Below are positions 1-64,000 of a stretch of DNA of 64,000 bases, one piece after another; position 1 is the first letter of the stretch; each line of letters begins with the position of its first letter. This DNA is from an uncultured bacterium (GTDB lineage Bacteria; Zhuqueibacterota; QNDG01; DSAB01): assembly GCA_964537715.1 (NCBI GenBank), contig CAZIAH010000003.1, positions 15,331 through 79,330 on the forward strand, read 5' to 3'. The translations under genes were made by a program, and so were the position numbers. The notes under the pieces were generated by a model. That model had not been told where the DNA came from. It made no database searches and saw nothing but the letters and a program-made list of their open reading frames with translations.

Positions 1-18
1 ACAATTATCCTGCTGATT

Positions 19-519
19 GTGTTGAACCTCTCAACTTTGGCCATCATATGGACGGGTCATAAAAGACAAAGTGGACCACCACCTCAAAAAAATATTCCGC
101 CTTCGAAACGTACTTTGGAATTATTGCAGCAGGAGCTCGGTTTTTCAGATGAGCAGATTCAGAAATACGACCAACTGAGACGAGAGCATGCTCAGCAAAC
201 ACAGCATCTGATCCATGATCTCCGCAGGTTAAAAATGCAGATGATGAATGAGATTCTGACGGATCATCCGGACTCAATAACAGTGGCAGAAACAGCTGCC
301 CTAATCGGCAATAAGCAAGCCGAAATTGAAAAATTGACCTTTGAACATTTTTTAGATTTAAAAAAATTATGCGGTGAAAATCAGGTAAAAAAATTACAGG
401 TATTGGTAGATGCGTTTTTTCAGAAAAATCCACCGCCAGAACAGGAAATGCAAGCCAGACAGTTCAGACCGGGTAAACCGATGAGACCACCGCCGGGGCT
501 TCCTGAAAACCCGAATTGA
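19..519 (+). CDS. Spy/CpxP (LTXXQ)-family periplasmic protein, probably 5'-partial. The reading frame is open back to base 1 and encodes a hydrophobic signal/TM-like stretch (TIILLIVLNLSTLAIIW).
   Basis: Helical, charged sequence with repeated L-x-x-E/Q motifs (LELLQQELGFSDEQIQKY, LTFEHFLDLKKL) and a Pro-rich tail. The called start is GTG at 19, but the frame has no upstream stop within the window. A paralog follows at 710. Confidence 0.45.
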   Translation: MLNLSTLAIIWTGHKRQSGPPPQKNIPPSKRTLELLQQELGFSDEQIQKYDQLRREHAQQTQHLIHDLRRLKMQMMNEILTDHPDSITVAETAALIGNKQAEIEKLTFEHFLDLKKLCGENQVKKLQVLVDAFFQKNPPPEQEMQARQFRPGKPMRPPPGLPENPN

Positions 520-543
520 AGATAGTGATTTTTCCATGAATCA

Positions 544-583
544 AAAACCCTTTTCCGAACCATCGCGAAAGGGTTTTTTATTT
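544..583 (+). terminator. Rho-independent terminator after the first Spy/CpxP-like gene
   Basis: aaaaccctttt ... aaagggtttt stem of about 10 bp with a 14-nt loop, followed by tttttatttct. Confidence 0.5.
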
Positions 584-659
584 CTGCATCTGGCAATATC
601 CACTGAATCCTCACTTTTAAAAAATCAAAATCTCACCGCAAGATTTTTTCATGAACAAC

Positions 660-676
660 GTCTCAATGATTGAGAC
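660..676. promoter_or_regulatory. Perfect 17-bp palindrome GTCTCAAT-G-ATTGAGAC about 35 bp upstream of the second Spy/CpxP-like gene; candidate operator
   Basis: Read directly from the sequence: gtctcaat g attgagac. It lies between a terminator and the RBS (aaggagacgatcATG). Confidence 0.35.
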
Positions 677-709
677 CGAAATAAAACGGCTTTAAAAAAG
701 GAGACGATC

Positions 710-1177
710 ATGAAAAAGCAATCCCAAATTTTAGCTGCCTTCATTGTCATTGTATTTTGTGTTTTTGGAAGTTCGGGGAAACTGTATTCTCAACCACCAC
801 AAGGCCGCAGACCACCCATGCTCCCGGATTCCATCCATATTGTACAAAGGGTGAACGAATTGGCAAACACCCTGTCTCTTTCTGATCAGCAAAAGGCAGG
901 CATCCTGAAACTGCATTTTGAACATTTTGGCCAAATCAAGCAAATGATGCTGAAAGAAAAGGAACATCAGGAAAAAATGCGAAGCGCTCACGATCAACTC
1001 AAAGAACAATTTGAAGCCTCTATCTTACGTTTATTAACCGATGAACAAAAGACAAAATTTGAAGAATTCTCCAAAACACATCGACCACACCATCCTGAGG
1101 GAAATCACAACCCTGATCATATGGAACCTGGCTTAAGAACGCCGAAGAAAGGAGCACCCAATGAAAATCAGGAATAG
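710..1177 (+). CDS. Spy/CpxP/ZraP-like periplasmic protein (LTXXQ motif family) with signal peptide and Pro/His-rich tail
   Basis: N-terminal signal peptide (MKKQSQILAAFIVIVFCVFG), motifs LSLSDQQKAGILKLHFEHF and LLTDEQKTKFEEF typical of Spy/CpxP helices, and an RBS aaaaggagacgatcATG. Confidence 0.45.
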   Translation: MKKQSQILAAFIVIVFCVFGSSGKLYSQPPQGRRPPMLPDSIHIVQRVNELANTLSLSDQQKAGILKLHFEHFGQIKQMMLKEKEHQEKMRSAHDQLKEQFEASILRLLTDEQKTKFEEFSKTHRPHHPEGNHNPDHMEPGLRTPKKGAPNENQE

Positions 1178-4100
1178 TTTATCCGTCATTATCGCTGTAT
1201 TGTTGTACACCACGATTATTTTGGAAAAACCTGTTCAGGCCCAGGGTGTTGTTCCGCATATCATTGAGAGCATTTCACCGGCCAGTGCCGACGCAGGCAC
1301 ACCCAACCTCACAGTGACCATCACACTGCTAAATCTGGGCACCCCTCCAGTACCCCCATCGGAGGTGACGCCTTCAGGTCTCCGCATCGGAACTCTGGAA
1401 GCCCGATCCATCAGCCGCAGTAATTTGTTGATTACGGCAATCATTGACATCCCTGAAACTGAATCAGGCGGTACAAAAGATGTGGTACTCACATTTCCCG
1501 GACCCAATAATCAAGAGATTGTTTTTACCTTGTCCGGCGGGTTCACAGTGACAGGCAATGACACATCCGACAATCCGGTGATTGTTACTGCGGATACCGG
1601 TGATTATGTCATCGTGGATACGGGTCAGGAAACGTGTTATAATGCCACACAGGCGATCAGCACACCTCGGGTCGGAGAGGACTTTTACGGACAGGATGCA
1701 CAATTCGAAGGGAATCAGCCCAGTTATACCGTCAGCGAGGACGGCCTGACTGTTTATGACAATGTTACCGGTCTCACCTGGACCAGAGGTGCAGACTGGA
1801 ATGGCGATGAAACGGTGGACGTGAACGACAAGTTCACTTATACTGAGGCACTGAATTACGTTTCCGTAATCAACGCTCAGAACTACGGTGATTATAATGA
1901 CTGGCGCCTGCCCAGCATTAAAGAGCTCTATTCCCTGATCGACTACCGTGGCACGGATCCGAGTCCCACCGGGACAAGTGCCTCGGGGTTGGTCCCATTC
2001 ATCAATGACGAGGTCTTCGAGTTCGCGTATGGTGATATATCCGGAGGTGAACGGATCATCGATTCCCAATGGGCTACTACGACGCTCTATGTCAGTACGG
2101 TGATGAATGGCCAGCAGGCCATGTTCGGTGTGAACTTTGCCGACGGGCGAATCAAGGGCTACCCTGCTGACACCAATCCGGGGGGATTTGAGAAGACATT
2201 CTATGTTCGTTTCTGCCGCGGAAATACGGAATATGGGAAAAACAGCTTTACCGATAACGGCGACGGAACCGTAACGGACAGCGCCACCGGATTGATGTGG
2301 TCCCAGTCAGACAACGGCGCTGGCGTGAACTGGGAGGATGCCCTATCCTGGGTCCAGCAGATGAACGATGTAAATTACCTTGGATATAATGACTGGCGTC
2401 TGCCCAACGCCAAGGAACTTCAGAGCCTGGTGGACTATACACGCTCACCCGATACGCACGGCACGGCGGCCATCGATCCACTCTTCAATGCCACGCAGAT
2501 CACGAACGAGGCCGGCCAGCCGGACTACCCATTCTATTGGTCCAGCACGACTTTCCTTCGCTTCGACGGCAGTGCTGACCGAGCCGTCTACGTGGCTTTC
2601 GGAAGGGGCTTGGGTTCGATGGACGGTACGACTGTGATCGACGTACACGGAGCCGGATGCCAGCGAAGCGATTCCAAAGACGGCAACCCGGACGATTATC
2701 CCAATTGGGGCTTCGGCCCCCAGGGCGACGTGCAGCGTGTTTACAATTATGTTCGCCTGGTCCGTACAGTGGAGATATCTGAAACAAGTGAGGACGATTC
2801 CACGGATGACGGCAACGTAACGCTCTTTGCACCTATGGGCAATACGAATACTTATCTCATTGATGCAGACGACGATATCGTACACTCCTGGGAAAGCGAC
2901 TATACTCCTGCCCTGTCGGCCTACCTGTTGGATGACCGATCCCTGCTGCGAACGGCTTCTCCGGGGCGGAATGCGAACAGTGTCTTCGGAAGTGAGGGCG
3001 GTGCCGGAGGCATCGTGGAACAATACGACTGGGAAGGAAACAAAACCTGGGAATTCGAATACAACAGCAGCGACTACCTGCTTCATCACGATATCGAAGC
3101 CCTGCCCAGCGGCAACATTCTGATGATCGCCTGGGAATACAAAAGCGAAACCGAAGCCATCGAAGCGGGCCGGAATCCTTCCCTGCTTTCCGACGGCGAA
3201 CTGTGGCCGGACAAGATTATCGAGGTTGAGCCCGATGGATCATCCGGCGGTACGATCGTGTGGGAATGGCACGTCTGGGATCATTTGATTCAGGACTACG
3301 ACGCTTCCAAAGCCAATTACGGTACCGTCTCCGATCATCCGGAAAAGATCGACATCAACTTTGTGCTGCATCAGCCCAACGCCGACTGGACGCACATCAA
3401 TGGTGTGGATTACAACGCTGATCTGGACCAAATTCTGCTCACGGCACACAACTTCAGCGAGATCTGGATCATTGATCACAATACCACAACCACTGAGGCC
3501 GCGGGTGCGGCAGGCGATCTGCTCTACCGCTGGGGCAATCCTCAGACCTATGGCAGGGGCAACAGTAATGATCAACAACTCTTTGTTCCCCACGACGGTC
3601 AATGGATCGATGCCGGATGTCCCGGTGAGGATGACATTCTTATCTTCAACAACGGACAAAACCGCCAAGACGGAAACTACTCCACTGTGGATGAGATCAC
3701 ACCGCCGTGGAACGGCAGTCGCTACACAATAAACAACGGCTCCGCGTACGAACCGTTCGCGCCCGACTGGACGTACAAAGGCGATCCGGCCTCTTCCTTT
3801 TATGCGGATCACATTTCCGGTGCCCAGCGTCTTCCCGACGGCAGCACCTTGATCTGCGATGGCCCGGCCGGTAAATTCTTTGAAGTCACATCCTCTGGCG
3901 AAACCGTTTGGGAATATACCAACCCGTTCTCTTTCACCACGCCGCAGGGAGAAAGCAACGAAGTGTTTCGTGCAACCTGTTACAACCTAAATGATTTGAA
4001 CACCGGCGTGGAAGATGATATGTATCATGAAAGCGGCTCGACGGGACTTCCTGAAGCATTCACGCTCAATCAGAATTATCCCAATCCCTTTAACCCAACC

Positions 4101-4331
4101 ACTTCCATTACCTATTCACTGACCAAGTCAGCCAATATTGAGCTGGCCGTGTTCAATCTCCAGGGTCAGCGGATTAAGACCCTGATGAGCGGAATGCAGG
4201 CTGCCGGGGATTACGAAGTCACCTGGGACGGAACCAACGAGAATGGAATGAAAGTCGCTTCCGGCATCTATATTTATCAATTGATTACTGGCAATCAGCG
4301 GACGGTAAAAAAAATGACCCTGATGAAATAA
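1161..4331 (+). CDS. Secreted multidomain T9SS cargo: signal peptide, two DUF1566 (Lcl C-terminal) domains, an arylsulfotransferase (ASST)-like beta-propeller, and a Por/T9SS C-terminal sorting domain
   Basis: Two copies of the DUF1566 signature (YGDYNDWRLPSIKELYSLIDY; YLGYNDWRLPNAKELQSLVDY). ASST-like motifs (LLHHDIEALPSGNILMIAWE, WEWHVWDHL, DWTHINGVDYNADLDQILLTAHNFSEIWIIDH). C-terminus LNQNYPNPFNPTTSITYSL...IYIYQL...KKMTLMK matches the T9SS CTD. Confidence 0.65.
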   Translation: MKIRNSLSVIIAVLLYTTIILEKPVQAQGVVPHIIESISPASADAGTPNLTVTITLLNLGTPPVPPSEVTPSGLRIGTLEARSISRSNLLITAIIDIPETESGGTKDVVLTFPGPNNQEIVFTLSGGFTVTGNDTSDNPVIVTADTGDYVIVDTGQETCYNATQAISTPRVGEDFYGQDAQFEGNQPSYTVSEDGLTVYDNVTGLTWTRGADWNGDETVDVNDKFTYTEALNYVSVINAQNYGDYNDWRLPSIKELYSLIDYRGTDPSPTGTSASGLVPFINDEVFEFAYGDISGGERIIDSQWATTTLYVSTVMNGQQAMFGVNFADGRIKGYPADTNPGGFEKTFYVRFCRGNTEYGKNSFTDNGDGTVTDSATGLMWSQSDNGAGVNWEDALSWVQQMNDVNYLGYNDWRLPNAKELQSLVDYTRSPDTHGTAAIDPLFNATQITNEAGQPDYPFYWSSTTFLRFDGSADRAVYVAFGRGLGSMDGTTVIDVHGAGCQRSDSKDGNPDDYPNWGFGPQGDVQRVYNYVRLVRTVEISETSEDDSTDDGNVTLFAPMGNTNTYLIDADDDIVHSWESDYTPALSAYLLDDRSLLRTASPGRNANSVFGSEGGAGGIVEQYDWEGNKTWEFEYNSSDYLLHHDIEALPSGNILMIAWEYKSETEAIEAGRNPSLLSDGELWPDKIIEVEPDGSSGGTIVWEWHVWDHLIQDYDASKANYGTVSDHPEKIDINFVLHQPNADWTHINGVDYNADLDQILLTAHNFSEIWIIDHNTTTTEAAGAAGDLLYRWGNPQTYGRGNSNDQQLFVPHDGQWIDAGCPGEDDILIFNNGQNRQDGNYSTVDEITPPWNGSRYTINNGSAYEPFAPDWTYKGDPASSFYADHISGAQRLPDGSTLICDGPAGKFFEVTSSGETVWEYTNPFSFTTPQGESNEVFRATCYNLNDLNTGVEDDMYHESGSTGLPEAFTLNQNYPNPFNPTTSITYSLTKSANIELAVFNLQGQRIKTLMSGMQAAGDYEVTWDGTNENGMKVASGIYIYQLITGNQRTVKKMTLMK

Positions 4332-4684
4332 GGAAACTCTTCCGGGAATTTTCCATCGGAATGATCAGTCGTACAATTTATGATGCCATTCCTGAAAATA
4401 ATGTGGATTTTCACAAACTGTCTTGTTATATTGATTTGTGCAGTCTGAAAAGTAATAAAAGACTGCCTTTGCGGGATATCCTGATTATTCATTCAATTTT
4501 CCAAGAGTATATCGGGATGTCAAAGCAATCTATGTGAAACTCATGAGGTTGCTTTTCCGTCAAGACGGAACCGCAACGGCAGGGTTCATTCTCAATTTTT
4601 TAGACTGCGATCACTTGCCATATACTGCTATATACAAAAACCAATGTATTTTAAAGCTTCTAAATAATCATAAGGATATAACGA

Positions 4685-6184
4685 ATGGCAATCAATACCT
4701 CTTCCGAAAGAAAACTGTTTTGGTATGCATTCATTTCCTTTACGATCTGGTCGGGAATCATATTTTTTTCAAACCACTATTTGCCCATGGTCGATTTGCC
4801 TCAACACGCCAGTCAGATTTCTATTTGGATGAATATGAATAATTCTGACTATCCCTTTTCAAATCTATTTGAATACAATTGGTTTACCCCTTACCTCGTC
4901 GGATACAGTATCATTCGCGTTCTGACTTTTTTAATGCCTGTCCATATGGCTATTAAAATTGTTATTTTTATAGCATCAATCGCTTTTGTGTACGCATGCT
5001 GTTTGCTGCTTGACATTCATTCAAAAATACAATGGGCGGCGCTGCTGGCTTTTCCGTTAATTTTTAATTTTAACTTCTACTGGGGTTTCGTAAACTACAT
5101 TGTCGCCATTCCAATTGGCTTATTTTTTATTGTCATTGCCAAAAATTTTATCCGTGATTTAACACCAAGAAAGGGATTCATATTATTTCTTCTATCCATC
5201 CTTTTGTTTTTTGCACATGTCTTAATTTATCTATACTGCATGTTCCTTATATTTTTAATGCACCTTATTTATTTTCGTGGATGGAAACAGACAGGCAGAT
5301 TGATACTTACTTTCCTCCCTTCATTCATCATCACAATTCTGTGGTATTTGTATCAAATAAAGTATACTCCACAAGTCACTTTACACCCACAATTCCTATA
5401 CGGCTTATTCAGACTAATTAAATATCCTTCTATTTTGCTTGGCAGCATGCACAAGCAACTCATCCAACAAATAGTGATTACAATATTATTGTTTATAACA
5501 CCACTAATCGCATTTAAAAAAATTCAAGGACGATTGTCTGCATTATTTATAGCAACATTATTCTTTTATTTCTTTTTACCCCATCAAGCCTTTGGGACCT
5601 ATTTCCTTTATCAAAGATTTGCCATATTTATTTTTCCGTTCTATCTTTTATCCATCCAATCGGAGTACAAGAACAGTCGCCATAAGTTACTGCAAATCAT
5701 ATGCATCCTCCTCATCAATGTCTATTGGCTGCATCAAACGGATAAACAATTCACTTTATTTAATTATGAGGCAGGTTATTATACGCAGATTGAAAAGGAA
5801 ATCCCATCACACAAAAGGGTGTTATCCATGATATATCTCAGTGATTCTATTTTTTTAGATCATGGCCCCTACTTTCTTCACTTCCCAACATGGTATGCAT
5901 CCAACAGATCGGGGGTTGTGGACTTCTCCTTTGCCTATTTCTTTCCTGAACTGATCCATTATAAAAAAGGACTTTACCCAAAAGCCGATCCATATTTTGT
6001 ATGGCATCCCAATATCTTCAAATGGGAGGATCATAGTTTCTATGATTATTATGTTTTAAAATTACCTTATGGTCATGAAGCGATGACAGAATTCCCATAC
6101 CCGAATGACAACAAACTTGTATTGGTAAAAAACATAGAAAATGCATGGTATCTATTTAAGAGGATTGAAAATGAAGAAGAATAA
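4685..6184 (+). CDS. Polytopic membrane protein (about 11-12 TM helices) with a roughly 130-aa C-terminal soluble domain; candidate GT-C-fold polyprenyl-phosphate-dependent glycosyltransferase
   Basis: Highly hydrophobic F/I/L-rich ORF in a low-GC island. The architecture (TM bundle plus a C-terminal periplasmic-like domain) and the adjacent GtrB-like GT2 gene suggest a GT-C partner. No family-specific motif was recognised. Confidence 0.45.
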   Translation: MAINTSSERKLFWYAFISFTIWSGIIFFSNHYLPMVDLPQHASQISIWMNMNNSDYPFSNLFEYNWFTPYLVGYSIIRVLTFLMPVHMAIKIVIFIASIAFVYACCLLLDIHSKIQWAALLAFPLIFNFNFYWGFVNYIVAIPIGLFFIVIAKNFIRDLTPRKGFILFLLSILLFFAHVLIYLYCMFLIFLMHLIYFRGWKQTGRLILTFLPSFIITILWYLYQIKYTPQVTLHPQFLYGLFRLIKYPSILLGSMHKQLIQQIVITILLFITPLIAFKKIQGRLSALFIATLFFYFFLPHQAFGTYFLYQRFAIFIFPFYLLSIQSEYKNSRHKLLQIICILLINVYWLHQTDKQFTLFNYEAGYYTQIEKEIPSHKRVLSMIYLSDSIFLDHGPYFLHFPTWYASNRSGVVDFSFAYFFPELIHYKKGLYPKADPYFVWHPNIFKWEDHSFYDYYVLKLPYGHEAMTEFPYPNDNKLVLVKNIENAWYLFKRIENEEE

Positions 6185-7118
6185 ATGTGTTTCAATAATC
6201 ATCCCGGTTTATAATGAAGAAGACTTAATCCGGGAAACACACGACCGGATCAAATCGACTCTCGAAAAAATAAAAACGGTCAATTATGAACTCATCTTTG
6301 TTAACGATGGAAGTACGGATCACTCATTACAAATATTAAAACAATTGTATGATCATGACAGTAAGATGGTTCTTATCAATTTTTCAAAGAATTTTGGTCA
6401 TCAAAACGCATTAACAGCAGGGCTGGATTATGCCGATGGTGATGCGATTGTGTTTATCGATGCGGATCTGCAAGATCCTCCCGAAGTCATTCAAGAAATG
6501 ATTGAAAAATGGCAATCAGGGTATGATGTTGTTTATGGCGTTCGTATACACAGAAAGGGCGAAAACATATTTAAAAAAACAACTGCGTCCTTTTTTTATA
6601 GAATGTTAAACTTTTTGTCAGATACAAAAATTCCGGTGGATACCGGCGATTTCCGATTAATGAGCCGTAAGGTTGTTGAAGCTGTAAAAAAACTCGAAGA
6701 AAGAGACCGTTATCTTCGTGGCATGGTCGCATGGGTCGGTTTTCCTCAAGCATCAGTGTATTATGAAAGAAATCAGCGCATTTCGGGAAAAACAAAATAT
6801 TCCTTCAAAAAAATGTCTTCGCTTGCATTGAATGCGATTATCTCTTTTTCAACAAAACCTTTAAAAATCGCGGTCTTTATCGGTATACTCATGTCCTCAT
6901 TTAGTTTTATCTATCTTATTTATATTTTATATATCAGATTTGTCCTAAAAACAGCCATTTTAGGTTGGGCATCAATTGCCTTGTTAGTGACTTTGTTCTC
7001 AGGCATTAACCTTATTTTTTTAGGAATCATTGGCAATTACATTGGTAGTATTGTTCATGAAGTTAAAAAACGTCCAATTTATTTAATCGAAAGCATTTTA
7101 CCGAAGAGTACAAAATGA
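6171..7118 (+). CDS. GT2 polyprenyl-phosphate sugar synthase (GtrB/ArnC/DPM1-like) with two C-terminal TM helices
   Basis: VSIIIPVYNEE...FVNDGSTD...DADLQDPP motifs of GT-A/GT2, a C-terminal membrane anchor, and an ATG at 6171 preceded by agga (the ORF track began at the upstream ATG 6141). It overlaps the upstream gene by 14 bp. Confidence 0.85.
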   Translation: MKKNKCVSIIIPVYNEEDLIRETHDRIKSTLEKIKTVNYELIFVNDGSTDHSLQILKQLYDHDSKMVLINFSKNFGHQNALTAGLDYADGDAIVFIDADLQDPPEVIQEMIEKWQSGYDVVYGVRIHRKGENIFKKTTASFFYRMLNFLSDTKIPVDTGDFRLMSRKVVEAVKKLEERDRYLRGMVAWVGFPQASVYYERNQRISGKTKYSFKKMSSLALNAIISFSTKPLKIAVFIGILMSSFSFIYLIYILYIRFVLKTAILGWASIALLVTLFSGINLIFLGIIGNYIGSIVHEVKKRPIYLIESILPKSTK

Positions 7119-7930
7119 CAATGAATGATTCAGAACAAAGGGAACGTCTCACTATAGAAAAATCATTTCATGACTCATTGACGGACATCATTGAGTCAGA
7201 ACAATTATGTATCTATGAGAATTTTGAATCGATCATTGCTCAGGAAAACGCATCCATTTTAAAATGGTTTAATAACCTAAAAAACAAAAAAATTCTTGAT
7301 TTGGGCTGCGGTTTGGGAGAAGCCTCGCTTTTTTTTAACAGTTTAGATGCTGAAGTGTATTCACAGGATATCTCTTTGCAACAATTAATAAAATTAAAAA
7401 AGAATGCGATCGATTACAACGCTCCTATCTCCTTAAATCTCTCCGATGCCAGTGCTTTACCGTTTAAAAATAGTACATTTGATTTTGTATACGGGAATGG
7501 TGTTTTACATCATATTGATATTCCTACTGCAACCAATGAAATCAAACGGATACTCAAACCAAACGGGAAGGCTGCGTTCATCGATCCTTTACCCTACAAT
7601 CCAGCAATCAAGATATATCGGAATATGGCTCGAAAATTTAGAAGTTCAACAGAAAAACCCCTTTCCAAAGCACAGATCAAATGGATTTGTAAACAGTTTT
7701 CAAATAGTCAACATGAAGTTTTCTGGTTAACCTCATTGATTGTCTTTTTTTATATGTATTTTATCGAAAAAGTTCACCCCTCCGAAGATCGTTACTGGAA
7801 ACGATTGTATAGAAACGAAAAAAAATATTCAACATTTTTAAAACCTTTCATCTGCATTGATAAATATTTAAAGAAAATTCCCGGCCTATCATGGTTGGCT
7901 TGGAATGTTGTCATCCTGGTTAAAAAATAA
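7115..7930 (+). CDS. Class I SAM-dependent methyltransferase
   Basis: Motif I ILDLGCGLGEAS, motif post-I, Methyltransf_11/25-like. 4-bp overlap with the GT2 gene. Confidence 0.75.
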   Translation: MTMNDSEQRERLTIEKSFHDSLTDIIESEQLCIYENFESIIAQENASILKWFNNLKNKKILDLGCGLGEASLFFNSLDAEVYSQDISLQQLIKLKKNAIDYNAPISLNLSDASALPFKNSTFDFVYGNGVLHHIDIPTATNEIKRILKPNGKAAFIDPLPYNPAIKIYRNMARKFRSSTEKPLSKAQIKWICKQFSNSQHEVFWLTSLIVFFYMYFIEKVHPSEDRYWKRLYRNEKKYSTFLKPFICIDKYLKKIPGLSWLAWNVVILVKK

Positions 7931-7956
7931 TTTTGACAAATTTCTTTGGATTCGGA

Positions 7957-10900
7957 TTACTTCATGAGTACCATTTTCTTCACATCGACAAATCGTTTCT
8001 CTTTTTCTTCTCTGCTTTTTATTTCAATCCGATAAATATAAATTCCCGTTGCGACTTTTTGACCGGAACCATTCCGGCCGTCCCAGATTACATGATGATA
8101 ACCGGCTGGCTTCATCTCTTGAACAAACTCACGGACTACCTGTCCTTTTATATCATAAATCACCAATTTCACTTCGGACGGCTGGGGCAGATGATACTCG
8201 ATTCTGGTTTCGGGATTGAATGGATTGGGATAGTTTTGAAGCAGGGCATACTCTTCGGGGATCCCCGATCTCTGATCCACAACACCTACTCCTTCTGAAA
8301 TATGAACACCAATCGGTCTGGAATACAATGTTAAATCTGTAACAATGGTATTCGTGATCTGACATACATAAGATCCGGAATCGGATTCTGTTGCCGATTC
8401 TATCACATAAGCTAAACTGTCCGCATCCGTAACTTCTTCACCATTTTTGAACCATTGATACACATTGGCCGTACCACCTACTTCGACTGATAAGATTATA
8501 GAAGAACCGACGTCTATCGTTGTATCCTGCTTTTCCCCCACACTATCCTGGGGCCAATAACTAAAATTGGGAATTCGAATATTGGGCTCGATATCTTCGA
8601 ATGTCAGCCGGTTGTCTTCTGCTGTCAGATCCGTCAATGTAGGAATAGAAGATAAATCCGGCAAACCGGTAAACTGATTTGAATTGATATAGAATCTTTG
8701 CAGTATGGTTAAATCTGTAAACTGACTTGGTATACTGCCTTCTAAATGATTCTGATGAATGTAACAAAATTGAAGTGCTGTACATTGACTGATTTCCTCA
8801 GGAACCGGTCCTGTGAACTGATTATAAAAAAGTTCTAATTGATACAATTGACTCAGGTCTCCGATCTCGGAAGGTATTGAACCTGAAAGCTGGTTGTTCG
8901 CCAATCTCAATATTCTTAATTTAGAGAGATTACCAATTTCCTGAGGAATTTCACCGGTTAACTGGTTTCCGTCCAGATATAAAAAGTATAACTCCGTCAA
9001 ATTGCATATCTCAGGGGGGATGGAATCTGAGAGTTGATTGTTATTGAGATACAATCCTACCAGATTGGTGCAATTCCCGATCTCAGGAGGAATGGGACCA
9101 TTCAATTCATTTCTGTCCAGATAAAAATCTGATAAATTGGGTAATTTGCCAATCTCAGGAGGTATCGATCCGGTGAACTGATTATTGCCCATATAGAGAT
9201 ATTCCACACTGGCCAAATTTCCAATCTCTGGTGGAATCTCACCTACTAACTGGTTATCGGAAAGATATAAATAGGTGACTGCTGTTAAGTTCTCAATCTC
9301 AGGAGGAACGGTTCCATTAAGATTGTTGTTATCCAAATCTACAATTTTAACACGTTCATCTTCAACTGTGATACCGAACCAGGTATCAAGCGAACCTGCC
9401 AGCCAGTTTGTGTGATTTGTCCAGTTTGTACCGTCGGTGCTATCATAAAGTGTAACAAGTGCGAGAGAATCTTGTTCGATATTTCCAGGAATTTTAACTG
9501 TTATAGTTGTTGTATGAGAATAGAGAGTTAATTCAGTAGCCACACTATTTGTGATTTGACAGACATAACTGCCCTCATCTTCAATGGTTGCGAAATTGAT
9601 TGTATATGTATCGGAAACAGCTCCGGAAAGGATGGTCTGATCGTGCAGCCACTGATACTGATTGTTTACGCCTCCCACATCCACAATAAGTGGGAAACTG
9701 GCACCGTAATCAATCGTTGTATCCTGGGCTTCTCCGACACTATCTTGGGGTGCATAGAAAAAAGCGGGAATGGTGATATTGGGTTCAATATCCTCGAATG
9801 TGAATCGATTATCTTGTGCGTAAAGAGTATGTAATTCCGGAAGTAAAGAAAGATTCGGCAGTCCATCCAATTGGTTGTAATTAATACGAAGCGTTTTCAG
9901 TGCAATAAGATTGGTAAATGCATCCGGAACCGCACCAGCCAATTGATTGTCCGTTAAATTGATATAAGTCGCTTTTATCAGATTGCCCATTTCTGAAGGG
10001 ATCGAACCTGTCAATTCATTACCGTCAAGATAGCATTGTTTGACTTCAATTAGATTGCCGATTTCTTCGGGGATCGAACCATCAAGAGCATTGTTGTCTA
10101 AAATCAAATGGGTAAGACTGGTTAGATTACCAATTGCAGGCGGAATAGAACCAGTAAGCTGGTTGTTATTCAGATACAGCGATGTCAATTGGATTAGATT
10201 ACCAATCTCAGCTGGAATCGTATCTCCCAGTTGATTGTTGTCCAAATCCAAAGACGTCAGTTCGGTCAAATCGCCAATTTCAGGAGGAATGATTCCGTCT
10301 AAATTGTTAAACGCTAAAACGATTCGACTGATTCTATCGTCCGAAACCGTAATCCCGTACCATGTGAGTACCGAACCCGAGAGCCAGTTATCATTGTTTG
10401 TCCAATGAGCTCCATCCGTACTGTTATACAACGCAACGAGAGCAAGCGAATCTTGCTCAAATTCCGGATTTGCACCAACCACTGTTACATGAATTGGACG
10501 ACTGTAAATTGTCAGTCCTGGAACCACGGTATTGGTAACACGACAGATATAATCACCTGCATCAGCAGACGAGACATAACCAATTGTATACTCATCCGAT
10601 GTGGCTCCCGGAATCATCGAATACCCGTTGAACCACTGATATTGATTACTGGCTCCTCCGACACTTACCAAAAAGGAGAGGCTAGTCCCATAGGTTACGG
10701 TTGTATCCTTTTCTGTTCCGACACTATTCTGGGGAGTGTAATCAAAATTGGAAATCATAATATTCGGTTCCAGATCCTCAAATGTGAACCGGTTATTATA
10801 GACAGAAAAGTAGCTCAAATCTGGCAAAGAGGACAGATCCGGCAATTCATCAAGCTGATTATAATCGACATAAAAAGACGTCAGCTTCTCTAGATTTGTA

Positions 10901-12030
10901 AACGTACCTGGCACCGCACCTGTTAACTGATTGTTGCCGAGATCTAAAAACATCATATTCGGTAAAAATCCCATTTCCTCCGGAATAGCTCCTGAAAATT
11001 GATTATGCGCAAGATAGAGCGACGCAAGTTGCGCTAATTTTCCAATCTCCGCTGGAATGGAATCAGAAAGCTGATTCAAACTGATATTTAAATAGGACAA
11101 ATTGGTCAAATCCCCAATTTCAGGAGGAATCGGACCTTCCAACTGATTGTCATTGAGATACAAGGATAACAAAGTTGTCAGATTCCCGATATCAGCAGGT
11201 ATTGTACCTTCAAATTGATTATAACTCAAATCGAGTGTTTGAATACTTACCAGATCACCAATCTCTGGAGGAATAGGACCGGAAAACTGGTTGTTATAGA
11301 AATAACAGTATATCAAATCATCTAGATTGCCAATCTCTGGAGGAATAGGGCTATTAAGCTGGTTATACGATAAATCCAGCACCATCAGATTGCTCAGGTT
11401 GCCAATTTCCTGTGGTATTTGACCTGTAAGCTGATTGCTATTTAAATAGATATCTTTGCATTGATCAAGATTCCCTATTTCAGGAGGAATGGAACCTGTG
11501 AGCTGATTTTCTGAAAGAATAAGTGTGATTAAATTGACAATATCCCCTATCCATAGCGGAATCGTTCCTGAAATCTGATTATCTCTCAATTCAAGGTGTG
11601 ACAAACGTGTTAAATTCTGGATTCCTGCAGGAATAGAATCGCCGAATTGGTTGCAATTCAAATACAAATTATTCAAGTAAATGAGATTACCAATTTCTTC
11701 AGGAATAGGTCCACTGAGTTGATTTAGACTGAGGTCCAGATAGGTCAGTGTATCCAGATCACCGATCTCTGATGGGAGAGTCCCCGTCAAGTTATTTCCG
11801 TGTAATTTTATTGAGGTCACCCGTTCATTCTCCACATCAATACCATACCAATCGGCCACCGGTCCAGTAAGCCAGTTATCTTTATTGGTCCAGTTGGTTC
11901 CATCGGTACTATCGTACAAAGCGACAAGTGCCAGAGAATCCTGCTCGAGAACTTGCCCTATTATATCGGAAGGATTTAAAAGAAGAATAACAACGAAAGT
12001 GGACAGCCAAGTAAAAGATTGCTTTCTCAT
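7957..12030 (-). CDS. Giant secreted leucine-rich-repeat protein. Three tandem modules, each an LRRNT-like cap plus about 10-12 plant-specific-type 24-residue LRRs plus an Ig-like domain, ending in a T9SS C-terminal sorting domain.
   Basis: Signal peptide. Repeats match LxxLxxLxLxxNxLxGxIPxEIGNL (e.g. LTYLDLSLNQLSGPIPEEIGNL). Caps EQDSLALVALYDSTDGTNWTNKDNWL...WYGI occur three times. Ig-like GDY-C-TN motifs (AGDYICRVTNTVV; GSYVCQITNS). CTD LLQNYPNPFNPETRIEYHL...IYIYRI. Strong RBS aaaaggagggggaaATG. Confidence 0.85.
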   Translation of the reverse strand: MRKQSFTWLSTFVVILLLNPSDIIGQVLEQDSLALVALYDSTDGTNWTNKDNWLTGPVADWYGIDVENERVTSIKLHGNNLTGTLPSEIGDLDTLTYLDLSLNQLSGPIPEEIGNLIYLNNLYLNCNQFGDSIPAGIQNLTRLSHLELRDNQISGTIPLWIGDIVNLITLILSENQLTGSIPPEIGNLDQCKDIYLNSNQLTGQIPQEIGNLSNLMVLDLSYNQLNSPIPPEIGNLDDLIYCYFYNNQFSGPIPPEIGDLVSIQTLDLSYNQFEGTIPADIGNLTTLLSLYLNDNQLEGPIPPEIGDLTNLSYLNISLNQLSDSIPAEIGKLAQLASLYLAHNQFSGAIPEEMGFLPNMMFLDLGNNQLTGAVPGTFTNLEKLTSFYVDYNQLDELPDLSSLPDLSYFSVYNNRFTFEDLEPNIMISNFDYTPQNSVGTEKDTTVTYGTSLSFLVSVGGASNQYQWFNGYSMIPGATSDEYTIGYVSSADAGDYICRVTNTVVPGLTIYSRPIHVTVVGANPEFEQDSLALVALYNSTDGAHWTNNDNWLSGSVLTWYGITVSDDRISRIVLAFNNLDGIIPPEIGDLTELTSLDLDNNQLGDTIPAEIGNLIQLTSLYLNNNQLTGSIPPAIGNLTSLTHLILDNNALDGSIPEEIGNLIEVKQCYLDGNELTGSIPSEMGNLIKATYINLTDNQLAGAVPDAFTNLIALKTLRINYNQLDGLPNLSLLPELHTLYAQDNRFTFEDIEPNITIPAFFYAPQDSVGEAQDTTIDYGASFPLIVDVGGVNNQYQWLHDQTILSGAVSDTYTINFATIEDEGSYVCQITNSVATELTLYSHTTTITVKIPGNIEQDSLALVTLYDSTDGTNWTNHTNWLAGSLDTWFGITVEDERVKIVDLDNNNLNGTVPPEIENLTAVTYLYLSDNQLVGEIPPEIGNLASVEYLYMGNNQFTGSIPPEIGKLPNLSDFYLDRNELNGPIPPEIGNCTNLVGLYLNNNQLSDSIPPEICNLTELYFLYLDGNQLTGEIPQEIGNLSKLRILRLANNQLSGSIPSEIGDLSQLYQLELFYNQFTGPVPEEISQCTALQFCYIHQNHLEGSIPSQFTDLTILQRFYINSNQFTGLPDLSSIPTLTDLTAEDNRLTFEDIEPNIRIPNFSYWPQDSVGEKQDTTIDVGSSIILSVEVGGTANVYQWFKNGEEVTDADSLAYVIESATESDSGSYVCQITNTIVTDLTLYSRPIGVHISEGVGVVDQRSGIPEEYALLQNYPNPFNPETRIEYHLPQPSEVKLVIYDIKGQVVREFVQEMKPAGYHHVIWDGRNGSGQKVATGIYIYRIEIKSREEKEKRFVDVKKMVLMK

Positions 12031-12222
12031 TTCCCCCTCCTTTTACTAAGACTAATAGAATAAATTACTAAAAATAAAGGTGTCAATATTCCTTTAGAAA
12101 GTCAAGATAAAATTTAATCACTAAATTACAGGAAAAATCAATTTATTCGAATGTATCCAAAATAAGCTTGACTCTTACTTTACAGAATGTTTAACTTTAT
12201 TAAATAAACAAGGAAATTTAAA

Positions 12223-12702
12223 ATGTTAAAGATAAAGAATTGTGTATTCATTATTGTATGTTCTTTCTTTTTATTTACATGTACAGGACCTTATACCATA
12301 CCAACACGACCGCCAAGATTTCAGACCCAAAAGCAGGCCAGGCTCTGGAATCACGCCCAGACTTTTCTTGGTGTACCTTATCGATTTGGAGGATCCAACA
12401 GAGCAGGAATGGACTGTTCTGGACTTGTTTTCCGGCTTTATAAGGATGTTTATAATATAGAGCTTCCCCACAGCACGACAGAATTATATCAACAAGGATA
12501 TACGATCACTCTGGGCGTCCTGGAAACTGGTGATCTTATATTCTTTCATGACGGTCAGAATCGGACTCCGGAACATGTAGGCATTTATCTTGGGAACTTC
12601 AGATTTATCCATGCATCCAGCCGAAGAGGTGTCATTGTATCAAAAATATCCGATCCATATTATCAAAAACGGATTTTGGGAGCAAGAAGAATTCGTAAAT
12701 AG
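12223..12702 (+). CDS. NlpC/P60 (C40) family peptidoglycan endopeptidase lipoprotein
   Basis: Lipobox-like LFTC; catalytic Cys in GMDCSGLVFRLY, His in EHVGIYLG, and FIHAS tail. Confidence 0.85.
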   Translation: MLKIKNCVFIIVCSFFLFTCTGPYTIPTRPPRFQTQKQARLWNHAQTFLGVPYRFGGSNRAGMDCSGLVFRLYKDVYNIELPHSTTELYQQGYTITLGVLETGDLIFFHDGQNRTPEHVGIYLGNFRFIHASSRRGVIVSKISDPYYQKRILGARRIRK

Positions 12703-12724
12703 ATTTAAGCAACTTATCTGAAGT

Positions 12725-13180
12725 TTACCATCGAGGCATTAACAGATCACCGATCTTTTCAAGATATTTCTGATCCACTTCATCAAAATCATTTTGCCGA
12801 TCGCTGTCCACATCGAGAACTCCGCGGATGGATTGATTTTGATCAAACAGAGGGATAACCATTTCGGATTTCGAATTGGGATCACAGGCCACATGCCCAG
12901 GAAATTGATGTACATCGGGAACGATTAAAGTCTTCTTTTTCTTGACACAAGTTCCACAAACCCCCTCCCCTATATCAAGAAACACACAAGCCGGAGCCCC
13001 CTGAAATGGCCCGAGTACCAATCGATTGTCTTTTATCAGATAAAAACCAACCCAGAAAAATCCGAGACGCTTTTTCAAAACAGCTGCGATATTGCCGAGA
13101 TCAGCAATGAAATCCCCGCCCTTTTCGAGACGGATTTCGATCTCCCGGAGTGCGGCAATGTATTTCTCTGTTCTGGTCAA
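12725..13180 (-). CDS. GAF-domain protein, free methionine-(R)-sulfoxide reductase (fRMsr/MsrC)-like
   Basis: About 150 aa GAF with conserved Cys pattern (GVCGTCVKKKKTLIVPDVHQFPGHVACDPNSKSEMVIPL), typical of fRMsr. Confidence 0.65.
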   Translation of the reverse strand: MTRTEKYIAALREIEIRLEKGGDFIADLGNIAAVLKKRLGFFWVGFYLIKDNRLVLGPFQGAPACVFLDIGEGVCGTCVKKKKTLIVPDVHQFPGHVACDPNSKSEMVIPLFDQNQSIRGVLDVDSDRQNDFDEVDQKYLEKIGDLLMPRW

Positions 13181-13186
13181 TTCTTG

Positions 13187-14089
13187 CTATCCCCGGACAA
13201 AAATATTTTTGATCACATGTCCGGCTATCTGGGGATTCTCCTTCATTCTCCGCATGCAATAGCCGTACCACTGCTCCCCGTATGGTACATAGATCCTGAG
13301 CCCATGTCCGTCGGCCACCAATTCATTTCTCATATTTTCAGTCACGCCTAAAAGCATCTGAAACTCGTATTGGAATTTGGGAACCCGGTATTCATTCAGC
13401 ATCTTGAGCGACCGGTTGACCAGCACCCGGTCGTGGGTCGCGATACCCGCATAGGATTTCGATTCGAAAAGCATCTTGACCAGTGCCATGAAATTATCAC
13501 GTATCTTTTCCCGATCATTGAAAGCGATTTACGGGGATTCATCGTAAATGCCCTTGCAGACCCGGATATTGGCAATACCGTCTTTGATCAACTGTTCGAC
13601 ATCGCCCTGACTGCGTTTCATATAGGCCTGGATTACCGTTCCCACATTCTTGTAATCCTTCCGCAGTTTTCGATAGATAGCGAGTGTATCATCCGTGCAC
13701 GTGGAATCTTCCATGTCGATCCGGACGAAATTTTTGACTGCTTCTGCTCTCTGGACAATTTCTTTCACATGCTCGTAGCATCGGTTCTTATCTAAACGAA
13801 GTCCGAGCTGTGTCAACTTCAGGGACAACGTTGCCTCAAGATTATTTTTCTGGATCGCATCCAGAACTTCGAGACACTGCATTCTGGCAATGTTCGCTTC
13901 CTCAAGGCTCGTAATATCTTCTCCAAGCACATCTATGGTCACCTGACACCCGATTTCGTTCAAGTCCTGTGTCTTGGCCACTGCACTGGACAGAGTTTTA
14001 CCGGCAATGTATCGGCGAGAGAAAATCCATATAAATGACTTCGGGAAAACCGGCATGACGCCGACCACCAGACGACTAAACCATTTCAT
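13187..14089 (-). pseudogene. putA: Proline dehydrogenase (PutA/ProDH family) interrupted by a single in-frame TAA at 13529-13531. The N-part (14089..13532) and C-part (13528..13187) are in the same frame.
   Basis: N-part ...IRVCKGIYDESP* is followed in frame by IAFNDREKIRDNF MALVKMLFESKSYAGIATHD...GLRIYVPYGEQWYGYCMRRMKENP (ProDH C-terminus). The likely true start is the ATG at 14089, ATGA-overlapping the upstream GT2 stop. Confidence 0.6.
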
Positions 14090-15030
14090 GAGCGTATTCC
14101 TTCCAACGGTTCTGTAATGGTTTGTTTTTTTAATGTCAATTGATAGCCTCGATAAATATGATAAAAGACAAGAAAATGAATAACGCTCCGGCGCATTGGA
14201 CGAGGAACTATCGGAATGATTGCACGGCTCCATTTTGCGAGCCAGGATTGTAAGAACAGCCGCAAAAATCGATTTTGAAACGAACCGGAAATCAACCGGT
14301 CGAATCGAAAAAGCTGCGTGAATTCGGGATATTTTTTTTGAATATAGGGAAGATTGATGCTTCCAAATTCTTCCATCTGACGAAAGTAAGTGGACAAATC
14401 TTTATTCAATTCTGAATATCCGACCGCCGATACATTGAAAATCACGGGGAGCCGGAATGTTTTCCACAGACGATAGGCAAATTCGGTATCGCCTCCACCA
14501 TAGGTGACCATGCTTCCATCCTGGCCATCAACCTGAACAAAGTAGTGACTTTCAAAAGCGACATTTTGCGTGATCAGATAGTAGGCAGGAATCTCATCTC
14601 CATTCTTATATTTATTCTTTCCCCGGTGTTGGAGATAATCGGAAAGGTAACTGGTTTTCGAATCGGTATAGACAACATCACCCAAAGAAATACAATTTTT
14701 GTTCTTCAGAAGTGTGAGATGTTTTTCGAGTAAATCCGGTGCAGGACGTATATCCGAATCGAACATAACGAGGTATTTCGACGTAATGTGTCCGAGCGCT
14801 AGATTCCTGGCTGGATTTCTTCCCTTGCGTTTCCCATCGGGATGGGTGAGCACTTTAAATTCGAACGGATAACGGGTTTCTGACAGATACTCCAGCGTTC
14901 CGTCAGTCGAACCATCCACACAGATCAGCAGACGGAAATCTTTCACAGTCTGCGCTTCAAATCCGGCCAAACAGCCTTCCAGTTCATCCAGATTGTTGTA
15001 GGTGGCTATGATAATATCAAACAGTGCCAT
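14086..15030 (-). CDS. Glycosyltransferase family 2
   Basis: DIIIATYNNLDELEGCLAGFEAQT...LICVDGSTDGT GT-A motifs. Confidence 0.8.
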   Translation of the reverse strand: MALFDIIIATYNNLDELEGCLAGFEAQTVKDFRLLICVDGSTDGTLEYLSETRYPFEFKVLTHPDGKRKGRNPARNLALGHITSKYLVMFDSDIRPAPDLLEKHLTLLKNKNCISLGDVVYTDSKTSYLSDYLQHRGKNKYKNGDEIPAYYLITQNVAFESHYFVQVDGQDGSMVTYGGGDTEFAYRLWKTFRLPVIFNVSAVGYSELNKDLSTYFRQMEEFGSINLPYIQKKYPEFTQLFRFDRLISGSFQNRFLRLFLQSWLAKWSRAIIPIVPRPMRRSVIHFLVFYHIYRGYQLTLKKQTITEPLEGIRS

Positions 15031-15123
15031 ATTACTCGATGGTTAAAAAAACAGCGTCCCTGATAGTCAGGATTACTCCAATTCTTGCTTCATCCTGAGC
15101 GCAGTCGAAGGATGATAAGTCGA

Positions 15124-16212
15124 TCAAACAAAATGATTCCCCAATGTCTTCCGATATACATCCAGCATCCTTTCCGCAACCCGGTTCCAGAGAAAATTTC
15201 TTTGAATGTGCTTTTTCAATGTATCTGTTTTCTGGCTATTTAAAGCCTTCTCGATTGCGGTACGAATAGATCGAACCGAATAGGGATTGACGTATTCTGC
15301 TTGATCCTCAAAATACTCCTGCGTGCCGCCGTGTGGTGTAATTACGATGTTCGCTCCGGCAAGGCCGGCCTCGAGTGCCGCGATTCCCGGCGTTTCGAAT
15401 TTGGACGGTAAAGCAAACACCCTGCATGCTGCATATGCCGACGCCAGCAGCGGAGAATCGTGATCGAGTCCATCGATGAGAATCAGATTTTTATTTTTTT
15501 TTGCCTCACTCAGACACAATTCGGCCTCCCGGGAAGACACGACCTGACCGATGATCACGGCAGGATGATCGATCCGGCTCAGCGCCCGAATCAGGGAAAG
15601 CACATTTTTTCGATCCGGACCGATATGCCCGACATTGAGAATAAAATCCCTGACTCCATATTTTTTTTGAAACAGTGCCGGATCAGCCGATAGAAATTGT
15701 TCCGACACTCCGTTTGGAATCCAGTGAATCTTCTCTTTCGGAACGCACAATCCCTTTTCGATCAAACGGGCTTCCGCCATCGTGTTCGGCATGACGGCTT
15801 CGGCCCAATGACAGATATCGCGGGGAAAATGCCAGTCCCACCAAATTCCCCGAATCATCTTTCGCATTCCTCGGTAAAGCACATTCGCGGAACGGATCAG
15901 ACCGGCGGAATGACGGCTATAAAAAATCGGCATGACGGCAAACTTGATGTTCCGATTTTTCAAATCCCTTGCAAGGTGAAAATTTCCCAGATTTGCCCCG
16001 AACAACTGGATGAGATCGCAATCCAGAACCTTCTCCTTTTCATCCCACATATCGAAATATCCGATTTCGACGCCCATGCGTCTTAGATGCGCCTTCGTTT
16101 CGACAATGGCCACATGGGGGCCGCCGTGCACAAACATCACGGATTGATAGCATGCAAAATTAATTTTCATGATTTCATTTTTCCGAAAATGTTTTCTATT
16201 CTGTAAATCCAA
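15124..16212 (-). CDS. Glycosyltransferase family 4 (GT-B, group 1)
   Basis: C-terminal PSKFETPGIAALEAGLAGANIVITPHGGTQEY E-x7-E-type motif. Confidence 0.75.
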   Translation of the reverse strand: MDLQNRKHFRKNEIMKINFACYQSVMFVHGGPHVAIVETKAHLRRMGVEIGYFDMWDEKEKVLDCDLIQLFGANLGNFHLARDLKNRNIKFAVMPIFYSRHSAGLIRSANVLYRGMRKMIRGIWWDWHFPRDICHWAEAVMPNTMAEARLIEKGLCVPKEKIHWIPNGVSEQFLSADPALFQKKYGVRDFILNVGHIGPDRKNVLSLIRALSRIDHPAVIIGQVVSSREAELCLSEAKKNKNLILIDGLDHDSPLLASAYAACRVFALPSKFETPGIAALEAGLAGANIVITPHGGTQEYFEDQAEYVNPYSVRSIRTAIEKALNSQKTDTLKKHIQRNFLWNRVAERMLDVYRKTLGNHFV

Positions 16213-17720
16213 AGACGCCAGAAATCCCGTCTCCTGACACCGGGAGAATGAACCGGGATTGATTGATCCCGATTTTTCCAGACAAGTTTGCTTATATCAA
16301 TCGTTTTCTGAAAAGGAAACACAGTGTATTTTTTGTCAGGAGAAATCGCTCTGAGATAAACGGAACCATCTCCATTTCGAACATCCAAAATTAGTTTTTG
16401 ATTTCGAACCACCGGACTCCAATCAATGCGGGCTCTCCGTTTCCACCAAGTGCTGTAATTCCCCATGCTCATTGATGGAATGTTTTGTTGCTGAATTTCA
16501 CGGAATATCTCTTGAAAGACAGCGAAATTGCGATGTCCCGGATGGTGATAGATAAAAATGGGCTCTTCTAACATAAATTTCTGTTGGATTACATTTTGAT
16601 AATACGAAAGATACTGCTGCTTCGTATGTCTGGCCCGTCGGAGATTGCCGATACTGACTGGATGAATCGGCACCTGGAGAACCGTAGAAAAGGAATTATT
16701 CAAATAGGGATAAAATGGGAGATCGTCGTAGTCCAATCCAAATTCAGAGGAATATTCGAATTGCATCTCCTGAACAACTTTTCCCAAAGCCGGATTCCAT
16801 TCGCCATACGGCGCCGCGTATCCCTTTGGATGAATCCCTGCATTGCGAAGAATATTCAATCCCTCAACAATATTTTTTTTATTTGTTTGATAATCCGGAA
16901 AAATCCTGTGGCGGTAACAATGGTATCCGATCTCCTGATCCTTCATGTCGCGATAAAATCGAATCCAATTGTACTGGCTCTTGGTTTCGACAAACCAGGT
17001 GGCCGGAATGCGGTTCTTCTGGCAGAGAGAATAAAGTGTCTCGAGCTCCTGCTGCGTACCAAAATCAGTATCTACACGGAAAGAAAAGACGTTCTTTTCT
17101 CCATTGGGAAACTGCCAGAGATGAACAAACGGAACGTTGCGTCGGCGATAGAGATAAATCAAACACTCCTGAATGATGTGCCGGAGACCACCCTTTGAAA
17201 CCTTCGAGACTTTTTCCGAAGGCAGTCTCTTCCCATATTCGGAATGGAAATATTTTTGTCTAACATCCGCGCAAAGCAGTGACGCGATCAATCCTGAAGG
17301 CAGAACAACCACGTTTCCCTTGCCATAGGACAAAACACCAATCGCATATTTTCCCATCTGATTCCTGCAATGAGTGGCACTCTTTGGGACTTGCATCCGC
17401 CGAAAAAGATCGCAATCGAAGGAACGAGAAAAAAGCGGCCCTTCCTCTGCGTACAGTGTTTTCAGATAGACTCGCTTTACCTTCTGGGAAAGAAGGTGTT
17501 TGGCAGCATCGGCTTCGACAAGGATCGATCCGCCGTTATTCAGGTATTCGAGAATGTATTTTGTGTTCTGCTTCTTTCCGAAATAAGTAACGATCAATAC
17601 GACAAACGCATCCGTGGAAACGGATCGATCCATATTGATTTTTTCGAAGGGTACACCGATCTGCCCAAGAACAGTCTTCCAGCCCGGCGTCTCTTCCGAT
17701 ATGCCGATAGTCAATCTCAA
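16167..17720 (-). CDS. Polysaccharide deacetylase (NodB-homology) family protein with an N-terminal domain of unknown function
   Basis: FSFRVDTDFGT...ATWFVETK and HCYRH motifs resembling CE4/NodB. The start is uncertain (overlaps the GT4 gene by 46 bp). Confidence 0.5.
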   Translation of the reverse strand: MRLTIGISEETPGWKTVLGQIGVPFEKINMDRSVSTDAFVVLIVTYFGKKQNTKYILEYLNNGGSILVEADAAKHLLSQKVKRVYLKTLYAEEGPLFSRSFDCDLFRRMQVPKSATHCRNQMGKYAIGVLSYGKGNVVVLPSGLIASLLCADVRQKYFHSEYGKRLPSEKVSKVSKGGLRHIIQECLIYLYRRRNVPFVHLWQFPNGEKNVFSFRVDTDFGTQQELETLYSLCQKNRIPATWFVETKSQYNWIRFYRDMKDQEIGYHCYRHRIFPDYQTNKKNIVEGLNILRNAGIHPKGYAAPYGEWNPALGKVVQEMQFEYSSEFGLDYDDLPFYPYLNNSFSTVLQVPIHPVSIGNLRRARHTKQQYLSYYQNVIQQKFMLEEPIFIYHHPGHRNFAVFQEIFREIQQQNIPSMSMGNYSTWWKRRARIDWSPVVRNQKLILDVRNGDGSVYLRAISPDKKYTVFPFQKTIDISKLVWKNRDQSIPVHSPGVRRRDFWRLWIYRIENIFGKMKS

Positions 17721-19126
17721 ATAAAAATCCTTTTCAGATAACGGATTTCATCCAAACCAATGTTTCCCAGACAGACGATCAGAGGAACAGCAGCAGCCAA
17801 TGCAATGATCAATTTCACGGGAAAAATAATCCGGACATGAAAAAGCAGACACCATGACAAACATAACGTTCCCAGAGAGGGCAGCATCACGCTTCGGGTA
17901 AAATGCAGAACCACATGCTGTTTCAATGCCGCCAGCATGACGACGAGAGATGTGATTTCGAAACCGATCAGGGCAAACACCACACCGATCGATCCCATCG
18001 GTCTGATCAAAATAATGAGCATCAAAAAAAAGACACCCAATCCCCAGAGAAGCGATTTGGTATACACCTTCTCCTGTTCGATCCCGATCAGCGTAAACGT
18101 AAATACCGAATTGATCAATTTTAATACAAACAAAGTCACCATCACCTGAAAAATCGGAACGGCACCCACAAACGCTTCTCCATAAATTAACCTGACGAGC
18201 AAATCCCCGCTCAATACGGCAATCAGGCCAACCAGAAGAACAAATGCAGTGGTGAGTTTCAAGACATGATTGACATTCTCTTCCAGTCTTTCCGGAAATT
18301 GGCGAAAACAGCGGCTGATGTTCGGGAAAAAAACCGCATAAAAAATCCGATCAAATATCAACAGAAAAAAGATAAATTTGAATCCGGCGCTGAACAATCC
18401 GACATCCGTTCGGGTTACCACCAAACCCAGATAAATGACCGGAAATTGTGTCACGAACTGGGCAATGAGTGCCGCGATTCCAAGGGGGAATGCTTCCTTC
18501 AACAGGGAACGCACCTGCAATCGACTCCGTAGAAAATGAAAGGGAACTTTCTGGCTCTGAAATCTTATCCACAAATAAATCATATTGATTAGCATTCCGG
18601 TGACCCATGCCCATGCAACCCATACAATGTCCTCCGAAGTTTTCACAAATACCAGCAGAAAAGCAAGATAACAAATCATTCCCGCCAATTGTCCGCCGGC
18701 AATCGTTTTCAACTTTTGTGTCCCATGAAAAAACCAATCCAATAGAAAAGCTGCAGGAAAAACACCTAGCAAATAAATAGCGATCAAATGAAATAGATGA
18801 ATTGAAGTAACAAATGTTTTTACAATAATGACGCCTGCTGTATAGGCCGCAATGGAAAGAATCAGACGTCCACTGAAAATACTGATTGTCAAATGGCCGA
18901 CATCTTCACTCTTCGCCGCTACTTTTCTGGTACCTAAAACCGAAAGCCCGCTGTTTCCCACAATCATGCCATAAGAAAGAACGGCCAGACCAATATTGAT
19001 CGTTCCAAAATCCGAGGGACCGAGAATCCGCGCCAGATAGGCGACCGCCGCCATTCCGACCAAACGGCTAAGAGCATCTCCCGAATAAAGAAAGAGGATA
19101 TTTTTAAAATGGGCGGTTATTCGCAT
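17717..19126 (-). CDS. Wzx-like oligosaccharide flippase (MOP/polysaccharide biosynthesis protein family)
   Basis: 469 aa with about 12-14 TM helices; PST-family layout in an EPS gene context. Confidence 0.75.
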   Translation of the reverse strand: MRITAHFKNILFLYSGDALSRLVGMAAVAYLARILGPSDFGTINIGLAVLSYGMIVGNSGLSVLGTRKVAAKSEDVGHLTISIFSGRLILSIAAYTAGVIIVKTFVTSIHLFHLIAIYLLGVFPAAFLLDWFFHGTQKLKTIAGGQLAGMICYLAFLLVFVKTSEDIVWVAWAWVTGMLINMIYLWIRFQSQKVPFHFLRSRLQVRSLLKEAFPLGIAALIAQFVTQFPVIYLGLVVTRTDVGLFSAGFKFIFFLLIFDRIFYAVFFPNISRCFRQFPERLEENVNHVLKLTTAFVLLVGLIAVLSGDLLVRLIYGEAFVGAVPIFQVMVTLFVLKLINSVFTFTLIGIEQEKVYTKSLLWGLGVFFLMLIILIRPMGSIGVVFALIGFEITSLVVMLAALKQHVVLHFTRSVMLPSLGTLCLSWCLLFHVRIIFPVKLIIALAAAVPLIVCLGNIGLDEIRYLKRIFI

Positions 19127-20118
19127 GCAATCCCCAAAATCGCTTTCCTCAACCCATCCACTCTGCGTTGAAGGGGAAATTCATTGATAATGCGTTGACG
19201 GGCCAGATGTCCTTGTGAACCATTCATTTTTAAAGCGCGTTTCAAACCATCGACAAGCGCTTCCATGTCACCTAAAGGAACGATAAAACCCGTATCTCCG
19301 ATCGCCGTCGGAATGCCGTCCACATTAGTACCCACTGGAATGCAGCCGCACGCCATCGCCTCACACAGGGTATTGGGCAATCCTTCGGAACGGCTCGGCT
19401 GGCAAAAAACAGCGGCACGCTGATAATAGTCGCGCAATTCCGTCTGGGTCATTCTGGGCAGCAACGTCACATTTTCTGGTAATTGAAAACCCGCATTCTC
19501 CAACAGTTTGTTCTCGGCGCCGATAAAGAAAAAAGGAATATCAGACATTCTTTTCGCGGCTTGAAAAAGATAATCAATGCCTTTCTTTTTCAATCGCATT
19601 TCCGTATCAGAATGACCGACAGTCAAAATTATCTTTTCTTTCCGAAGCCCCGGTTCCCAAAAATAGGTATCAAACCCGAAAGGTAAATATTGGATATTCT
19701 CACCACTATAATTTGCAAAACATTTGGCTTTTTCTTTGAGTGAAGGTGCGACAACCAAAATCAAATCGGCTTTTGGAAAAGTACAGGTTAAAAGTTTGGA
19801 TTTCCAAGGAGTCAGCCAGATTCCATAATCAATTTCCGCCAGCGCCTCGGCATCCACACCGGCAAGCACGATAATGGATCGCTTTCGGAAAATTCTGGCT
19901 AATAAAACAGCGACAGCGCTATAAACCGAACCAAACCAACAAAACGCCACATCACAAAAAAGAATATTCCAGAAAATAAGAAAAACGGCTTTCAATCCAC
20001 TTGCGGTGAAACGGTTGACATTAAAATATTTTTTTAAAATTTGATAGTCTTTCTCAATGAACGAGGCATGAATTGTTGAAAAAAAGAAAACGCGTTTTTT
20101 CTTCTGTGTTTCCGACAT
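19117..20118 (-). CDS. Glycosyltransferase family 4 (GT-B)
   Basis: EGLPNTLCEAMACGCIPVGTNVDGIPTAIGDTGFIV motif. Confidence 0.75.
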   Translation of the reverse strand: MSETQKKKRVFFFSTIHASFIEKDYQILKKYFNVNRFTASGLKAVFLIFWNILFCDVAFCWFGSVYSAVAVLLARIFRKRSIIVLAGVDAEALAEIDYGIWLTPWKSKLLTCTFPKADLILVVAPSLKEKAKCFANYSGENIQYLPFGFDTYFWEPGLRKEKIILTVGHSDTEMRLKKKGIDYLFQAAKRMSDIPFFFIGAENKLLENAGFQLPENVTLLPRMTQTELRDYYQRAAVFCQPSRSEGLPNTLCEAMACGCIPVGTNVDGIPTAIGDTGFIVPLGDMEALVDGLKRALKMNGSQGHLARQRIINEFPLQRRVDGLRKAILGIACE

Positions 20119-20194
20119 TTCCGATTTGTTTCCTTAACCCAAGTGGAATGAACCGATTTAAATCATTGTCATTATCCATACCACCAAAATCCGT

Positions 20195-21118
20195 CTATTT
20201 CTTTTTACCCATCAATGTAACCATAATCGCCTTTTGAATATGCAGCCGGTTTTCCGCTTCATCGAACACAATCGAATGAGACCCCTCCATGACACCCTCG
20301 GTGATTTCTTCCCCGCGATGGGCAGGCAGGCAGTGCATCACTTTCACATTTGGCTTGGCCTCAGCCAATAATTTTTCGTTGACTTGAAAGTTCTTGAATG
20401 CTTTTTTTCTTTTCGCGGTTTCTTTCTCCTGCCCCATGCTGGCCCAGACATCCGTGTAGATCACATCCGCATTCCGGACGGCTTCCCTCGGGTCGTTCAG
20501 CACAACGACCTCACCCATTCCTGCTTTCTGTGCATCTTTCAAAACTTTTTTATCCGGATCGTACCCTTTCGGACAGGCAAGATAAAAAGAGAACTTCAAC
20601 CGGGAAGCCGCATTGATCCAGGAATTAGCCACGTTGTTGCCATCACCGACGAAAACCACTTTCACTCCCTCGATTCTTCCTAAATGTTCCTGTATCGTCA
20701 ATAAATCTCCCAAAACCTGGCAGGGATGAAATAGATCGGACAAACCGTTGACCACCGGAACCGAAGCATAACGGGCGAGTTCGAAGAGAATGTCGTGCCC
20801 GAATACCCTTGCCATAATCCCGTCACAGTACCGCGACATCACTCTGGCCACATCGGCCACAGACTCCCGTTTTCCCATGCCGATATCGGCGGGCGTCAAA
20901 TAGATGGCATGTCCTCCTAATTGAATCATGCCGACCTCGAAAGAAACCCGTGTCCTGGCAGAAGGTTTCTGAAAAATCATGGCCAGCGTCTGTCCTTTCA
21001 ATGAATGAGAGACCTTTCCTTTCTTTTGTCTTCCTTTTAATTTACTGGCCAATCGGAACAGATTGTCTATCTCGGCAGTCGTCAAATCCGTAATGGCAAG
21101 AAAATCCTTCTTCATCAC
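20195..21118 (-). CDS. argF: Ornithine carbamoyltransferase family (possibly an N-acyl-ornithine type as in Bacteroidota; SARTR instead of STRTR)
   Basis: SARTRVSFE carbamoyl-phosphate motif, DVWASMGQE, HCLPAHRGEE. Confidence 0.7.
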   Translation of the reverse strand: MMKKDFLAITDLTTAEIDNLFRLASKLKGRQKKGKVSHSLKGQTLAMIFQKPSARTRVSFEVGMIQLGGHAIYLTPADIGMGKRESVADVARVMSRYCDGIMARVFGHDILFELARYASVPVVNGLSDLFHPCQVLGDLLTIQEHLGRIEGVKVVFVGDGNNVANSWINAASRLKFSFYLACPKGYDPDKKVLKDAQKAGMGEVVVLNDPREAVRNADVIYTDVWASMGQEKETAKRKKAFKNFQVNEKLLAEAKPNVKVMHCLPAHRGEEITEGVMEGSHSIVFDEAENRLHIQKAIMVTLMGKKK

Positions 21119-21125
21119 TCCTCCC

Positions 21126-22517
21126 TCAGAGTATGTATTTCGTCAAATCTTCATCCTCGATAATTTCTTTCAGTCGTTTTCGCACGTCTTCCGCTGTAAT
21201 CTTCACAGTCTGGATGGTTTTATCCGGAATCTTATAGAGCACATCTTCAAGCAGCGTACTCATAATGGTGTGCAGACGCCGGGCACCGATATTTTCGGCC
21301 CGGTCGTTCACATCCGTGGCGGTCCGGGCAATTTCACGAATCGCTCCCGGTGTAAAGATAATATCTACATCTTCCGTTTTCAAAAGAGCCGTATACTGTT
21401 TGATCAGGGCGTTTTCCGGTTCGGTCAATATTCTGACGAAATCATCGGTCGTCAAACTGTCTAACTCCACACGGATAGGAAAACGGCCCTGCAGTTCCGG
21501 TATCAAATCGGAGGGTTTGGAAACATGAAACGCCCCTGAAGCGATAAACAAGATGTGATTCGTTTTTACCATCCCGTACTTCGTGACCACATTGGTTCCT
21601 TCCACCACGGGCAGTATGTCCCGCTGTACACCCTCCCGTGATACATCGATACCCGCATTTTCATCGGCACCGGCAATCTTATCGATCTCATCGAGAAAGA
21701 CAATGCCCGATTCTTCGACCCGACGAATGGCTTCCTTGACTACTTTTTCCATATCAATGAGTTTTTGGATTTCTTCTGCGATAAGGATCTGTCTGGCTTC
21801 GGAAACGACCATTTTCCGTTTTCTTCGTTTCTGGGGCATCATCCCGCCAAAGAGATCATGAAGATTCAATCCCATCTCCTCGATACCGACCGGCGAGAAA
21901 ATCTGGAGCATGGGATAGGAATCCGATGTTACATCCAATTCGACAATGCGGTCTTCCAACTTTCCGTCCTGGAGCTGTTTCCGGAGTTTCTCACGCGTCC
22001 GCCACTGTCTCTCCTCAATGGTTTCCATAAAAGGCGTTTCCGAGTTATCCACTTCTTCGGGGGGAGTTTCGACCTGCGGCTTTCTATTCGATTTGACTTT
22101 CGGCAAAAGCAAATCCAGCAGTCTCTCGTCGGCCAACTCCTTTGCGGCTTTTTCGACCCGCTCAGTCCATTCGTTTTTGACCATGGAAACGGACAGATCA
22201 GTCAAATCACGAATAATGGATTCCACATCCCTTCCGACATAGCCCACTTCAGTAAATTTGGAAGCTTCCACTTTGATGAACGGCGCTTCGGCCAAACGCG
22301 CCAGCCTTCTGGCTATTTCCGTTTTTCCCACCCCTGTAGGACCGATTAAAATAATGTTGTTCGGCATGATCTCTTCACGCAAATCATCTTCGACCTGCCG
22401 TCTCCGCCATCGGTTCCTCAGCGCGATGGCTACCATTTTCTTGGCTTTGTCCTGGCCGATAATATACTTGTTTAATTCAGAAACGATCTCACGGGGCGTC
22501 AATTGATCAGTCATCAT
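21126..22517 (-). CDS. hslU: ATP-dependent protease ATPase subunit HslU
   Basis: [27 protein letters not shown] matches the HslU N-terminus, Walker [16 protein letters not shown]. An alternative upstream start at 22556 overlaps hslV. Confidence 0.9.
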
Positions 22518-22552
22518 TTTTTTATTTTGAGATGGAATTTGATCTTTAACCA

Positions 22553-23107
22553 TCATACGAGCTCCTCAACCACGATACGGTCATTCGTATAGATGCAAAT
22601 TCTCGCTGCAATTCCGAGTGCCTCTTTGACAACCTGAGTCGCATCAAGCTGGGTATGTTCCAAAAGAGCACGCGCGGCGGCCAGTGCATACGGTCCGCCG
22701 GAACCGATGGCCAGAATATTGTCATCGGGTTCGATAATTTCACCCGTTCCGGCAATGATTAACGTGGTCTTTCTGTCCGCCACGGCAAGCAAAGCTTCCA
22801 GACGTCGGAGATACTTGTCTGTTCGCCACTCCTTGGCCAACTCGACCGCTGATCGGGAAAGATTTCCATGGTACTGTTCCAGTGTTTTTTCAAATTTATC
22901 GAAAAGCGTAAATGCATCCGCCGCCGCACCGGCAAAACCCGCCAAAATGGTATCGTTATAGATCTTCCGGATTTTCCGTGCTTTCTCTTTCATAACCGTA
23001 TCACCCAGCGTCACCTGGCCATCTCCCCCCATCGCTACTTTGTTGCCCTTTTTTACGCCTAAAATGGTGGTTGCTCGAAATGCCAAAGGTTGTTCGAGTG
23101 GGTTCAT
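22553..23107 (-). CDS. hslV: ATP-dependent protease subunit HslV
   Basis: TTILGV...GDGQVTLG N-terminal Thr protease motif; the exact start is uncertain. Confidence 0.88.
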
Positions 23108-24046
23108 TTATTTGCCCTTTTTAAAATATTTAAGATATTCAGAATCAGTGGTTAACAGCAATGTCGTGTTCGTGTCAATGGTTGTACGATAAGTCTCCAA
23201 TGTTTTCATGAATGCATAAAAATCCGGATCGAGATTGTAAGCCTGGGCATAAATGTGTGTCGCTTCCGCATCCGCTTTGCCCTTGATCTCTTGAGCCTTT
23301 CGATATGCTTCAGATTGAATTTTCTTTAATTCCCGTTCTTTTTGGCCACGAATTTCCGCACTTTTCCCATCTCCTTCAGAACGGTATTTCGAAGCAATCC
23401 GCTGCCTTTCGGCAATCATACGGTCGAAAACTTTCCGCTGAACTTCGTCCACATAATTGATTCTTTTAATTTTCACATCCATAAGCTCCACTCCAAATTC
23501 CGGTGTTATTTTCGAAGCTTTGTCCAAAACAATCTGTGCAATTTTATTTCTCCCTGTTTCAATTTTAGGGATTATACTTGCGACGTCAAGAATGGCCATT
23601 TCTTCCGTGGTCTCAAATTCACGGTTTGAAGAACGGACAATCTCGATCAGGTCAAAATTCGCAATGGCGTTTCGCGTTTCTCCATCGACGATATCATCAA
23701 CCCTCGACTGGGCCCCCCTCTCATCACGCACTCTCTGGAAGAAGACAAGCGGATCGCTAATCCTCCATCGCGCATAAGTATCAATCCATATATATTTTTT
23801 ATCTTTCGTAGGAATCTGGTTTGCATCTCCGTCCCATTCCAGCCATCGCTTGTCAAAATAATTTGCCTTTTGGATAACCGGAACTTTCACATGTAAACCC
23901 GGAGAAGTAATTGCTCCCCCCATAGGTTCACCAAACTGTGTGATAATGACCTGATTGGTTTCCGAAACGATGTAAAGAGCATCAATAACAATTAAAAAAA
24001 CAACAAACAATGATATGCCGATTAAAATAATAATTGGCCGTTTCAT
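23108..24046 (-). CDS. hflC: HflC (SPFH/band-7 membrane protease modulator)
   Basis: N-terminal TM helix plus band-7 domain; paired with hflK. Confidence 0.8.
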   Translation of the reverse strand: MKRPIIILIGISLFVVFLIVIDALYIVSETNQVIITQFGEPMGGAITSPGLHVKVPVIQKANYFDKRWLEWDGDANQIPTKDKKYIWIDTYARWRISDPLVFFQRVRDERGAQSRVDDIVDGETRNAIANFDLIEIVRSSNREFETTEEMAILDVASIIPKIETGRNKIAQIVLDKASKITPEFGVELMDVKIKRINYVDEVQRKVFDRMIAERQRIASKYRSEGDGKSAEIRGQKERELKKIQSEAYRKAQEIKGKADAEATHIYAQAYNLDPDFYAFMKTLETYRTTIDTNTTLLLTTDSEYLKYFKKGK

Positions 24047-25038
24047 TTTTTCACCTCCTCTCCCAGGTTCAACAGCGGGAGAATATTACTCTGTCGCTCA
24101 TCTAAAATAATCTTACTCTTCATTTTAGGAAGTATCTCTTGAACTGCCTCCAGATACAATCTTTTTCGGGTGACTTCGGGCGCCCGTCGATATTCCTTGT
24201 AGACAGCCGTGAACCGATTGGCGTCTCCTTTGGCATTGTTCACCCTCTCCATGGCATATCCTTCCGCTCCTCTTATCGTCTGTTCGGCCTCACCTTCTGC
24301 TCTGGGAACTACCTGGTTATATTCCGACCAGGCATCGTTGATTTTTCTCTCCTTCTCCTGGAGCGATTCGTTGACTTCGTTGAATGCCGGTTTGACCGGG
24401 TCAGGAGGATTGACATCCTGAAAGATGAGCTGATTCACCTCGATCCCGATTTCGTAGAGATCGCAGAGTTTTTGAAGCTCTTCTTTTGCCTCCATGGCGA
24501 TCCGTGCCCTCCCGACGGTGATGACCTCATCCACTGAATTATCACCCACAACTCTTCTGACAACAGCTTCGTTCATGTAGCGAAACGTACTGGCTGCATC
24601 CCTTACTTTGAAGAGATACCTGTAGGGATCTTTGATTTTGTAGTGAACAATCCATTCCACCACAGCCACATTGAGATCTCCAGTCAGCATGATCGCTTCC
24701 TTAACAGACTCAGCCGTGGTTCGATACTGGGTTCGAATTCCTGGTGCAGCAGTTCTAAAACCAAATTCCATTTTAAGCTGTCTTTGAACCGGAACCTTGG
24801 TTAACTTTTCGATTCCCAAGGGAATTTTGAAATGGAGACCGGGATCTTCGGTCCGTACGAATTTCCCGAACCGGAGAATCACACCCATCTCTTCAGGTTC
24901 GATCTGAAAAATCGAACCTGCGATCAGAATAATAGCGACTATCAAAATCGCTATCCCGCTTAAAACCTTTCGATTCAAAGATCCGGGAATTTGAATTTTT
25001 TCACCACCGACATTGATGGTACGACCAACTGGTGACAT
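24043..25038 (-). CDS. hflK: HflK (SPFH/band-7)
   Basis: TM helix plus band-7 domain, 4-bp overlap with hflC. Confidence 0.8.
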   Translation of the reverse strand: MSPVGRTINVGGEKIQIPGSLNRKVLSGIAILIVAIILIAGSIFQIEPEEMGVILRFGKFVRTEDPGLHFKIPLGIEKLTKVPVQRQLKMEFGFRTAAPGIRTQYRTTAESVKEAIMLTGDLNVAVVEWIVHYKIKDPYRYLFKVRDAASTFRYMNEAVVRRVVGDNSVDEVITVGRARIAMEAKEELQKLCDLYEIGIEVNQLIFQDVNPPDPVKPAFNEVNESLQEKERKINDAWSEYNQVVPRAEGEAEQTIRGAEGYAMERVNNAKGDANRFTAVYKEYRRAPEVTRKRLYLEAVQEILPKMKSKIILDERQSNILPLLNLGEEVKK

Positions 25039-25107
25039 GATATACCTCCGTATTTTTTAGATAGTATGCAAATTCAATACGAATTCATAATCGAATCGAA
25101 ATATGAT

Positions 25108-25734
25108 TTAAACAATACGAGCTCTCTTAATTTCTTTCAATAATATTACATTTCCTGGATAATAATAATTATCAAAAAAACAATCACCAAAATTATCAAC
25201 AACAAAATAATACGCAAATGCTTGCGCGTTTGTTTGGCTTAGTTCTTCAATAAAATTATTGATTAGATTTTTTAAATCGTTTTTATCCTTTTTAGGAAAA
25301 TATGGAACTGCAAAACAAATTGCGAGTCTTCTTCCTTCATCAGATTTTAGTTGGATAGAACTTTTTTTCGCTAATAATAAAGAATCATTTAGTTTTTTCT
25401 TAAGCGATATATGAATACTCTTCCCCGCTGAAATCCAAACATGTTTGGCTTCGCCGGCAAATCCTTCTTTCCCGGCAGTAAAGTAAATATCACATCGTCC
25501 CTTTTTTATAGTTCCATCCGTTGCCCCTTTAATTGTAGAATATTCTTCAAGAGCTACATTTCCACTTTTCCATACTGCTGCAGCTAAAATGCTGATAGAT
25601 GCCCGTTCCTTGTACAACCACGAATATTCTTTTGTCTGAATGAAATATTCATCTTGTACAGATAACCAACTCTCAAGAATGGGTCGGATACTTCTAAGTT
25701 TTCCAATATATATGTCTTTTAGTTTATTCTTCAC
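25108..25734 (-). CDS. Hypothetical protein (208 aa), no recognised domain, in a low-GC insert between hflK and rpoN
   Basis: Long ORF in a roughly 30% GC segment; Lys-rich; no signal peptide seen. Confidence 0.45.
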   Translation of the reverse strand: MKNKLKDIYIGKLRSIRPILESWLSVQDEYFIQTKEYSWLYKERASISILAAAVWKSGNVALEEYSTIKGATDGTIKKGRCDIYFTAGKEGFAGEAKHVWISAGKSIHISLKKKLNDSLLLAKKSSIQLKSDEGRRLAICFAVPYFPKKDKNDLKNLINNFIEELSQTNAQAFAYYFVVDNFGDCFFDNYYYPGNVILLKEIKRARIV

Positions 25735-25924
25735 TGATTATTATATGGGTTACATACAAATCCAAACCACACATGGTTCGACTCCGCTCACCATGAACAA
25801 TATAAAACTTCAGCCTGAGCCCTTCGACAGGCTCAAGATAAACTCCGTCGAAGGCTGAGTCTCTTAAACAGATTCAGGAACGAATACTTATCTGAAAATT
25901 TCAATTGATCAACCCTATCCGTCA

Positions 25925-27337
25925 TTAAATCTGTCGTCTCAGCCGGGCGACCGGAATCATCATCTGCTCCCGGTATTTCGCCACGGTTCTTCTTGCTACC
26001 AAAAAACCGTACTCACGAAGCATTTCCGAAATCACCTGATCGTTGAAAGGTTTTTTCGTATCTTCCTTTTCGATGATCTCCTTGATTTTACTTTTGATCA
26101 ATCTATTGGATACTTCATCTCCATCCACCGTTTCCAGCCGCTCGCTGAAAAAATATTTGAGCTCGAAAACACCGAATTCAGTCTGAACATATTTCCCGCT
26201 CGTTACACGGCTGACCGTAGAAATGTCAAGATTCACATCCTCGGCGATATCTTTCAAAACCATTGGCTTCAAATGTTCTTTGCCTTTCTCGAAAAAATCC
26301 TTCTGATGCTTTAAAATGGTTTCCATGACCCGCTGAATCGTGGACCGCCGCTGATAAATCGAATTGATGAGCCATCGCGCCGATTCAAGTCTCTGCCGGA
26401 TATAATTCCGGGTTTCTTTGCTGACCTTGCTTTTTTCCTTCAACAACTGGCGGTAGGATTCGCTGATGCGGAGACGTGGAATATTCCAGTCGTTCAGAGT
26501 AACGACAAATTCATCGTCCACTCGCGTGACGATCACATCGGGAATGATGTAATTCTCCGCTTCGGAAATATACCGTTCTCCTGGTTTGGGATTGAGCCGG
26601 GAAACCACATCCATAATACGTTTGACTTCATCGAGTGATATTTCCAGTTTCTTGGCAATTTTTTCGTAGCGCTTGTTTGTAAAATCCTCGAAACATTCCA
26701 CGATCATGCGGATCGCGTTTTTGTCCTTGGGTTCCTTTTCATGAAGCTGAATGAGCAGACATTCCTGCAGGTTTCTGGCTCCGATGCCCGGCGGATCAAA
26801 TTTCTGGATGACCTTGAGCACCTTCTCGACGATTTCAATGCTTTTTTCAAGATTCTCTGCAATGGTTTCGATATCCACAGAGAGATACCCATCATCATCG
26901 AAACACCATAAAATGTATTCGCCGATTTCCGTTTCTTCCTCCGTGAGCAAAGCCAGGTGGAGCTGTTCCAGAAGATGATCCATCAGAGTCACTGGAGCCG
27001 GATCCGGCCGGTTAATTTCTTCTTCGGGATGTTCTCTGGGCTGTTTGATTTCATAATTGTCTTCGTCGTTGAGAATGGTGTCCCAGTCAATTTCTTCTTC
27101 GCCAAGTTCCTTTTCTGTCTCATCCAGTTCGGCTTCTTCTTGTTCCGTTTCGGCAGTTTCCTCCTGCTCCATCTCTTCGGTCACATCCGTTTCGATTTCG
27201 AGAAGGGGGTTCATTTCGAGTTCCTGTTTGATGCGTTGTTCGAGACGGAGCACGGGCAGTTGAAGAAGTGTGGAAAGAAGTACCTGCTGCGGACTTTGCT
27301 TCTGCTGAAGCGCCAATCTTTGACTCATTTGTATCAT
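25925..27337 (-). CDS. rpoN: RNA polymerase sigma-54 factor
   Basis: Gln-rich N-terminus, acidic region II, C-terminal RpoN box ARRTVAKYRE. Confidence 0.9.
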   Translation of the reverse strand: MIQMSQRLALQQKQSPQQVLLSTLLQLPVLRLEQRIKQELEMNPLLEIETDVTEEMEQEETAETEQEEAELDETEKELGEEEIDWDTILNDEDNYEIKQPREHPEEEINRPDPAPVTLMDHLLEQLHLALLTEEETEIGEYILWCFDDDGYLSVDIETIAENLEKSIEIVEKVLKVIQKFDPPGIGARNLQECLLIQLHEKEPKDKNAIRMIVECFEDFTNKRYEKIAKKLEISLDEVKRIMDVVSRLNPKPGERYISEAENYIIPDVIVTRVDDEFVVTLNDWNIPRLRISESYRQLLKEKSKVSKETRNYIRQRLESARWLINSIYQRRSTIQRVMETILKHQKDFFEKGKEHLKPMVLKDIAEDVNLDISTVSRVTSGKYVQTEFGVFELKYFFSERLETVDGDEVSNRLIKSKIKEIIEKEDTKKPFNDQVISEMLREYGFLVARRTVAKYREQMMIPVARLRRQI

Positions 27338-27394
27338 GATTTTTCCCTATTTCCCAATCTTTGTATAACAACGGCCTTTCACAAATTAGAATGA

Positions 27395-28243
27395 TCAATC
27401 CAATGAATTCTGAAGCCTCCGACTGCGAGAGGTATAACGAAGCCTCCGTAATGCCTTTTCCTTGATCTGTCGCACTCTCTCACGGGTTATATTGAACCTT
27501 TCACCAATTATCTCCAGAGTAAGAGGAGGTTCTCCTCCAAGTCCAAAATAGAGCTTAAGTATTTTTGTTTCTCTATCTGAAAGTGTATTTAGTACACTTT
27601 CTAATTCAATCCATAAAGATTCATCCAGTAGAACGTTATCGGGAGAAGGTTGATTTTTACTTGGAATCACATCCAATAATTTGTTATCTTCCCCTTGATA
27701 AAAAGGTGCATCCAGAGAAAAATGTTTCCCGGATATTTGCATGGCATTGGCAACTTCGTATGGTGTCATCTCCGCTTCTTTTGCAATCTCGTTGACACTG
27801 GGTCTTCTTTCAAGCGTCTGTTCGAGATTAGCTATTATTTTGCCGATCTTATTCAAAGCACCGATCCTGTTCAGGGGAAGTCGAACGACTCTCGATTGCT
27901 CTGCCAAAGCCGTTAGAATAGATTGACGGATCCACCAAACAGCGAATGATATAAATTTGAATCCCCGGCTTTCATCGAATCGCTTCGCAGCGGTGATAAG
28001 TCCAACGTTTCCCTCATTGATGAGATCACCGATAGGAAGTCCCCGGTTCTGGTACTTTTTTGCAACCATTACAACAAAACGAAGGTTCACTTTGGTTAAC
28101 TTTTCCAGTGCCTCACGATCGCCCTTTTTAATCCTTCTGGCCAGCTCGATTTCTTCCTCTGGTGCCAATAAAGTAACTTCACTGATCTCCTGAAGGTAAC
28201 GAGCTATTGATGTATTAGATTGGTTATTAATTTTTCCCTTCAT
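27395..28243 (-). CDS. rpoD: Sigma-70 family factor, short primary-type (lacks region 1.1, as in Bacteroidota SigA) or RpoS-like
   Basis: Regions 2-4 present ([13 protein letters not shown]; [15 protein letters not shown]). Confidence 0.75.
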
Positions 28244-28343
28244 TTATTTCCTTAAAGCAATATAAGTTTGTCGCTATCTTTTGAGACATAACCTCATTAA
28301 GGGTAAAGCACCTATACTCGTGATCATCTTTGGAAAAACTTGC

Positions 28344-29411
28344 TTATGCTCCTTTGAGTTCAGAGAGAAGCTCCTGGATCAGTTCTTTAACAGTGACGAT
28401 CTTATCAATACGATATGCATTCTGCCCGCAGAAAATAAGGCCGTGGTCCACATCCCCAAAATATGAATTCAAAAGAGCCAATGCAATACAATATCTCACT
28501 TTATCGACTTTACAGGCTGTGAGACATCTATAAGGACAATTTATCTTCAGTCTTCCTTTAACTTCCAGATCCTTTAAAAAACGATTTCTTATCGCCCTAC
28601 CAGGCATACCAACAGGACTTTTAATAATAACAATATCCTCTTTTTGGGAATCCAAATAAGCTTGTTTGAATTCCTGGGACACATCGCATTCTTCGGTACA
28701 GACAAAACGGGTTCCCATCTGAACACCAGAAGCGCCCAAGGAGAGCATTCGTGCAATATCTTTTCCATCATAAACACCGCCTCCAGTAATGACAGGAATT
28801 TTCTTTCCATATTTATCTTCATACGGTTTAATGGTTTCCAGGACTTCAGGCAGAAGCTTTTCGAGAGAGTACTCCTCTGGATGTTCCAGTTGCTCTTCGG
28901 AGAAACCGAGATGTCCTCCTGCAAGAGGTCCTTCCAGGATCAGTCCATCCGCGGTTCTTTCATACCGTTTGTCCCAGACTCGCAGGATCAATTCCGCAAC
29001 TCGGGCAGAACTGACGATGGGCACAAGATTCACACTGGGATCATCAACTAAAGCCGGAAGTTTTATTGGCAGTCCAGCACCGAAAACGATCATTTTGATC
29101 CCTTCCTTTACGGTCGTTTTAACCAGATCATCGACGTTGCTGAGCACACCCATAAAGTTTACTGCGAGACAGCCATCTGTCATGCTCCTGGCTTTTTGGA
29201 TTTCGTTCATGAGTGCTTCCCGGGATATCCTTTCATACTCCTGCTTTGAAGCTTCGAGATCTCCGAGACCAATACTGGAAATCGTGCCGATTCCACCTTC
29301 GTTTGCTACGGCTGAAGCCAGCGAGGCAAGAGAAACCCTGACGCCCATACCGCCCTGGACAATGGGTATATCTGCGGTAAGACTTGCGATTTGTAGTTTA
29401 GGGATTTCCAT
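28344..29411 (-). CDS. fabK: Enoyl-ACP reductase II FabK / nitronate monooxygenase family (FMN TIM barrel)
   Basis: NMO-family motifs (IVQGGMGVRVS, GAGLP); immediately downstream of fabF. Confidence 0.65.
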   Translation of the reverse strand: MEIPKLQIASLTADIPIVQGGMGVRVSLASLASAVANEGGIGTISSIGLGDLEASKQEYERISREALMNEIQKARSMTDGCLAVNFMGVLSNVDDLVKTTVKEGIKMIVFGAGLPIKLPALVDDPSVNLVPIVSSARVAELILRVWDKRYERTADGLILEGPLAGGHLGFSEEQLEHPEEYSLEKLLPEVLETIKPYEDKYGKKIPVITGGGVYDGKDIARMLSLGASGVQMGTRFVCTEECDVSQEFKQAYLDSQKEDIVIIKSPVGMPGRAIRNRFLKDLEVKGRLKINCPYRCLTACKVDKVRYCIALALLNSYFGDVDHGLIFCGQNAYRIDKIVTVKELIQELLSELKGA

Positions 29412-30653
29412 TTACTCTTCACATTTTTTAATAATGAGGCAGGCGTTGCCTCCACCGAAACCAAACGAATTACTCATCGCTGCATTCAAATCAACCGATT
29501 CTACACCATTGGTCACGTAATCAAGAGGGCAATCGGAATCAGGTTCTTTGTAATTGATGGTCGGGGGAATTTTGCCAGTATACACACTCATTACAGTCGA
29601 AACGAATTCCACAGCCCCTGCAGCTGCCATAAGATGACCAATCATCGATTTTATCGAGCTGACCTTTAAGACTTTCGCATGTTCGCCAAACACTTTCATA
29701 ATGGCTGCACTCTCACATTTATCATTCAAAACAGTGGACGTACCGTGTGCATTGATATATCCCACTTCTTTCGGATCAATACAAGCATCCCTGATTGCTG
29801 CTTGCATGACCCGGACCATTCCATCGCCCTGAGGATCAGGTGCTGTAAAGTGAAAGGCATCAGACGTATTGCCGTATCCAACAATTTCAGCATAGATTCT
29901 CGCTCCTCGCTTGAGAGCATGCTCTAGACTTTCCAAAACAACAATTCCGGCTCCTTCTCCCATCACAAATCCGTCACGATTTTTGTCAAAGGGTCTGCAG
30001 GCATTTTCGGCACTACTATTTTGAGACATGGATCGTGTGGCACAAAAACCTCCGTAGGCCAGGGGGGTTATGCAAGCTTCGGAACTTCCTGCAAGCATGA
30101 TGTCTGCATCTCCTCTCTGAAGAATTCGAAACGCATCGCCAACGGCGTTCGAGCCCGTAGAACAGGCCACAGAAGGAGCAGAAAGCGGACCTTTCAAACC
30201 ATATTTGATAGAAACCATACATGCTGCCATATTGACGAGCAGCATGGACACAAAAAACGGTGGTATACTTTTTGGCCCCTTCTCCTGGAGAAGAAAATAC
30301 CCGTCTTCGATCGTCTTTGAACCGCCGATACCAGAACCGATAATAACACCCGCGCGGGTTTTATCAAATGAGTAAGATTCAAGTCCTGCATCTTCGATGG
30401 CCATTGCAGAGGCCGCGATTCCAAACTGCGTGAAACGATCCATACGTCCTGCCGATTTCCTGTCAATCCATTCCTCAGCTTGAAAATCTTTTACCTCTGC
30501 CGCAAGCTTCGAACGAAAATCTGTCACATCAAAGTGGGTGACTTTCGCAATACCATTTCGCCCATCCTTTAATCCTTTCCACAAATCCTTTGTACCTATC
30601 CCAATCGGCGTTACAGCACCCAAACCTGTGATAACAACCCGATATTCTTTCAT
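29412..30653 (-). CDS. fabF: 3-oxoacyl-ACP synthase II
   Basis: Start MKEYRVVITGLGAV, active-site ACSTGSNA, HGTSTVLNDK, GHLMAAAG. Confidence 0.85.
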   Translation of the reverse strand: MKEYRVVITGLGAVTPIGIGTKDLWKGLKDGRNGIAKVTHFDVTDFRSKLAAEVKDFQAEEWIDRKSAGRMDRFTQFGIAASAMAIEDAGLESYSFDKTRAGVIIGSGIGGSKTIEDGYFLLQEKGPKSIPPFFVSMLLVNMAACMVSIKYGLKGPLSAPSVACSTGSNAVGDAFRILQRGDADIMLAGSSEACITPLAYGGFCATRSMSQNSSAENACRPFDKNRDGFVMGEGAGIVVLESLEHALKRGARIYAEIVGYGNTSDAFHFTAPDPQGDGMVRVMQAAIRDACIDPKEVGYINAHGTSTVLNDKCESAAIMKVFGEHAKVLKVSSIKSMIGHLMAAAGAVEFVSTVMSVYTGKIPPTINYKEPDSDCPLDYVTNGVESVDLNAAMSNSFGFGGGNACLIIKKCEE

Positions 30654-30812
30654 GACAGGAGATCCCCTAAACAAAACAGCTCACTATTTGCAACTGCCGA
30701 AGCTAAATTTGCCCTGGATATCCTGACTCCCATTCCTCCCTGTATTATGGGTGGATTGACTTCTATGTCCCCAATTTTTAAGGTGGGGAGTTTCTCGGTA
30801 TTTATCGGCTTC

Positions 30813-31388
30813 TTACCTTTCATTTGGTTTGTAGTTCAAGATCACCTTTTGGAAAAGTGCTGCCAGCTTTGTATTATCATAACTAATATTTCTGACGATC
30901 GATCTGGCACATTTCGATAATCTTTGATATCCCCATCTCATTCTAAAAGCAGTTTCTTTTTCAGAATTTCTTTGAAAATAGAAAGGTAAACTCACATCAA
31001 AGAATGAAATCCCATCCGCATCCTTCAAGATGTTTGCTTCTGAATTCCCTCCGGTTTCGTGTAAAATAACCAAATTAGTTACTTTATCTCTAATTGTCTT
31101 GTCAATGTTACATAATAACAAAATTTCATGTAATATCTTTGCACTTTTCTGGGAGTGTACCTTTTTAAACTCATCGTAGTCGGTGTAATCCTCTCGCCTT
31201 ATTTTCCGTTCACTCTCACTTCTCTCTATATCGTGTCCCAAGGCTGCTATTTGAAGTGCCATATCCGCTTCTGGTTTTAATTTCAAAACCCATTCTCTCG
31301 TATTTTTAGAATGTACTGGATCTTCAGCGACTTGAGATTTGGAAATGATCTTTTCAATTTGTGATTCAATTCTTTTAAGGATATTCAT
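30813..31388 (-). CDS. HD-domain phosphohydrolase
   Basis: H...HD motif (ALGHDIERSE). Confidence 0.55.
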   Translation of the reverse strand: MNILKRIESQIEKIISKSQVAEDPVHSKNTREWVLKLKPEADMALQIAALGHDIERSESERKIRREDYTDYDEFKKVHSQKSAKILHEILLLCNIDKTIRDKVTNLVILHETGGNSEANILKDADGISFFDVSLPFYFQRNSEKETAFRMRWGYQRLSKCARSIVRNISYDNTKLAALFQKVILNYKPNER

Positions 31389-31430
31389 GTCTCAACACTA
31401 CCAATCTTCTAATAGATTCAAAATTAAATA

Positions 31431-32174
31431 CTAGTGAAGCTCTTTATATCGATCCAATCGAAATTGTTTTCCCAAATAGATTTTTCTTGCCTCCTCATCA
31501 CTGGCCAAGAATTCCGAAGTACCTGATTTTAAAATTTTCCCCTGAAAAAGAAGATAGGATCGGTCCGTAATCGAAAGGGTTTCATGAACATTGTGATCCG
31601 TGATCAAGACGCCGATTCCTTTGTCTTTGAGATGCCGAACGATATTCTGTATCTCTTCCACTGCGATTGGGTCGATGCCTGCAAACGGCTCGTCAAGCAA
31701 TATAAATTTCGGACGAGTAACCAGAGCGCGCGTAATTTCGACACGGCGTCTCTCTCCTCCAGAAAGTGTGTCGGCTCTTTGATCGGCCAGTCGATCGATG
31801 GAAAGATCCTGTAATAAAAGTTCCAGTCTGTTTTTTTGTTCCCGTTTGTCCAGACCCATGGTTTCAAGAATGGCCAGGATATTTTCTTTGACTGTCAGCT
31901 TTCTAAAAACAGAAGGCTCCTGACACAGATAACCGATCCCCATCCTGGCCCGCTTGTACATCGGAAGATGGGTGATATCTTTCCCGTCATAATAAATTCT
32001 TCCGGAATACGGACGTATCATTCCCGTAATTATGTAGAATGTGGTCGTTTTACCTGCTCCGTTCGGACCCAAAAGCCCGACGACTTCTCCCTGTTTCACA
32101 TCAATGGTCACGCAATCCACAGCCCGTTTGCTGTGGTAGATTTTTACCAGATGTTCCGTTTCGAGTTTCGACAC
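31431..32174 (-). CDS. lptB: LPS export ABC transporter ATP-binding protein LptB
   Basis: Walker A GPNGAGKTT, signature LSGGERRR, Walker B ILLDEP. Confidence 0.85.
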   Translation of the reverse strand: MSKLETEHLVKIYHSKRAVDCVTIDVKQGEVVGLLGPNGAGKTTTFYIITGMIRPYSGRIYYDGKDITHLPMYKRARMGIGYLCQEPSVFRKLTVKENILAILETMGLDKREQKNRLELLLQDLSIDRLADQRADTLSGGERRRVEITRALVTRPKFILLDEPFAGIDPIAVEEIQNIVRHLKDKGIGVLITDHNVHETLSITDRSYLLFQGKILKSGTSEFLASDEEARKIYLGKQFRLDRYKELH

Positions 32175-32178
32175 CGAA

Positions 32179-33294
32179 TTAAAGCCTTTCTAAGGAATCG
32201 ACGGGAACCGTCTCCTTTTTATCCGAAACGGAAGATTCAATCGGAGTAAATAAACCCGTGCATTGTCCGGGATTGCTTTCTACGATGACCTTCTCCAAAC
32301 GATCTCTTTCGAAATCGAGCACGATCCTGTCTCCTGTAGTTGTATTTATACCTTGTTCCTTATCTTCTTCATCAAAAAGGTGATAAACACTGCTCGCCTG
32401 TCCATCGACAATCACCTGTTTGATCGTATCTCTGACAGCTTCAATCTGAATCGTCTTTCCTTTCAAAACATCCTGATAAACACTGTCTGTAGAAACCACC
32501 TGCGCGTTTCCCTGAATGGTTCCGCCCCTGAACTGTGTTCCCTCCAGACGGATGTCGATTTGATCTCCTCGCATTTCCCGGTTCTGCTTCCAAATCATGG
32601 GATTGTTTTTCAATACGAGTGTTTTCTCTTCGGAAAAATATTCGGCGTGTTCACAAACTGCCCTGAGATCCCCTTTGTCAATGGAAACACTGTCCGTTAC
32701 CAGAACCCGCTGCTCTTCTCCCCATGCTTCCATTTTCATTCCGTGAATAATCATTTCCTCACCGGAGGCGGTATCGATTTTCGACAGTTGCGGTCTGCCT
32801 TCGATGCGGCCGTAATCCGATTTGTGATCATAATAGGCCTGCTCCCCCCGCAATGTAACTTCCTCTATTAAATCCTTGATAATCACGTTCTTAAAGGCAT
32901 TCGATTCTTCGGTCTCCTGAGAATAAACAACTTTCTCGGCCTGAAGCTGCCGTGATCCGCTTTCAAGAATCACATGGCCGATGGCCGTTTCTGTACGGGT
33001 TTGACCATCATAATGAACCTCATCCCCAATGAGTGTCCGCTTCCCATCAAAAATAGAAACATTCCCATAGGCCACAACCCGATCCTCGTTTTCCCACCAG
33101 TGGGCCATGTCGCAAGTAATGTAGGCCGCTCCCTGAATAAGTTTTACATTTCCCGTCAATTTTAAAATCCGCTGGTGATCGAGCATCATGCTTACCAGAC
33201 TGTCTGCATGGATCAATTGCAGCCGATCCCGGCCAAAACAATGGCCCGAATTGAATACAATAAAACCAAGTACGATAGTTTTGACAAATTTCAT
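32179..33294 (-). CDS. lptA: LptA/OstA-like periplasmic LPS transport protein (extended)
   Basis: Signal peptide, OstA-like beta-jellyroll repeats, position between lptC and lptB. Confidence 0.5.
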   Translation of the reverse strand: MKFVKTIVLGFIVFNSGHCFGRDRLQLIHADSLVSMMLDHQRILKLTGNVKLIQGAAYITCDMAHWWENEDRVVAYGNVSIFDGKRTLIGDEVHYDGQTRTETAIGHVILESGSRQLQAEKVVYSQETEESNAFKNVIIKDLIEEVTLRGEQAYYDHKSDYGRIEGRPQLSKIDTASGEEMIIHGMKMEAWGEEQRVLVTDSVSIDKGDLRAVCEHAEYFSEEKTLVLKNNPMIWKQNREMRGDQIDIRLEGTQFRGGTIQGNAQVVSTDSVYQDVLKGKTIQIEAVRDTIKQVIVDGQASSVYHLFDEEDKEQGINTTTGDRIVLDFERDRLEKVIVESNPGQCTGLFTPIESSVSDKKETVPVDSLERL

Positions 33295-33941
33295 TCTTTT
33301 TTCTTTTCTTCGACAGGATGATCGACCGAAACATCCCGGGATGGAGCTCTTTCAAAAGATCGCTCCAGACTATCGATAGCCACTCTCCGCTGACTGATGC
33401 CCCAAGGTTTGAGAATCACCCAATGCCCTAAATCCGGTTCAGATTCCAGCCCTTTCCCGTAAAGCGTATCCTGCTCGTCAGTAATGATTGTCACGAGAGT
33501 GTCAGAAAGAATCTTCTCCCGTTTGTTGTCCCATTTAATGACTTCTGTCATGAGGGTCACACCGCTGTCCGAAACCACAACGACATCTCCAATCCCGATT
33601 ACATCTTCTGTTTTTTCATGATATTCCCCTTTATCGGAAACGAGATGCGATGTATGATTTCCATCAACGTCATAGAAATCGACCTCCACACCCTCATCAA
33701 AATAGACGATTTTCTGTGTTTCATACTTGGTCATGTGACCGTAATGCACAATGGCCTGAGGATGCCCCGCTTTTGAAATATACAGTTCCGAATTCCATCC
33801 TTCCTGTTCTGGAAGTTCCTTAATCTGTTTTGTTGTTTCTACAGGCTCTTCCCTTTTTTTCCCGCATGAAACAGGAAGAATGATTTGGCAAAACATGACA
33901 ATCAATACGATAAAAACAAATTTTGAACCCTCCAAACTCAA
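33291..33941 (-). CDS. lptC: LptC-like protein
   Basis: N-terminal TM anchor, about 200 aa, conserved position kdsD-kdsC...lptC-lptA-lptB. Confidence 0.45.
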   Translation of the reverse strand: MSLEGSKFVFIVLIVMFCQIILPVSCGKKREEPVETTKQIKELPEQEGWNSELYISKAGHPQAIVHYGHMTKYETQKIVYFDEGVEVDFYDVDGNHTSHLVSDKGEYHEKTEDVIGIGDVVVVSDSGVTLMTEVIKWDNKREKILSDTLVTIITDEQDTLYGKGLESEPDLGHWVILKPWGISQRRVAIDSLERSFERAPSRDVSVDHPVEEKKKE

Positions 33942-34897
33942 GCCAATCCCGCTTTCAGTAAATCGTGAATATGAACCATGCCGACAGGATTTTCTTTCTT
34001 GTCAACTACAATGAGTTGATTGACACTGAATTCCTCCATGGTCCGAAGCGCCTCCTCCGCCAAAACACCCGATTGGATACATTTCGGATATCGACACATG
34101 ATATCTTTGGCTTTTAGATTCCAGATGTCATGACTTTTTTCCATGAGACGCCGGAGATCACCGTCAGTAATGATGCCGACAAGTTTATTATTCTTATTCA
34201 TGACACAGGTAGCACCCAACCGTTTGGAAGAAATCTCCAAAATGGTCTCTGTGATCGGTGTTTTCGTATCGACTTTAGCAACATCCTCTTTCGTACGCAT
34301 AATTTCATCGACACGTAGAAAAAAACGTTTTCCGATATCGCCGGCCGGATGAAGCATGGCATAATCTTCCACACTCAACCCTCTTTCCTGAAACAGAGCC
34401 AGCGCCAGTGCATCCCCCATGACCAAGGCTGCTGTACTGCTTGATGTCGGAACGAGGTCATACGGACAGGCTTCTTCTTTCACACTGATGTCCAGGATCA
34501 CATTACTCTCTTTGCCTAAAGCAGAATCTGGATTCCCTGTCATAGTAATCACGGCACACCCCTGGCGCTTGAAAATTGGAAGGAGACAAAGAATCTCTTC
34601 GGTATTCCCGCTTTTGGAAATACAAATCACCACATCATCTTTCAAAACGACGCCCAGATCACCGTGCACCCCTTCGGCCGGATGGAGAAAAATAGCAGAA
34701 GTACCCGTACTGTTGAGTGTTGCAGCGATTTTTCTTCCGATAATCCCGGACTTCCCCATCCCCGTGATAATGATCCTACCTTTGCAGTTTAGCATGATAT
34801 CGACCGCTTTTTGAAATCGGTCATCGATACGGTCGATCAATGCCTGAATCGCTTCCGCTTCGATCCGAACGACTTCTTTTCCTTTTTGGATGCTCAT
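33938..34897 (-). CDS. kdsD: Arabinose-5-phosphate isomerase KdsD/GutQ (SIS plus tandem CBS)
   Basis: GMGKSG SIS motif, CBS pair. Confidence 0.85.
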   Translation of the reverse strand: MSIQKGKEVVRIEAEAIQALIDRIDDRFQKAVDIMLNCKGRIIITGMGKSGIIGRKIAATLNSTGTSAIFLHPAEGVHGDLGVVLKDDVVICISKSGNTEEILCLLPIFKRQGCAVITMTGNPDSALGKESNVILDISVKEEACPYDLVPTSSSTAALVMGDALALALFQERGLSVEDYAMLHPAGDIGKRFFLRVDEIMRTKEDVAKVDTKTPITETILEISSKRLGATCVMNKNNKLVGIITDGDLRRLMEKSHDIWNLKAKDIMCRYPKCIQSGVLAEEALRTMEEFSVNQLIVVDKKENPVGMVHIHDLLKAGLA

Positions 34898-34937
34898 GGT
34901 GACTCTAATTATTTTGTTTAATTATTATGCGTTTTAA

Positions 34938-35491
34938 TTACACCGCTGAACTATACACCCGCTCGAGTACGGCCTTCCATTGTTTTTGTGCTTTCAAAAT
35001 CAATTCGACGGTTTCCCGAACCGCCCCTTCGCCGCCTGAATGGGTAGTGACATAATCGGCGATCCGCTTGATTTCGGGACGCCCGTTGGCCACGACAACC
35101 GCGACACCAACATGTTTAAGCACACCCATATCCAGAACGTCGTCTCCGATATAGCAAACGGCCTGACGAGGAAGATCGTACCTCTCCAAAATATTGCGAA
35201 GACCCTCCAACTTGTCTGAAGCTCCCTGATAACAGATATCCACATGGAGTTCTTTTGCACGATGATCCACCACCTCGGAAGTTCGTCCCGTCAGAAATCC
35301 AACTTTTAACCCGCCCAGTCTCGCCAGGGTAATACCCATACCGTCCTGAACATCGTAGATTTTAAACTCCTGACCATTATTTCCCAGAATGATCCCACCG
35401 TCTGTCAAAACACCGTCCACATCCATCAGAAGTATTTTGATTTTCTTCAGTTTGGATAATAAAACAGATCGTTTGTTTGACGGCTGTTTTT

Positions 35492-35495
<4 letters not shown>
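34938..35495 (-). CDS. kdsC: KDO-8-phosphate phosphatase KdsC (HAD)
   Basis: LLMDVDGVLTDG HAD motif I. Confidence 0.8.
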
Positions 35496-38750
<3,255 letters not shown>

Positions 38751-38757
38751 TACAATT

Positions 38758-39066
38758 CTATTCCTGAGAAATCACCTTGGGCACACGAACGAAACCCTGT
38801 GCTTTTAACGGTGCATTCTGAAGCGCTTTATCCCTGGACAGCGAGGGCGCTACCTTGTCTTCTCTCATCACATCTCCGGAATATTGAACATAATAGGTCG
38901 GTTCGATATCCTCAGTGTCCAACTCGTTCAATTTCTGGACATAGGTGAGAATCTGATCCAACTGAGCGCAGTATTTTTCCTTTTCTTCTTCGCTGAGATG
39001 AAGCTTGGCCAGGGCCGCTATTTTTTCAACATCTTCGATTGTAACACGCATTTGATTCCACGACAA
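38758..39066 (-). CDS. gatC: Asp/Glu-tRNA amidotransferase subunit C
   Basis: About 100 aa, IEKIAALAKL...ELDTEDIEPT pattern. Confidence 0.8.
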   Translation of the reverse strand: MSWNQMRVTIEDVEKIAALAKLHLSEEEKEKYCAQLDQILTYVQKLNELDTEDIEPTYYVQYSGDVMREDKVAPSLSRDKALQNAPLKAQGFVRVPKVISQE

Positions 39067-39264
39067 TTTTTTACAAGGATAAAAATAATATACACTTTAG
39101 ACCAGACATTGTCAAGCCGAAAAACCGATCTGGCATGCTATTTGTACAATCTATTTCTATATCCCTTTTAACTGGTCATATGACACCCATTTCAGGATCA
39201 AATATCCGAAAATTTTTATAAATAATATGATTTCTGGGGAAAAGTGTTGTAGGTTAAAAAACAG

Positions 39265-39660
39265 CTATTGATGTGATTTATATTCGATTTCAGGCAACAC
39301 TTCTGAAACTGCGGTTTTAAGAAAATCACGCTCAATTAGATCCTGATTCACGATTTTGCCATCCCAGACCATGATATCCAAATCGATGATTCGGGGACCG
39401 TATTTGTTTGTGGTTCGGATTCGTCCCATTCCATTTTCGACCTCTTTGAGCCATTGATTCAATTCTTTCCGGGACATGTTCGTATCGATCAAAAAAACGC
39501 CGTTGGAGAAATCAGGCTGCTCGAGAAAACCAATCGGTTTAGTCTGCATAAATCTGGATTCCGAAATGAGCCGGTGCTCGCGCCGAATCATTTCCCGTGC
39601 GGCAGGAATGTGTTTTTCAGGATCGATATTTGATCCGACACTAATCACAACCCGGTGCAC
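39265..39660 (-). CDS. folK: 6-hydroxymethyl-7,8-dihydropterin pyrophosphokinase
   Basis: HPPK fold motifs (ISVGSNI, GPRIIDLDI). Confidence 0.8.
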   Translation of the reverse strand: MHRVVISVGSNIDPEKHIPAAREMIRREHRLISESRFMQTKPIGFLEQPDFSNGVFLIDTNMSRKELNQWLKEVENGMGRIRTTNKYGPRIIDLDIMVWDGKIVNQDLIERDFLKTAVSEVLPEIEYKSHQ

Positions 39661-40010
39661 TACGACCGCTCCGAGGAACAGACCACGGAAACGGAATCCG
39701 CAAACCGGAGTGCCTGAGGCTTGTCCACTTCGACTGTAGCACGTTTGACTTTCTTCTCTTTCAGCACAACCTTCAGGATCTGATTGGCCAAACGATCAAG
39801 AAGATAGTAACGTGCATTCTCGACCTCTTTGATGATCTTCCGTTTAATTTCCTTATAATTAACTGTATCATCGATGTGGTCGGATTCGGCAGCCTTTGTT
39901 CCGTCTAATTCCATTTCAACGTTGATGATAACATCCTGGGGCTGTTTCCGCTCCCAGTGCTGAATCCCGACAACAGTTCGTAGTCTGAGATTTTTGATAC
40001 GGATAATCAT
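39660..40010 (-). CDS. folB: Dihydroneopterin aldolase
   Basis: Start MIIRIKNLRLRTVVGI...E..Q; the 16-aa upstream extension in the ORF track is unlikely. Confidence 0.75.
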   Translation of the reverse strand: MIIRIKNLRLRTVVGIQHWERKQPQDVIINVEMELDGTKAAESDHIDDTVNYKEIKRKIIKEVENARYYLLDRLANQILKVVLKEKKVKRATVEVDKPQALRFADSVSVVCSSERS

Positions 40011-40021
40011 AATTGTCTCCT

Positions 40022-40735
40022 TCAGTTCAAATGCTCTCCTCCGTCCACATAGATACACTCTCCGGTAACAAACGAATTTTCGATGAGAAAACGAACGGCC
40101 GAAAACACATTTTGAGGATCACCCCGGTGCTGAAGGGGGATCTTCCGGCTCAACTTTTCAAATTCGGATTCGGAGAGATCCTTCGAGGGCAGAATCATAC
40201 CCGGACAGATTCCATTTATCCGGATGTGCGGCGCCAGCGCTTTGGCCGTCATTCGCATGAACTCGTAAAGTGCCTTTCTAGTGAGTCCATAGGTAAAATA
40301 ATTGATCATTTCTTTCGATATTTTTGTATCTAAGATATGGATGATCTGACCTTCCTGACAATGACGGACAAAATCTTGGGAAAGAAAAAAGGGGGCCTTG
40401 AAGTTGATATTCAGAAAACGGTCCAGCAATTCCGGATCGGTATCCAAAAACCGTGCCCGTTCGAATATGGATGCATTGTTGATCAGCAGATTGCACTCCG
40501 GGATTCTCTCGAAAACTTTGGGCATGAGTTGAATCACCTCACCGGTCTGATTCAAATCACACTGGAACAGAACACATTGAACGCCTTTTTTTTCAATCTC
40601 CGAAGCGGCGGACTGCGCCTCTTTTAACGAATGATTGTAATGGAGCGCAATATCGTATCCCATCTCGGCCAATCCGAAGGCAATGGCCCGTCCGATCCGT
40701 TTTGCCCCGCCGGTAACAAGTGCTCCACCTTTCAA
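40022..40735 (-). CDS. SDR-family oxidoreductase, possibly a FolM/PTR1-like pteridine reductase given the folK-folB context
   Basis: Rossmann motif ALVTGGAKRIGRAIA, NNAS. Confidence 0.6.
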   Translation of the reverse strand: MKGGALVTGGAKRIGRAIAFGLAEMGYDIALHYNHSLKEAQSAASEIEKKGVQCVLFQCDLNQTGEVIQLMPKVFERIPECNLLINNASIFERARFLDTDPELLDRFLNINFKAPFFLSQDFVRHCQEGQIIHILDTKISKEMINYFTYGLTRKALYEFMRMTAKALAPHIRINGICPGMILPSKDLSESEFEKLSRKIPLQHRGDPQNVFSAVRFLIENSFVTGECIYVDGGEHLN

Positions 40736-40967
40736 AATGCCTCCCTGTTGGAATACTGTTTTAGTTGAACTTTCGGATGTTGATCACACACTTCAATTAT
40801 AAAGTAAATTTAATTGAATGTCAAGCAATGTTACTGAGAAAGTAACGTTGAAATCCTTTCCAAATTCAGAAAAATCAGAGTACGGCAAAATGCTTCACTT
40901 CGCAAATCATGATTCACTGTTGGTCATTCGTAAATCAAATAATAGTTTTATCATCGAAAGAAATGAT

Positions 40968-42812
40968 TTAAAACCAGTTCACAAGTCCGACATGCACCTT
41001 GCCGCGCAGCAAAGAATCGCCTGCTCCCAATCCGTAATCCACGCCGAACAATCCCAGACGCGTTTCGATGCGGATACCGAAACCATATCCGATTTTCGTG
41101 CCGTCGATTCTTCCTGCTTCTTTTTCCTTTCTCTGGTACATGCCTGCATCAACGAAAAGAAACACACGCGACCGCCTGCCCATCAAATAGCGATACTCAG
41201 AATTCAGCCAGGCAACCAGCGAACCCCGGAACATATCCTCGCCATACCCCCGAAGAGACCGGGCTCCGCCAAACCGGATTTGATCGCTGATCGGAATAAA
41301 GTCATCTCCGGTCTTTATTTCCGTTCCATGTATGCCAAAATAGAGTACTTGCCGCCCCCAAATCGGGAATGCTGTCTCTGCGTCGATATGAACCTGGCGC
41401 ATATCCACGTGGCGTTTCCATCCTTCCTGAAGCACGATAAAATCAGGACCCATATTTTCCTTTCGCCCAAGAGTGAGAGCCGTATAATATTGTACCCCTT
41501 TTCGAGGATTCCAGGGATCGTCCATCGTATTGTATCGAATAGAGAACGTGACTTTCCATGTGCTTGTCCGGGCCAGATCATAAAGCACACTCCCCAATGA
41601 ATCCGGTAAAACCGATCTCTGTCCCCATTTCATTCCCAGCGAAAGCGAAGACCAGGGCGCATACCGGATCGATATGCCCCAATCCCGTTCAATATAGGTC
41701 GTATCCCGAATTTCCTGCTCGAACCGGCCGCCGACGTGTAGCGGCCACTCGAACAGCCACGGTTCTTCATAACCGAAACGCATGGCCTGAGAATACGCAT
41801 CCTTTTTCTCCCAGTACACATCTAATAAACGTCCGGTACCCAAAAGATTCTGAAAAGCAAACTGAAGCCGGCCCGTCCAGTAACCCGATTTTTTTTCGGT
41901 TGGCGGCGGATTATATCCCACCACACCGTCAATTGAATTGGTGTTGCCTTCTTCCACACGGAAAGTTACGAATGCCCGATCCTGGAAAAAAGAAACATCC
42001 GGTTCCGACACCTTTCGAAAATAGCCCAATCTCTGAAGATTCTCTTTTGCGGATCGTATCTCGCGATGCCGGTATAGACTTCCCAATTTCAAACGAGTTT
42101 CTCTGAGAATAACATTGGATCGTGTGACACGGTTTCCGCGAACAGATAACCCATCGATATAAACCGGACGGCCTTTATCAATGGACACGACAATTTCCAA
42201 CCGGGGTGTGCCATTTTCATGTTCGATGGACAATTCCCGTATTTCTGCCTGACAGAGCGGATGTCCCCGGTCTTCCCAATAGGTGAGAATTTCTTCCATA
42301 TCCTGTTCGAACTGCAATGCACTAAAAACCTGGTTGATCTGCGTATTCATTAATTGTTCTATTGAATTCTGATCTTCTCTTCCAAGACCGACGAGATCAA
42401 TACGTCCGATGCGGACCTGTTTCCCTTCATGAATAGTGATGGTCAGATCGACCCGGCTGCTGTCGAAAGAATAAGTCGTGCTGAATGTATCGATTCCCAC
42501 CTCATAATACCCCTGGGTGTGATACCACTGTATCAACTTTTCGAGCGATCCATCCGGCCAGTCCGATGGCAGCGCAGTTGCTTTTTTTAGATTTAATTGT
42601 TCTAAAAGGATCTCTTTTCGAACTTGATGGTTTCCCATTAGTTCGATACGGCGGATCATCGGACGCTTCGATTGTGCAAAAATGCTCTTAGAAATAATAA
42701 TTGACAAGAACAGTATCGGCAAACAGAAAAGAAAATTTTTATTTCGAAACTGCCGCATCAGAAAAATGCCCTCACTTCCATCTGTCCGATTTGATAAAGT
42801 CGTTTGCGCCAC
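40968..42812 (-). CDS. Omp85-family outer-membrane protein (TamA-sized, POTRA plus 16-strand barrel)
   Basis: Signal peptide, POTRA-like N-terminal region, C-terminal beta-signal ...GLVNWF. Confidence 0.7.
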   Translation of the reverse strand: MAQTTLSNRTDGSEGIFLMRQFRNKNFLFCLPILFLSIIISKSIFAQSKRPMIRRIELMGNHQVRKEILLEQLNLKKATALPSDWPDGSLEKLIQWYHTQGYYEVGIDTFSTTYSFDSSRVDLTITIHEGKQVRIGRIDLVGLGREDQNSIEQLMNTQINQVFSALQFEQDMEEILTYWEDRGHPLCQAEIRELSIEHENGTPRLEIVVSIDKGRPVYIDGLSVRGNRVTRSNVILRETRLKLGSLYRHREIRSAKENLQRLGYFRKVSEPDVSFFQDRAFVTFRVEEGNTNSIDGVVGYNPPPTEKKSGYWTGRLQFAFQNLLGTGRLLDVYWEKKDAYSQAMRFGYEEPWLFEWPLHVGGRFEQEIRDTTYIERDWGISIRYAPWSSLSLGMKWGQRSVLPDSLGSVLYDLARTSTWKVTFSIRYNTMDDPWNPRKGVQYYTALTLGRKENMGPDFIVLQEGWKRHVDMRQVHIDAETAFPIWGRQVLYFGIHGTEIKTGDDFIPISDQIRFGGARSLRGYGEDMFRGSLVAWLNSEYRYLMGRRSRVFLFVDAGMYQRKEKEAGRIDGTKIGYGFGIRIETRLGLFGVDYGLGAGDSLLRGKVHVGLVNWF

Positions 42813-45800
42813 GGTTCCTTTCTGGCCCGGTAATTCAGTGTGACCATCACATGACCCGACACTTTATAGGTCATCAGAACGTTCCATCGGACTGTTCTTC
42901 CCGGCTGATCTCCTCCGAACATTTCGTAGGGCAAAGAGCGTCCCGAAGGTTCGGATCGAACTTCGCCCAATTCCAGTTCCGCACGAAGATGTCCTTTTCC
43001 TAAAAATGCGTAGCTGAATCCTGGAACGATAAAAAAGGAGACCGCTTCGGTTGTAGGACGGGGAACGAAATCCTTTGCAGTCTGGATTTTGCCCTTCAAT
43101 GCAATCTCGATTTTCTGTACGGGCCGATAGGAAGCCTCTACAGTCCAAAGATAAGATCGAATGCTTCGATCCGCATTGAATCCGCTTTGATACGTCTTGG
43201 TTTCTACATGTTTCTGGTATTCAAACAGCAACCCTATTTTTTTAAGAGGATTGCCCTTAATGCGTATTCCCTGCTCTGAAAAATGGCGAATCGTGCTCTC
43301 CTGTTCAAATTGATGGTTTTCCGAATCCTCCTGCCGGTATCTAAGTTTGATACTGTATTGACTTTTTGGGGGAGTATATTCCAGATCCTGATAATAGGAA
43401 AATAGTCCACTCACCAATGTGGTGTCTGCGCCCCATTGCGGACGAATCGCAGACCGGTTCACATGAATAAAATTCTGATCTTCATCTTTTCTTTCAATGC
43501 GAAAACGCGACAAACTTTTCAGCGAGCTGATCAATCTTAAAATTCCACGCGGTTTTTGCCACAATCTCGCGCTGTTCAAACGCAACTCCAGACCACCCTT
43601 CAATGTGTTCACAGGAAGAAAGGTTCCGGTTTGGAGAGTTCTGAAAATCACATCACCATCGGCATCGGGAACATACTCGTTCAAATATTCATCATACCGG
43701 TAATTTCCCAAACCTTCACCGACCTGAATCGTATCCTTGACCATTTGAGAAATCCGGGTGGACGAAAACTGATAGTTCAGGTTCCCATCCAAAAAGGAGC
43801 GGCCCGAGGAAAACCGCATTTTTACATCGGCCAGATCCGTTTTTTGATCTTCCTGGGAAGGATCGACATAATCCCGATTCCGGTGTGTTATCATAAAAGA
43901 TGTGGACAGATAATTCTTGCACTGCCACTCTAACTGTAGACGGTCGGTTTTGGCAAGAGAATTCTTTTCAAGAGTACTGAAAATATATTTCCGTTCGTCC
44001 CGGATCACTTCATCGATTCGAAGGCGGATCGATCGTCTTCCCAACCCAAGCTGCCCGGTCCATTCGTCGAACCGGAATCCGCTCAAAATGGAATCCGGGG
44101 ATTCCTCTTTTCGGTGTTCACCGTCATAGAGAACTACAGGATCGAAAATCCAGAATTTCGCTTTAATGGATCCGCGATGCCGAAGCCAGTATCCCCTCAA
44201 ATTGCTCCCTTTTTCGGATTCGATAAGTTCCGCTCGATACTGAATTTGTGGCAACTTTGATGGATGAAAATCGGTCTCGATCAGTTTCCGGTTCGATGAA
44301 TAATTCCCGCTCTTTTTAAAACGGCCCATTTCTCCTCGAAGAGACCACAAGTTGATGGGTTCGTAAAAAACCTCCAGCTCCTGAATCTGCTCTCCCCAGT
44401 AATCACCCTCTTCGATCCCCCACCGTCTTCCGTGTTCCACTTCGCTCATTCTGCCCAGAGACCGAAATTCGTCGTTCACCCGGTAGTATTTCGCCTCGAA
44501 ACCGAATCTTCCCAATGTCTGACCGAAAAGACCGACAGGCTGATTATTCATGCGAAGTCTGCCCTGATAGGCCAATCCGATATTATTCTGATCGTTTTTC
44601 GGAGAATAGAGATTCCGATCCTGGTCGCTCAGTGCAGCTTCACTCTCGAATATCAATCCCTTTCCGAGATCGACTGACGAAGCCACATTGAACATTTGAT
44701 GACGCTGCGCCAACGGCAGAAAAACCACCGGTGAATAATCCCCTTGTCCGGCACCTTCGTACCGATAGATGCCGTACCCCTGAAAAGAGTAATCTCCCTG
44801 TCCTTCTCCTACATACGAAAACCGGACAATATAATCTCCCTTTTCTGCACCGACATATTGATAATAGACCGCGCCCAGTGTATCGATTCGATCATAATAC
44901 CCCTGATTTTCACCCGCGTATTCCGCTCCCGAGACTCGGGCCGAATCGGAATTATCGCCGGCCTGTTCAAGCACGTTTTTATAAGTATCGGTTAAGACCA
45001 CATTTAGGGGATTGTCCTTGTCATCACCCTCCCGCAGAAAGGATGCCTTGAACCGAATGCGGTCGTTCCACAGAGTCGTATTTCCGGAAAACCCGTAAAT
45101 AGTTTTCTGAAACTGTTGATCCGAATATTCAAAATCGACCGTGATTCTCGAATCCGAAGTGACGAGTCGGTTTCGAGTAAACGTGATCTGACCGTTTCCG
45201 TATTCGATCACATAATCATTGTCTTCCCCCCGCGTCATCGGTTCTCCGTCTATCCAGACCCGTTCGGTTCCCGCAAGCACGATGATCTCCCGCTGACCTG
45301 CTGCGCCGGTCAACTGGTACGGCCCCTGATTGCCCTCCTGGCCGATAAAATGATTCGTGGTAAATTGACCCTTGGATGCCGCCACGGAAAACGAGAGAGA
45401 CCCGCGATCTGTATCGACGGTTCCCATCGCTCCCTGGAGCTTTCTCGAATAGGTTCCAAATTCCGATCCATCGACCCGATACACAAAATCCCCAAGTGTT
45501 GTTTTAAAATGAGGCATTTTAATATCGATAAAAACTTTATCAATCTCCTGAAGAGTTTGTGTATTGCCCTCGGGCTGAATAGGTGTGTTTTGGTCGGTCA
45601 GAGAAGCCACGAGTTCGACATTGGAGGCGATTTTACCCGACACCTGAAGCCGCAGTCCAGATTGAAGCCGCATCCCCTGATTTGTTCCGATGGTAATTCC
45701 CCGGAATATTGATCCGCTCGACTGCAGCTCTTCACCATAACTGGGTGTGGAAGAAAGAAGTTTGCGCACTCTTGTCTTGGGTGTTCCGGGTATGGACGAC

Positions 45801-46153
45801 AATGTATCCGAAACCTGCCAGTGGCTGTATTTCAACCGAAGATGAAAAGGAAATATCCTATAAGAGGCTGTGTAGTTTTCGCCGGAATCGGGAATCATTT
45901 TGAAAATCAATTCCCCCCGAGTGGCAGACACCTCATACGTTTGTCCATATTCGAGACGGGTATTTCCCCGGCGTAGTTCGAATGCCCCCGGTATCAGGCA
46001 TTGATGCGGAAGCACATAGACCGAATCTTTGCCATTGGTTACAATGGTCGATTCACGGAGGAGCGGATCGTAAAATCCTGGATAAGTTTGCGCAAAGAGA
46101 AAAACGGGCAGACACCATAGAAAGAACAATATGCTCAAGAAATAAGGTTTCAC
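42758..46153 (-). CDS. Large (1131 aa) secreted beta-rich outer-membrane protein of unknown function; 55-bp overlap with the downstream Omp85 gene
   Basis: Signal peptide, repeated GQGDY and aromatic-rich beta-strand patterns, C-terminus ...MEVRAFF (OMP beta-signal-like). Confidence 0.55.
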   Translation of the reverse strand: MKPYFLSILFFLWCLPVFLFAQTYPGFYDPLLRESTIVTNGKDSVYVLPHQCLIPGAFELRRGNTRLEYGQTYEVSATRGELIFKMIPDSGENYTASYRIFPFHLRLKYSHWQVSDTLSSIPGTPKTRVRKLLSSTPSYGEELQSSGSIFRGITIGTNQGMRLQSGLRLQVSGKIASNVELVASLTDQNTPIQPEGNTQTLQEIDKVFIDIKMPHFKTTLGDFVYRVDGSEFGTYSRKLQGAMGTVDTDRGSLSFSVAASKGQFTTNHFIGQEGNQGPYQLTGAAGQREIIVLAGTERVWIDGEPMTRGEDNDYVIEYGNGQITFTRNRLVTSDSRITVDFEYSDQQFQKTIYGFSGNTTLWNDRIRFKASFLREGDDKDNPLNVVLTDTYKNVLEQAGDNSDSARVSGAEYAGENQGYYDRIDTLGAVYYQYVGAEKGDYIVRFSYVGEGQGDYSFQGYGIYRYEGAGQGDYSPVVFLPLAQRHQMFNVASSVDLGKGLIFESEAALSDQDRNLYSPKNDQNNIGLAYQGRLRMNNQPVGLFGQTLGRFGFEAKYYRVNDEFRSLGRMSEVEHGRRWGIEEGDYWGEQIQELEVFYEPINLWSLRGEMGRFKKSGNYSSNRKLIETDFHPSKLPQIQYRAELIESEKGSNLRGYWLRHRGSIKAKFWIFDPVVLYDGEHRKEESPDSILSGFRFDEWTGQLGLGRRSIRLRIDEVIRDERKYIFSTLEKNSLAKTDRLQLEWQCKNYLSTSFMITHRNRDYVDPSQEDQKTDLADVKMRFSSGRSFLDGNLNYQFSSTRISQMVKDTIQVGEGLGNYRYDEYLNEYVPDADGDVIFRTLQTGTFLPVNTLKGGLELRLNSARLWQKPRGILRLISSLKSLSRFRIERKDEDQNFIHVNRSAIRPQWGADTTLVSGLFSYYQDLEYTPPKSQYSIKLRYRQEDSENHQFEQESTIRHFSEQGIRIKGNPLKKIGLLFEYQKHVETKTYQSGFNADRSIRSYLWTVEASYRPVQKIEIALKGKIQTAKDFVPRPTTEAVSFFIVPGFSYAFLGKGHLRAELELGEVRSEPSGRSLPYEMFGGDQPGRTVRWNVLMTYKVSGHVMVTLNYRARKEPWRKRLYQIGQMEVRAFF

Positions 46154-46165
46154 AAAGGAATCCGA

Positions 46166-47113
46166 TTATTTTAAGCGTACCCATTGAAAAACAAAAACAC
46201 CATTCTGTTTTTTGTCCAGAATAAACAAGCGGTCCCGCCACACTGCGACATCCACTGGCTCCACAAGTGTACACAACGGTCCAATCTGCGGACCATAACT
46301 CTTGAGAAACAAACCTGTAGATTCAAAAATGATAATCTGTTTTTTCATTGCATCCGAAACAAAGAGAGTACCATCGCGGTTCAATGCCATTCCCATCGGT
46401 TTTTCGAGTACTTTTGTCCCGATTGAAAAAAAATAGTTGCTATGCACGTCATAGACGAGGATGCACTTGCGGCCAACATCCGAAACATACACCTTTCCCT
46501 TTGATGAAACGAGTACATTTTGTGGCTGATCAAGCTGACCTTCTCCCGAGTCGAAATCTCCGAAACTCATTTGCGCTTGGCCGAACACGTCGAATTTGAG
46601 AATACGCTGATTTTCACCATCGACGCAAAAGAGTTCTCCCTGGGAGGAAATATCCACACTTTTCGGAAATCCGAACTGTAAATTCTCAGGCCACTCTTCT
46701 GAATTTTTAAGAGAAGCAAGATAGTGAAGATCCTTGTCGTAACGCTCGATGCGATTATTTTGAAAATCCGCCACGAATACATCGAGTCCGTTTTTCGCAC
46801 ATATATCCAATGGGGTATCGAACTGTTCTTTTTCCCATCCGTAACCGCCGATTTCGCTGATAAATTCTCCATTCGAATTCAGCTTCTGAATGCGCTGATT
46901 GCCCGTATCTGCAATATAGAGACATCCGCTCGGGTCCACGGAAATCCCCTGTGGAGCTTTAAATTGTGAAGGACCGTTTCCCCGCTCTCCCCAAGTCGTT
47001 AGATACTGCAGGATCGCCAATTCATCTTGAGCATGTAAAACATTAAACTGGGACAAAATAAGAATCGTGCAAAAAGACAAAATAGATCCTTGAATTTTCA
47101 TCTTTTTCCTCAC
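46166..47113 (-). CDS. NHL-repeat beta-propeller protein, secreted
   Basis: Signal peptide; repeated ...YIADTGNQRIQK.../...VSDVGRKCILVYD... NHL-type blades. Confidence 0.6.
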   Translation of the reverse strand: MRKKMKIQGSILSFCTILILSQFNVLHAQDELAILQYLTTWGERGNGPSQFKAPQGISVDPSGCLYIADTGNQRIQKLNSNGEFISEIGGYGWEKEQFDTPLDICAKNGLDVFVADFQNNRIERYDKDLHYLASLKNSEEWPENLQFGFPKSVDISSQGELFCVDGENQRILKFDVFGQAQMSFGDFDSGEGQLDQPQNVLVSSKGKVYVSDVGRKCILVYDVHSNYFFSIGTKVLEKPMGMALNRDGTLFVSDAMKKQIIIFESTGLFLKSYGPQIGPLCTLVEPVDVAVWRDRLFILDKKQNGVFVFQWVRLK

Positions 47114-47170
47114 TTGAAAATCAAAGATTTAGTTCTGTTTAAATTACAGGCTAATCATGAAATTGTCAAT

Positions 47171-47205
47171 AACAAAATAAAAAAGGCCGACTCATATGGT
47201 CAGCC
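47171..47205 (-). terminator. Rho-independent terminator downstream of hppA
   Basis: On the minus strand: GGCTGAC-catatga-GTCGGCC followed by TTTTTTATTTTGTT. Confidence 0.55.
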
Positions 47206-47229
47206 TTTGGAATAATCTTGTGGCTTTAT

Positions 47230-49533
47230 CTACAAAAGTGAAAACGCTACAGTCAATCCTGCCATCACTACCGATACCATAGACATCAGCTTGATGAGGA
47301 TGTTAAGGGACGGTCCAGAAGTATCTTTAAAGGGATCGCCCACTGTATCCCCCACAACACCTGCTTTATGGGCTTCACTGCCCTTGCCACCGTGATGTCC
47401 CTTTTCAATATATTTTTTTGCATTGTCCCAGGCACCACCGGCATTGTTCAGCATACAGGCCAGTGTGAAACCCGTTGTCAAACCACCGGCCAGCAGACCC
47501 ACAACTCCGGAAACTCCCAAAACCACACCGACAGTAACCGGAACGATAATGGCGAGAATCGATGGTAAAAGCATCTCCCTCTGCGCACCCTTTGTCGAAA
47601 TAGCAACACACTTTGCATATTCAGGTTTGGCTTTTCCGGTCATAATTCCGGGAATTTCCTTAAACTGCCGTCGAACCTCCTCGACCATGGCACCGGCTGC
47701 ACGACCCACTGCTTTCATGGTCATGGCACAAAAGACAAATGCCATCATCGCTCCAATGAAAATACCGCCTAAAAGAAGCGGATTAAACAGAGAAAGGTTA
47801 TAGGCTTCGATAAAATCTTTTACCGTTGCCGTTGCCAGTTGAACGGCTCGCTGACCTTCCTGTAAAACAGGCAGATTGTCGCGATAGAAAATGATCTGAC
47901 CAACCTGTTTGATACCTTCACCGGTGCTTGAAGCCAACTTGTCCAGCCATAATCTGACCTCTTCTAGATAGGCCGCCAACAGAGCCATAGCCGTCAGAGC
48001 AGCAGAACCGATGGCGAAACCTTTACCAGTTGCAGCTGTGGTATTTCCCAACATATCCAGTGCATCGGTTCGCTCCCGAACTTCATGAGGCAGTTTAGCC
48101 ATCTCAGCGTTTCCTCCGGCATTGTCTGCAATCGGACCGAACGCATCCGTTGCCAATGTAATGCCGAGAGTAGAGAGCATTCCCACAGCAGCAAATCCGA
48201 TTCCATAAACCCCCATCGAAAAATTGGCGAAACCTCCGGCAAAGGCAAATGCTGCGATGATGCCGATAACAATCGTCACAACAGGAATCCAGGTCGAAAA
48301 CATGCCGACTGCAATTCCGTCAATAATCGTTGTCGCAGGCCCTTGCAATGCCTGATGGGCGATTCCCCGGGTGGGTTTGTACTCATCCGAGGTGAAATAT
48401 TCAGTGCCCTGACCAATGATCACGCCCGCAACCAGACCAGCCACCACGGATCCGAAAATCCCCCAGGTGACCCAACCTATCATGGCTAAACCTGCTATTG
48501 CGGCAAGAATCAATACGGAACTGCCTCCGGTTCCGAGCAAAAGGGCGTGAAGTAAATTTTTCTGAGTTGCGGATTCTTTCGCACGCACCATAAAAATACC
48601 GACAATCGATAATATAATACCAATGGCTGCAACCAGCATCGGAGCAAGCACAGCCGTTGCCTGATCCACGCTCGCAGTCAAAGGCAAGGCCGCACCTAAC
48701 GTGGCGGTGGCGAGAATGGAACCTGCATAGGATTCATATAAATCCGCACCCATGCCTGCCACATCACCTACGTTATCGCCGACATTATCGGCAATCGTCG
48801 CGGGATTTCGGGGGTCGTCTTCGGGAATACCCGCTTCTACTTTTCCTACCAAATCCGCACCGACATCCGCGGCCTTGGTGTATATCCCTCCGCCAACACG
48901 GGCAAAAAGTGCCTGGGTCGAGGCACCCATTCCAAACGTCAGCATTGTTGCTGTGATTTCAACAAGTTTATGATGTTCAGTGGTTCCGGCATGGACAAAT
49001 GTCAAACCCATAAATTTCAGGCCCTCTGCCATGTTCTGAGATGTATAGATCAACTTTGTGAGAATCAAATACCAGAGAGAAACATCCAGTACGGCAAATC
49101 CCACTACGACCAATCCCATTACAGCACCGCTTCTGAAAGCAATTCTTAATCCTTTGTTCAAAGATTTGGAAGCACCTTGCGCCGTTCTGGCAGAAGCATG
49201 GGTCGCGGTTTTCATCCCTAAAAATCCGCAAAGTCCCGAGAAAAATCCTCCCGTCAAAAAGGCAATCGGTACGAACGGGTTTTGCACACCCGCATAGGCC
49301 AGAATGGTCAAAAGAATCAGCAGAATAATAAAAACAAGTCCCACAACCTTGTACTGACGTGTAATATAGGCCATGGCACCTTCACGGATATATTGTGCTA
49401 TTTCAGCCATGGTCTTGGTTCCTTCGCTCTCTTTCATCATTTGTTTAAAAAACACAAATGCGAAAACAAGCGCTATCACAGAACTTAAAGGCATGAACCA
49501 GAAAAAACTTTCTACCATTTTTTCTCCTTGCAA
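47230..49533 (-). CDS. hppA: Membrane-bound H+(Na+)-translocating pyrophosphatase
   Basis: [14 protein letters not shown] and other V-PPase signature motifs; about 16 TM helices. Confidence 0.9.
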
Positions 49534-49580
49534 ATTATAAGTATGTTAAATTCTATTCTTGTCGATACCTCGAATCGTCC

Positions 49581-50366
49581 CTATCTACCAAACCCGATAA
49601 CCAATGCAGATCGCCACCATGCATAATATTTATTCTCCAAATCTTTTCGAGGTGGAAACGGATAAAAATAGAACTCCTTTTGATCACCGATGAAAATACC
49701 ATTTTTAATGGTTCTGTAGAGAATATCTCTCTGCATGGAGCGAATCACGGTTTTCGTTGTTTTGCTGCCCTGTTTTTTTAATTCTGTCAAACAGTCTATT
49801 AAATGATCAATATTGGGATATGGAAGATTGTGTACAAGAGCGGATCCCGGATCTTTGTCCAAATTATCTAGAATGAGTTCAACAAAAACCAGCTTTGGAA
49901 CCGAGACGGGATTTTTCCGGTCGGTAACGAACCGGCAAAATTCCAATGGCTTCAACCGGCTTACAATTAAAGGATTCACAGGGCTCAATTCCTGATAGAG
50001 ATGCAATTCCTCTTCATTACTTTGTGTGTATTTACTCTTACTGATTTCAAGAACGCGACCATCATCCGTGACGAGATAGAGATTTTTTAAAACATCAAGT
50101 GGAATATTTTCCAAAACGCGATAGATCGAGAGGTAAATGGATTGTTTGGGTCGTCCATCCGAATGAGGGATACATCGCTTGTCAATATCCGAAAAAGGGA
50201 AGTAACTGTTTCTGAAATTCGGATCCAATTCGAAAAACATGGCCTCCCCGCGTGTTCGTTTCTTCGTTCCCACTGCAAGATAATTTCCAAATTCCTCTGG
50301 AGGCAGCATCGAAACGATTAACGATTCTGGAATGAGCGATAAATAAAGATAGTATTTCATATACAT
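49581..50366 (-). CDS. Hypothetical protein (261 aa), immediately 3' of tRNA-Lys
   Basis: Long ORF, no recognised domain. Confidence 0.4.
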   Translation of the reverse strand: MYMKYYLYLSLIPESLIVSMLPPEEFGNYLAVGTKKRTRGEAMFFELDPNFRNSYFPFSDIDKRCIPHSDGRPKQSIYLSIYRVLENIPLDVLKNLYLVTDDGRVLEISKSKYTQSNEEELHLYQELSPVNPLIVSRLKPLEFCRFVTDRKNPVSVPKLVFVELILDNLDKDPGSALVHNLPYPNIDHLIDCLTELKKQGSKTTKTVIRSMQRDILYRTIKNGIFIGDQKEFYFYPFPPRKDLENKYYAWWRSALVIGFGR

Positions 50367-50554
50367 CCTCTTCTATTTTATCAAACTTAGAATTAATATG
50401 AACGTTATCAGGGGAAAAATATAGCTTTTTTTAATATCAAAATCAACAATAAATCTCCTATAAATACTTGGACAACGAGTTTGCAAAAAAATAAATTTGC
50501 AGGAAATTACAATAAAAAACCCAACTTTGCCAGTTGGGGATTTATTATCATTCG

Positions 50555-50627
50555 TACGCCCACCAGGAATCGAACCTGGAACCTCCTGATTAAGAGTCAG
50601 ATGCTCTGCCAATTGAGCTATGGGCGC
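50555..50627 (-). tRNA. tRNA-Lys (anticodon CUU)
   Basis: Minus-strand sequence GCGCCCA-TA-GCTC-AATTGGCA-GAGC-A-TCTGA-CTCTTAA-TCAGG-AGGTT-CCAGG-TTCGATT-CCTGG-TGGGCGT-A. The cloverleaf gives 73 nt, U33, and anticodon CTT. Confidence 0.85.
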
Positions 50628-50899
50628 AAAATCAGACAGGAATGAATACCTTGCAAATTAAATCTCGATCTGCATATTTTGTGTACGCTAATTTACATAA
50701 TATAACAAAGTTTGTCAAGTTCTTGAGGAAACTTAATATCATCATCTATAAAATCTACAGAATAGGTTTCATCATCCAGAAACAGAAGGAACGTTTCATT
50801 GATCCAATGAGTACCGACCTAAATAGAGATGGATACAATGGTAAAAATATATTTTCTCAAGGCTATATATAACCACTTTATTTCCATTGTGAATGACAG

Positions 50900-52705
50900 T
50901 TACCTTTCTTCGGAAATGAGTTTTAACAATGCTTTTGCTGCAACTTCGGGACCCGATGTTTCACACCCTTTTATTCCCAGCCGGGTTCGGATCTGCCCAA
51001 CAAAAATGCGGTTTTTAAAAAACGTTTCGAAATACTTTTGGGCAATTTTCTCGTGCAGTGCTTTATACTGCGGAGGGCCAAAAATATTGGCAAAATAGGA
51101 ATGAACGATTCCTGTCGAAGTAGTGGTACCCTTGCTCATGACGGTTCCTTCACGGAAAATCCGGAGAGCCTCCTCCGGCGTGGAAAACCTTTCGATGACA
51201 GGATGATCAGCATCGATCTCTTCATAATTATTGGCATACAAAACAAAATCAATGGGATACCCATGCATGATCACTTCGTAGGAAGAAACCGGCAGAATGG
51301 CACGCGCATTGATCTGGCTGGGACTCATGATGATCACCCGGTCGATCTGTCCGAAAGCATATCCAGGCTGCAAATCGTCCAATCGAACGAACGCGCCGAT
51401 CTCCGTCCCGTATCCTTTGATGGATTCATTTTTGTCAATACGGACAGATCCCATGTCATCCGAAACAATGGTGATATCCTGAATTTCGGAATCGCCCAAA
51501 ATTCGTAATGCTTCCAGGGTTTCTGATTTGCCGGCTCCGGTATCTCCCATGATCAGCACATTCGCCGGTCGATTGGAATGGCAGGTGATGCGAATCAAGG
51601 CACCGTGGAATGGGAATTCATTTCGCTGCATGATTTTGATATTGTGCAGGGTTAAAACCATCTTTTTCAAATATCCGAAATAGCCAAACTCGTCCCGGTT
51701 CGGCACCGCTGCAACCAACATTTGATTTTTAACATCTTCATAGAAGACCGTAGGAAATTCTGCCAGATTATCCAAGGAATTGCCCGGCACTCCAAACAGA
51801 TAGATCCCGTCGGGCTTTTGTTTGAGATCATCTTCGTTGGCGAGTTCAAATAAATTACAGAGTGAAAATCCGATCTCATAAAATTTCTGATGAAAATAGA
51901 TGAGAATCAATAAATCTCCGACTTTGGCCGGATAGCAGATCCATTCGTCCTTGCGAAGATTCACTACCTCCAAAGGATTGGTTTCGATGCGAATGAAACT
52001 TCCCGTTCTTTTATTCATGGGCGGGTTTAAAATCAAAGGCGGATTTAGAAGAATCTGATGAATGAGACCAATCCCGTTGAGCTGAGCATATGATTTTCCG
52101 AAAGGCGGCTTGTATCGGGATGAAGCGATTGAGGCGATTTCAGCACCGGCCCGAACCTGGCGGTAGACCACCGGGTGCTGACCGGTGATGTTTTCCTGTA
52201 CATCCCGATAGATCCTGCGCACAAGATGGGTCAACGATTCGATGGTGTCATTGAAAATCCGATAAGGCCGTTTCTCCAGTTCGGAATCCAGGGAAGAGCA
52301 GATAATAAAACGGTCAAAACTCCTCCAGTAATTGTACATAAATTCGACGAAATCATTAAACCGTCTTTTGTCTTTTAAAAAGCACACGGCACCATCGACA
52401 ATTTTTTCGACTTCTTTTTTCTTGATTTTCGTCAGATAAATCAAAACTTGTTTCAATATCTTCATATCTTTTTTCTGAATATTCTTCTTATCGGGGAAAA
52501 TATCGAGCAGAACGGAATTCCGATCAGACAGATGATCCACTGTTCTGGAAAGAAATGCATGAAACAGAGGACTAGATAGCAATTCTTCCGGCGAATCACA
52601 GAGTTTGTTTCCTGCATGAATCACGATCTTGTTTTCGATAAATTTATAAATCTGTGGCTGGTCCTCCGTAGCACCCTGATCCATTTTTTCTTTTTGAGTT
52701 TTCAT
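50900..52705 (-). CDS. Uncharacterised 601-aa protein with a C-terminal HprK/P-like P-loop kinase domain
   Basis: VLIMGDTGAGKSETLEALRILGDSEIQDITIVSDD resembles the HPr kinase C-terminal Walker A (GDSGVGKSE...ADD); the N-terminal 400 aa are unassigned. Confidence 0.5.
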   Translation of the reverse strand: MKTQKEKMDQGATEDQPQIYKFIENKIVIHAGNKLCDSPEELLSSPLFHAFLSRTVDHLSDRNSVLLDIFPDKKNIQKKDMKILKQVLIYLTKIKKKEVEKIVDGAVCFLKDKRRFNDFVEFMYNYWRSFDRFIICSSLDSELEKRPYRIFNDTIESLTHLVRRIYRDVQENITGQHPVVYRQVRAGAEIASIASSRYKPPFGKSYAQLNGIGLIHQILLNPPLILNPPMNKRTGSFIRIETNPLEVVNLRKDEWICYPAKVGDLLILIYFHQKFYEIGFSLCNLFELANEDDLKQKPDGIYLFGVPGNSLDNLAEFPTVFYEDVKNQMLVAAVPNRDEFGYFGYLKKMVLTLHNIKIMQRNEFPFHGALIRITCHSNRPANVLIMGDTGAGKSETLEALRILGDSEIQDITIVSDDMGSVRIDKNESIKGYGTEIGAFVRLDDLQPGYAFGQIDRVIIMSPSQINARAILPVSSYEVIMHGYPIDFVLYANNYEEIDADHPVIERFSTPEEALRIFREGTVMSKGTTTSTGIVHSYFANIFGPPQYKALHEKIAQKYFETFFKNRIFVGQIRTRLGIKGCETSGPEVAAKALLKLISEER

Positions 52706-52947
52706 TCATGTTTTCCTTAACTTAAATAGTTATGGTATCATTCCTGTTGATTATATCAATTCTCGAAATTTCTTCCAATCGATATTTAACTTTCTCATTC
52801 GCGCCCGTAGCGTGTTTGGATTGACCCGAAGCAGCTGCGCCGCTCCCTTCTCTCCCTCGACGCGGCCTTTGGTATACCTCAAAGCCGGCTCGGTATGTTT
52901 TTTCACCACAACATCGAGAAAGGAAAAAGTAACGATCTGAATCGTTT

Positions 52948-54600
52948 CTACCTGTATCGGTACAGCTTGATGCGTTGAATATCAAATTTGTGATTGGGCA
53001 ATTGCAGATGCCTGCCCTGATGGCTCTGATCCCCATTCATTCGCCGGCCGGAAATCCAATGGTCTCCGACAAACCTGCCTTCATCTATCCGATCAATACC
53101 GGCTGTCGAATCTTCCGGTGAGTCGGTTTCAAAAGTCACAATCACGCCGCTTCCGGCAATGATGTATTCATCCGAACCGGTCGAAATAAGAATACATCCT
53201 CTGAGCGGCCACACCTCAGAATCCGGGGATCGGTAGGTCCATTTCGAAGTATAATCGTGAGACACACTCAGGGTATAGTTTCCCAATTTGATTTTCTGAG
53301 TTTGATTTTCCTCATCGACCAGTGCCCCTGCCATCAAGCCTTTCCCCTGACTTGCGAGTATAAGAGGAGTCAGCTGATTAAGAATACGATAACTCTGACC
53401 AATGGGATCATTTTCAGGATCCTGTGTCGATTCGATGGAAAAAGGTGAAAATCCCATTGCATCGTGTTGACCCATTGCATAAAATACATTCGCTGCGACC
53501 TGCCTGTCCCGTCTGGCTTCGGGGATAAACAGTGGATTCCCGGAACGATGATACTTTCCGCACCATTCGGCAAAGTTCGGAAAATAGATGTCCGGAGAAT
53601 AAAAATCGATCAACGGTCCGCCGGCCCGCCAGACATCCATGAGATGTGGCAGCGGACCTGCGCTTGGATACTGACCGGGTTTGTAGCCCGGCCGGATCAG
53701 CGCGGCATTGACAAACATTGGAAGTGGATATTCGGCTTTGCCGGCCTCCACAACTTCGTTCACGTAAAGAGCAAAGTACCACGCCATAAAAATTTCTTCG
53801 GTTCCAGCGCCTTTACCAAATACTTCTTCCCAGTTCCCGGACGATTTAAAACCCGTCTTCTCCCACACTTGCCGAAACTCGGGAATCAAACTGACTTTGT
53901 GTTTCTGCAGATACACCATCAATGCTTCAGGCACGGATTGATGATAGAGACCATTGGCCACAGCGCTCCGGTCGCGCGCTTCCGGGATCATGCCGATTTC
54001 ATTTTCAACCTGAATCATAATCACAGTATGATCCTGATCATCGACCTCGCGTATATGACGCATGAGTGTCCCGAAAGCATTTGCATCCGCTTTGCAACTC
54101 TCTTCGCTGAATACCGAAAGAATTTCCATCCCCCTGCCATTTTTATCTTCGGAACGGGGAAACCATTCCTGATTTGTTTTGACCCACTCAGGGGCATAAC
54201 AGGACATGCTGTTCTTCCAGCTTCCAAACCACAAAAAGGCCAGGCGCAGATGATACTGTCTGGCGCTGTGAATGATACTGTCCACAAGAGCGAAATCAAA
54301 CATTCCCTCCTCTGGTTCAATCAATTCCCAGTAAACCGGCACCAGAACGGTATTCAAATGCATGGCGACGAGCTTCGACCAGATCGGCTGCATGTACTTC
54401 AAATCAGAAGCACTGGAATTCCCCAACTCTCCTCCGAGGATCAAAAACGGTTTTCCGTCCACAATCAGTTGCGTGGCACTTCCCTGCTTTCGAAGATGAG
54501 GCCGATTTTGCTCATCAGCGCGGGACAATACAGAAGAAAATATTATCAATCCAAATATCATATAAAATACACGACGATTGACAATCGATTTTTTTCTCAT
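52948..54600 (-). CDS. Secreted clan GH-A TIM-barrel glycoside hydrolase, beta-galactosidase-like (GH35/GH42-type)
   Basis: Signal peptide; WELIEPEEGMFDF and IQVENEIG (catalytic Glu context); C-terminal beta-sandwich. Confidence 0.55.
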   Translation of the reverse strand: MRKKSIVNRRVFYMIFGLIIFSSVLSRADEQNRPHLRKQGSATQLIVDGKPFLILGGELGNSSASDLKYMQPIWSKLVAMHLNTVLVPVYWELIEPEEGMFDFALVDSIIHSARQYHLRLAFLWFGSWKNSMSCYAPEWVKTNQEWFPRSEDKNGRGMEILSVFSEESCKADANAFGTLMRHIREVDDQDHTVIMIQVENEIGMIPEARDRSAVANGLYHQSVPEALMVYLQKHKVSLIPEFRQVWEKTGFKSSGNWEEVFGKGAGTEEIFMAWYFALYVNEVVEAGKAEYPLPMFVNAALIRPGYKPGQYPSAGPLPHLMDVWRAGGPLIDFYSPDIYFPNFAEWCGKYHRSGNPLFIPEARRDRQVAANVFYAMGQHDAMGFSPFSIESTQDPENDPIGQSYRILNQLTPLILASQGKGLMAGALVDEENQTQKIKLGNYTLSVSHDYTSKWTYRSPDSEVWPLRGCILISTGSDEYIIAGSGVIVTFETDSPEDSTAGIDRIDEGRFVGDHWISGRRMNGDQSHQGRHLQLPNHKFDIQRIKLYRYR

Positions 54601-54725
54601 TTAGAAGGTCCTCCTGTTTGAAAAAACACCATGCAGTCAAAATATAAAATCCTTAAGGAACAACTTCAAATCTTTTTCAATTTATACAGATCATCCAACG
54701 ATAATCAAGACGATTCTTCTCTCTT

Positions 54726-56858
54726 CTATTTCAACAAAAGCATTTTCCGAACAGCCGTGTAACTGTCTGCCTGTATTTGATAGAAATAATATCCTGACGG
54801 TAAATTTTTAGCGATGAATGGAACCTGATAATTCCCCCTACCCCGATATGCATCCACAAGTTTGGCGACAAGCTGTCCCTTCAAATTGTAAACACACAAG
54901 GTTACCCGACTAAAATATGGGATTGAAAAAGCAATGGTCGTTTCCGGATTAAAGGGATTGGGATAGTTTTGCAGAAGGTTGAAAAAACATGCTGCCTCTC
55001 TTCGATGCTGAATAACCTCCATACTGGCTTTATAAATAAATTTCAGGTGATCCAAATTCGGAGCACTTTCAGAAGTGATGCCCGTAATCCTGAAAGTGTT
55101 TGGCCCCGAATTCAAATCCAGTTCCAGAAGCTCCGAATATGTCCAGTTTGTCCAACCGCTGGTGGAAGGGAAAGGAAACTGATCATTTTCTACGCTGCCA
55201 TTCACACGAATTTCACAGGGACGGTTATTGACCGATCCATTCGCATATCGAATATACAGATCCCACTCCCCTGAATCAGGGATGTCAATTGACAGTTCCA
55301 GGTAACTGCCCGCTTCGTTTGTCAGATTGACAAATCCAGTTCCGGTAAATCCTGCATTGTTGCTATCCACACTGCCATTCGACAGGGTACCCTCTTCGGC
55401 TTCATAAATAAAGAGACTGTCATTCACAAAGACAACAATGGGATCGGAGGATGTTGTGGCATTGCTGTCATCCCTAGCCACAACCGTCAGAATATATTTC
55501 CCTTTCTCGACATCCTCCCACGTATATTCCCATGGAATTTGAGTATCTGTGAACAATAAATGATCATTCTCATAAAATGCGACCTGCATAACCTGGCCGT
55601 CCATATCATTTGCATTAACACTTATTGTAATGTCTGTTCCAAGCCAGAAATAGGAAGAATCGACGGGCGAAGTGAAAGTAACGACAGGCGGAGTGTTTAC
55701 ATGCGGAACGAATCCGGATTCTTCCATTTGCCAGCACATCATTAAAAAGGCGCCCAGACCGTGCAGATCGTTGGTGTTCCGGCTACGGTTGACATAGTAG
55801 AAATAATCCGCACTGACGCTGGTCCCCTCGCTGATATCTTTCAGGTTGGCTAAATCGTCCGTGCCGATATAAAACTTGTCTCGCAGAATGCCTTCGTAGG
55901 CCTTCACTGCCATTTCCTGATAAATGGATGAGACATAGCCTTTGCTCACGGCTCTGGCCATAAAATAGGCGTACATGCACGAACAGGAGCTTTCCAGCCA
56001 GTTGTGCGGCTCATTTCCCATATTAACGATCTGAAACCACAATCCCGTAGATTCATCCTGAACTCGCGAGAGACCTTCAATGAGATCGGCAAGAATCGTA
56101 ATCAATTCTGGCCGTTTGGGATGGATCTCGGGAATGATTTCGAGAATTTCAACAATCGCCATTCCGAACCATCCCATGGCACGTCCCCAGAAATAGGGAG
56201 AGTGGTACGTCACCGGATCGGCCCAACTCGAAGATCCATCCTCGTCATAGGCATGAAAGAGCAGACCAGTCGTATCCTGCAGGTGACTGGCATACGTGAT
56301 AATCTGATTGGCGGCTTCGGTATAGAGTGTCGTATCGCCAAACACCTGACCGTATTTGGTCAAAAAGGGCAGGATCATATAGACACCGTCCGCCCACAAC
56401 TGTCCGGTCATGGTCGAACCGTGCCAGAATCCCCCGTCGGATGTTCTAGGATAGGTGCGGTAGATATTGCGTATATAATCTGCCGCTTTCTTGTATTTCT
56501 CCTCACCGGTTTCAACATAGCAGAGCAGTGTAATCAGACCCGGCTCACTGTTATCCAGACTTCCGATTCCCTGATCGATATTCCCTTGATCGTCTACATG
56601 AAGATCGACCCAGTCTCGAATATATTGAAAATAGCTGTTTTCGCCGGTTAACTTCCATAATCGGTATTGACCGAACAGATAAAATCCTCTTTGATAACTC
56701 CACATTCCCAGTTGAGCGGGGGTCATTCGGGTCATGGTCGATTCGACCACCTGTCTTCCCCATTCGACCTGACCGTAAAGACAGCTTTTAAATGTGATAA
56801 CAGTACAAATAGATATGATCAGTCTTGTCCATCTTCCCTGAAACACAATATTCCTCAC
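54726..56858 (-). CDS. Unsaturated glycuronyl/rhamnogalacturonyl hydrolase (GH105/GH88, Pfam Glyco_hydro_88) plus Ig-like plus CBM35/6-like domain plus T9SS C-terminal sorting domain
   Basis: GGFWHGSTMTGQLWADGVYMILPF (YteR-like catalytic Asp context); CBM-like ...YIRYANGSVNNRPCEIRVNGS...NLDHLKFI; CTD LLQNYPNPFNPETTIAFSIP. Confidence 0.6.
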   Translation of the reverse strand: MRNIVFQGRWTRLIISICTVITFKSCLYGQVEWGRQVVESTMTRMTPAQLGMWSYQRGFYLFGQYRLWKLTGENSYFQYIRDWVDLHVDDQGNIDQGIGSLDNSEPGLITLLCYVETGEEKYKKAADYIRNIYRTYPRTSDGGFWHGSTMTGQLWADGVYMILPFLTKYGQVFGDTTLYTEAANQIITYASHLQDTTGLLFHAYDEDGSSSWADPVTYHSPYFWGRAMGWFGMAIVEILEIIPEIHPKRPELITILADLIEGLSRVQDESTGLWFQIVNMGNEPHNWLESSCSCMYAYFMARAVSKGYVSSIYQEMAVKAYEGILRDKFYIGTDDLANLKDISEGTSVSADYFYYVNRSRNTNDLHGLGAFLMMCWQMEESGFVPHVNTPPVVTFTSPVDSSYFWLGTDITISVNANDMDGQVMQVAFYENDHLLFTDTQIPWEYTWEDVEKGKYILTVVARDDSNATTSSDPIVVFVNDSLFIYEAEEGTLSNGSVDSNNAGFTGTGFVNLTNEAGSYLELSIDIPDSGEWDLYIRYANGSVNNRPCEIRVNGSVENDQFPFPSTSGWTNWTYSELLELDLNSGPNTFRITGITSESAPNLDHLKFIYKASMEVIQHRREAACFFNLLQNYPNPFNPETTIAFSIPYFSRVTLCVYNLKGQLVAKLVDAYRGRGNYQVPFIAKNLPSGYYFYQIQADSYTAVRKMLLLK

Positions 56859-57017
56859 TAGAACAAGTCACTTTTTCTTTCTCTTTTCCTGAGAATACAT
56901 TGCTTCCTGAACCAGAGTAATTTTCCCTAAATAGTATACACAAACCAATGAATTAAGACAAGAAAAAACTTCATATATCGTCCATCTCGGAGGTGAACGA
57001 CATCCGTAATGATCCTT

Positions 57018-57045
57018 TTGCAAAAATATCAAAATTTGTTATATT
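57018..57045 (+). promoter_or_regulatory. Possible sigma-70-type promoter for the GH3 gene (TTGCAA-N16-TATATT)
   Basis: Read directly from the sequence about 55 bp upstream of ATG 57099; AT-rich intergenic region. Confidence 0.25.
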
Positions 57046-57098
57046 AAAATCATTCTAAAGTAAATCGCAATCCATTTTTTCAAAGAAAGGCAACCGCC

Positions 57099-59609
57099 AT
57101 GAAAAAATACATCGTTTTCCTGATCATTGTATTGACAGTCTTTATCGCTTCTTTCTGTGCGGCCGATATACCGGTCTATCAGAATCAAAGCGCTCCGATC
57201 GAAGACCGCATCGAGGATCTGCTCTCTCGGATGACTCTGGAGGAAAAAGCTGCCATGCTATCCGGTGACAGCACCCGGTTCGACTCCAAACCCAATGCAA
57301 GACTGGGAATTCCAGCACTTCGTATGACAGACGGACCTGTGGGTGTGCGTTGGGAAAGATCCACCGCATTTCCGGTTTCTGTATGCATGGTCGCAACCTG
57401 GAATCCTGATCTGATATACACGCTGGGACAGGCTCTAGGACAGGAAGCCAAAGCCAAGGGTCGTAATGTTTTGCTCGGACCCTGCGTCAACATCCACCGC
57501 GTACCGCAGGGAGGACGGAATTTTGAGAGTTTTGGAGAAGACCCCTATCTGGCCAGCCGGATTGTGGCGAATTACGTTAAAGGAGTGCAGAGTGGACATG
57601 TGATTGCAACGGTCAAGCACTTTGCCTGTAACAATCAGGAGTTTGAACGATCGAGCATCGATGTCAAAATCGACGAACGGACACTGCACGAAATCTACCT
57701 TCCGGCATTCAGAGCGGCCGTTCAGAAAGGCGGTGCCTGGGCAGTCATGTCCGCATACAACCGGATCAACGGTCAATACTGCAGTTCCAATACCCATCTT
57801 TTAACGGATATCTTAAAGAACTGCTGGGGATTCCAGGGTTTTGTCATGTCGGACTGGGGAGCCGTACACAGCGTTGTCCCAACGCTTTATGCCGGACTGG
57901 ATATCGAAATGCCGACAGGCCGATATCTCACAGTGGACAATGTCAGACAGGCTTTGAGAGAAGGACGCATGAAACCATCCAAGATCGACGACAAGGTGCG
58001 AAGAATGCTGAGAGCCATGTTCAGCACGGGAATCTATGATCAGACAGTTGTAGATTCCGGAGCGTGCGACACACCCGAACATCGTGCTATCGCACTCAAA
58101 GTCGCTCGGGAGGGAATGACCTTGTTAAAAAATGAAAATGACATTCTCCCGATTCGGGATTCAAAAGTCAAATCCATTGCGGTCATCGGACCGCTTGCGG
58201 CCAATTTGAGTTATGGAGGCGGTGGCAGCAGCCACGTTACACCGATTCATACCATATCTCCTCTCGAAGGGCTGCAGTCCAAAGCGGGGAAAAACTTTTC
58301 GGTCCAATACGCCGAAGGAACTTTTTTTCTGGATAATCTCAGCACGATTCCATCGGAGTGCCTGTTGCCTCCGGGAGAAAATAATGTGAAGCACGGTCTG
58401 CTCGGAACCTACTATGCAAACGACCATTTCGAGGGAGAACCGGTAAAAAAGCAAATCGACCCAACTATTGATTTTGACTGGAATTGGTCAGGTCCATCCG
58501 GTATGAATCCGGAATATTTTTCAGTGATCTGGGAAGGCCGGCTGCAGGCTCCCGAAGACGGTGACTTTGTGCTTGCCATTGGCAGCGATGATGGATCTAG
58601 ATTGTATATCAATGGTAAAATGGAGATTGACAACTGGGGTGGGCATGCGGTGTTGTACAAATTCGCCAAAATCCCTCTTGAAAAAGAAATCCCAGTGGAT
58701 ATCAGAATCGAGTACAATGAGCTTTCGGGAGGAGCCGGAATTCATCTGAAGTGGCAAAAAGCCGAGGAGAACCCGCTTGAAAAAGCCGTTGCACTGGCCA
58801 AAGCTTCGGACATGACCGTTCTTTTTGTCGGGAATACGCCGGATGTCGAAACCGAGGGAATGGATAGGGAATCACTAACTTTGTCTCCTTCTCAAGAAGA
58901 ACTGGTACTTGCAATTGCAGAAACCAATCCGAAAACCATTGTCGTTCTCCACTGCGGCGCGGGCCTTCAAATGGACAAATGGATCGAAAGAGTCCCGGGC
59001 CTGCTGTTGGCCTGGTTCCCCGGACAGGAAGGCGGCGATGCCATCGCGGATGTTCTGCTTGGCAATGTAAATCCTTCCGGCAAACTGGTGACGACCTTTT
59101 TCAAACGCTGGGAAGACTGTGCGGCTTACAGCAATTATCCAGGGACAGATGATGAAGTCAAATATGCCGAAGGAATTTTTGTGGGATACCGCCATTTCGA
59201 TGCGAAAGGTATCGAACCCTTGTTTCCCTTCGGATACGGTTTGAGTTATACCGATTTTGGATATTCGAATCTTTCCATCTCCCCAAAACGAATCAAACCG
59301 GGAGAAAGTGTTGCCGTGCAGTTCACTTTAAAGAATACGGGAAAATTGCAGGGTGCCGAAGTGGTTCAGCTTTATTTGGGGGATGAGAAAGCGAGTGTTA
59401 AACGTCCTGTCAAAGAACTCAAAGGATTTCAGAAAGTTGATCTAAAAGCAGGCGAACAAAAAATGATTTCAATGACGATACAACCTGATGATCTAAAATT
59501 TTTTGATATCTGTACAAGCGACTGGAAAGCAGAACCCGGAAAATTCAATGTATTCATCGGATCTTCATCCAGAGACATCCGGTTGAAAGGATCCTTTATA
59601 CTTCAATAA
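57099..59609 (+). CDS. bglX: GH3 beta-glucosidase with PA14 insertion (BglX-like)
   Basis: Signal peptide, GH3 N-terminal domain with nucleophile context FVMSDWGA, PA14 (GTYYANDHFEGEPV...), C-terminal FnIII-like domain. Confidence 0.9.
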   Translation: MKKYIVFLIIVLTVFIASFCAADIPVYQNQSAPIEDRIEDLLSRMTLEEKAAMLSGDSTRFDSKPNARLGIPALRMTDGPVGVRWERSTAFPVSVCMVATWNPDLIYTLGQALGQEAKAKGRNVLLGPCVNIHRVPQGGRNFESFGEDPYLASRIVANYVKGVQSGHVIATVKHFACNNQEFERSSIDVKIDERTLHEIYLPAFRAAVQKGGAWAVMSAYNRINGQYCSSNTHLLTDILKNCWGFQGFVMSDWGAVHSVVPTLYAGLDIEMPTGRYLTVDNVRQALREGRMKPSKIDDKVRRMLRAMFSTGIYDQTVVDSGACDTPEHRAIALKVAREGMTLLKNENDILPIRDSKVKSIAVIGPLAANLSYGGGGSSHVTPIHTISPLEGLQSKAGKNFSVQYAEGTFFLDNLSTIPSECLLPPGENNVKHGLLGTYYANDHFEGEPVKKQIDPTIDFDWNWSGPSGMNPEYFSVIWEGRLQAPEDGDFVLAIGSDDGSRLYINGKMEIDNWGGHAVLYKFAKIPLEKEIPVDIRIEYNELSGGAGIHLKWQKAEENPLEKAVALAKASDMTVLFVGNTPDVETEGMDRESLTLSPSQEELVLAIAETNPKTIVVLHCGAGLQMDKWIERVPGLLLAWFPGQEGGDAIADVLLGNVNPSGKLVTTFFKRWEDCAAYSNYPGTDDEVKYAEGIFVGYRHFDAKGIEPLFPFGYGLSYTDFGYSNLSISPKRIKPGESVAVQFTLKNTGKLQGAEVVQLYLGDEKASVKRPVKELKGFQKVDLKAGEQKMISMTIQPDDLKFFDICTSDWKAEPGKFNVFIGSSSRDIRLKGSFILQ

Positions 59610-59888
59610 ATATAAGATGGGATTGTATCAAAAGTCTATTTTATGTCGTTGCGAGGAGTCCCGATTATTCATTACATTTTCTAATAGAATATCGGGACGA
59701 CTTGGCAATCTCATTATTTATGCCTAAAATTTATGGGATTGTCCGCCAAAAAGATTGGCGGATTTTCAACTTCTCCCGATATTCTTCATTAATATTTTTT
59801 AGATTGAATCGGGATCGCAAAGACATTTTGGGGACTTTTAATGCAACCCTATCATAACATGTAAATGGAAATCGAATAATCCTACTCT

Positions 59889-60833
59889 ATGAATCAATTC
59901 CTTTTCACATTAACCACGATCGCCCCTGTTTTCTTAATCTGCTTCCTGGGCATTTTCTTAAGGAAAGTACGTTTGATCAATGACGATTTTGTCCGTATCT
60001 CCTCGCAGCTCGTCTTCACAGTGGCCTTACCGGCATTGATTTTCATTGAACTGTCCGAAACCGATTTTTTACAAATTTTTCAGGGATTTCAGATCCTCTA
60101 CGTTCTTGGTGCAACCACAATCGCATTTATCCTGATCTGGAGTCTCGCAAAATTCTTTATTTTTCGCGGTAAAGATTTGGGAGCATTTGTACAGGGAAGT
60201 TTCAGAAGCAATTACGCCATCGTGGGATTCGCAATCATCGTCAACCTGTTTGGTAAACATGCCCTCAGTCAGGCATCTGTGATTCTCGTATTTGTTATGC
60301 CATTGTACAATCTGCTTGCGATTATTGTATTGACCGCCACACGGCATCAGGGAAAACGGTTAAATATCATCAAAACAGGATTGCATATTTTAAGCAATCC
60401 CTTGATCATTGCGACAATCGTTTCCATGCCTTTTTCCACTTTCCGAATTCCCATTCCGAAAGTGGTATCATCGACCGCTTCTTATCTTTCTTCACTGGCT
60501 CTGCCATTGGCCCTGATTGGAATCGGTGGTTCACTGAATACGAAAAGCATCATCAAAGCTTCCAGAATGGCTTTCGTCGCTACGGTAATCAAACTTATTC
60601 TCATACCGGGAGTATTCACATATATCGCTATCTGTCTGGGCTTTCGCGGCGAAGATCTGGCTGTCATGTTCCTGCTGTTCGCCAGTCCGACCGCCGTGGC
60701 CAGTTTTGTCATGGCCAAAGCCATGGGAGCCAATAGCAAACTGGCCGGCAATATCGTTTTAATGACCACACTGGGAGCAAGCGTGACAATTACGCTGGGT
60801 GTTTTTATACTGAAGTCTTTAGGCTATATATAA
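59889..60833 (+). CDS. AEC-family (auxin efflux carrier/malate permease-like) transporter
   Basis: 10-TM layout with an internal repeat, typical AEC length. Confidence 0.75.
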   Translation: MNQFLFTLTTIAPVFLICFLGIFLRKVRLINDDFVRISSQLVFTVALPALIFIELSETDFLQIFQGFQILYVLGATTIAFILIWSLAKFFIFRGKDLGAFVQGSFRSNYAIVGFAIIVNLFGKHALSQASVILVFVMPLYNLLAIIVLTATRHQGKRLNIIKTGLHILSNPLIIATIVSMPFSTFRIPIPKVVSSTASYLSSLALPLALIGIGGSLNTKSIIKASRMAFVATVIKLILIPGVFTYIAICLGFRGEDLAVMFLLFASPTAVASFVMAKAMGANSKLAGNIVLMTTLGASVTITLGVFILKSLGYI

Positions 60834-60970
60834 TTCGAACTCTACAAATTTTAAAATGTAAAGAACCGCATCATGCTGAGTGTAGTCGAAGCATAAGCGG
60901 GGTCGAAGTATGGACAAAACTGATAAATGTTTGTCATCAAAATAATCTGGAGTGTATTTTCCGCTGTTTA

Positions 60971-62002
60971 TCAACTCATTGACTGAACCGTATCTATAAA
61001 TGCTTTGATATTTTCAGTAGATACACCCGGCGGCATGCCTCCTCCGCATGAGAAAATCACTCCGGTTGTGTTCTCCAATTCCTCGATGAGTTTTTGAACA
61101 GCAACTTTAATGTCTTCGGGAGTACCTTTTGCCAAAACATCCCTTGGCGGAATATTTCCCAGCATGACAACTTTGTTACCAGTTACCTGTCTCAAATCGT
61201 TGAGAGAAACCTCGAAATCCATATTAAACAGATTCACGCCGATTTCGGGCAGATAGGGTGCCGAGATTTTACAGGATGCATCGTTGTGGAGAAATTTCAC
61301 GGAAACATCCGAATCGTACAATTCCTTGAAATAGGGCAATCCGAACGTTTTAAATTCCTCCTCTCCGACAAAACCGATAATGTCATCCAAAAGCAGAATG
61401 CCGTCGATACTGGGAATAGTCTCTCTTTGCAATTGCAGCCATTCTTTCAGAAAGGTCGTTATTTTATTTATCAGAACTTTTGCTTTGTCAGGTTCCATCA
61501 TCATGGTAGTGAGGAATTCGGTGGAGCCCATCAGGTAACTGGCGATATTCAGCGGACCCCTTGCCACGGCGAAACGGATTTGATGACCAGCATCCTCGAT
61601 TTTGGACCGGGCCAGTTTCAGTCGATTCAACATAAATGGAAGCAGTCCATCGGTTTTCGGATTGGGTACCGGCAAATCATCAATTTCTGAAGACGAACGA
61701 ATTACTTTATGCGCATGAGGAAATTCATTTTGCGGAAAATTGGACCGTGCCCCGAATGCCGAAGGTTCCGTGCACATCCCGTATTCTGACCAGAATCCCG
61801 GAAGAAACATGATATCAGGAAATGTGTTTATCGCTTTGAAGTTGGCTTCCAACCAGAGCGTATCATTGGAAAAATAATTGAGAATGGACATGCCGGCCCA
61901 ATTCGGCAGCCAGGGACAGTCGATGATAAATCCCACTGGCAACGGTTTCAGTTTTTCTCCCTTGATCACTCTCAGTAAATCATTCCATTGTTTGTCAGTC
62001 AT
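60971..62002 (-). CDS. Uroporphyrinogen decarboxylase (URO-D) family protein, MtaA/CmuA-like
   Basis: URO-D fold-length TIM barrel; ...PPGVSTENIKAFIDTV tail similar to the methylcobamide:CoM methyltransferase family. Confidence 0.55.
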   Translation of the reverse strand: MTDKQWNDLLRVIKGEKLKPLPVGFIIDCPWLPNWAGMSILNYFSNDTLWLEANFKAINTFPDIMFLPGFWSEYGMCTEPSAFGARSNFPQNEFPHAHKVIRSSSEIDDLPVPNPKTDGLLPFMLNRLKLARSKIEDAGHQIRFAVARGPLNIASYLMGSTEFLTTMMMEPDKAKVLINKITTFLKEWLQLQRETIPSIDGILLLDDIIGFVGEEEFKTFGLPYFKELYDSDVSVKFLHNDASCKISAPYLPEIGVNLFNMDFEVSLNDLRQVTGNKVVMLGNIPPRDVLAKGTPEDIKVAVQKLIEELENTTGVIFSCGGGMPPGVSTENIKAFIDTVQSMS

Positions 62003-62287
62003 ATACCTACCCTTTTCATTTTCAATTCAAATCAATCCATTGATCGCACTTTGATATGTTCTTCGGTTTATTCTGTATTTTACAAATAATAAAAATAATT
62101 GAATATAAAATACTGCATAATTTTTTATCGATCAAGTTATATTTCCCGCAAAATGAAATACTTCAAAAAATGACAACTTTGCAAAGAAATACAATACGGT
62201 TTGCAAAAACAAACACAAAATTATGTGAATATAAAAATACTCAATGGTAATTAAAAAACGAATGAACCATTGGGAAATTGAAGGCTT

Positions 62288-62959
62288 CTAATAATTTTGG
62301 AGTTTTCCATCTCTTAGCGTATATGCCTTGTCGGCCATTTCTGATGAAAAATGTCCATGTGTAGTTATCAGCAAGCCGGATTGATTGTCTTGAACAGCCT
62401 GGTATAGCAGATTAACAATCACCATGCCCGTATCTGGATCCACATCACCTGCTGGCTCATCAGCAAGAATCAATCTGGGTTTGCGCACAAGTGTTCTCGC
62501 AATGGCGACCCTTTGCTGCTCGCCTATACTTGCCTGATGCGGCAAATGGTTCAGTCGATGGCCCAAGCCGAGCTTTGACAACATCTGACTGGCCAGATCA
62601 CGCCGTGTGGTTCGATCAAGCTTTTGGATAAGCGCCGCCTCCACATTTTCAAGAAGCGTCCAGGAAGGAATGAGATTGTGATTTTGGAAGATAATTCCGA
62701 TATCAAACCGACGAAGTCGGGTCAACTGCTCTGATGATAATTGAGACAGCAAATTTCCACGAATCCAAATCTTGCCTGAACTGGGTCGATCCAGACCGGA
62801 AACGAGGGAAAGCAGCAGCGATTTCCCTGCACCACTTTCTCCGTTGATGACCACTTTTTCACCTGCTTCCACTGAAAAGGAAATCTCTTTGAGCGGAGTA
62901 ATCCGTTCATTTTGAATACGGAAGGACTTGGAAACATTCTGACATTGCAGTAGCATCAT
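62288..62959 (-). CDS. ABC transporter ATP-binding protein (LolD/FtsE/MacB-type)
   Basis: Walker A GESGAGKSLL, Q-loop, signature, Walker B ILADEP. Confidence 0.85.
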   Translation of the reverse strand: MMLLQCQNVSKSFRIQNERITPLKEISFSVEAGEKVVINGESGAGKSLLLSLVSGLDRPSSGKIWIRGNLLSQLSSEQLTRLRRFDIGIIFQNHNLIPSWTLLENVEAALIQKLDRTTRRDLASQMLSKLGLGHRLNHLPHQASIGEQQRVAIARTLVRKPRLILADEPAGDVDPDTGMVIVNLLYQAVQDNQSGLLITTHGHFSSEMADKAYTLRDGKLQNY

Positions 62960-62970
62960 TGGGATCCGTG

Positions 62971-64000
62971 TTAAATCGTGCCCAAATTGTCAATCGGTAA
63001 TTTCCGAGTAAAGATCCACGCAGGTAAAATTCCGACAATAAAACCGCCGACTAATGTGAGAGCAATCGCAGCACCAAGTAAAGACCAAGGGACAACAAAC
63101 GCTCCCTTCTGCAACAACAGAAACGTTAGGATGAGTGCCATGAATGCGCCTATCACAGCACCAAGTAGAGCCTGAATCATGGCTTCATAAAAAATCAGTA
63201 TGCCTATGGCGCGTCTTCCCCACCCCATGGAACAGAGAATACCGATGTCCCGTTTTCGTTCGTTCACCGATGTCAACTGGGTTTGCAGAGCAAGAAATGT
63301 TGCAAAAAGAAAGATGAGGATAGTGAGTAATCTCAGCACATGATCCTGCAGAATCATGACTTTGGAAGCAGGTTTAAAACACCCGTAAGTCGATATCAGT
63401 CCGGAAGATCCAATTAAATTCTTCACGTCCTCCATGGCCTGCCGATGAACGCGGGCACCAGCGGATTCGACAAGGATGATATTCATGATGTCTTGCACAG
63501 GGACAGATGCACTCCGGCTCAAAACCGATTCCGTTTCACGGATAACCATGTACACGTCTGCCTTGGCCGGCCGAATGCCCGGATTGACAATACCGATAAC
63601 TTGATAGGACTTGCCTTCGATTTCTAATGACGCGCCCGTTTTTAGATTGTGCAGTAGGGCAAAGGACTGTTCCAGCATGACCACATCTGTATCCTGAGCA
63701 CACAAAAACCGTCCGCTGACCAGATCGCTGGCCGAACAACTGGTGCTGGCCACAGCCATCGCGTTTTCGGGATCAAATCCGCCAATCAACATCATGGACT
63801 TATGAAAATGGATTCGAAACAGCAAAAAAGGAGAGGCATCGGCTACGGACCGCAATCGAGAGATTTGAGTGATCAATTCTCGGGGCAAAGGTTGTGAAGG
63901 TGCACCATTGGCCACAAAACCTTCGTCGGATTCTTCGTCAAAGAATGGAGGTGCACAACAGTAAGGTTTATACGCAATAAAGTGCGTGCCGGTATGTATC
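62971..64000 (-). CDS. FtsX-like ABC permease (LolC/E or MacB type), N-terminally truncated by the window edge
   Basis: C-terminal four-TM FtsX domain. The called start is GTG at 63915 and the true start probably lies beyond 64000. Confidence 0.7.
   Translation of the reverse strand, partial: IHTGTHFIAYKPYCCAPPFFDEESDEGFVANGAPSQPLPRELITQISRLRSVADASPFLLFRIHFHKSMMLIGGFDPENAMAVASTSCSASDLVSGRFLCAQDTDVVMLEQSFALLHNLKTGASLEIEGKSYQVIGIVNPGIRPAKADVYMVIRETESVLSRSASVPVQDIMNIILVESAGARVHRQAMEDVKNLIGSSGLISTYGCFKPASKVMILQDHVLRLLTILIFLFATFLALQTQLTSVNERKRDIGILCSMGWGRRAIGILIFYEAMIQALLGAVIGAFMALILTFLLLQKGAFVVPWSLLGAAIALTLVGGFIVGILPAWIFTRKLPIDNLGTI

Follow-up and report, generated by a model that had tools for sequence, protein, structure and literature searches.

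What does a gene encode that appears to join two lectin-like domains to a sulfotransferase-type propeller and a secretion tail, and do the small genes in front of it belong to the same system? The gene lies at 1161..4331 (+) of the window, that is, the whole 64-kb stretch of DNA that was analysed. A sequence-only reading had proposed that two DUF1566 domains, an arylsulfotransferase (ASST)-like beta-propeller and a type IX secretion system (T9SS) sorting tail are fused in a single gene, and this was confirmed: 1161..4331 is one unbroken 1056-aa reading frame, preceded by AAGGAG 7 nt 5' of the ATG, and Pfam families PF07603, PF05935 and PF18962 all score above their cut-offs. The motifs quoted in that reading are all present, DWRLP(S/N)xKEL occurring twice (DWRLPSIKEL at residue 247 and DWRLPNAKEL at 411), followed by HHD (642), WHVWDH (703), HINGVDY (745) and SEIWIIDH (766). 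An independent Logan assembly (L001) contains the same ORF at 100% identity. Full-length homologs have an identical domain order (P0003, 66% identity and 100% coverage; P0009 to P0011, 55% identity and 99-100% coverage), and therefore a frameshift or assembly chimera is ruled out and the domains are not separate genes split by a frameshift.

From its N terminus the protein has a signal peptide and an Ig-like domain, then two Lcl_C/DUF1566 domains; these lead into a six-bladed propeller of the ASST type, and a T9SS tail of type A closes the chain. The AF2 model of the whole has a mean pLDDT of 82.7. The signal peptide (residues 1 to about 28, ...PVQA/QG; 1161..1244, +) was assigned by reading of the sequence, and residues 3-20 form an N-terminal helix in the model. 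The Ig-like beta-sandwich (residues 31-133; 1251..1559, +) is all-beta with a pLDDT of 89-97; it has no match in a Pfam search, has homologous counterparts in many family members and is 46% identical to its equivalent in P0004. The sorting domain occupies residues 966-1056 and the stop codon (4056..4331, +), scores 37.8 bits against TIGR04183, the NCBIfam T9SS type A sorting domain (cut-off 23), matches Pfam Por_Secre_tail PF18962 over residues 973-1052 of 1056 (28.5 bits against 27) and Pfam FlgD_ig (E 7e-12), and is modelled by AF2 as a beta-sandwich with a pLDDT of about 90-95. The target shares this domain with type-A T9SS cargo of Bacteroidota and related phyla. Two further proteins of the window bear the same tail, and a modular layout of catalytic part, binding part and C-terminal domain (CTD) is common to the target and a GH88 cargo of the window; no T9SS machinery genes were identified within the 64 kb. 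The literature searched holds no description of an Lcl pair with an ASST-like propeller as T9SS cargo.

The fusion was first taken to depart from stand-alone ASST enzymes, a view that the family does not bear out. At least 3463 proteins match the target at E<=1e-10, and the best 120 of these all carry both the Lcl and the propeller parts, 84 of them propeller-first and 30 Lcl-first. Among the sampled loci, stand-alone propellers of the target family are the commonest form, and in 10 of 80 genome loci, as well as in L083, a stand-alone Lcl-pair gene has a propeller gene beside it. The cassette is thus found before the propeller, after it, or in an adjacent gene; in P0004, a close relative whose cassette is 81% identical to that of the target, the modules are swapped and the cassette lies C-terminal to the propeller. 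Within the cassette, Lcl1 precedes Lcl2 in 119 of the 129 Lcl_C-bearing proteins among 264 homologs collected. Homologs number in the thousands, across many bacterial phyla and Thermoplasmatota archaea, and their hosts include Planctomycetota, Verrucomicrobiota, Bacteroidota, Anaerolineae and Thermoplasmatota MAGs; the sample names of several are marine. The fusion of Lcl and ASST-like parts is common, belongs to a very large family and is hence not exceptional, and the literature searched makes no mention of it. When neighbourhoods were compared in related genomes, the coupling of Lcl and propeller, a sigma-factor trio and a small LTXXQ/DUF4890-like gene were all seen to recur at some loci.

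The Lcl1-Lcl2 cassette (residues about 186-360 and 361-545; 1716..2795, +) was modelled with a pLDDT mostly of 80-96 and matches Lcl_C PF07603 in two stretches (Pfam, E 9e-48, 161.8 bits against a cut-off of 34.9), so both domains are strong members of the family of the C-terminal domain of Legionella pneumophila Lcl. That domain has a C-type-lectin-like fold and binds ligands through a basic surface (PMC11162425); it forms a trimer on a collagen-like stalk, and sulfated glycosaminoglycans are bound by its lysine-rich basic face. The target differs in having two dissimilar DUF1566 domains as a fixed tandem cassette and, unlike Legionella Lcl, has no collagen-like repeats; its Lcl_C domains are strongly acidic, with net charges (a proxy for surface charge) of -12 and -16 and a pI of about 4.2. 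A trimeric glycosaminoglycan-binding head of the Lcl type was rejected on these three points. Because the Lcl surface is basic and the target domains are strongly acidic, targeting of sulfated ligands in the manner of Lcl, as the proposed ligand targeting might be understood, is unlikely.

The ASST-type propeller (residues 546-950; 2796..4010, +) matches Pfam Arylsulfotrans PF05935 over residues 607-906 (E 1e-19, 71.3 bits against a gathering score of 24.2) and is modelled with a pLDDT above 90 as the six-bladed beta-propeller that characterises ASST. Its closest solved folds are those of Cpz4 and E. coli AssT, at 16-17% identity (about 16% for the CFT073 AssT, 3ELQ/3ETS, also a PF05935 protein). 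The family profile matches the AssT structure 3ELQ at E 2.9e-7, and hhalign of the family against full-length AssT gives a probability of 95.7% and E 1e-8, in an alignment that begins at AssT precursor residue 202; Cpz4 was not picked up by the family sequence-profile search. The N-terminal beta-sandwich dimerisation domain of AssT is absent from the target. A review of these enzymes treats the DsbL/DsbI-dependent disulfide of AssT as a peculiarity of EcAST and mentions no further AST structure (PMC13426309), and therefore neither the dimerisation domain nor the disulfide is a superfamily-wide requirement. AssT is periplasmic and has DsbL/DsbI partners, whereas the target is predicted to be T9SS-secreted, is fused to lectin-like domains and has no DsbL/DsbI partner genes near it, but instead an LTXXQ-like small gene with which it is predicted to be co-transcribed. 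Cpz4 (Streptomyces; 9KF4/9KF6), the ASST-type sulfotransferase of caprazamycin biosynthesis, belongs to a cytoplasmic pathway for an antibiotic, in which a dedicated enzyme makes the donor, and is without lectin-like or secretion domains.

The family keeps four of the six residues of the AssT active site. AssT His252, His356, Asn358 and His436, whose roles we take from the same review (PMC13426309), correspond in the alignment to H642 (3084-3086), H745 (3393-3395), N747 (3399-3401) and H811 (3591-3593), all on the + strand, and each is invariant in 77 of 77 family sequences; H811 is the equivalent of the sulfo-histidine nucleophile. The propeller with conserved histidines that had been predicted is thus present, and of the proposed sulfotransfer activity the fold and the catalytic histidine stand, while sulfotransfer itself and its substrates are inferred. 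At the remaining positions, Arg374 of AssT is replaced by His763 in the target (H in 48 family members, R in 14, K in 4 and other residues in 11, so that the position is basic in 66 of 77), and Thr501 aligns with Ile885, which adjoins a conserved Ser886. The family also has invariants that AssT is without, namely H643, E702, H704, D707, H708, E767, H773, R790, R835 and R890, together with the motifs WEWHVWDH, SEIWIIDH and YRWGNP. Given these extra polar residues, the chemistry or substrate of the propeller may differ from that of AssT.

Such residues, many invariant tryptophans, and the failure of two of the six AssT positions to be conserved are also what might be expected if the propeller catalyses another reaction, such as sulfate-ester hydrolysis, or the cleavage of glycans or phenolic polymers or another group transfer on them, with the Lcl cassette acting as a carbohydrate-binding module. 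The layout of the target does resemble that of the GH88-Big_7-CBM35/6-CTD cargo, sulfatase-related genes are occasional neighbours (SGSH_C 2, Alkyl_sulf_C 2, FGE-sulfatase 1), and the range of hosts and the marine sample names described above would suit such a role. The strict conservation of the nucleophile histidine and of the three sulfuryl-binding residues, however, fits retained ASST-type chemistry, and the target protein has no matches to CAZy-type families. Sulfatase neighbours are moreover rare; Planctomycetota and Verrucomicrobiota have very many sulfatase genes, and a few chance neighbours would therefore be expected. We consider another reaction unlikely, and continue with the propeller as a putative sulfotransferase.

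Is the gene regulated with its neighbours? Directly upstream, and overlapping the target gene by 17 nt at its 3' end, is a gene for a 155-aa secreted, all-helical protein with two LTXXQ-type motifs (710..1177, +). It falls below the Pfam LTXXQ cut-off (E 0.0025, 18.9 bits against 24.3), as do all four members of its family (E 0.0006-0.0025), and its homologs have precomputed DUF4890 matches; AF2 places helices at 41-55, 59-108 and 111-123 (pLDDT 85-92), and a Foldseek search with this model returned nothing below E=1. All three detectable homologs of the gene are directly upstream of Lcl_C genes, a DUF4890-like gene adjoins the family gene in L083, L087, L089 and L092, and LTXXQ proteins (3 of 128) belong to the small set of immediate neighbours that recur.

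Further upstream, positions 1..519 (+) hold the 3' part of a gene, begun before the window, for a 184-aa membrane-anchored periplasmic protein that matches PF13801 Metal_resist (Pfam, E 4e-10 in full form and 1.9e-9 truncated; 40.3 bits against a cut-off of 29.2). In an ECF sigma / anti-sigma / periplasmic-modulator trio this gene comes third, and the first two members lie just beyond the window; in L001 the genes directly 5' of it encode an ECF sigma of 190 aa and a single-pass membrane protein of 114 aa. The trio is also upstream of orthologs in L088, L080 and L092, where the sigma factors are 50-65% identical; most family loci have neither trio nor LTXXQ gene. By its family match and its two LTXXQ motifs the 184-aa protein is a member of the Spy/CpxP/ZraP (LTXXQ) superfamily, and its similarity to solved members is weak: a profile of four PF13801 proteins gives weak matches to ZraP and to Spy (3OEO, E 0.057), the latter with the two LTXXQ motifs in register, and none to CnrX. 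Its histidines 75, 84 and 128 are common to three of the four aligned proteins and are missing in L051.

The two small upstream genes had been read as tandem Spy/CpxP-like paralogs, a description that we do not retain, as the two proteins show little similarity (BLASTP E 0.006), the first belongs to the ECF module, and a terminator and a promoter-like motif lie between them. The suggestion that they are partners of the target gains from the conserved synteny of both, and they may have a chaperone or sensor role. At 543..589 (+) an intrinsic-terminator-like hairpin, with a 12-bp outer stem and a 3-bp apical stem, is followed by the U-run UUUUUUAUUU; the 81-nt region has an MFE of -20.6 kcal/mol (z -2.9), a stability reached by 1 of 200 shuffles. 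The sigma-trio transcription unit is predicted to end at this hairpin. Beyond it, at a distance of 48 nt from the start codon of the 155-aa gene, is CCGCAAG-N16-CGTCT (636..663, +), a conserved promoter-like motif of ECF-type geometry and the sole exact match within the window. Exact matches in the fetched loci are all on the gene strand and none on the opposite strand, and the motif stands 25-130 nt upstream of the family gene or its small companion in L002, L003, L087, L088, L089 (two sites) and L093; with near-matches in L004 (one mismatch) and L092 (17-nt spacer), it was found in nine independent loci. The perfect 17-bp palindrome that had been noted, GTCTCAATGATTGAGAC, is real, lies at 660..676 (+) and overlaps the -10-like CGTCT element; L002 and L088 have its arms GTCTC...GAGAC at the equivalent position and L087 has them in part, and the window holds no second good copy. 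The upstream region of the sigma gene itself is without the motif, and the pairing of sigma factor and promoter is therefore unproven.

These data also bear on whether the protein is a non-catalytic surface adhesin, whose lectin-like domains and propeller only bind ligands and whose upstream genes are unrelated neighbours. The DUF1566 proteins characterised to date are adhesins (Lcl, PMC11162425; leptospiral proteins), six-bladed propellers are often binding scaffolds, and the lack of the trio and LTXXQ genes at most family loci would be in agreement. We regard this as very improbable, as the ASST catalytic histidine and its neighbours are invariant in bacteria and archaea at 50-74% overall identity, which is typical of enzymes, and the synteny of the small gene with Lcl_C genes and the nine loci with the motif disfavour chance adjacency.

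The trio resembles CnrH/CnrY/CnrX in its layout, that of CnrYXH (PMC6851896): the gene for an ECF sigma is in one unit with those for a short anti-sigma-like protein, which spans the membrane once, and for a helical LTXXQ protein of the periplasm that is anchored in the membrane. The propeller might then keep the ASST fold as a metal-binding protein or metalloenzyme, possibly linked to copper, with metal-responsive expression through a Cnr-style ECF module. Seven histidines (642, 643, 704, 708, 745, 773 and 811; six fully and one nearly invariant) are accompanied by the invariant carboxylates E702, D707 and E767, and PF13801 bears the Pfam name 'Heavy-metal resistance'. [quoted passage not shown] In L038 and L057, too, the gene immediately upstream encodes a YHYH protein, and the L038 target itself contains a fused YHYH region. 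Of about 90 loci, however, 1 has the MbnP/MbnH context and 3 have YHYH, YHYH proteins have no known function, copper families are absent from the top recurrent neighbours, and the 155-aa protein has a His-rich tail that its homologs do not conserve. The gene order here is sigma, anti-sigma, sensor, CnrX is unmatched by sequence, the Cnr system has nothing that corresponds to the second, DUF4890-like small protein, and Cnr controls an efflux pump whereas the gene predicted to be controlled here encodes a putative secreted enzyme. A link of the family to copper or other metals is a weak lead, and we think a metalloprotein quite unlikely.

We return to sulfuryl transfer. The predicted secreted lectin-propeller fusion is real but common, its chemistry is unproven, and the mechanism proposed here as the likeliest is built on homology. 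Transcription would begin at the promoter-like motif, probably under control of the adjacent sigma / anti-sigma / Spy/ZraP-like trio, and would cover the overlapping small periplasmic gene and the target. The protein would be exported by Sec and then by the T9SS, with its Ig-like domain as a spacer. As a member of the PAPS-independent aryl-sulfate sulfotransferase superfamily, the propeller would work like AssT and Cpz4, His811 being sulfurylated by a donor sulfate ester while His642, His745 and Asn747 hold the sulfuryl group, which a ping-pong reaction would then transfer to an acceptor hydroxyl. A sulfotransferase that works outside the cell depends on a sulfate-ester donor from outside; gene context gave no indication of one, and no conserved metabolic neighbour was found among the sampled family loci. 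The Lcl1-Lcl2 cassette, genetically tied to the propeller, would serve as a ligand-binding or partner module. Taken as a whole, the locus has, in our judgement, an even chance of encoding a regulated, secreted enzyme in which ASST-type sulfuryl transfer is combined with an Lcl binding module under ECF-controlled expression.

The gene at window 1161..4331 (+) is an uninterrupted single ORF of 1056 aa, with an AAGGAG box 7 nt 5' of its ATG and an N-terminus that reads as signal-peptide-like, and an identical gene is present in L001, which was assembled independently from public reads. Pfam matches two Lcl_C/DUF1566 stretches (E 9e-48), Arylsulfotrans (PF05935) at residues 607-906 (E 1e-19, 71.3 bits against a cut-off of 24.2), FlgD_ig, and Por_Secre_tail at residues 973-1052, and the T9SS type-A sorting domain of NCBIfam is above its cut-off. 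The ORF, Pfam and NCBIfam results bear out the sequence-only reading of one gene encoding two DUF1566 domains, an arylsulfotransferase (ASST)-like region and a T9SS tail, and each motif quoted in that reading is found where it was placed. A frameshift artefact joining separate genes is excluded because full-length homologs, P0003 (66% identity) and P0009 to P0011 (55%), keep the same domain order.

An AlphaFold2 (AF2) model built on an alignment of 72 homologs has a mean pLDDT of 82.7 and predicts an N-terminal signal helix, an Ig-like sandwich (residues 31-133), two DUF1566 domains (about 186-360 and 361-545), a propeller of about 27 strands (551-950, pLDDT > 90) and a C-terminal sandwich (970-1056); with a pTM of 0.50, the relative placement of these domains is undefined by the model. 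The mature protein is extremely acidic (net charge -93, pI 4.15), as is the second large T9SS cargo of the window, whereas the cytoplasmic proteins are not. That second cargo (7957-12030 (-), 1357 aa, pI 4.05), encoded close by, consists of three repeats of an LRR block plus Ig domain with a Por_Secre_tail/FlgD_ig tail.

A search with the full-length protein returned at least 3463 proteins at E<=1e-10, and the best 120 of these all combine Lcl_C with ASST, so that the fusion is very common rather than exceptional. With the propeller alone as query, 1818 clusters at the 50% identity level match at E<=1e-30, and relatives are encoded by at least 591 species-level genomes. Eighty genome loci, a non-random sample made up of the best propeller matches, were fetched and their ORFs called by a simple longest-ORF procedure. 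The bacterial hosts of these best 80 include Melioribacteraceae and other Ignavibacteriota, Chloroflexota, Planctomycetota, Thermodesulfobacteriota, Bacteroidota, KSB1 and Verrucomicrobiota, and many Thermoplasmatota archaea also appear; best-segment tblastn identity to the propeller is 48-74%, and the top matches to the gene itself are Melioribacteraceae MAGs, which is weak evidence on the host given the foreign composition of the gene. Propeller proteins of about 550-600 aa that lack Lcl_C are the commonest form in these genomes.

For the architecture counts, phmmer was run with domains taken from the window itself (E<1e-4). The two Lcl_C domains stand in the order Lcl1 then Lcl2 in 119 of 129 Lcl_C-bearing proteins, and among the best 120 matches this cassette is C-terminal to the propeller in 84 and N-terminal in 30. 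A stand-alone Lcl1-Lcl2 gene directly adjoins the propeller gene in 10/80 loci, and in one of them (L042) the two overlap by 4 nt. The closest relative of the core, P0004 (locus L002), carries the same modules in swapped order, with 81% identity in the Lcl pair, 72% in the propeller, 46% in the Ig domain and 41% in the C-terminal domain (CTD). Fusion in both orders and adjacency as separate genes are strong evidence that cassette and propeller work together, and they make the fusion no peculiarity of the window. Five giant proteins (P0121, P0124, P0125, P0127 and P0137; 1840-3548 aa) have up to six stretches that match the propeller, and the family thus includes multi-propeller arrays.

As a single-sequence query the whole protein matched nothing among PDB sequences, and comparison with the PDB therefore needed profiles. 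A propeller profile of 77 members matches E. coli CFT073 AssT at E 2.9e-7, and in hhalign against full-length AssT, taken from the CFT073 chromosome, it aligns over 307 columns with 95.7% probability. In AssT the residue that becomes sulfurylated is His436, and the active site further includes His252, His356, Asn358, Arg374 and Thr501 (PMC13426309). His252, His356, Asn358 and His436 correspond to H642, H745, N747 and H811, each present in 77/77 family members, while Arg374 is replaced by H763 (H in 48 members, R in 14, K in 4, other residues in 11) and Thr501 by I885, a position that is not conserved, with a conserved S886 adjacent. AssT in turn is without the family invariants H643, E702, H704, D707, H708, E767, H773, R790, R835 and R890, and its N-terminal dimerisation domain is missing from our protein. 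We conclude from these alignments that the propeller truly belongs to the ASST superfamily, as a distant branch in which the nucleophile and most of the sulfuryl pocket are kept and the active site is enlarged. A different chemistry of this site, acting on glycans or phenolics, seems to us rather unlikely, and a purely adhesive role for the protein very improbable.

The sequence-only reading suggested that the activity is targeted to a bound ligand. For the cassette, an electrostatic hold on sulfated polymers like that of Legionella Lcl (PMC11162425) is unlikely, since the two DUF1566 domains are themselves acidic, with net charges of -12 and -16; an Lcl-like basic surface that binds sulfated glycans was rejected on the same domain charge. 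The Lcl_C region compared with PDB sequences gave chance matches only (lignin peroxidase, E>0.1).

The window begins within a gene for a 184-aa protein. L001, which carries the same DNA and extends farther upstream, shows that two genes precede it, one for an ECF sigma factor of 190 aa and one for a single-pass membrane protein of 114 aa; together the three make up a signalling trio with the layout of CnrH/CnrY/CnrX (PMC6851896). The 184-aa protein carries a membrane anchor at its N-terminus and matches PF13801 above the Pfam cut-off. The best PDB matches to a profile of four such proteins are 5IHF ('VirG-like protein', E 0.007), Spy (3OEO, E 0.057, both LTXXQ motifs aligned) and ZraP (E 2.2), and CnrX was not matched. 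A hairpin with a U-run (543-589) lies 3' of its stop codon, and is followed by the gene for a 155-aa protein (710..1177 (+)), which has a signal peptide and two LTXXQ-type motifs; as in its homologs, the Pfam LTXXQ match is below cut-off. The AF2 model of this protein is helical, and a Spy-like fold is not established, because the protein has no match among PDB sequences and no Foldseek match below E=1. Of the earlier description of the two genes as Spy/CpxP-like paralogs, what stands is the assignment of the 184-aa protein at superfamily level; the similarity between the two is weak (E 0.006).

The 155-aa gene overlaps the 1056-aa gene by 17 nt and the two are therefore almost certainly co-transcribed. 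Each of the three detectable homologs of the small protein is encoded immediately upstream of an Lcl_C gene, and in L087 that gene is of the Ig-Lcl-Lcl type, shares 55% identity with ours and has a 4-nt overlap with the small gene. The order in L083 is small gene, Lcl-pair gene, two small LTXXQ-motif proteins, Lcl-pair gene with T9SS tail and ASST-like gene with T9SS tail, so that parts fused in the window are separate neighbouring genes there. The two small L083 proteins between the Lcl-pair genes (1761-3041; 259 aa with LTDEQ and LSAEQ, 150 aa with LTESQ and LSDTQ) have no Pfam match and may be further members of this small-partner class. The ortholog of L089 has a more distant DUF4890 gene two positions upstream, and that of L092 has one just downstream; the sigma trio stands upstream in L088, where sigma is 65% identical, and in L092. 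This conserved context supports, for the clade of our protein, the proposal that the upstream small proteins are its partners. A histidine-rich C-terminal tail of the 155-aa protein is ruled out as a conserved metal site, as it is not kept in homologs.

Across the 80 genome loci, BLAST clustering of neighbours found no conserved neighbourhood; weaker associations surfaced only with profile searches and Pfam censuses, and the LTXXQ and trio associations are a minority. Pfam LTXXQ proteins make up 3/128 immediate neighbours, by a rough estimate at least tenfold above chance if such genes are assumed to be few per genome. An LTXXQ domain fused in P0086 carries little weight as a Rosetta-stone link, its match being exactly at the cut-off (24.3 bits). 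Tll0287-like proteins adjoin propeller genes in three loci (best E 1e-30), a 206-aa propeller-gene neighbour with a CxxCH motif (L023, 8906-9523 (-)) might at a guess belong with them, and response regulators and histidine kinases also recur as neighbours.

Alignment of upstream regions revealed a motif, CCGCAAG, 16 nt, (C/T)GTC(T), which occurs once in the window, at 636-662; the ATG of the 155-aa gene follows 48 nt later. Across the 93 loci fetched, about 1.15 Mb in all, there are 11 exact matches, all on the gene strand, against a chance expectation of about one for both strands together, and ten of them lie 25-130 nt upstream of a gene of this family or its small companion (L001, L002, L003, L087, L088, two in L089, two in its duplicate L090, and L093). 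The L004 copy differs from the motif by one mismatch, and the L092 copy has a 17-nt spacer. The geometry and CGTC element of the motif resemble those of ECF-type promoters, and we infer that it is read by the neighbouring ECF sigma factor; the motif is absent from the upstream region of the sigma gene itself. The 17-bp palindrome reported earlier is real and perfect (660-676). It starts within the -10-like element of the motif, its GTCTC/GAGAC arms recur in L002 and L088, and it may be an operator or leader stem; among the other fetched loci an exact copy is found only in L001, the same DNA. A role as repeated operator was rejected, as the window has one extra match with 3 mismatches and 6/100 shuffles do as well. 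This match, TTCTCAATTTTTTAGAC at 4589-4605 (+), falls in the spacer between our gene and the next and is not significant, two or more matches being reached in 6/100 shuffles.

The eleventh motif match precedes a YHYH gene in L080, a Flavobacteriaceae MAG locus in which the sigma trio (sigma 49% identical) precedes a propeller-only gene. Here an operon-like run (1-5410 of CAZZEI010000166.1) encodes ECF sigma, anti-sigma, a PF13801 protein, the propeller, MbnP and an MbnH-like di-haem peroxidase, an unexpected link of the propeller family with a copper-binding protein and its maturase (PMC11951088). A propeller that binds or depends on metal would fit this operon of propeller, MbnP and peroxidase, which CCGCAAG-N16-CGTCT and the YHYH protein follow. 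It would also fit the YHYH proteins that adjoin or fuse to the propeller in L038 and L057, the sensor with its PF13801 'heavy-metal resistance' domain and the large number of invariant histidines. However, MbnP/MbnH occur in one locus and YHYH in three, and metal-related families are absent from the top neighbour families, and we regard metal dependence as improbable. The literature searched held nothing useful on YHYH.

The Lcl and propeller core has a GC3 of 0.62-0.68, against 0.33-0.54 for twenty other window genes, with intermediate values in the Ig and CTD ends (0.51 and 0.56). From this contrast, the cross-domain distribution and the recent module swap we infer that the core was horizontally acquired. 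Directly 3' of this high-GC gene lies a low-GC island (4685-7930 (+), GC 0.33-0.35 against 0.44 for the window), so that two segments of opposite composition adjoin; its three genes, for a 499-aa polytopic membrane protein with no Pfam match, a GT2 glycosyltransferase and a class-I methyltransferase, are also 3' of the gene in L001.

Elsewhere in the window a glycan-degrading cluster (54726-56858 (-), 52948-54600 (-), 57099-59609 (+)) encodes a T9SS-tailed GH88 unsaturated glucuronyl hydrolase that also bears Big_7 and CBM35/CBM6, together with a DUF5597/GH35-like protein and a GH3 with PA14 insert; the organism thus secretes modular glycan-active enzymes through T9SS. A polysaccharide-biosynthesis cluster (13529-20118 (-)) holds GT2 and GT4/GT1-type transferases, a polysaccharide deacetylase and a Wzx-type flippase, and a short ORF at 13529-14233 has a partial proline-dehydrogenase match. 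Two large ORFs have no significant Pfam family (42758-46153 (-), 1131 aa, and 50900-52705 (-), 601 aa); the former is immediately downstream (5' side on the + strand) of a BamA/Omp85-like gene (40968-42812), with a 55-nt overlap.

The best-supported reading, drawn from sequence and neighbourhood, is that the protein would be a T9SS-secreted, ASST-type group-transfer enzyme with a lectin-like cassette, a dedicated promoter and a small periplasmic helper. His811 would serve as covalent carrier in group transfer, the propeller enzyme would be coupled to the Lcl1-Lcl2 cassette, and expression would come, together with the helper, from a stress- or signal-responsive promoter. More speculatively, the 155-aa protein could be a holdase for Lcl-containing cargo as it crosses the periplasm, much as AssT has its private DsbL/DsbI pair (PMC13426309). 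The AssT gene adjoins dsbL and dsbI on the CFT073 chromosome. A broader and rather doubtful proposal is that cassette and histidine-rich propeller form a horizontally mobile extracellular two-module system of many bacterial phyla and Thermoplasmatota, whose job could be PAPS-independent sulfuryl transfer to, or desulfation of, environmental polymers or phenolics, or else that of a propeller that binds or depends on a metal, linked to copper handling and switched on by a dedicated ECF sigma factor via CCGCAAG-N16-CGTCT with a private LTXXQ-type helper.

To our knowledge, the ASST members studied so far are a handful and are periplasmic or cytoplasmic. Secretion, the lectin-like cassette and the altered and expanded active site are new relative to known ASSTs, as are, in the clade of our protein, its own promoter motif, the ECF trio and the LTXXQ-type partner. 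The combination of DUF1566 and arylsulfotransferase is mentioned in no paper of the literature searched; databases label the family 'DUF1566 domain-containing protein' or 'hypothetical' in thousands of entries, and the gene is thus not unique. Reviews describe the physiological role of PAPS-independent aryl sulfotransferases as unknown (PMC13426309).

For the window alone, the gene adds one more member to an uncharacterised family, and its architecture would not surprise a specialist; what merits follow-up is the size and cross-domain spread of an unstudied, secreted and much larger branch of the ASST superfamily, with identities of 50-74% across phyla and the bacteria-archaea divide. The coupled cassette, promoter motif, ECF trio and small periplasmic partner give testable handles on it. 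If its members are catalytically active, the branch would point to sulfuryl transfer outside the cell, or to another chemistry new to this scaffold, as a trait widespread among the uncultured bacteria and archaea that carry them, mostly environmental MAGs, and it could supply robust cofactor-free enzymes for biocatalytic sulfation.

Follow-up and report, generated by a model that had tools for sequence, protein, structure and literature searches.

Gene layout and flanking cargo genes

Three overlapping open reading frames (ORFs) on the same strand were called at positions 4685–7930 of the window, i.e. the whole 64-kb stretch of DNA that was analyzed (Table 1). They encode a 499-aa membrane protein (here called X), a GtrB-like glycosyltransferase (GT2), and a methyltransferase (MT). 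The initial annotation had placed this segment at 4400–7930; genes were present from 4685 onwards, whereas 4400–4684 was non-coding. It had also reported overlaps of 14 bp and 4 bp. The 4-bp overlap between the GT2 and MT genes was confirmed, while the overlap between the X and GT2 genes is 14 bp only if GT2 starts at the ATG at 6171 (MKKNK; 315 aa), as in one public gene call, and 44 bp with the first ATG, 6141, as its start (325 aa), as in another. Because the genes overlap, the trio is predicted to form an operon.

Table 1. Coordinates and main characteristics of the trio and its boundaries (window positions).
Feature	Position	Strand	Description
Left boundary: T9SS cargo gene	1161..4331	+	Lcl_C, arylsulfotransferase-like, and T9SS sorting domains; 52.7% GC
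Non-coding stretch 5' of the trio	4332..4684	+	353 bp, 36% GC; presumed promoter region
X, 499-aa integral membrane protein, GT-C fold, unnamed sequence family	4685..6184	+	~11 membrane helices and C-terminal soluble domain (~residues 371–499)
GtrB-type polyprenyl-phosphate glycosyltransferase (predicted)	6171..7118	+	Cytoplasmic GT-A (GT2) domain and two C-terminal membrane helices
Methyltransferase, 271-aa, class I SAM-dependent	7115..7930	+	N-terminal family-specific helix, conserved C-terminal extension
Right boundary: convergent T9SS cargo gene	7957..12030	-	Leucine-rich repeats, Ig domains, T9SS sorting domain; 40.7% GC

Upstream of the trio, the stretch 4332–4684 contained no ORF with family support (ORF 4534–4842 had no Pfam match), and sigma-70-like matches in this presumed promoter region were no commoner than in shuffled sequence. 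No Rfam match was obtained in positions 1–14000 of the window. At the other end, the MT stop codon is 26 bp from the stop codon of the right cargo gene, and no terminator was found 3' of the trio.

As previously noted, the trio lies between two T9SS cargo genes: both flanking genes carry C-terminal sorting domains that score above the TIGR04183 cut-off of 23 bits (37.8 and 31.1 bits). Other T9SS machinery was searched for in the window, and the partial SprA match obtained (20.8 bits, cut-off 200) was judged to be noise.

Base composition and origin of the segment

The segment had been described as AT-rich, with GC in the mid-30s %, and windowed GC and codon-position analyses bore this out. GC content was 34.6% in 4685–7930 and 44.3% in the whole window. 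Equal-size windows elsewhere had a mean of 44.75% (sd 2.15, minimum 39.5%), and the trio is the lowest-GC stretch of the window, ~4.7 sd under the mean. The trio genes had GC1 of 0.37–0.41, GC2 of 0.28–0.31, and GC3 of 0.33–0.38, compared with ~0.5/0.35/0.48 in the other genes. Flanks of about 50% GC, as stated earlier, were seen on the left side, where the cargo gene is itself an outlier, but not on the right (Table 1).

The segment bears no hallmark of mobility, be it an integrase, a transposase, a tRNA, or a flanking direct repeat (the only tRNA in the window is at 50.5 kb), and the term "island" therefore describes its composition only. Apart from an inverted repeat that brackets it (4194–4278 / 8031–8115), no long repeat flanks the trio; this inverted repeat results from the sorting-domain-coding ends of both cargo genes facing the trio. 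Phage or plasmid origin was rejected, since X homologs were found neither in 50,697 phage records nor in a plasmid collection.

Judged by its composition (low GC), the module may have come from an AT-rich donor. In a neighbour-joining tree, X of the window stood alone on a long branch, and a donor lineage can therefore not be named. The module is old enough in the host lineage to be common to two strains at dS 0.43 (34.6% and 34.8% GC). It is also conceivable, if rather doubtful, that low GC is the usual composition of long-resident surface-glycan and membrane-protein genes and no sign of foreign origin. That would agree with a segment having no mobility genes, tRNA, or flanking repeats, with its presence at equally low GC in both strains, and with trio GC3 values that overlap those of the lowest host genes (0.33–0.40). 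However, GC1 and GC2 of the GT2 and MT genes are well under those of all other genes in the window, no FCB-group genomes were found among the best 80 genomic loci of the X family, and nothing among 1.8 billion representatives was more than 34% identical to X. Moreover, cargo genes stand in a row and the trio is missing in L091, a distant syntenic relative; L091 was too distant to be accepted as an empty site. In the empty-site check, metagenomes were scanned using the left cargo protein, which yielded distant relatives only (≤72% identity), and L090 ends at a contig edge. For the closest relatives of the host, PyrG sequences of 90–92% identity are on record.

Predicted functions and conserved neighbourhoods

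The GT2 protein was aligned with GtrB of Synechocystis (PDB 5EKP) at E 6.8e-88 (residues 7–308 against 28–328), with ArnC structures at E 1e-43 to 1e-41, and with PF00535 at E 1.3e-40. The GtrB motifs IDADLQDPPE (DXD-type) and NTGDFRLM (GDF) are conserved, and hydrophobic segments were located at residues 235–253 and 269–287. It had been taken for a polyprenyl-phosphate sugar synthase with a two-TM C-terminal anchor, which agrees with a full-length GtrB homolog ending in two membrane helices; by homology, the protein is probably a GtrB-type polyprenyl-phosphate glycosyltransferase. More specific assignments were rejected: the best NCBIfam model, the streptococcal protein-glycosylation synthase PgfS (NF047588), matched over the full length with 298 bits (cut-off 500), and ArnC (NF007986) with 170.7 bits (cut-off 529). 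These two sub-threshold models name different sugars.

The 499-aa multi-TM protein with its C-terminal soluble domain had been suggested to be a GT-C, and it modelled as such, not as a transporter: in a high-confidence model, the helical core of X was superposed on solved GT-C enzymes, with two structure-comparison methods in agreement. The longest structural alignment was with ArnT, and the top matches comprised protein (Pmt4, STT3), lipid A (ArnT), and glycan transferases. Residue D37 (motif LPMVDLPQHA) was invariant in 70 homologs. According to the secondary structure of the model, it is located between helix 6–29 (membrane helix 1) and helix 38–50, and the loop following membrane helix 1 is 60 residues long and K/R-poor. 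D37 would thus correspond to the conserved acidic residue of the first extracytoplasmic loop by which GT-C enzymes are recognized. X has a GT-C fold in the model and is predicted to act as a glycosyltransferase, and its conserved adjacency to GtrB-type synthases (see below) hints indirectly that it may use a polyprenyl-phosphate-linked donor.

By sequence, X could not be placed in any named GT-C family. It had no match to Pfam or NCBIfam models (PMT, PMT_2/ArnT, STT3, GT87, Dpy19, and others), 70 members of its family gave no significant Pfam match (best E 0.0029–0.4), a profile search of PDB sequences returned noise only, and comparison with a PMT_2 protein revealed no sequence relation (hhalign probability 0.15). 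The X family, which has no Pfam or NCBIfam model, consists of ~2,270 clusters at 50% identity found in Acidobacteriota, Myxococcota, Beta- and Gammaproteobacteria, and others; X of the window is one divergent member, encoded by an uncultured KSB1/Calditrichota-like bacterium.

The third gene product, annotated as a SAM methyltransferase, was identified as class I by both domain search and structure comparison, the latter giving no substrate assignment. MT has no signal peptide or membrane helix and is therefore predicted to be cytoplasmic, and its dN/dS of 0.097 indicates purifying selection. The family of MT numbers at least 244 clusters. The C-terminal extension is partly hydrophobic, which fits a membrane-bound substrate.

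Genomic neighbourhoods of X homologs were inspected in 79 genomes. X was clustered with a full-length GtrB-like GT2 (≥33% identity) in 23 genomes and with a class I methyltransferase in 25, and all three genes occurred together in 17. Culturable bacteria with X, GT2, and MT genes include Paraburkholderia antibiotica G-4-1-8 (L025), P. sejongensis (L039), Burkholderia spp. (L041, L048, L055, L061, L063), and Cupriavidus basilensis (L060). About half of the X homologs had no GT2 within 4–6 kb. The order X-GT2-MT with overlapping genes was found in Archangium (L003), L082/83, L084/85, and a JGI contig, where X was 30–33% identical to that of the window. In seven loci (L021, L027, L028, L039, L041, L070, and L080), GtrA (PF04138, E 1e-25) adjoined GT2 and X. 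For the window itself, a profile of these seven X-adjacent GtrA proteins was run against all frames of the 64 kb and gave no match (best E 0.76), and no flippase gene was found there.

Of the Gtr/Arn-type layout suggested initially, synteny in distant genomes upholds the Gtr part, while the Arn part was not sustained. This bears on whether X could modify a membrane lipid (lipid A/core or another glycolipid) in an ArnT-like manner, altering surface charge or barrier, which we regard as highly improbable: ArnA/B/D-type genes do not adjoin the trio, the ArnC model scored 171 bits against a cut-off of 529, X lacks an ArnT/PMT_2 Pfam match, and GT2 is far closer to GtrB (E 7e-88) than to ArnC.

The GT2-MT pair was also found to recur (GT2 45–49% and MT 38–45% identical) beside GT-C enzymes of three unrelated sequence families, X, PMT_2 (n = 3), or GT87 (n = 1), and all four sampled MT homologs adjoined GT2 and a GT-C gene. 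This fits a conserved donor-making pair with exchangeable, acceptor-specific transferases. Since the pair is constant while its GT-C partner varies, methylation may belong to the stage at which the lipid-linked donor is made. MT might instead act on an acceptor precursor in the cytoplasm or on some unrelated small molecule, its linkage reflecting regulation or a shared cluster. Methyltransferases are indeed frequent in polysaccharide clusters, several methyltransferase subfamilies adjoin X homologs, MT is UbiE-like in source annotations, and structure comparison named no substrate. Nevertheless, we consider a target other than the donor sugar unlikely, as this MT subfamily directly adjoins both a GT-C gene and an orthologous GtrB-like gene, often with overlapping frames and whatever the GT-C family, in 4/4 sampled contexts as well as in all X-type trios, and the conserved extension suits a membrane-bound substrate.

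Polysaccharide clusters (Wzx/Wzy, GT4, MBOAT/AlgX) surrounded three of the four sampled MT homologs, and a Wzx-type cluster is located 6 kb from the trio within the window. The host encodes KdsB, and thus makes Kdo and is probably a diderm with LPS. These surroundings favour a polysaccharide acceptor. T9SS cargo adjoins the trio in the window and in L089, which belongs to the same lineage, and PorU-like genes adjoin it in L082/83, lying directly upstream in L082. No T9SS gene was seen beside the trio in L003, L084, or the JGI contig, Myxococcota loci included. A link between the trio and T9SS cargo, put forward earlier as speculation, is at most faintly indicated, the PorU-like genes in L082 being one weak independent hint. 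With the same donor pathway, X could glycosylate proteins in a PMT-, PglB-, or PgfM-like role; its targets could include the neighbouring T9SS cargo or the glycan or lipid anchor used by the T9SS sortase for cargo attachment. We hold this reading to be quite unlikely.

Proposed pathway and comparison with known systems

The trio is probably a Gtr-type module for glycosylation outside the cytoplasm that includes a methylation step of its own. In the first step, the GtrB homolog, acting on the cytoplasmic side of the inner membrane, would load undecaprenyl phosphate with a sugar (by default, a hexose is guessed) taken from a nucleotide sugar. In the second and least certain step, the cytoplasmic SAM methyltransferase may methylate the sugar, most likely on the lipid carrier. 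A flippase encoded elsewhere would then bring the lipid-linked sugar to the periplasmic face. Finally, judging from its fold, X would transfer the sugar via the invariant Asp37 in the first periplasmic loop to an acceptor, most likely a surface polysaccharide, e.g. an LPS O-chain or capsule-like glycan. More tentatively, the GtrB-like protein and the 271-aa MT might constitute a widespread two-gene donor module, for which no description was found, supplying a methylated Und-P-sugar to interchangeable GT-Cs (X, PMT_2, GT87) for O-methyl surface glycans; within the FCB group, to which this host belongs, the glycan so modified may be the one anchoring T9SS cargo.

Extracytoplasmic three-component glycosylation is a main bacterial route to diversified surface antigens and phage receptors. 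The module would be of this known kind, and in the literature searched, the coverage of which was incomplete, no description was found of the present variant, either of a GtrB, methyltransferase, and GT-C cassette or of the GT-C family of X. An unnamed GT-C family is hereby added to extracytoplasmic glycosylation, and an annotation rule can be proposed: where X adjoins a GtrB-like gene, whether or not GtrA is present, a periplasmic glycosyltransferase can be annotated. Donor-stage methylation, if true, would explain the route of some O-methyl sugars to surface glycans and provide a portable donor module for glycoengineering.

The two-enzyme logic is shared with the Gram-positive CsbB-YfhO, GtrB-PgtC2, and PgfS-PgfM systems, and PgfS is the best NCBIfam model for GT2, although under its cut-off. 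The acceptors of Gram-positive GtrB/CsbB and GT-C systems are teichoic acids and Ser/Thr-rich disordered protein regions (PMC7389260, PMC12041528). Such acceptors are not indicated in the present host, which is probably an LPS-bearing diderm, and those systems have no methyltransferase. In the three-component GT136 pentofuranose side-chain systems, the donor is made by a UbiA-like phosphoribosyltransferase and a phosphatase (PMC11127046). A lipid-linked monosaccharide donor, produced in more than one cytoplasmic step and used by a GT-C (GT136 being a newly defined family), is common to both, whereas the GT136 systems have no GtrB-type GT2 and no methylation step.

In N-glycosylation of Haloferax volcanii, the cytoplasmic SAM methyltransferase AglP acts on a dolichol-linked glycan ahead of GT-C transfer. 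This would be a precedent for methylating a polyprenol-borne sugar that is subsequently transferred by a GT-C; the archaeal pathway is built on an oligosaccharide and an STT3-type transferase, and the likeness drawn here is one of pathway logic. In the ArnC/ArnT system of lipid A aminoarabinose modification, ArnD deformylates the lipid-linked sugar in the cytoplasm ahead of flipping. The trio resembles it in combining a GT2 with a GT-C (~500–550 aa, C-terminal periplasmic domain) and in the proposed cytoplasmic modification, here methylation, of a lipid-linked sugar. It differs in that GT2 is nearer to GtrB than to ArnC (E 7e-88 vs 1e-43), no ArnA/B/D/E/F genes adjoin the trio, and X has no detectable sequence similarity to the ArnT family.

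The GtrA/GtrB/Gtr(type) sets, with which Shigella flexneri and Salmonella glucosylate their O-antigen, are summarised in PMC11127046. Unlike these, no GtrA is encoded in the 64-kb window, X belongs to an unnamed family, and the conserved cassette includes a methyltransferase of its own. The trio also differs from prophage serotype-conversion loci in having no flanking phage or mobility genes, and X has no phage or plasmid homolog. In both cases, a GtrB-type Und-P-sugar synthase adjoins a GT-C-type membrane transferase (serotype-specific in Gtr), the genes have a low GC content and are closely spaced, and the sugar is expected to be transferred on the periplasmic side. In the seven loci with GtrA and GtrB, relatives of X hold the position of GtrC.

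Composition and setting of the trio

Open reading frames, windowed GC values and sorting domains confirmed the initial annotation of a three-gene, low-GC segment between two T9SS cargo genes. The segment encodes protein X (499 aa, multi-TM), the GtrB-like GT2 and the SAM methyltransferase MT (see table). GT2 and MT overlap by 4 bp, and the X/GT2 overlap is 14 bp with the GT2 start at ATG 6171 (MKKNK; one public gene call) or 44 bp with ATG 6141 (another public gene call). GC was 34.6% in 4685-7930 vs 44.3% in the whole window (same-size segments elsewhere in the window: mean 44.75%, sd 2.15, minimum 39.5%), and was lowered at all three codon positions, soluble proteins included. The proposed flanking GC of about 50% held on the left (52.7%, itself an outlier) and failed on the right (40.7%). 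The left cargo gene also has a GC3 of 0.61, a value unmatched elsewhere in the window (average GC 44%), and forms a second compositional outlier immediately beside the trio.

Features of the window and of loci with X relatives
Feature	Coordinates	Strand	Content
Left cargo gene	1161-4331	+	Lcl_C, arylsulfotransferase-like and T9SS sorting domains
X	4685-6184	+	499-aa ORF
GT2	6141/6171-7118	+	ORF, two candidate starts
MT	7115-7930	+	271-aa ORF
Right cargo gene	7957-12030	-	T9SS sorting domain
Inverted repeat	4194-4278 / 8031-8115		imperfect, 71-82% complementary
Polysaccharide cluster	14086-20118	-	GT2, GT4/GT1, 517-aa protein with polysaccharide deacetylase domain, Polysacc_synt flippase, GT1
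PyrG	36328-37923
Glycoside hydrolases	52948-59609		GH35 beta-galactosidase, second beta-galactosidase-like protein, GH3-type xylosidase/glucosidase
PorU-like gene, L082 (and L083)	2442-4784		in-frame ORFs of 354 and 405 aa; PorU N-terminal region and C25 peptidase domain
PMT_2 gene, L088	1686-3179		GT-C, adjoining or near X homolog
PMT_2 gene, L079	2888-4900		GT-C, adjoining or near X homolog

In each flanking gene, a T9SS type A sorting domain scored higher than the curated cut-off; relatives of the left one were present as tandem paralogs in two other loci (L090 and L091). The inverted repeat brackets the trio because two cargo genes with homologous sorting domains converge on it. Its identification as a transposon end was rejected, as this DNA codes the T9SS sorting domains. 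No integrase, transposase, tRNA, flanking direct repeat or Rfam element marked 4685-7930.

The remaining window is ordinary chromosome (PyrG, RpoN, FabF, a BamA-like protein, KdsB, a membrane pyrophosphatase and glycoside hydrolases, the tabulated ones being unrelated to the trio). PyrG shared 66-73% identity with sequences whose labels read candidate division KSB1, Calditrichota or just "bacterium", and 90-92% with further sequences carrying no taxon label; the host is therefore placed as an uncultured FCB-group bacterium, which probably makes LPS. By PyrG it is not a classical Bacteroidota member, yet the window encodes T9SS cargo.

Over window 6894-8238, a JGI metagenome contig (L089) matched at 88.2% nucleotide identity; it carries the end of the GT2 gene, MT (91% aa identity) and the convergent cargo gene with its T9SS sorting domain. 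Since MT of the two showed dS of 0.43 and dN/dS of 0.097, and GC in L089 was equally low (trio 34.8% vs 43.7% in the remaining contig), the module is considered functional and older than the split of the strains. Judged by composition alone, a foreign AT-rich origin of the trio is plausible; the tree of X relatives named no donor, and all known trio relatives are in genomes of 62-70% GC.

The X family and its gene neighbourhoods

No match to X was found in Pfam, NCBIfam or PDB sequences, and 70 X relatives searched likewise gave no family match. In an exhaustive search, 2,271 cluster representatives matched X at E <= 1e-3 (354 at <= 1e-30); the matches listed were about 500 aa long and at most 34% identical to X, and every named one was "hypothetical". 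In GT-C enzymes, a catalytic or metal-binding acidic residue sits just after the first membrane helix. D37 of X, invariant in the motif LPMVDLPQHA, directly follows membrane helix 1 and opens a 60-residue K/R-poor loop; judged by the secondary structure of the predicted model, it is at the position expected for this residue. The unnamed GT-C family of X appears to be new, with no description in the literature searched.

The neighbourhoods of X relatives were surveyed in 79 genomic loci (Acidobacteriota, Myxococcota, Beta- and Gammaproteobacteria, Elusimicrobiota and others); the 80 best X loci included none from the FCB group. GT2 was by far the commonest neighbour family. Clustered with X were a GtrB-like GT2 (>= 33% identity over the full length) in 23 of the 79 loci, a class I methyltransferase in 25, and both of these in 17. 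Seven loci contained a GtrA-family protein (PF04138, E about 1e-25), giving the canonical GtrA-GtrB-GT-C layout with X in the GtrC position. The identical X-GT2-MT order with overlapping genes recurred in loci L082/83 and L084/85, a JGI contig and Archangium locus L003, which hold the closest relatives of the window X (30-33% identity); their GT2 and MT were 48-49% and 43-44% identical to those of the window, and their other neighbouring genes were unrelated.

Tandem X paralogs were observed (three copies in L011; two each in L022, L023, L028, L054 and L072), which suggests diversified acceptor or linkage specificity. An AsnB-like glutamine-dependent amidotransferase (Asn_synthase, E 3e-98) was located near X homologs in 11 loci (L002, L007, L009, L011, L014, L015, L017, L029, L030, L036 and L053), with a fixed X / MT / AsnB / GT2 arrangement in Myxococcota L007, L014, L015 and L017. 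From the PMT_2 genes near X homologs (see table), one donor pathway may be common to several periplasmic glycosyltransferases.

The GT2-MT pair and candidate acceptors

The MT subfamily comprises at least 244 clusters (about 270 aa). In all four MT-homolog contexts sampled, MT, a GtrB-like ortholog (45-46% identity to the window GT2 in the two compared) and a GT-C gene were adjacent to one another; the GT-C was PMT_2 in three, GT87 in one and X in none. Sequence comparison did not detect any relation between X and the PMT_2 protein (hhalign probability 0.15); thus, GT2 and MT are constant and the GT-C partner varies. Such a conserved pair combining with different GT-C families appears new, being undescribed in the literature searched. 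In the simplest reading, a methylated lipid-linked donor would be the joint product of GT2 and MT, with acceptor specificity supplied by the GT-C partner. Methylation would have to precede sugar flipping, because SAM and MT are both cytoplasmic.

Three of the four MT contexts were surface-polysaccharide clusters (Wzx/Wzy, GT4, MBOAT/AlgX-like), and a polysaccharide is somewhat favored as the acceptor. The window has a Wzx-type polysaccharide cluster 6 kb from the trio, a candidate source of acceptor glycan. A lipid acceptor seems improbable, and a protein or T9SS-related one only slightly less so. The latter touches on the earlier speculation about cargo attachment. Cargo genes flank the trio in the window's lineage, and one independent observation, in L082/83 (64% GC), agrees: the pair of genes immediately upstream of the trio resembles the T9SS sortase PorU, with hits below the curated cut-off to positions 308-733 (E 2.6e-50) and to its N-terminal region (E 1.9e-14). 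An in-frame stop divides this PorU-like gene in both of the independent assemblies (L082, L083), and its C-terminal third is missing. Against the link, no T9SS gene was seen adjoining the trio in Archangium L003 (Myxococcota), L084 or the JGI contig with the X-GT2-MT order, and a search of the window for T9SS machinery returned cargo alone. The link is a weak lead, not a finding.

Comparison with Gtr and Arn systems

GT2 proved homologous along its whole length to the solved Synechocystis GtrB (5EKP; E 6.8e-88, residues 7-308 vs 28-328), with the IDADLQDPPE and NTGDFRLM motifs and two C-terminal hydrophobic helices kept, which supports its reading as a polyprenyl-phosphate synthase with a two-TM C-terminal anchor. 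The match to ArnC structures was weaker (about E 1e-43) and the ArnC model was below its cut-off, so an Arn system was rejected. The PgfS and ArnC NCBIfam models both fell below cut-offs, and therefore no sugar can be assigned from them.

The suggested Gtr-type periplasmic glycosylation layout is supported by the recurrence of X-GT2-MT and by the GtrA-GtrB-X loci, as is operation of the locus like a Gtr-type three-component system. It differs from a strictly defined Gtr system in three respects: no GtrA flippase is encoded in the window, phage context is absent at the trio, and X is in no named GT-C sequence family. The trio extends a well-known mechanism in a useful and testable way, rather than being a surprise in kind.

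Follow-up and report, generated by a model that had tools for sequence, protein, structure and literature searches.

In a single strain or population of an uncultured bacterium, the gene for a monofunctional, FAD-dependent proline dehydrogenase (ProDH) of the PutA/ProDH family appears to have been converted to a loss-of-function allele by a single, recent nonsense substitution, a reading to which we assign a probability of about 85%. The gene lies on the minus strand of the window (the whole stretch of 64,000 nucleotides that was analysed), where one-frame translation gives a single reading frame of 186 codons, one stop, 113 codons and the natural TAG (13189-13187). The premature stop reads TTA on the plus strand at 13529-13531, which is TAA at 13531-13529 on the minus strand, in the context ...GAT GAA TCC CCG TAA ATC GCT TTC AAT... 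of the coding strand and ...VCKGIYDESP-TAA-IAFNDREKIRDNF... of the protein. A preliminary description, made from the sequence, had proposed a ProDH interrupted by a single in-frame TAA on the minus strand, with the conserved C-terminus GLRIYVPYGEQWYGYCMRRMKENP; the interruption is borne out by a frame that is otherwise unbroken from 13187 to 14089, and the C-terminal motif is present.

A mechanical list of open reading frames (ORFs) divides the ProDH frame into two, 13529-14233 and 13187-13489, in the same frame. The start at 14233 was rejected as the start of the gene, since the position that begins MKWF... is the start in all homologues. The N-terminal fragment of 186 residues is recorded, as P0095, both from the 88,872-bp NCBI contig and from the Logan assembly, and the C-terminal ORF of 100 residues comes from the same two sources. 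The features of the locus are collected in Table 1.

Table 1. Features of the interrupted ProDH locus and its immediate neighbours, in window coordinates.
Feature	Position	Strand	Evidence or remarks
Proline dehydrogenase frame, interrupted once	13187..14089	-	300 codons + TAG; Pfam Pro_dh match spans the stop; aligns to PDB 2EKG, 4H6Q, 5M42
Premature TAA, codon 187	13529..13531	-	DNA alignment with L002 and L014; same TAA in Logan contig L001
N-terminal fragment, 186 codons	13532..14089	-	Retains DMED motif (residue 125) and CKGIY motif with conserved Lys (residue 179)
Residual downstream ORF, 100 codons from internal ATG	13187..13489	-	Carries ATHD (217), LLGV (246), YVPYG (267), RRMKEN (280)
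Lys191Asn (AAG -> AAT), window-specific	13517	-	14 nt past the stop; Lys in 107/115 homologues
Asn5Ser (AAT -> AGT), window-specific	14076	-	Asn in 113/115 homologues
ATGA overlap, ProDH start / GT2 stop	14086..14089	-	ATG 14089-14087, TGA 14088-14086
Family-2 glycosyltransferase (GT2), last gene of EPS-type block, upstream of ProDH	14086..15030	-	Pfam Glycos_transf_2 1.9e-20
GAF-domain gene, downstream of ProDH	12725..13180	-	Pfam GAF_2 5.5e-12; conserved neighbour in L003-L005

The identity of the gene is apparent when the two halves are joined with an X in place of the stop. The joined product gives one match to the Pfam family PF01619 (Pro_dh), which runs through the stop from residue 38 to 290, takes up profile positions 3-274 of 278 and has an E-value of 5.3e-30 (105.4 bits, where the cutoff is 27). 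It aligns gap-free across the stop to the enzymes from T. thermophilus (2EKG, 3e-48) and D. radiodurans (4H6Q, 5e-45), and without a break to 5M42, an agreement that cannot be chance. Like T. thermophilus ProDH (TtProDH; PDB 2EKG/2G37/5M42) and the D. radiodurans enzyme 4H6Q, to which its sequence identity is moderate, the window ProDH is a protein of about 300 residues (the solved enzymes have 312-327), and it is colinear with them over residues 24-292. The motifs common to the window ProDH and the solved enzymes, judged against the TtProDH paper (PMC5335563), are DMED, xKGxY with its conserved Lys, ATHD, YVPYG and the RRxxEN of helix alpha8. According to the same paper, Lys187 and Thr226/His227 (in the beta6-alpha6 loop) of TtProDH contact the FAD phosphates and are conserved in the family, and helix alpha8 starts with 288-RRIAERPEN. 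In the window, the flavin-contact residues and the Arg-Arg motif of alpha8 are all encoded (CKGIY at 178, ATHD at 217, RRMKEN at 280), as expected of a member of the Pro_dh family. Unlike in the solved enzymes, the frame is cut at codon 187, which limits the product to the first 186 residues. The locus is a ProDH gene by descent and, with its frame interrupted, not an intact ProDH.

What did the stop replace? In both of the closest intact relatives, which are metagenome contigs from the same species, codon 187 is AAA (Lys). One of these, L014 (JGI 3300057030), has 10 differences from the window ProDH in 903 nt (98.9% nucleotide identity), and the other, L002 (JGI 3300056903), is 96% identical. 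Because both have AAA at this codon, the lesion is a single A-to-T transversion on the coding strand, corresponding on the plus strand to an A at base 13531 of the window in place of the T of the relatives. The preliminary description had favoured a nonsense substitution over a frameshift and had listed codons that could give TAA in a single step; the unbroken frame and the relatives support the former, and AAA is among the ancestors on that list. It had also allowed that orthologues might end at ...YDESP, with a second gene initiated separately, and no orthologue was found that ends or splits there.

The wider family is intact as well. None of 18 related loci, translated straight from the DNA, has an internal stop, and of the 120 best homologues obtained by searching 5.8 billion proteins, 116 are 295-306 residues long. 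The stop falls eight positions C-terminal to the Lys conserved in xKGxY, and the residue found there varies among more distant homologues (n=115: E 64, D 17, S 13, A 7, K 6, T 5). The closest intact orthologues are metagenome proteins; the nearest named one among the matches listed, with 61% identity, is from candidate division KSB1. A 32-base stretch around the stop, with N at the mutated base, had no exact match in the genome and metagenome contig collections, which evidently do not include the window's species, and protein-guided scans of the contig collections returned only relatives of at most 66% identity, all of them intact. The TAA allele was met in one data set only.

Compared with L002, the dN/dS of ProDH is 0.11 (0.16 upstream of the stop and 0.07 downstream), a value that indicates that ordinary purifying selection acted on the gene during almost the whole period since these strains diverged; the neighbouring GAF gene gives the same value (0.108), and the end of the GT2 gene gives 0.37. 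The ProDH frame has no other premature stop and no frameshift. Because the pairwise dN/dS is this low and further lesions are absent, the lesion is dated as very recent. Polarisation with the three sequences assigns four ProDH substitutions to the window, all non-synonymous (Asn5Ser, Lys187stop, Lys191Asn and Val288Ile), and two window-specific substitutions were found in the flanking 674 bases. The ratio of non-synonymous to synonymous changes is thus 4:0 on the window branch of ProDH versus 4:2 on the tip leading to the intact L014, a difference that is not significant with so few changes. Taken at face value, the pattern would fit some relaxation of selection after the knockout, a signal that falls short of significance. 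Lys187stop (13531) and Lys191Asn (13517) are only 14 nt apart and could reflect one mutational event; by our own estimate, the probability that some pair among four changes in 903 nt would be clustered to this extent is about 0.19, which is not significant.

Is the stop present in the organism, or only in the data? The preliminary description had left room for a base-call error, and this alternative is weakened, not eliminated, by the finding of the same TAA in an independent assembly. The Logan contig L001 (SRR14802572) is 100% identical to window positions 10143-18003, a total of 7,861 bases that includes the TAA, and an artefact of the assembler is unlikely because an independent re-assembly agrees over this entire length. 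Since both contigs, from NCBI and from Logan, probably stem from one sequencing run, this agreement is a test of the assembler and not of a library artefact, or of which allele is in the majority at a polymorphic site. An error of sequencing, library or consensus, with the organism retaining AAA and the TAA occurring in the data alone, is unlikely, and is the alternative that holds up best. It would account for a one-base change in a gene whose remainder is intact and under purifying selection, and for an allele known from a single read set; moreover, all four window-specific changes are non-synonymous, which is what random errors would also tend to give. Against it stand not only the agreement of the two assemblies at every base, but also the lack of any other interrupted gene in the 64 kb, which indicates a consensus of high quality, and the fact that the assembly of SRR14802572 yielded no intact allele with an identity of 99% or higher. 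Logan unitigs drop k-mers that are seen only once, so that the T should be present in two or more reads. A literature search for SRR14802572 found no paper. On balance, we infer that the cells do carry the allele and that it is not confined to the reads.

A real TAA could still, in principle, be compatible with a working enzyme. The UAA might be read through or suppressed, or residues 1-186 and a product re-initiated at Met200 might together form an active split barrel. Both halves of the gene are undamaged, there is an in-frame ATG 13 codons past the stop, and a (beta-alpha)8 barrel can in some cases be rebuilt from separate pieces. If the TAA allele did still give some ProDH activity, it would be a natural two-piece or leaky (beta-alpha)8 flavoenzyme. 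The evidence from the locus and its relatives makes this very improbable. None of the relatives, even those of the same species, has the stop, so that nothing conserved points to a programmed event; programmed read-through was considered and set aside for this reason, and recoding is without support. TAA, including TAAA, is a standard terminator in the window; in fact it is the commonest stop, ending 22 of 51 long ORFs, nine of them as TAAA. The only tRNA in the 64-kb window is a tRNA-Lys(CTT), and no suppressor tRNA was found there; the analysis covered these 64 kb, and a suppressor tRNA or a second ProDH or PutA could lie elsewhere in the genome.

Re-initiation fares no better. No Shine-Dalgarno (SD) core precedes the internal ATG at 13489, and the sequence upstream of this ATG is the same as in the intact alleles. 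Such a core is present at roughly half of the window's well-defined genes, the true ProDH start (GGAAGGAATACGCTC-ATG) among them. A product started at Met200 would, in addition, drop residues 187-199. A naturally split gene was ruled out, there being no split orthologue and no SD core at the internal start, and the downstream ORF is most likely untranslated.

That TAA might be a sense codon under an alternative genetic code can be dismissed for practical purposes: nothing besides the in-frame TAA itself speaks for it, this is the one gene in 64 kb with an internal TAA, and TAA ends those 22 ORFs where Pfam domains are complete. Indeed, when 40 proteins of the window were scanned against Pfam, the domain matches were full-length wherever a family matched. 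A scan of the window for long same-frame ORFs separated by one stop returned three other minus-strand pairs in which both halves are called genes, and these control pairs, which together with the stop-codon usage rule out such a code, are unrelated complete genes: a Band_7 protein and an HslV-type proteasome subunit, a FabF-type ketoacyl synthase and an NMO-family protein, and an NHL-repeat protein followed by a large protein with no significant Pfam match.

With Lys187 (AAA) changed to TAA by the single A-to-T transversion, translation would stop after 186 residues, eight past the flavin-contacting Lys of CKGIY. Of the family motifs, Lys 179 (in CKGIY) is encoded before the stop, and ATHD (217), LLGV (246), YVPYG (267) and RRMKEN (280) are encoded after it. 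The truncated product would thus be missing the second portion of the (beta-alpha)8 barrel, which comprises the loop bearing Thr-His-Asp, strands 7 and 8, and the alpha8 helix, where the Arg-Arg motif is found. Since the Thr-His-Asp contact to the flavin phosphates and helix alpha8 would both be missing, loss of function is expected. Such a product could presumably hold neither the flavin nor proline, and this gene would no longer provide the initial step in the oxidation of proline. Loss of enzyme activity is accordingly what the sequence predicts.

The kind of event, a recent single nonsense knockout in one strain, is ordinary and already known. As in other strain-specific nonsense pseudogenes of bacterial populations, the gene carries a single premature stop with no lesion besides, the relatives from the same species are intact, and the long-term dN/dS is low; there is no difference in kind.

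The surroundings of the gene are in part peculiar to the species. The start of ProDH had been described as overlapping the last GT2 gene of an EPS cluster, and the same four-base ATGA overlap is indeed found in L002 (658/661) and L014 (528/531), and is confined to the window's species. Upstream, on the same strand, EPS-type genes for GT2, GT1/GT4, a polysaccharide deacetylase, a Wzx-like flippase and GT1 occupy 14086-20118, and beyond them, at 20195-21118, is a gene for an ornithine/aspartate carbamoyltransferase. Relatives with 57-66% identity have a different gene upstream of ProDH, and the GAF gene is kept directly downstream. In L004 (4099-6903), the orthologue of the carbamoyltransferase (69% identity) is found upstream of ProDH at a distance of just one gene; in the window (14086-21118), the two are kept apart by the EPS-type genes at 14086-20118. 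Because the distant relatives have another upstream gene, and the carbamoyltransferase is near ProDH in L004, the EPS linkage is species-specific and probably reflects insertion of the EPS block. ProDH is followed by the GAF gene at 12725-14089 of the window, at 6001-7384 of L003, at 6001-7376 of L004 and at 2282-3780 of L005, and the GAF gene is 62% identical to its counterpart in L004. This conservation suggests that ProDH and GAF form a conserved two-gene unit, down to 57% ProDH identity.

Co-transcription of ProDH with GT2, which the preliminary description had drawn from the overlap, is plausible on that basis. In a scan of 12000-15300, promoter-like sites occurred at chance level, with none between GT2 and ProDH, a result that is uninformative for co-transcription. 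Eight terminator-like hairpins were counted in the same interval, compared to 2.9 +/- 1.8 in shuffled sequences. Several of these are inside coding sequence, and none is obviously at the end of a gene except for a weak hairpin that separates GT1 from GT2 (15072-15058).

Several other features of the window deserve mention. A gene on the minus strand at 7957-12030 encodes a leucine-rich-repeat protein of 1,357 residues with three internal repeats of roughly 450 residues, in which the motif EQDSLALV..STDG..WTN occurs three times. The nucleotide alignment with L002, from the same species, ends at window position 12280, just before this gene, which seems, to judge from the alignment, to diverge much faster than its neighbours. 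No significant Pfam family was found for the long ORFs at 42758-46153 (1,131 residues), 4685-6184 (499 residues) and 50900-52705 (601 residues), or for three shorter ones at 710-1177, 25108-25734 and 49581-50366.

For annotation, the ProDH locus should be labelled as a ProDH pseudogene with an internal stop, and not, as in the automatic calls, as two Pro_dh proteins of 186 and 100 residues. Likewise, proline oxidation from this locus should not be assumed in a metabolic reconstruction of the genome. If read mapping confirmed the allele, it would provide a small example of the loss of proline catabolism at the level of the strain in an uncultured lineage.

Follow-up and report, generated by a model that had tools for sequence, protein, structure and literature searches.

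A protein of the PEP-carboxykinase superfamily and a gene adjoining a membrane pyrophosphatase on either side of a tRNA-Lys gene

Introduction

The interconversion of PEP and oxaloacetate is a key node in anaerobic carbon and energy metabolism. In PEP carboxykinases (PEPCKs) the Lys-Lys pair, a His and an Asp bind Mn2+, the P-loop Lys-Ser binds the Mg-nucleotide, and a Tyr and the Asn-x-Arg motif bind the carboxylate/phosphate substrate. For E. coli PckA we take the Mn2+/substrate residues to be Y207, K212, K213, and H232, the substrate/phosphate-binding Asn-x-Arg to be N331 and R333, the kinase-2 metal ligand to be D268/D269, and the N-domain Arg to be R65. To our knowledge, HprK is without the PEPCK-specific motifs described below. 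Membrane pyrophosphatases are described as homodimers of one polypeptide that have no accessory subunits, and we know of no conserved upstream gene described as encoding a soluble partner for them.

Here we analyze an interval of a 64,000-nucleotide stretch of DNA (the window) from an uncultured bacterium. We consider it probable that this interval combines a metabolic enzyme of the PEPCK superfamily, an ordinary tRNA gene and a gene for a 261-aa protein that is tied to a membrane pyrophosphatase.

Results

All features of the interval are on the minus strand. A stand-alone tRNA-Lys(CUU) with anticodon CTT (50554..50627, -) was identified by ARAGORN and by Rfam (RF00005, 72 bits), in agreement with the initial annotation, and the Rfam scan of the interval found the tRNA only. 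It is located between two called open reading frames of 261 (49581..50366, -) and 601 amino acids (50900..52705, -). Because the mean column identity is 67% (28 homologues) for the 601-aa ORF and 72% (25 homologues) for the 261-aa ORF, both are regarded as real genes. Both had been described as lacking a recognizable family, and indeed neither reached any curated cut-off in Pfam and NCBIfam searches. The ORFs scanned (36-64 kb) encode an NHL-repeat protein, a pyrophosphatase, GH35, GH88, GH3, Omp85, and similar proteins.

Promoter-like sites were found by consensus scan 5' of the 601-aa gene (TTGGAA-17-TATAAT plus TG; 52750..52778, -; 10/12, a consensus match only) and 5' of the tRNA (TTGACA-17-TAAATT; 50690..50718, -; 10/12). 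An intrinsic-terminator-like hairpin with a T-run, CCCAACTGGCAAAGTTGGG then TTTTTTATTG, is located just 3' of the tRNA (50520..50538, -). The tRNA-Lys(CUU) would be an ordinary gene served by a promoter-like site and a terminator of its own, and the interval would hold three independent transcription units, adjacent in this lineage alone.

Structure comparison found the two-domain PEPCK fold, with an N-domain and a P-loop-containing C-domain, in the predicted model of the 601-aa protein, which has low confidence for the active-site loops 445-467 and 522-536. The predicted fold resembles all three PEPCK classes (ATP, GTP, and PPi). Residues 341-601 (50903..51685, -) make up a PEPCK-type catalytic and nucleotide-binding domain with motifs that align to PckA. 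They are preceded by a beta-rich region (residues ~180-340; 51686..52168, -) that corresponds to a portion of the N-terminal domain of PEPCK and carries the N231-K-R233 loop, and by an extra, mostly helical N-terminal module (residues ~20-175, with residues ~39-175 at 52181..52591, -) without a PEPCK counterpart. The N-terminal ~400 residues had initially been called unknown; this description still fits residues ~20-175, but residues ~180-370 correspond to the N-domain of PEPCK together with the first part of its catalytic core.

The translation contains the P-loop/Walker A motif GDTGAGKSET (residues 387-396; 51518..51547, -) followed by IVSDD, as had been pointed out from the sequence. In addition the protein has the motifs YFGYLKK (51662-51682, -) and NAR (N466-A-R468; 51299-51307, -), and residues 341-601 also contain PFHGA with H367, ITIVSDD, GTEIGAFVRLDD, and MSKGTTTSTG..YFANIFG. 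In an alignment of 207 family sequences N231, R233, Y342, K347, K348, H367, K393, S394, D416, D417, N466, and R468 were invariant, as were the P-loop residues G387, G392, and E395.

With the 35-sequence profile A3, hhalign aligned the family to E. coli PckA over 237 columns (probability 70.7%, E 3.8e-5); with a narrower profile the alignment was statistically weak (probability 7.5%), and it rose with the broader A3. YFGYLKK was paired with YGGEMKK, placing Y342, K347, and K348 on the Tyr-x4-Lys-Lys motif of PckA. The P-loops were paired with each other, GDTGAGKS (residues 387-394) being aligned to GLSGTGKT in agreement with GxxGxGK(S/T). NAR..P was paired with NTR..P, so that N466-A-R468 is aligned to NTR with a conserved Pro after both, and GT.MSKGTT..G..FAN.FG with GFTAKLAGTERG..FSACFG. 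Residues 278-340 were placed on PckA 144-205 (NLFEL..KPD on NMFIR..KPD), and the spacing from K348 to H367 is the same as from K213 to H232 in PckA, 19 residues. The invariant D416/D417 of ITIVSDD were set on PckA D275-277 and not on the Mn2+-ligand pair D268/D269; judged by its sequence, ITIVSDD looks equivalent to the kinase-2 hhhhDD metal ligand of PckA. The aligned columns do not include the R65 region of PckA and R233 lies outside them; we infer that R233 is the R65 equivalent.

Fold and residue conservation place the 601-aa protein in a branch of the PEPCK superfamily that has no Pfam or NCBIfam model. PEPCK_ATP (PF01293) gave weak matches in 19 of 28 family members, and the Limosilactobacillus branch scored 23.9-25.2 bits against a cut-off of 26.5, while the protein from the window gave no match to this model at E<=0.1. 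Its score on the PEPCK model NF006821 was 12.2 bits (cut-off 369). PDB sequence searches with the single sequence and with the profiles A1 and A2 returned nothing useful.

Databases contain more than 7,400 proteins of the family, which was found in at least 578 species genomes of at least 15 lineages, covering many phyla of anaerobes and the genus Limosilactobacillus. Orthologs include those of Atrimonas thermophila (WP_412710218.1) and L. fermentum (AYP99509.1). The proteins form only 741 clusters at 50% identity, and members are 53-65% identical across phyla. By these figures, the family is broadly distributed and evolves slowly. The gene stands alone, no neighbor being common to different phyla. 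A full-text literature search found no description or enzymatic data for any member; a "PEP carboxykinase-like" mention for Heliomicrobium was considered and set aside, as no link to the family could be made.

The 601-aa protein would be cytoplasmic. It joins a PEPCK-like N-domain and catalytic domain to the extra helical N-terminal module and retains the PEPCK residues for Mn2+ (the Asp being a putative equivalent), Mg-nucleotide and substrate, with Arg233 probably among those for the substrate. Since these residues are kept, metal-dependent phosphoryl transfer is the most likely activity, presumably between a nucleotide and an acid of the PEP/oxaloacetate type. The protein may be either a PEP carboxykinase that has diverged or an enzyme of closely similar mechanism, acting in the central metabolism of anaerobes.

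A more specific reading, to which we give somewhat less than an even chance, is that its members are true PEP carboxykinases (OAA + NTP <-> PEP + CO2 + NDP), which would add a fourth sequence class to the ATP-, GTP-, and PPi-types. The invariance of every alignable PEPCK-type motif and the likeness in fold to all three classes argue for this, as do the lone gene, typical of central-metabolism genes, and the name "phosphoenolpyruvate carboxykinase" given by NCBI and UniRef to members from Atribacterota, Omnitrophota, and Limosilactobacillus. However, the NCBI name is based on sub-threshold similarity only, the R65 equivalent is putative, and the extra N-terminal module together with the very strong conservation suggests constraints beyond those of an ordinary PEPCK. 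Furthermore, at one Omnitrophota locus (one genome) a classical PckA is present 6.6 kb from the family member, and the family is therefore not a simple replacement of PckA. Assignment as a genuine PEPCK is a sharper form of our best explanation and agrees with the automatic NCBI name.

The 261-aa gene is followed on the same strand, after a gap of 47 nt in which a scan found no terminator-like site, by a gene for a membrane-integral cation-pumping pyrophosphatase (47230..49533, -; Pfam H_PPase, 875 bits; NCBIfam NF001954, 1019 bits against a cut-off of 894). A pyrophosphatase was found in the flank of the 261-aa gene in 62 of 80 loci, and directly downstream on the same strand at a distance of 22-180 nt in 54 of the 71 loci with room downstream; this linkage is one of gene order and says nothing on the biochemical role. 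The 261-aa protein is predicted to have a new fold: a PDB structure search with its confident model found no structural relative. The literature search returned nothing on the 261-aa family or on a conserved upstream soluble partner of membrane pyrophosphatases. The gene would be co-transcribed with the pyrophosphatase gene and functionally tied to it, and its product may act as a soluble partner or in the handling of PPi/phosphate.

It is unlikely that the 261-aa protein is functionally unrelated to the pyrophosphatase and that their adjacency is merely a gene order inherited within one superphylum. Named members of the family are mostly from FCB-group lineages, so shared ancestry could explain part of the co-occurrence, and about 10 loci are without a nearby pyrophosphatase. 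Against this, the pair stays together while its surroundings change (no other neighbor occurs in more than eight of the 80 loci), the genes are on the same strand with short gaps (median 42 nt), seven loci have them head-to-head and still adjacent, and identity between the 261-aa proteins falls to 53%, which indicates long divergence. The proposed pairing of the 261-aa gene with the 601-aa gene was rejected, both being present together in none of 160 loci.

The Walker A motif had originally suggested an HprK/P-like protein kinase/phosphorylase in signaling, which we now find very improbable. The 601-aa protein gave sub-threshold P-loop matches only, with 13.3 bits on Hpr_kinase_C (PF07475; cut-off 33.3) and 13 bits on TIGR00679 (cut-off 240), the match to HprK covers 123-143 residues, and motifs specific to PEPCK are present. 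A function in defense was likewise dismissed: PADLOC 2.0 matches reached only 13-17 bits, three of four on the P-loop segment (best for the 601-aa protein 17 bits, E 7.7e-4, on that segment; none for the 261-aa protein), a phage search with the 601-aa family gave no match, and there is no defense context.

We find it most improbable that the tRNA anchors a variable or mobile region with defense cargo here. In favor of such a region, a close, ~80%-identical relative differs by three small indels, one of them exactly at the tRNA 3' end, and GC falls to 0.37 at 50-51 kb. However, the AT-rich intergenic DNA on either side of the tRNA lies where GC is low, and both flanking ORFs are present and collinear in that relative. 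Each ORF is from a large family with vertical conservation, in which a tRNA adjoins only 5 of 80 loci. The tRNA 3' end matches nothing but the tRNA itself in the 64-kb window with up to three mismatches allowed, and no integrase or mobile gene occurs among the ORFs of 36-64 kb. Neither this tRNA as an integration anchor nor an island was therefore retained.

Discussion

A family with PEPCK motifs that is this large and conserved has no curated model, and its reaction, once defined, would correct thousands of annotations. Metabolic reconstructions of many uncultured phyla and of Limosilactobacillus therefore ignore the family or call it PEPCK on sub-threshold similarity. The operon of the 261-aa gene and the pyrophosphatase provides a concrete candidate accessory factor for pumps now viewed as single-subunit. 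More speculatively, the 601-aa family could be a fourth, mechanistically distinct PEPCK class, or could consist of kinases with the PEPCK fold that act on a new central metabolite, with a regulatory globin-like N-terminal module, in anaerobes from Omnitrophota to lactobacilli, and independently the 261-aa protein could be the first soluble protein dedicated to partnering a membrane pyrophosphatase, as a regulator or PPi-handling enzyme with a new fold. We regard this combination as possible but doubtful.

Compared to the ATP-dependent PckA (PF01293; E. coli b3403, T. cruzi 1ii2), the 601-aa protein has ~13% identity and stays below all curated cut-offs, has an extra helical N-terminal module of ~150 residues, and differs in sequence around the putative R65 loop, and its P-loop and Walker-B sequences are nearer to HprK. 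It has no detectable sequence similarity to the GTP- and PPi-dependent PEPCKs (9e32, 8e1u) and is unlike them in size and extra domains. The likeness to HprK/P is limited to the nucleotide-binding core (123-143 residues by structure comparison); the protein lacks an Hpr_kinase_N domain, is encoded outside any PTS context, and carries PEPCK-specific motifs. The gene downstream of the 261-aa gene in the window encodes a canonical member of the membrane-integral pyrophosphatases (H_PPase, PF03030).

Gene Order Around tRNA-Lys

The tRNA-Lys(CUU) gene (50554..50627, minus strand) is located between two open reading frames on the same strand, one encoding a protein of 601 aa (50900..52705) and the other a protein of 261 aa (49581..50366). 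A promoter-like site (50718..50690, minus strand) was found for the tRNA gene, which is followed by a hairpin with a T-run (50538..50520, minus strand). Neither ORF reached a curated cut-off in Pfam or NCBIfam, and the P-loop GDTGAGKSET was found in the 601-aa protein (51518-51547, minus strand). The description in the initial annotation, a tRNA gene flanked by two ORFs of no recognizable family, one of them with a P-loop, was therefore confirmed. A sub-threshold match to the Rfam model 'Plastid-ycf2 5'UTR' (42 bits vs. 65.7) at 50554-50627 on the plus strand, opposite to the tRNA, is almost certainly spurious and due to tRNA-like sequence in the model.

It had also been noted that tRNA genes are common anchors for integration and variable regions. 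No second copy of the tRNA 3' end was present in the window, even when three mismatches were allowed, and the ORF scan, which covered 36 to 64 kb of the window, found no integrase or defence gene. The closest relative (two overlapping contigs, L006 of GCA_964617625.1 and L090, with approximately 80% nucleotide identity) has the same gene order: GH35, 601-aa gene, tRNA-Lys, 261-aa gene, and pyrophosphatase. The region is collinear with the window except for three extra gene blocks, none with an integrase beside it. These are a phosphate-ABC/porin/sigma-54-activator block (L006 3524-9917, relative to window 52928|52953), a Na/H-exchanger-EIIA gene (L006 11898-13604, window 50723|50913), and a 1.57-kb PKD/Fib_succ_major gene located exactly at the tRNA-Lys 3' end (L006 13921-15491, window 50538|50551). 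With the 3' end unrepeated in the window, no integrase among the scanned ORFs and the relative otherwise collinear, an island at tRNA-Lys was rejected; the adjacency of the 601-aa and 261-aa genes is a lineage-specific gene order with small indels.

The 261-aa Gene Is Linked to a Membrane Pyrophosphatase

The 261-aa protein had 2,312 homologues, the top 120 being 57-89% identical to it, and no sequence match in Pfam, NCBIfam or PDB. Homologues with a named source came from KSB1, Calditrichota, Ignavibacteriales, Melioribacteraceae, and Bacteroidota. In the window, a membrane pyrophosphatase of 767 aa (47230..49533, minus strand; 1019 bits against NF001954) lies 47 nt beyond the 261-aa ORF, with no terminator-like site in the gap. 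Of 80 metagenome loci carrying the 261-aa gene, 71 offered at least 400 nt of downstream sequence, and 54 of these had a same-strand membrane pyrophosphatase 22-180 nt downstream. Clustering of ORFs placed a pyrophosphatase in the flank at 62 of the 80 loci, with 57 ORFs lying downstream at a median gap of 42 nt and 7 lying upstream in divergent orientation. Every other neighbour recurred in at most 8 loci. The conserved unit is therefore the 261-aa gene together with the pyrophosphatase. Co-occurrence with the 601-aa gene was not borne out: a 601-aa homologue was found at 0 of these 80 loci and a 261-aa homologue at 0 of 80 genome loci of the 601-aa gene.

Residues K36, R37, K74, R83, K205, R209, R218, and E86 of the 261-aa protein are invariant, and R39, D101, and D102 nearly so. 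These charged residues suggest a putative anion or metal site.

Further along the minus strand, a 1131-aa ORF without a Pfam match at 1e-5 (42758-46153) is located immediately upstream of an Omp85/POTRA gene (40968-42812), with which it overlaps. The two may represent a TamB/TamA-like pair.

The 601-aa Protein Belongs to the PEPCK Superfamily

The 601-aa protein had been read as HprK-like and as a candidate for signalling or defence. Only weak P-loop matches were obtained, including Hpr_kinase_C at 13.3 bits vs. a cut-off of 33.3; the PEP carboxykinase (PEPCK) model NF006821 gave 12.2 bits vs. 369. Modelling with AlphaFold2 from 28 homologues gave a pLDDT of 78.6 and a pTM of 0.82. Alignment by hhalign of a 35-sequence profile with PckA, the ATP-dependent PEPCK of E. 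coli, gave a probability of 70.7% (E 3.8e-5, 237 columns), with residues 278-543 matching PckA 144-410. NLFEL..KPD was paired with NMFIR..KPD, YFGYLKK with YGGEMKK, P-loop with P-loop, NAR..P with NTR..P, and GTVMSKGTTTSTG..YFANIFG with GFTAKLAGTERG..FSACFG. The reading of the protein as an HprK-like kinase is unlikely.

PckA contacts its substrate, Mn2+, and Mg-ATP through residues Y207, K212, K213, H232, K254, T255, D268, D269, and R333. In 207 sequences of the 601-aa family Y342, K347, K348, H367, K393, S394, D416, D417, N466, and R468 were invariant, and we propose from the sequences that these are the PckA active-site equivalents. The putative equivalence to D268/D269 is uncertain, as hhalign sets the DD pair against PckA D275-277. 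N231 and R233 were also invariant; R233 lies outside the aligned region and its match to PckA R65 is putative and uncertain.

The family comprises more than 7,400 database proteins, the best 120 being 58-92% identical over 93-100% of the length. A scan with one genome per species found it in at least 578 genomes, at 53-61% identity to the window protein. It is present in Victivallales, Negativicutes (Propionispora, Pelosinus), Atribacterota, Planctomycetales, Omnitrophota, Neomarinimicrobiota, Anaerolineae, Bacteroidales, Spirochaetota, KSB1, Thermodesulfobacteriota, Syntrophorhabdus, Smithella, Actinomycetota, and one Bathyarchaeota bin. When 1.84 billion representatives at 50% identity were searched exhaustively with the family HMM, only 741 clusters were obtained, of which 212 had E<=1e-30. 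The family is taxonomically broad yet slowly evolving. Throughout the genus Limosilactobacillus it is represented by a more divergent branch (33-36% identity, BLASTP E 8e-107). Some sources name some members 'phosphoenolpyruvate carboxykinase'; no curated model in the Pfam and NCBIfam searches backs this name.

A sister family of 637-673 aa (proteins P0372, P0373, P0394, and P0396) keeps the motifs YFGYxKK, PLHC, ADDMG, GTETGAF, and N(A/S)R and lacks a stretch of about 22 residues including the P-loop at its usual place. GDSRTGKSET is found at the extreme C-terminus, past an extra helical stretch (WDSRTWKSET in the W-rich P0396), as though the P-loop had been relocated or permuted. Pfam DUF4914 weakly matched 7 of the 28 homologues in the profile set, as well as protein P0316 (E 4e-4), and may be a further distant branch of the same superfamily.

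Genomic Context of the 601-aa Family

Neighbours of the 601-aa gene vary from phylum to phylum; among the 80 genome loci they recurred only through about 20 Bacteroidales loci with shared lineage-specific housekeeping synteny. A tRNA of any kind was found at 5 of the 80 loci, in no case tRNA-Lys. At two Omnitrophota loci (L031 2185-2256 and L055 3417-3491) a tRNA-Arg(CCG) lies about 37 nt downstream of the homologue, which is another lineage-specific tRNA adjacency.

PADLOC gave only four matches, all at 13-17 bits and three of them on the P-loop segment. No match to the family was found in a phage search, and the single match in a plasmid search was a chromosome-like L. fermentum record. In this record (CP033373.1, strain DR9 'plasmid unnamed2', 251 kb, typed as a mobilizable plasmid) the family member is surrounded by genes for Mn-dependent pyrophosphatase, msrB, rarA, and cytosine deaminase, all of them housekeeping genes; the record may be a chromosomal segment or chromid.

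Altogether, the locus consists of a metabolic enzyme of the PEPCK superfamily, an ordinary tRNA gene, and a new orphan gene linked to a pyrophosphatase. What is established for the 601-aa protein, clearly an uncharacterised enzyme of this superfamily, is its fold, motif conservation and distribution, and for the 261-aa gene its linkage; any reaction assigned to the one or role assigned to the other would be putative. One Omnitrophota MAG contig (L034) carries an ATP-PEPCK of the canonical type (1805-3403, minus strand), which shares 57-67% identity with E. coli PckA and is split over several frames, probably by assembly frameshifts. This classical PckA is located 6.6 kb from a member of the 601-aa family, which means that the family does not simply take the place of PckA.
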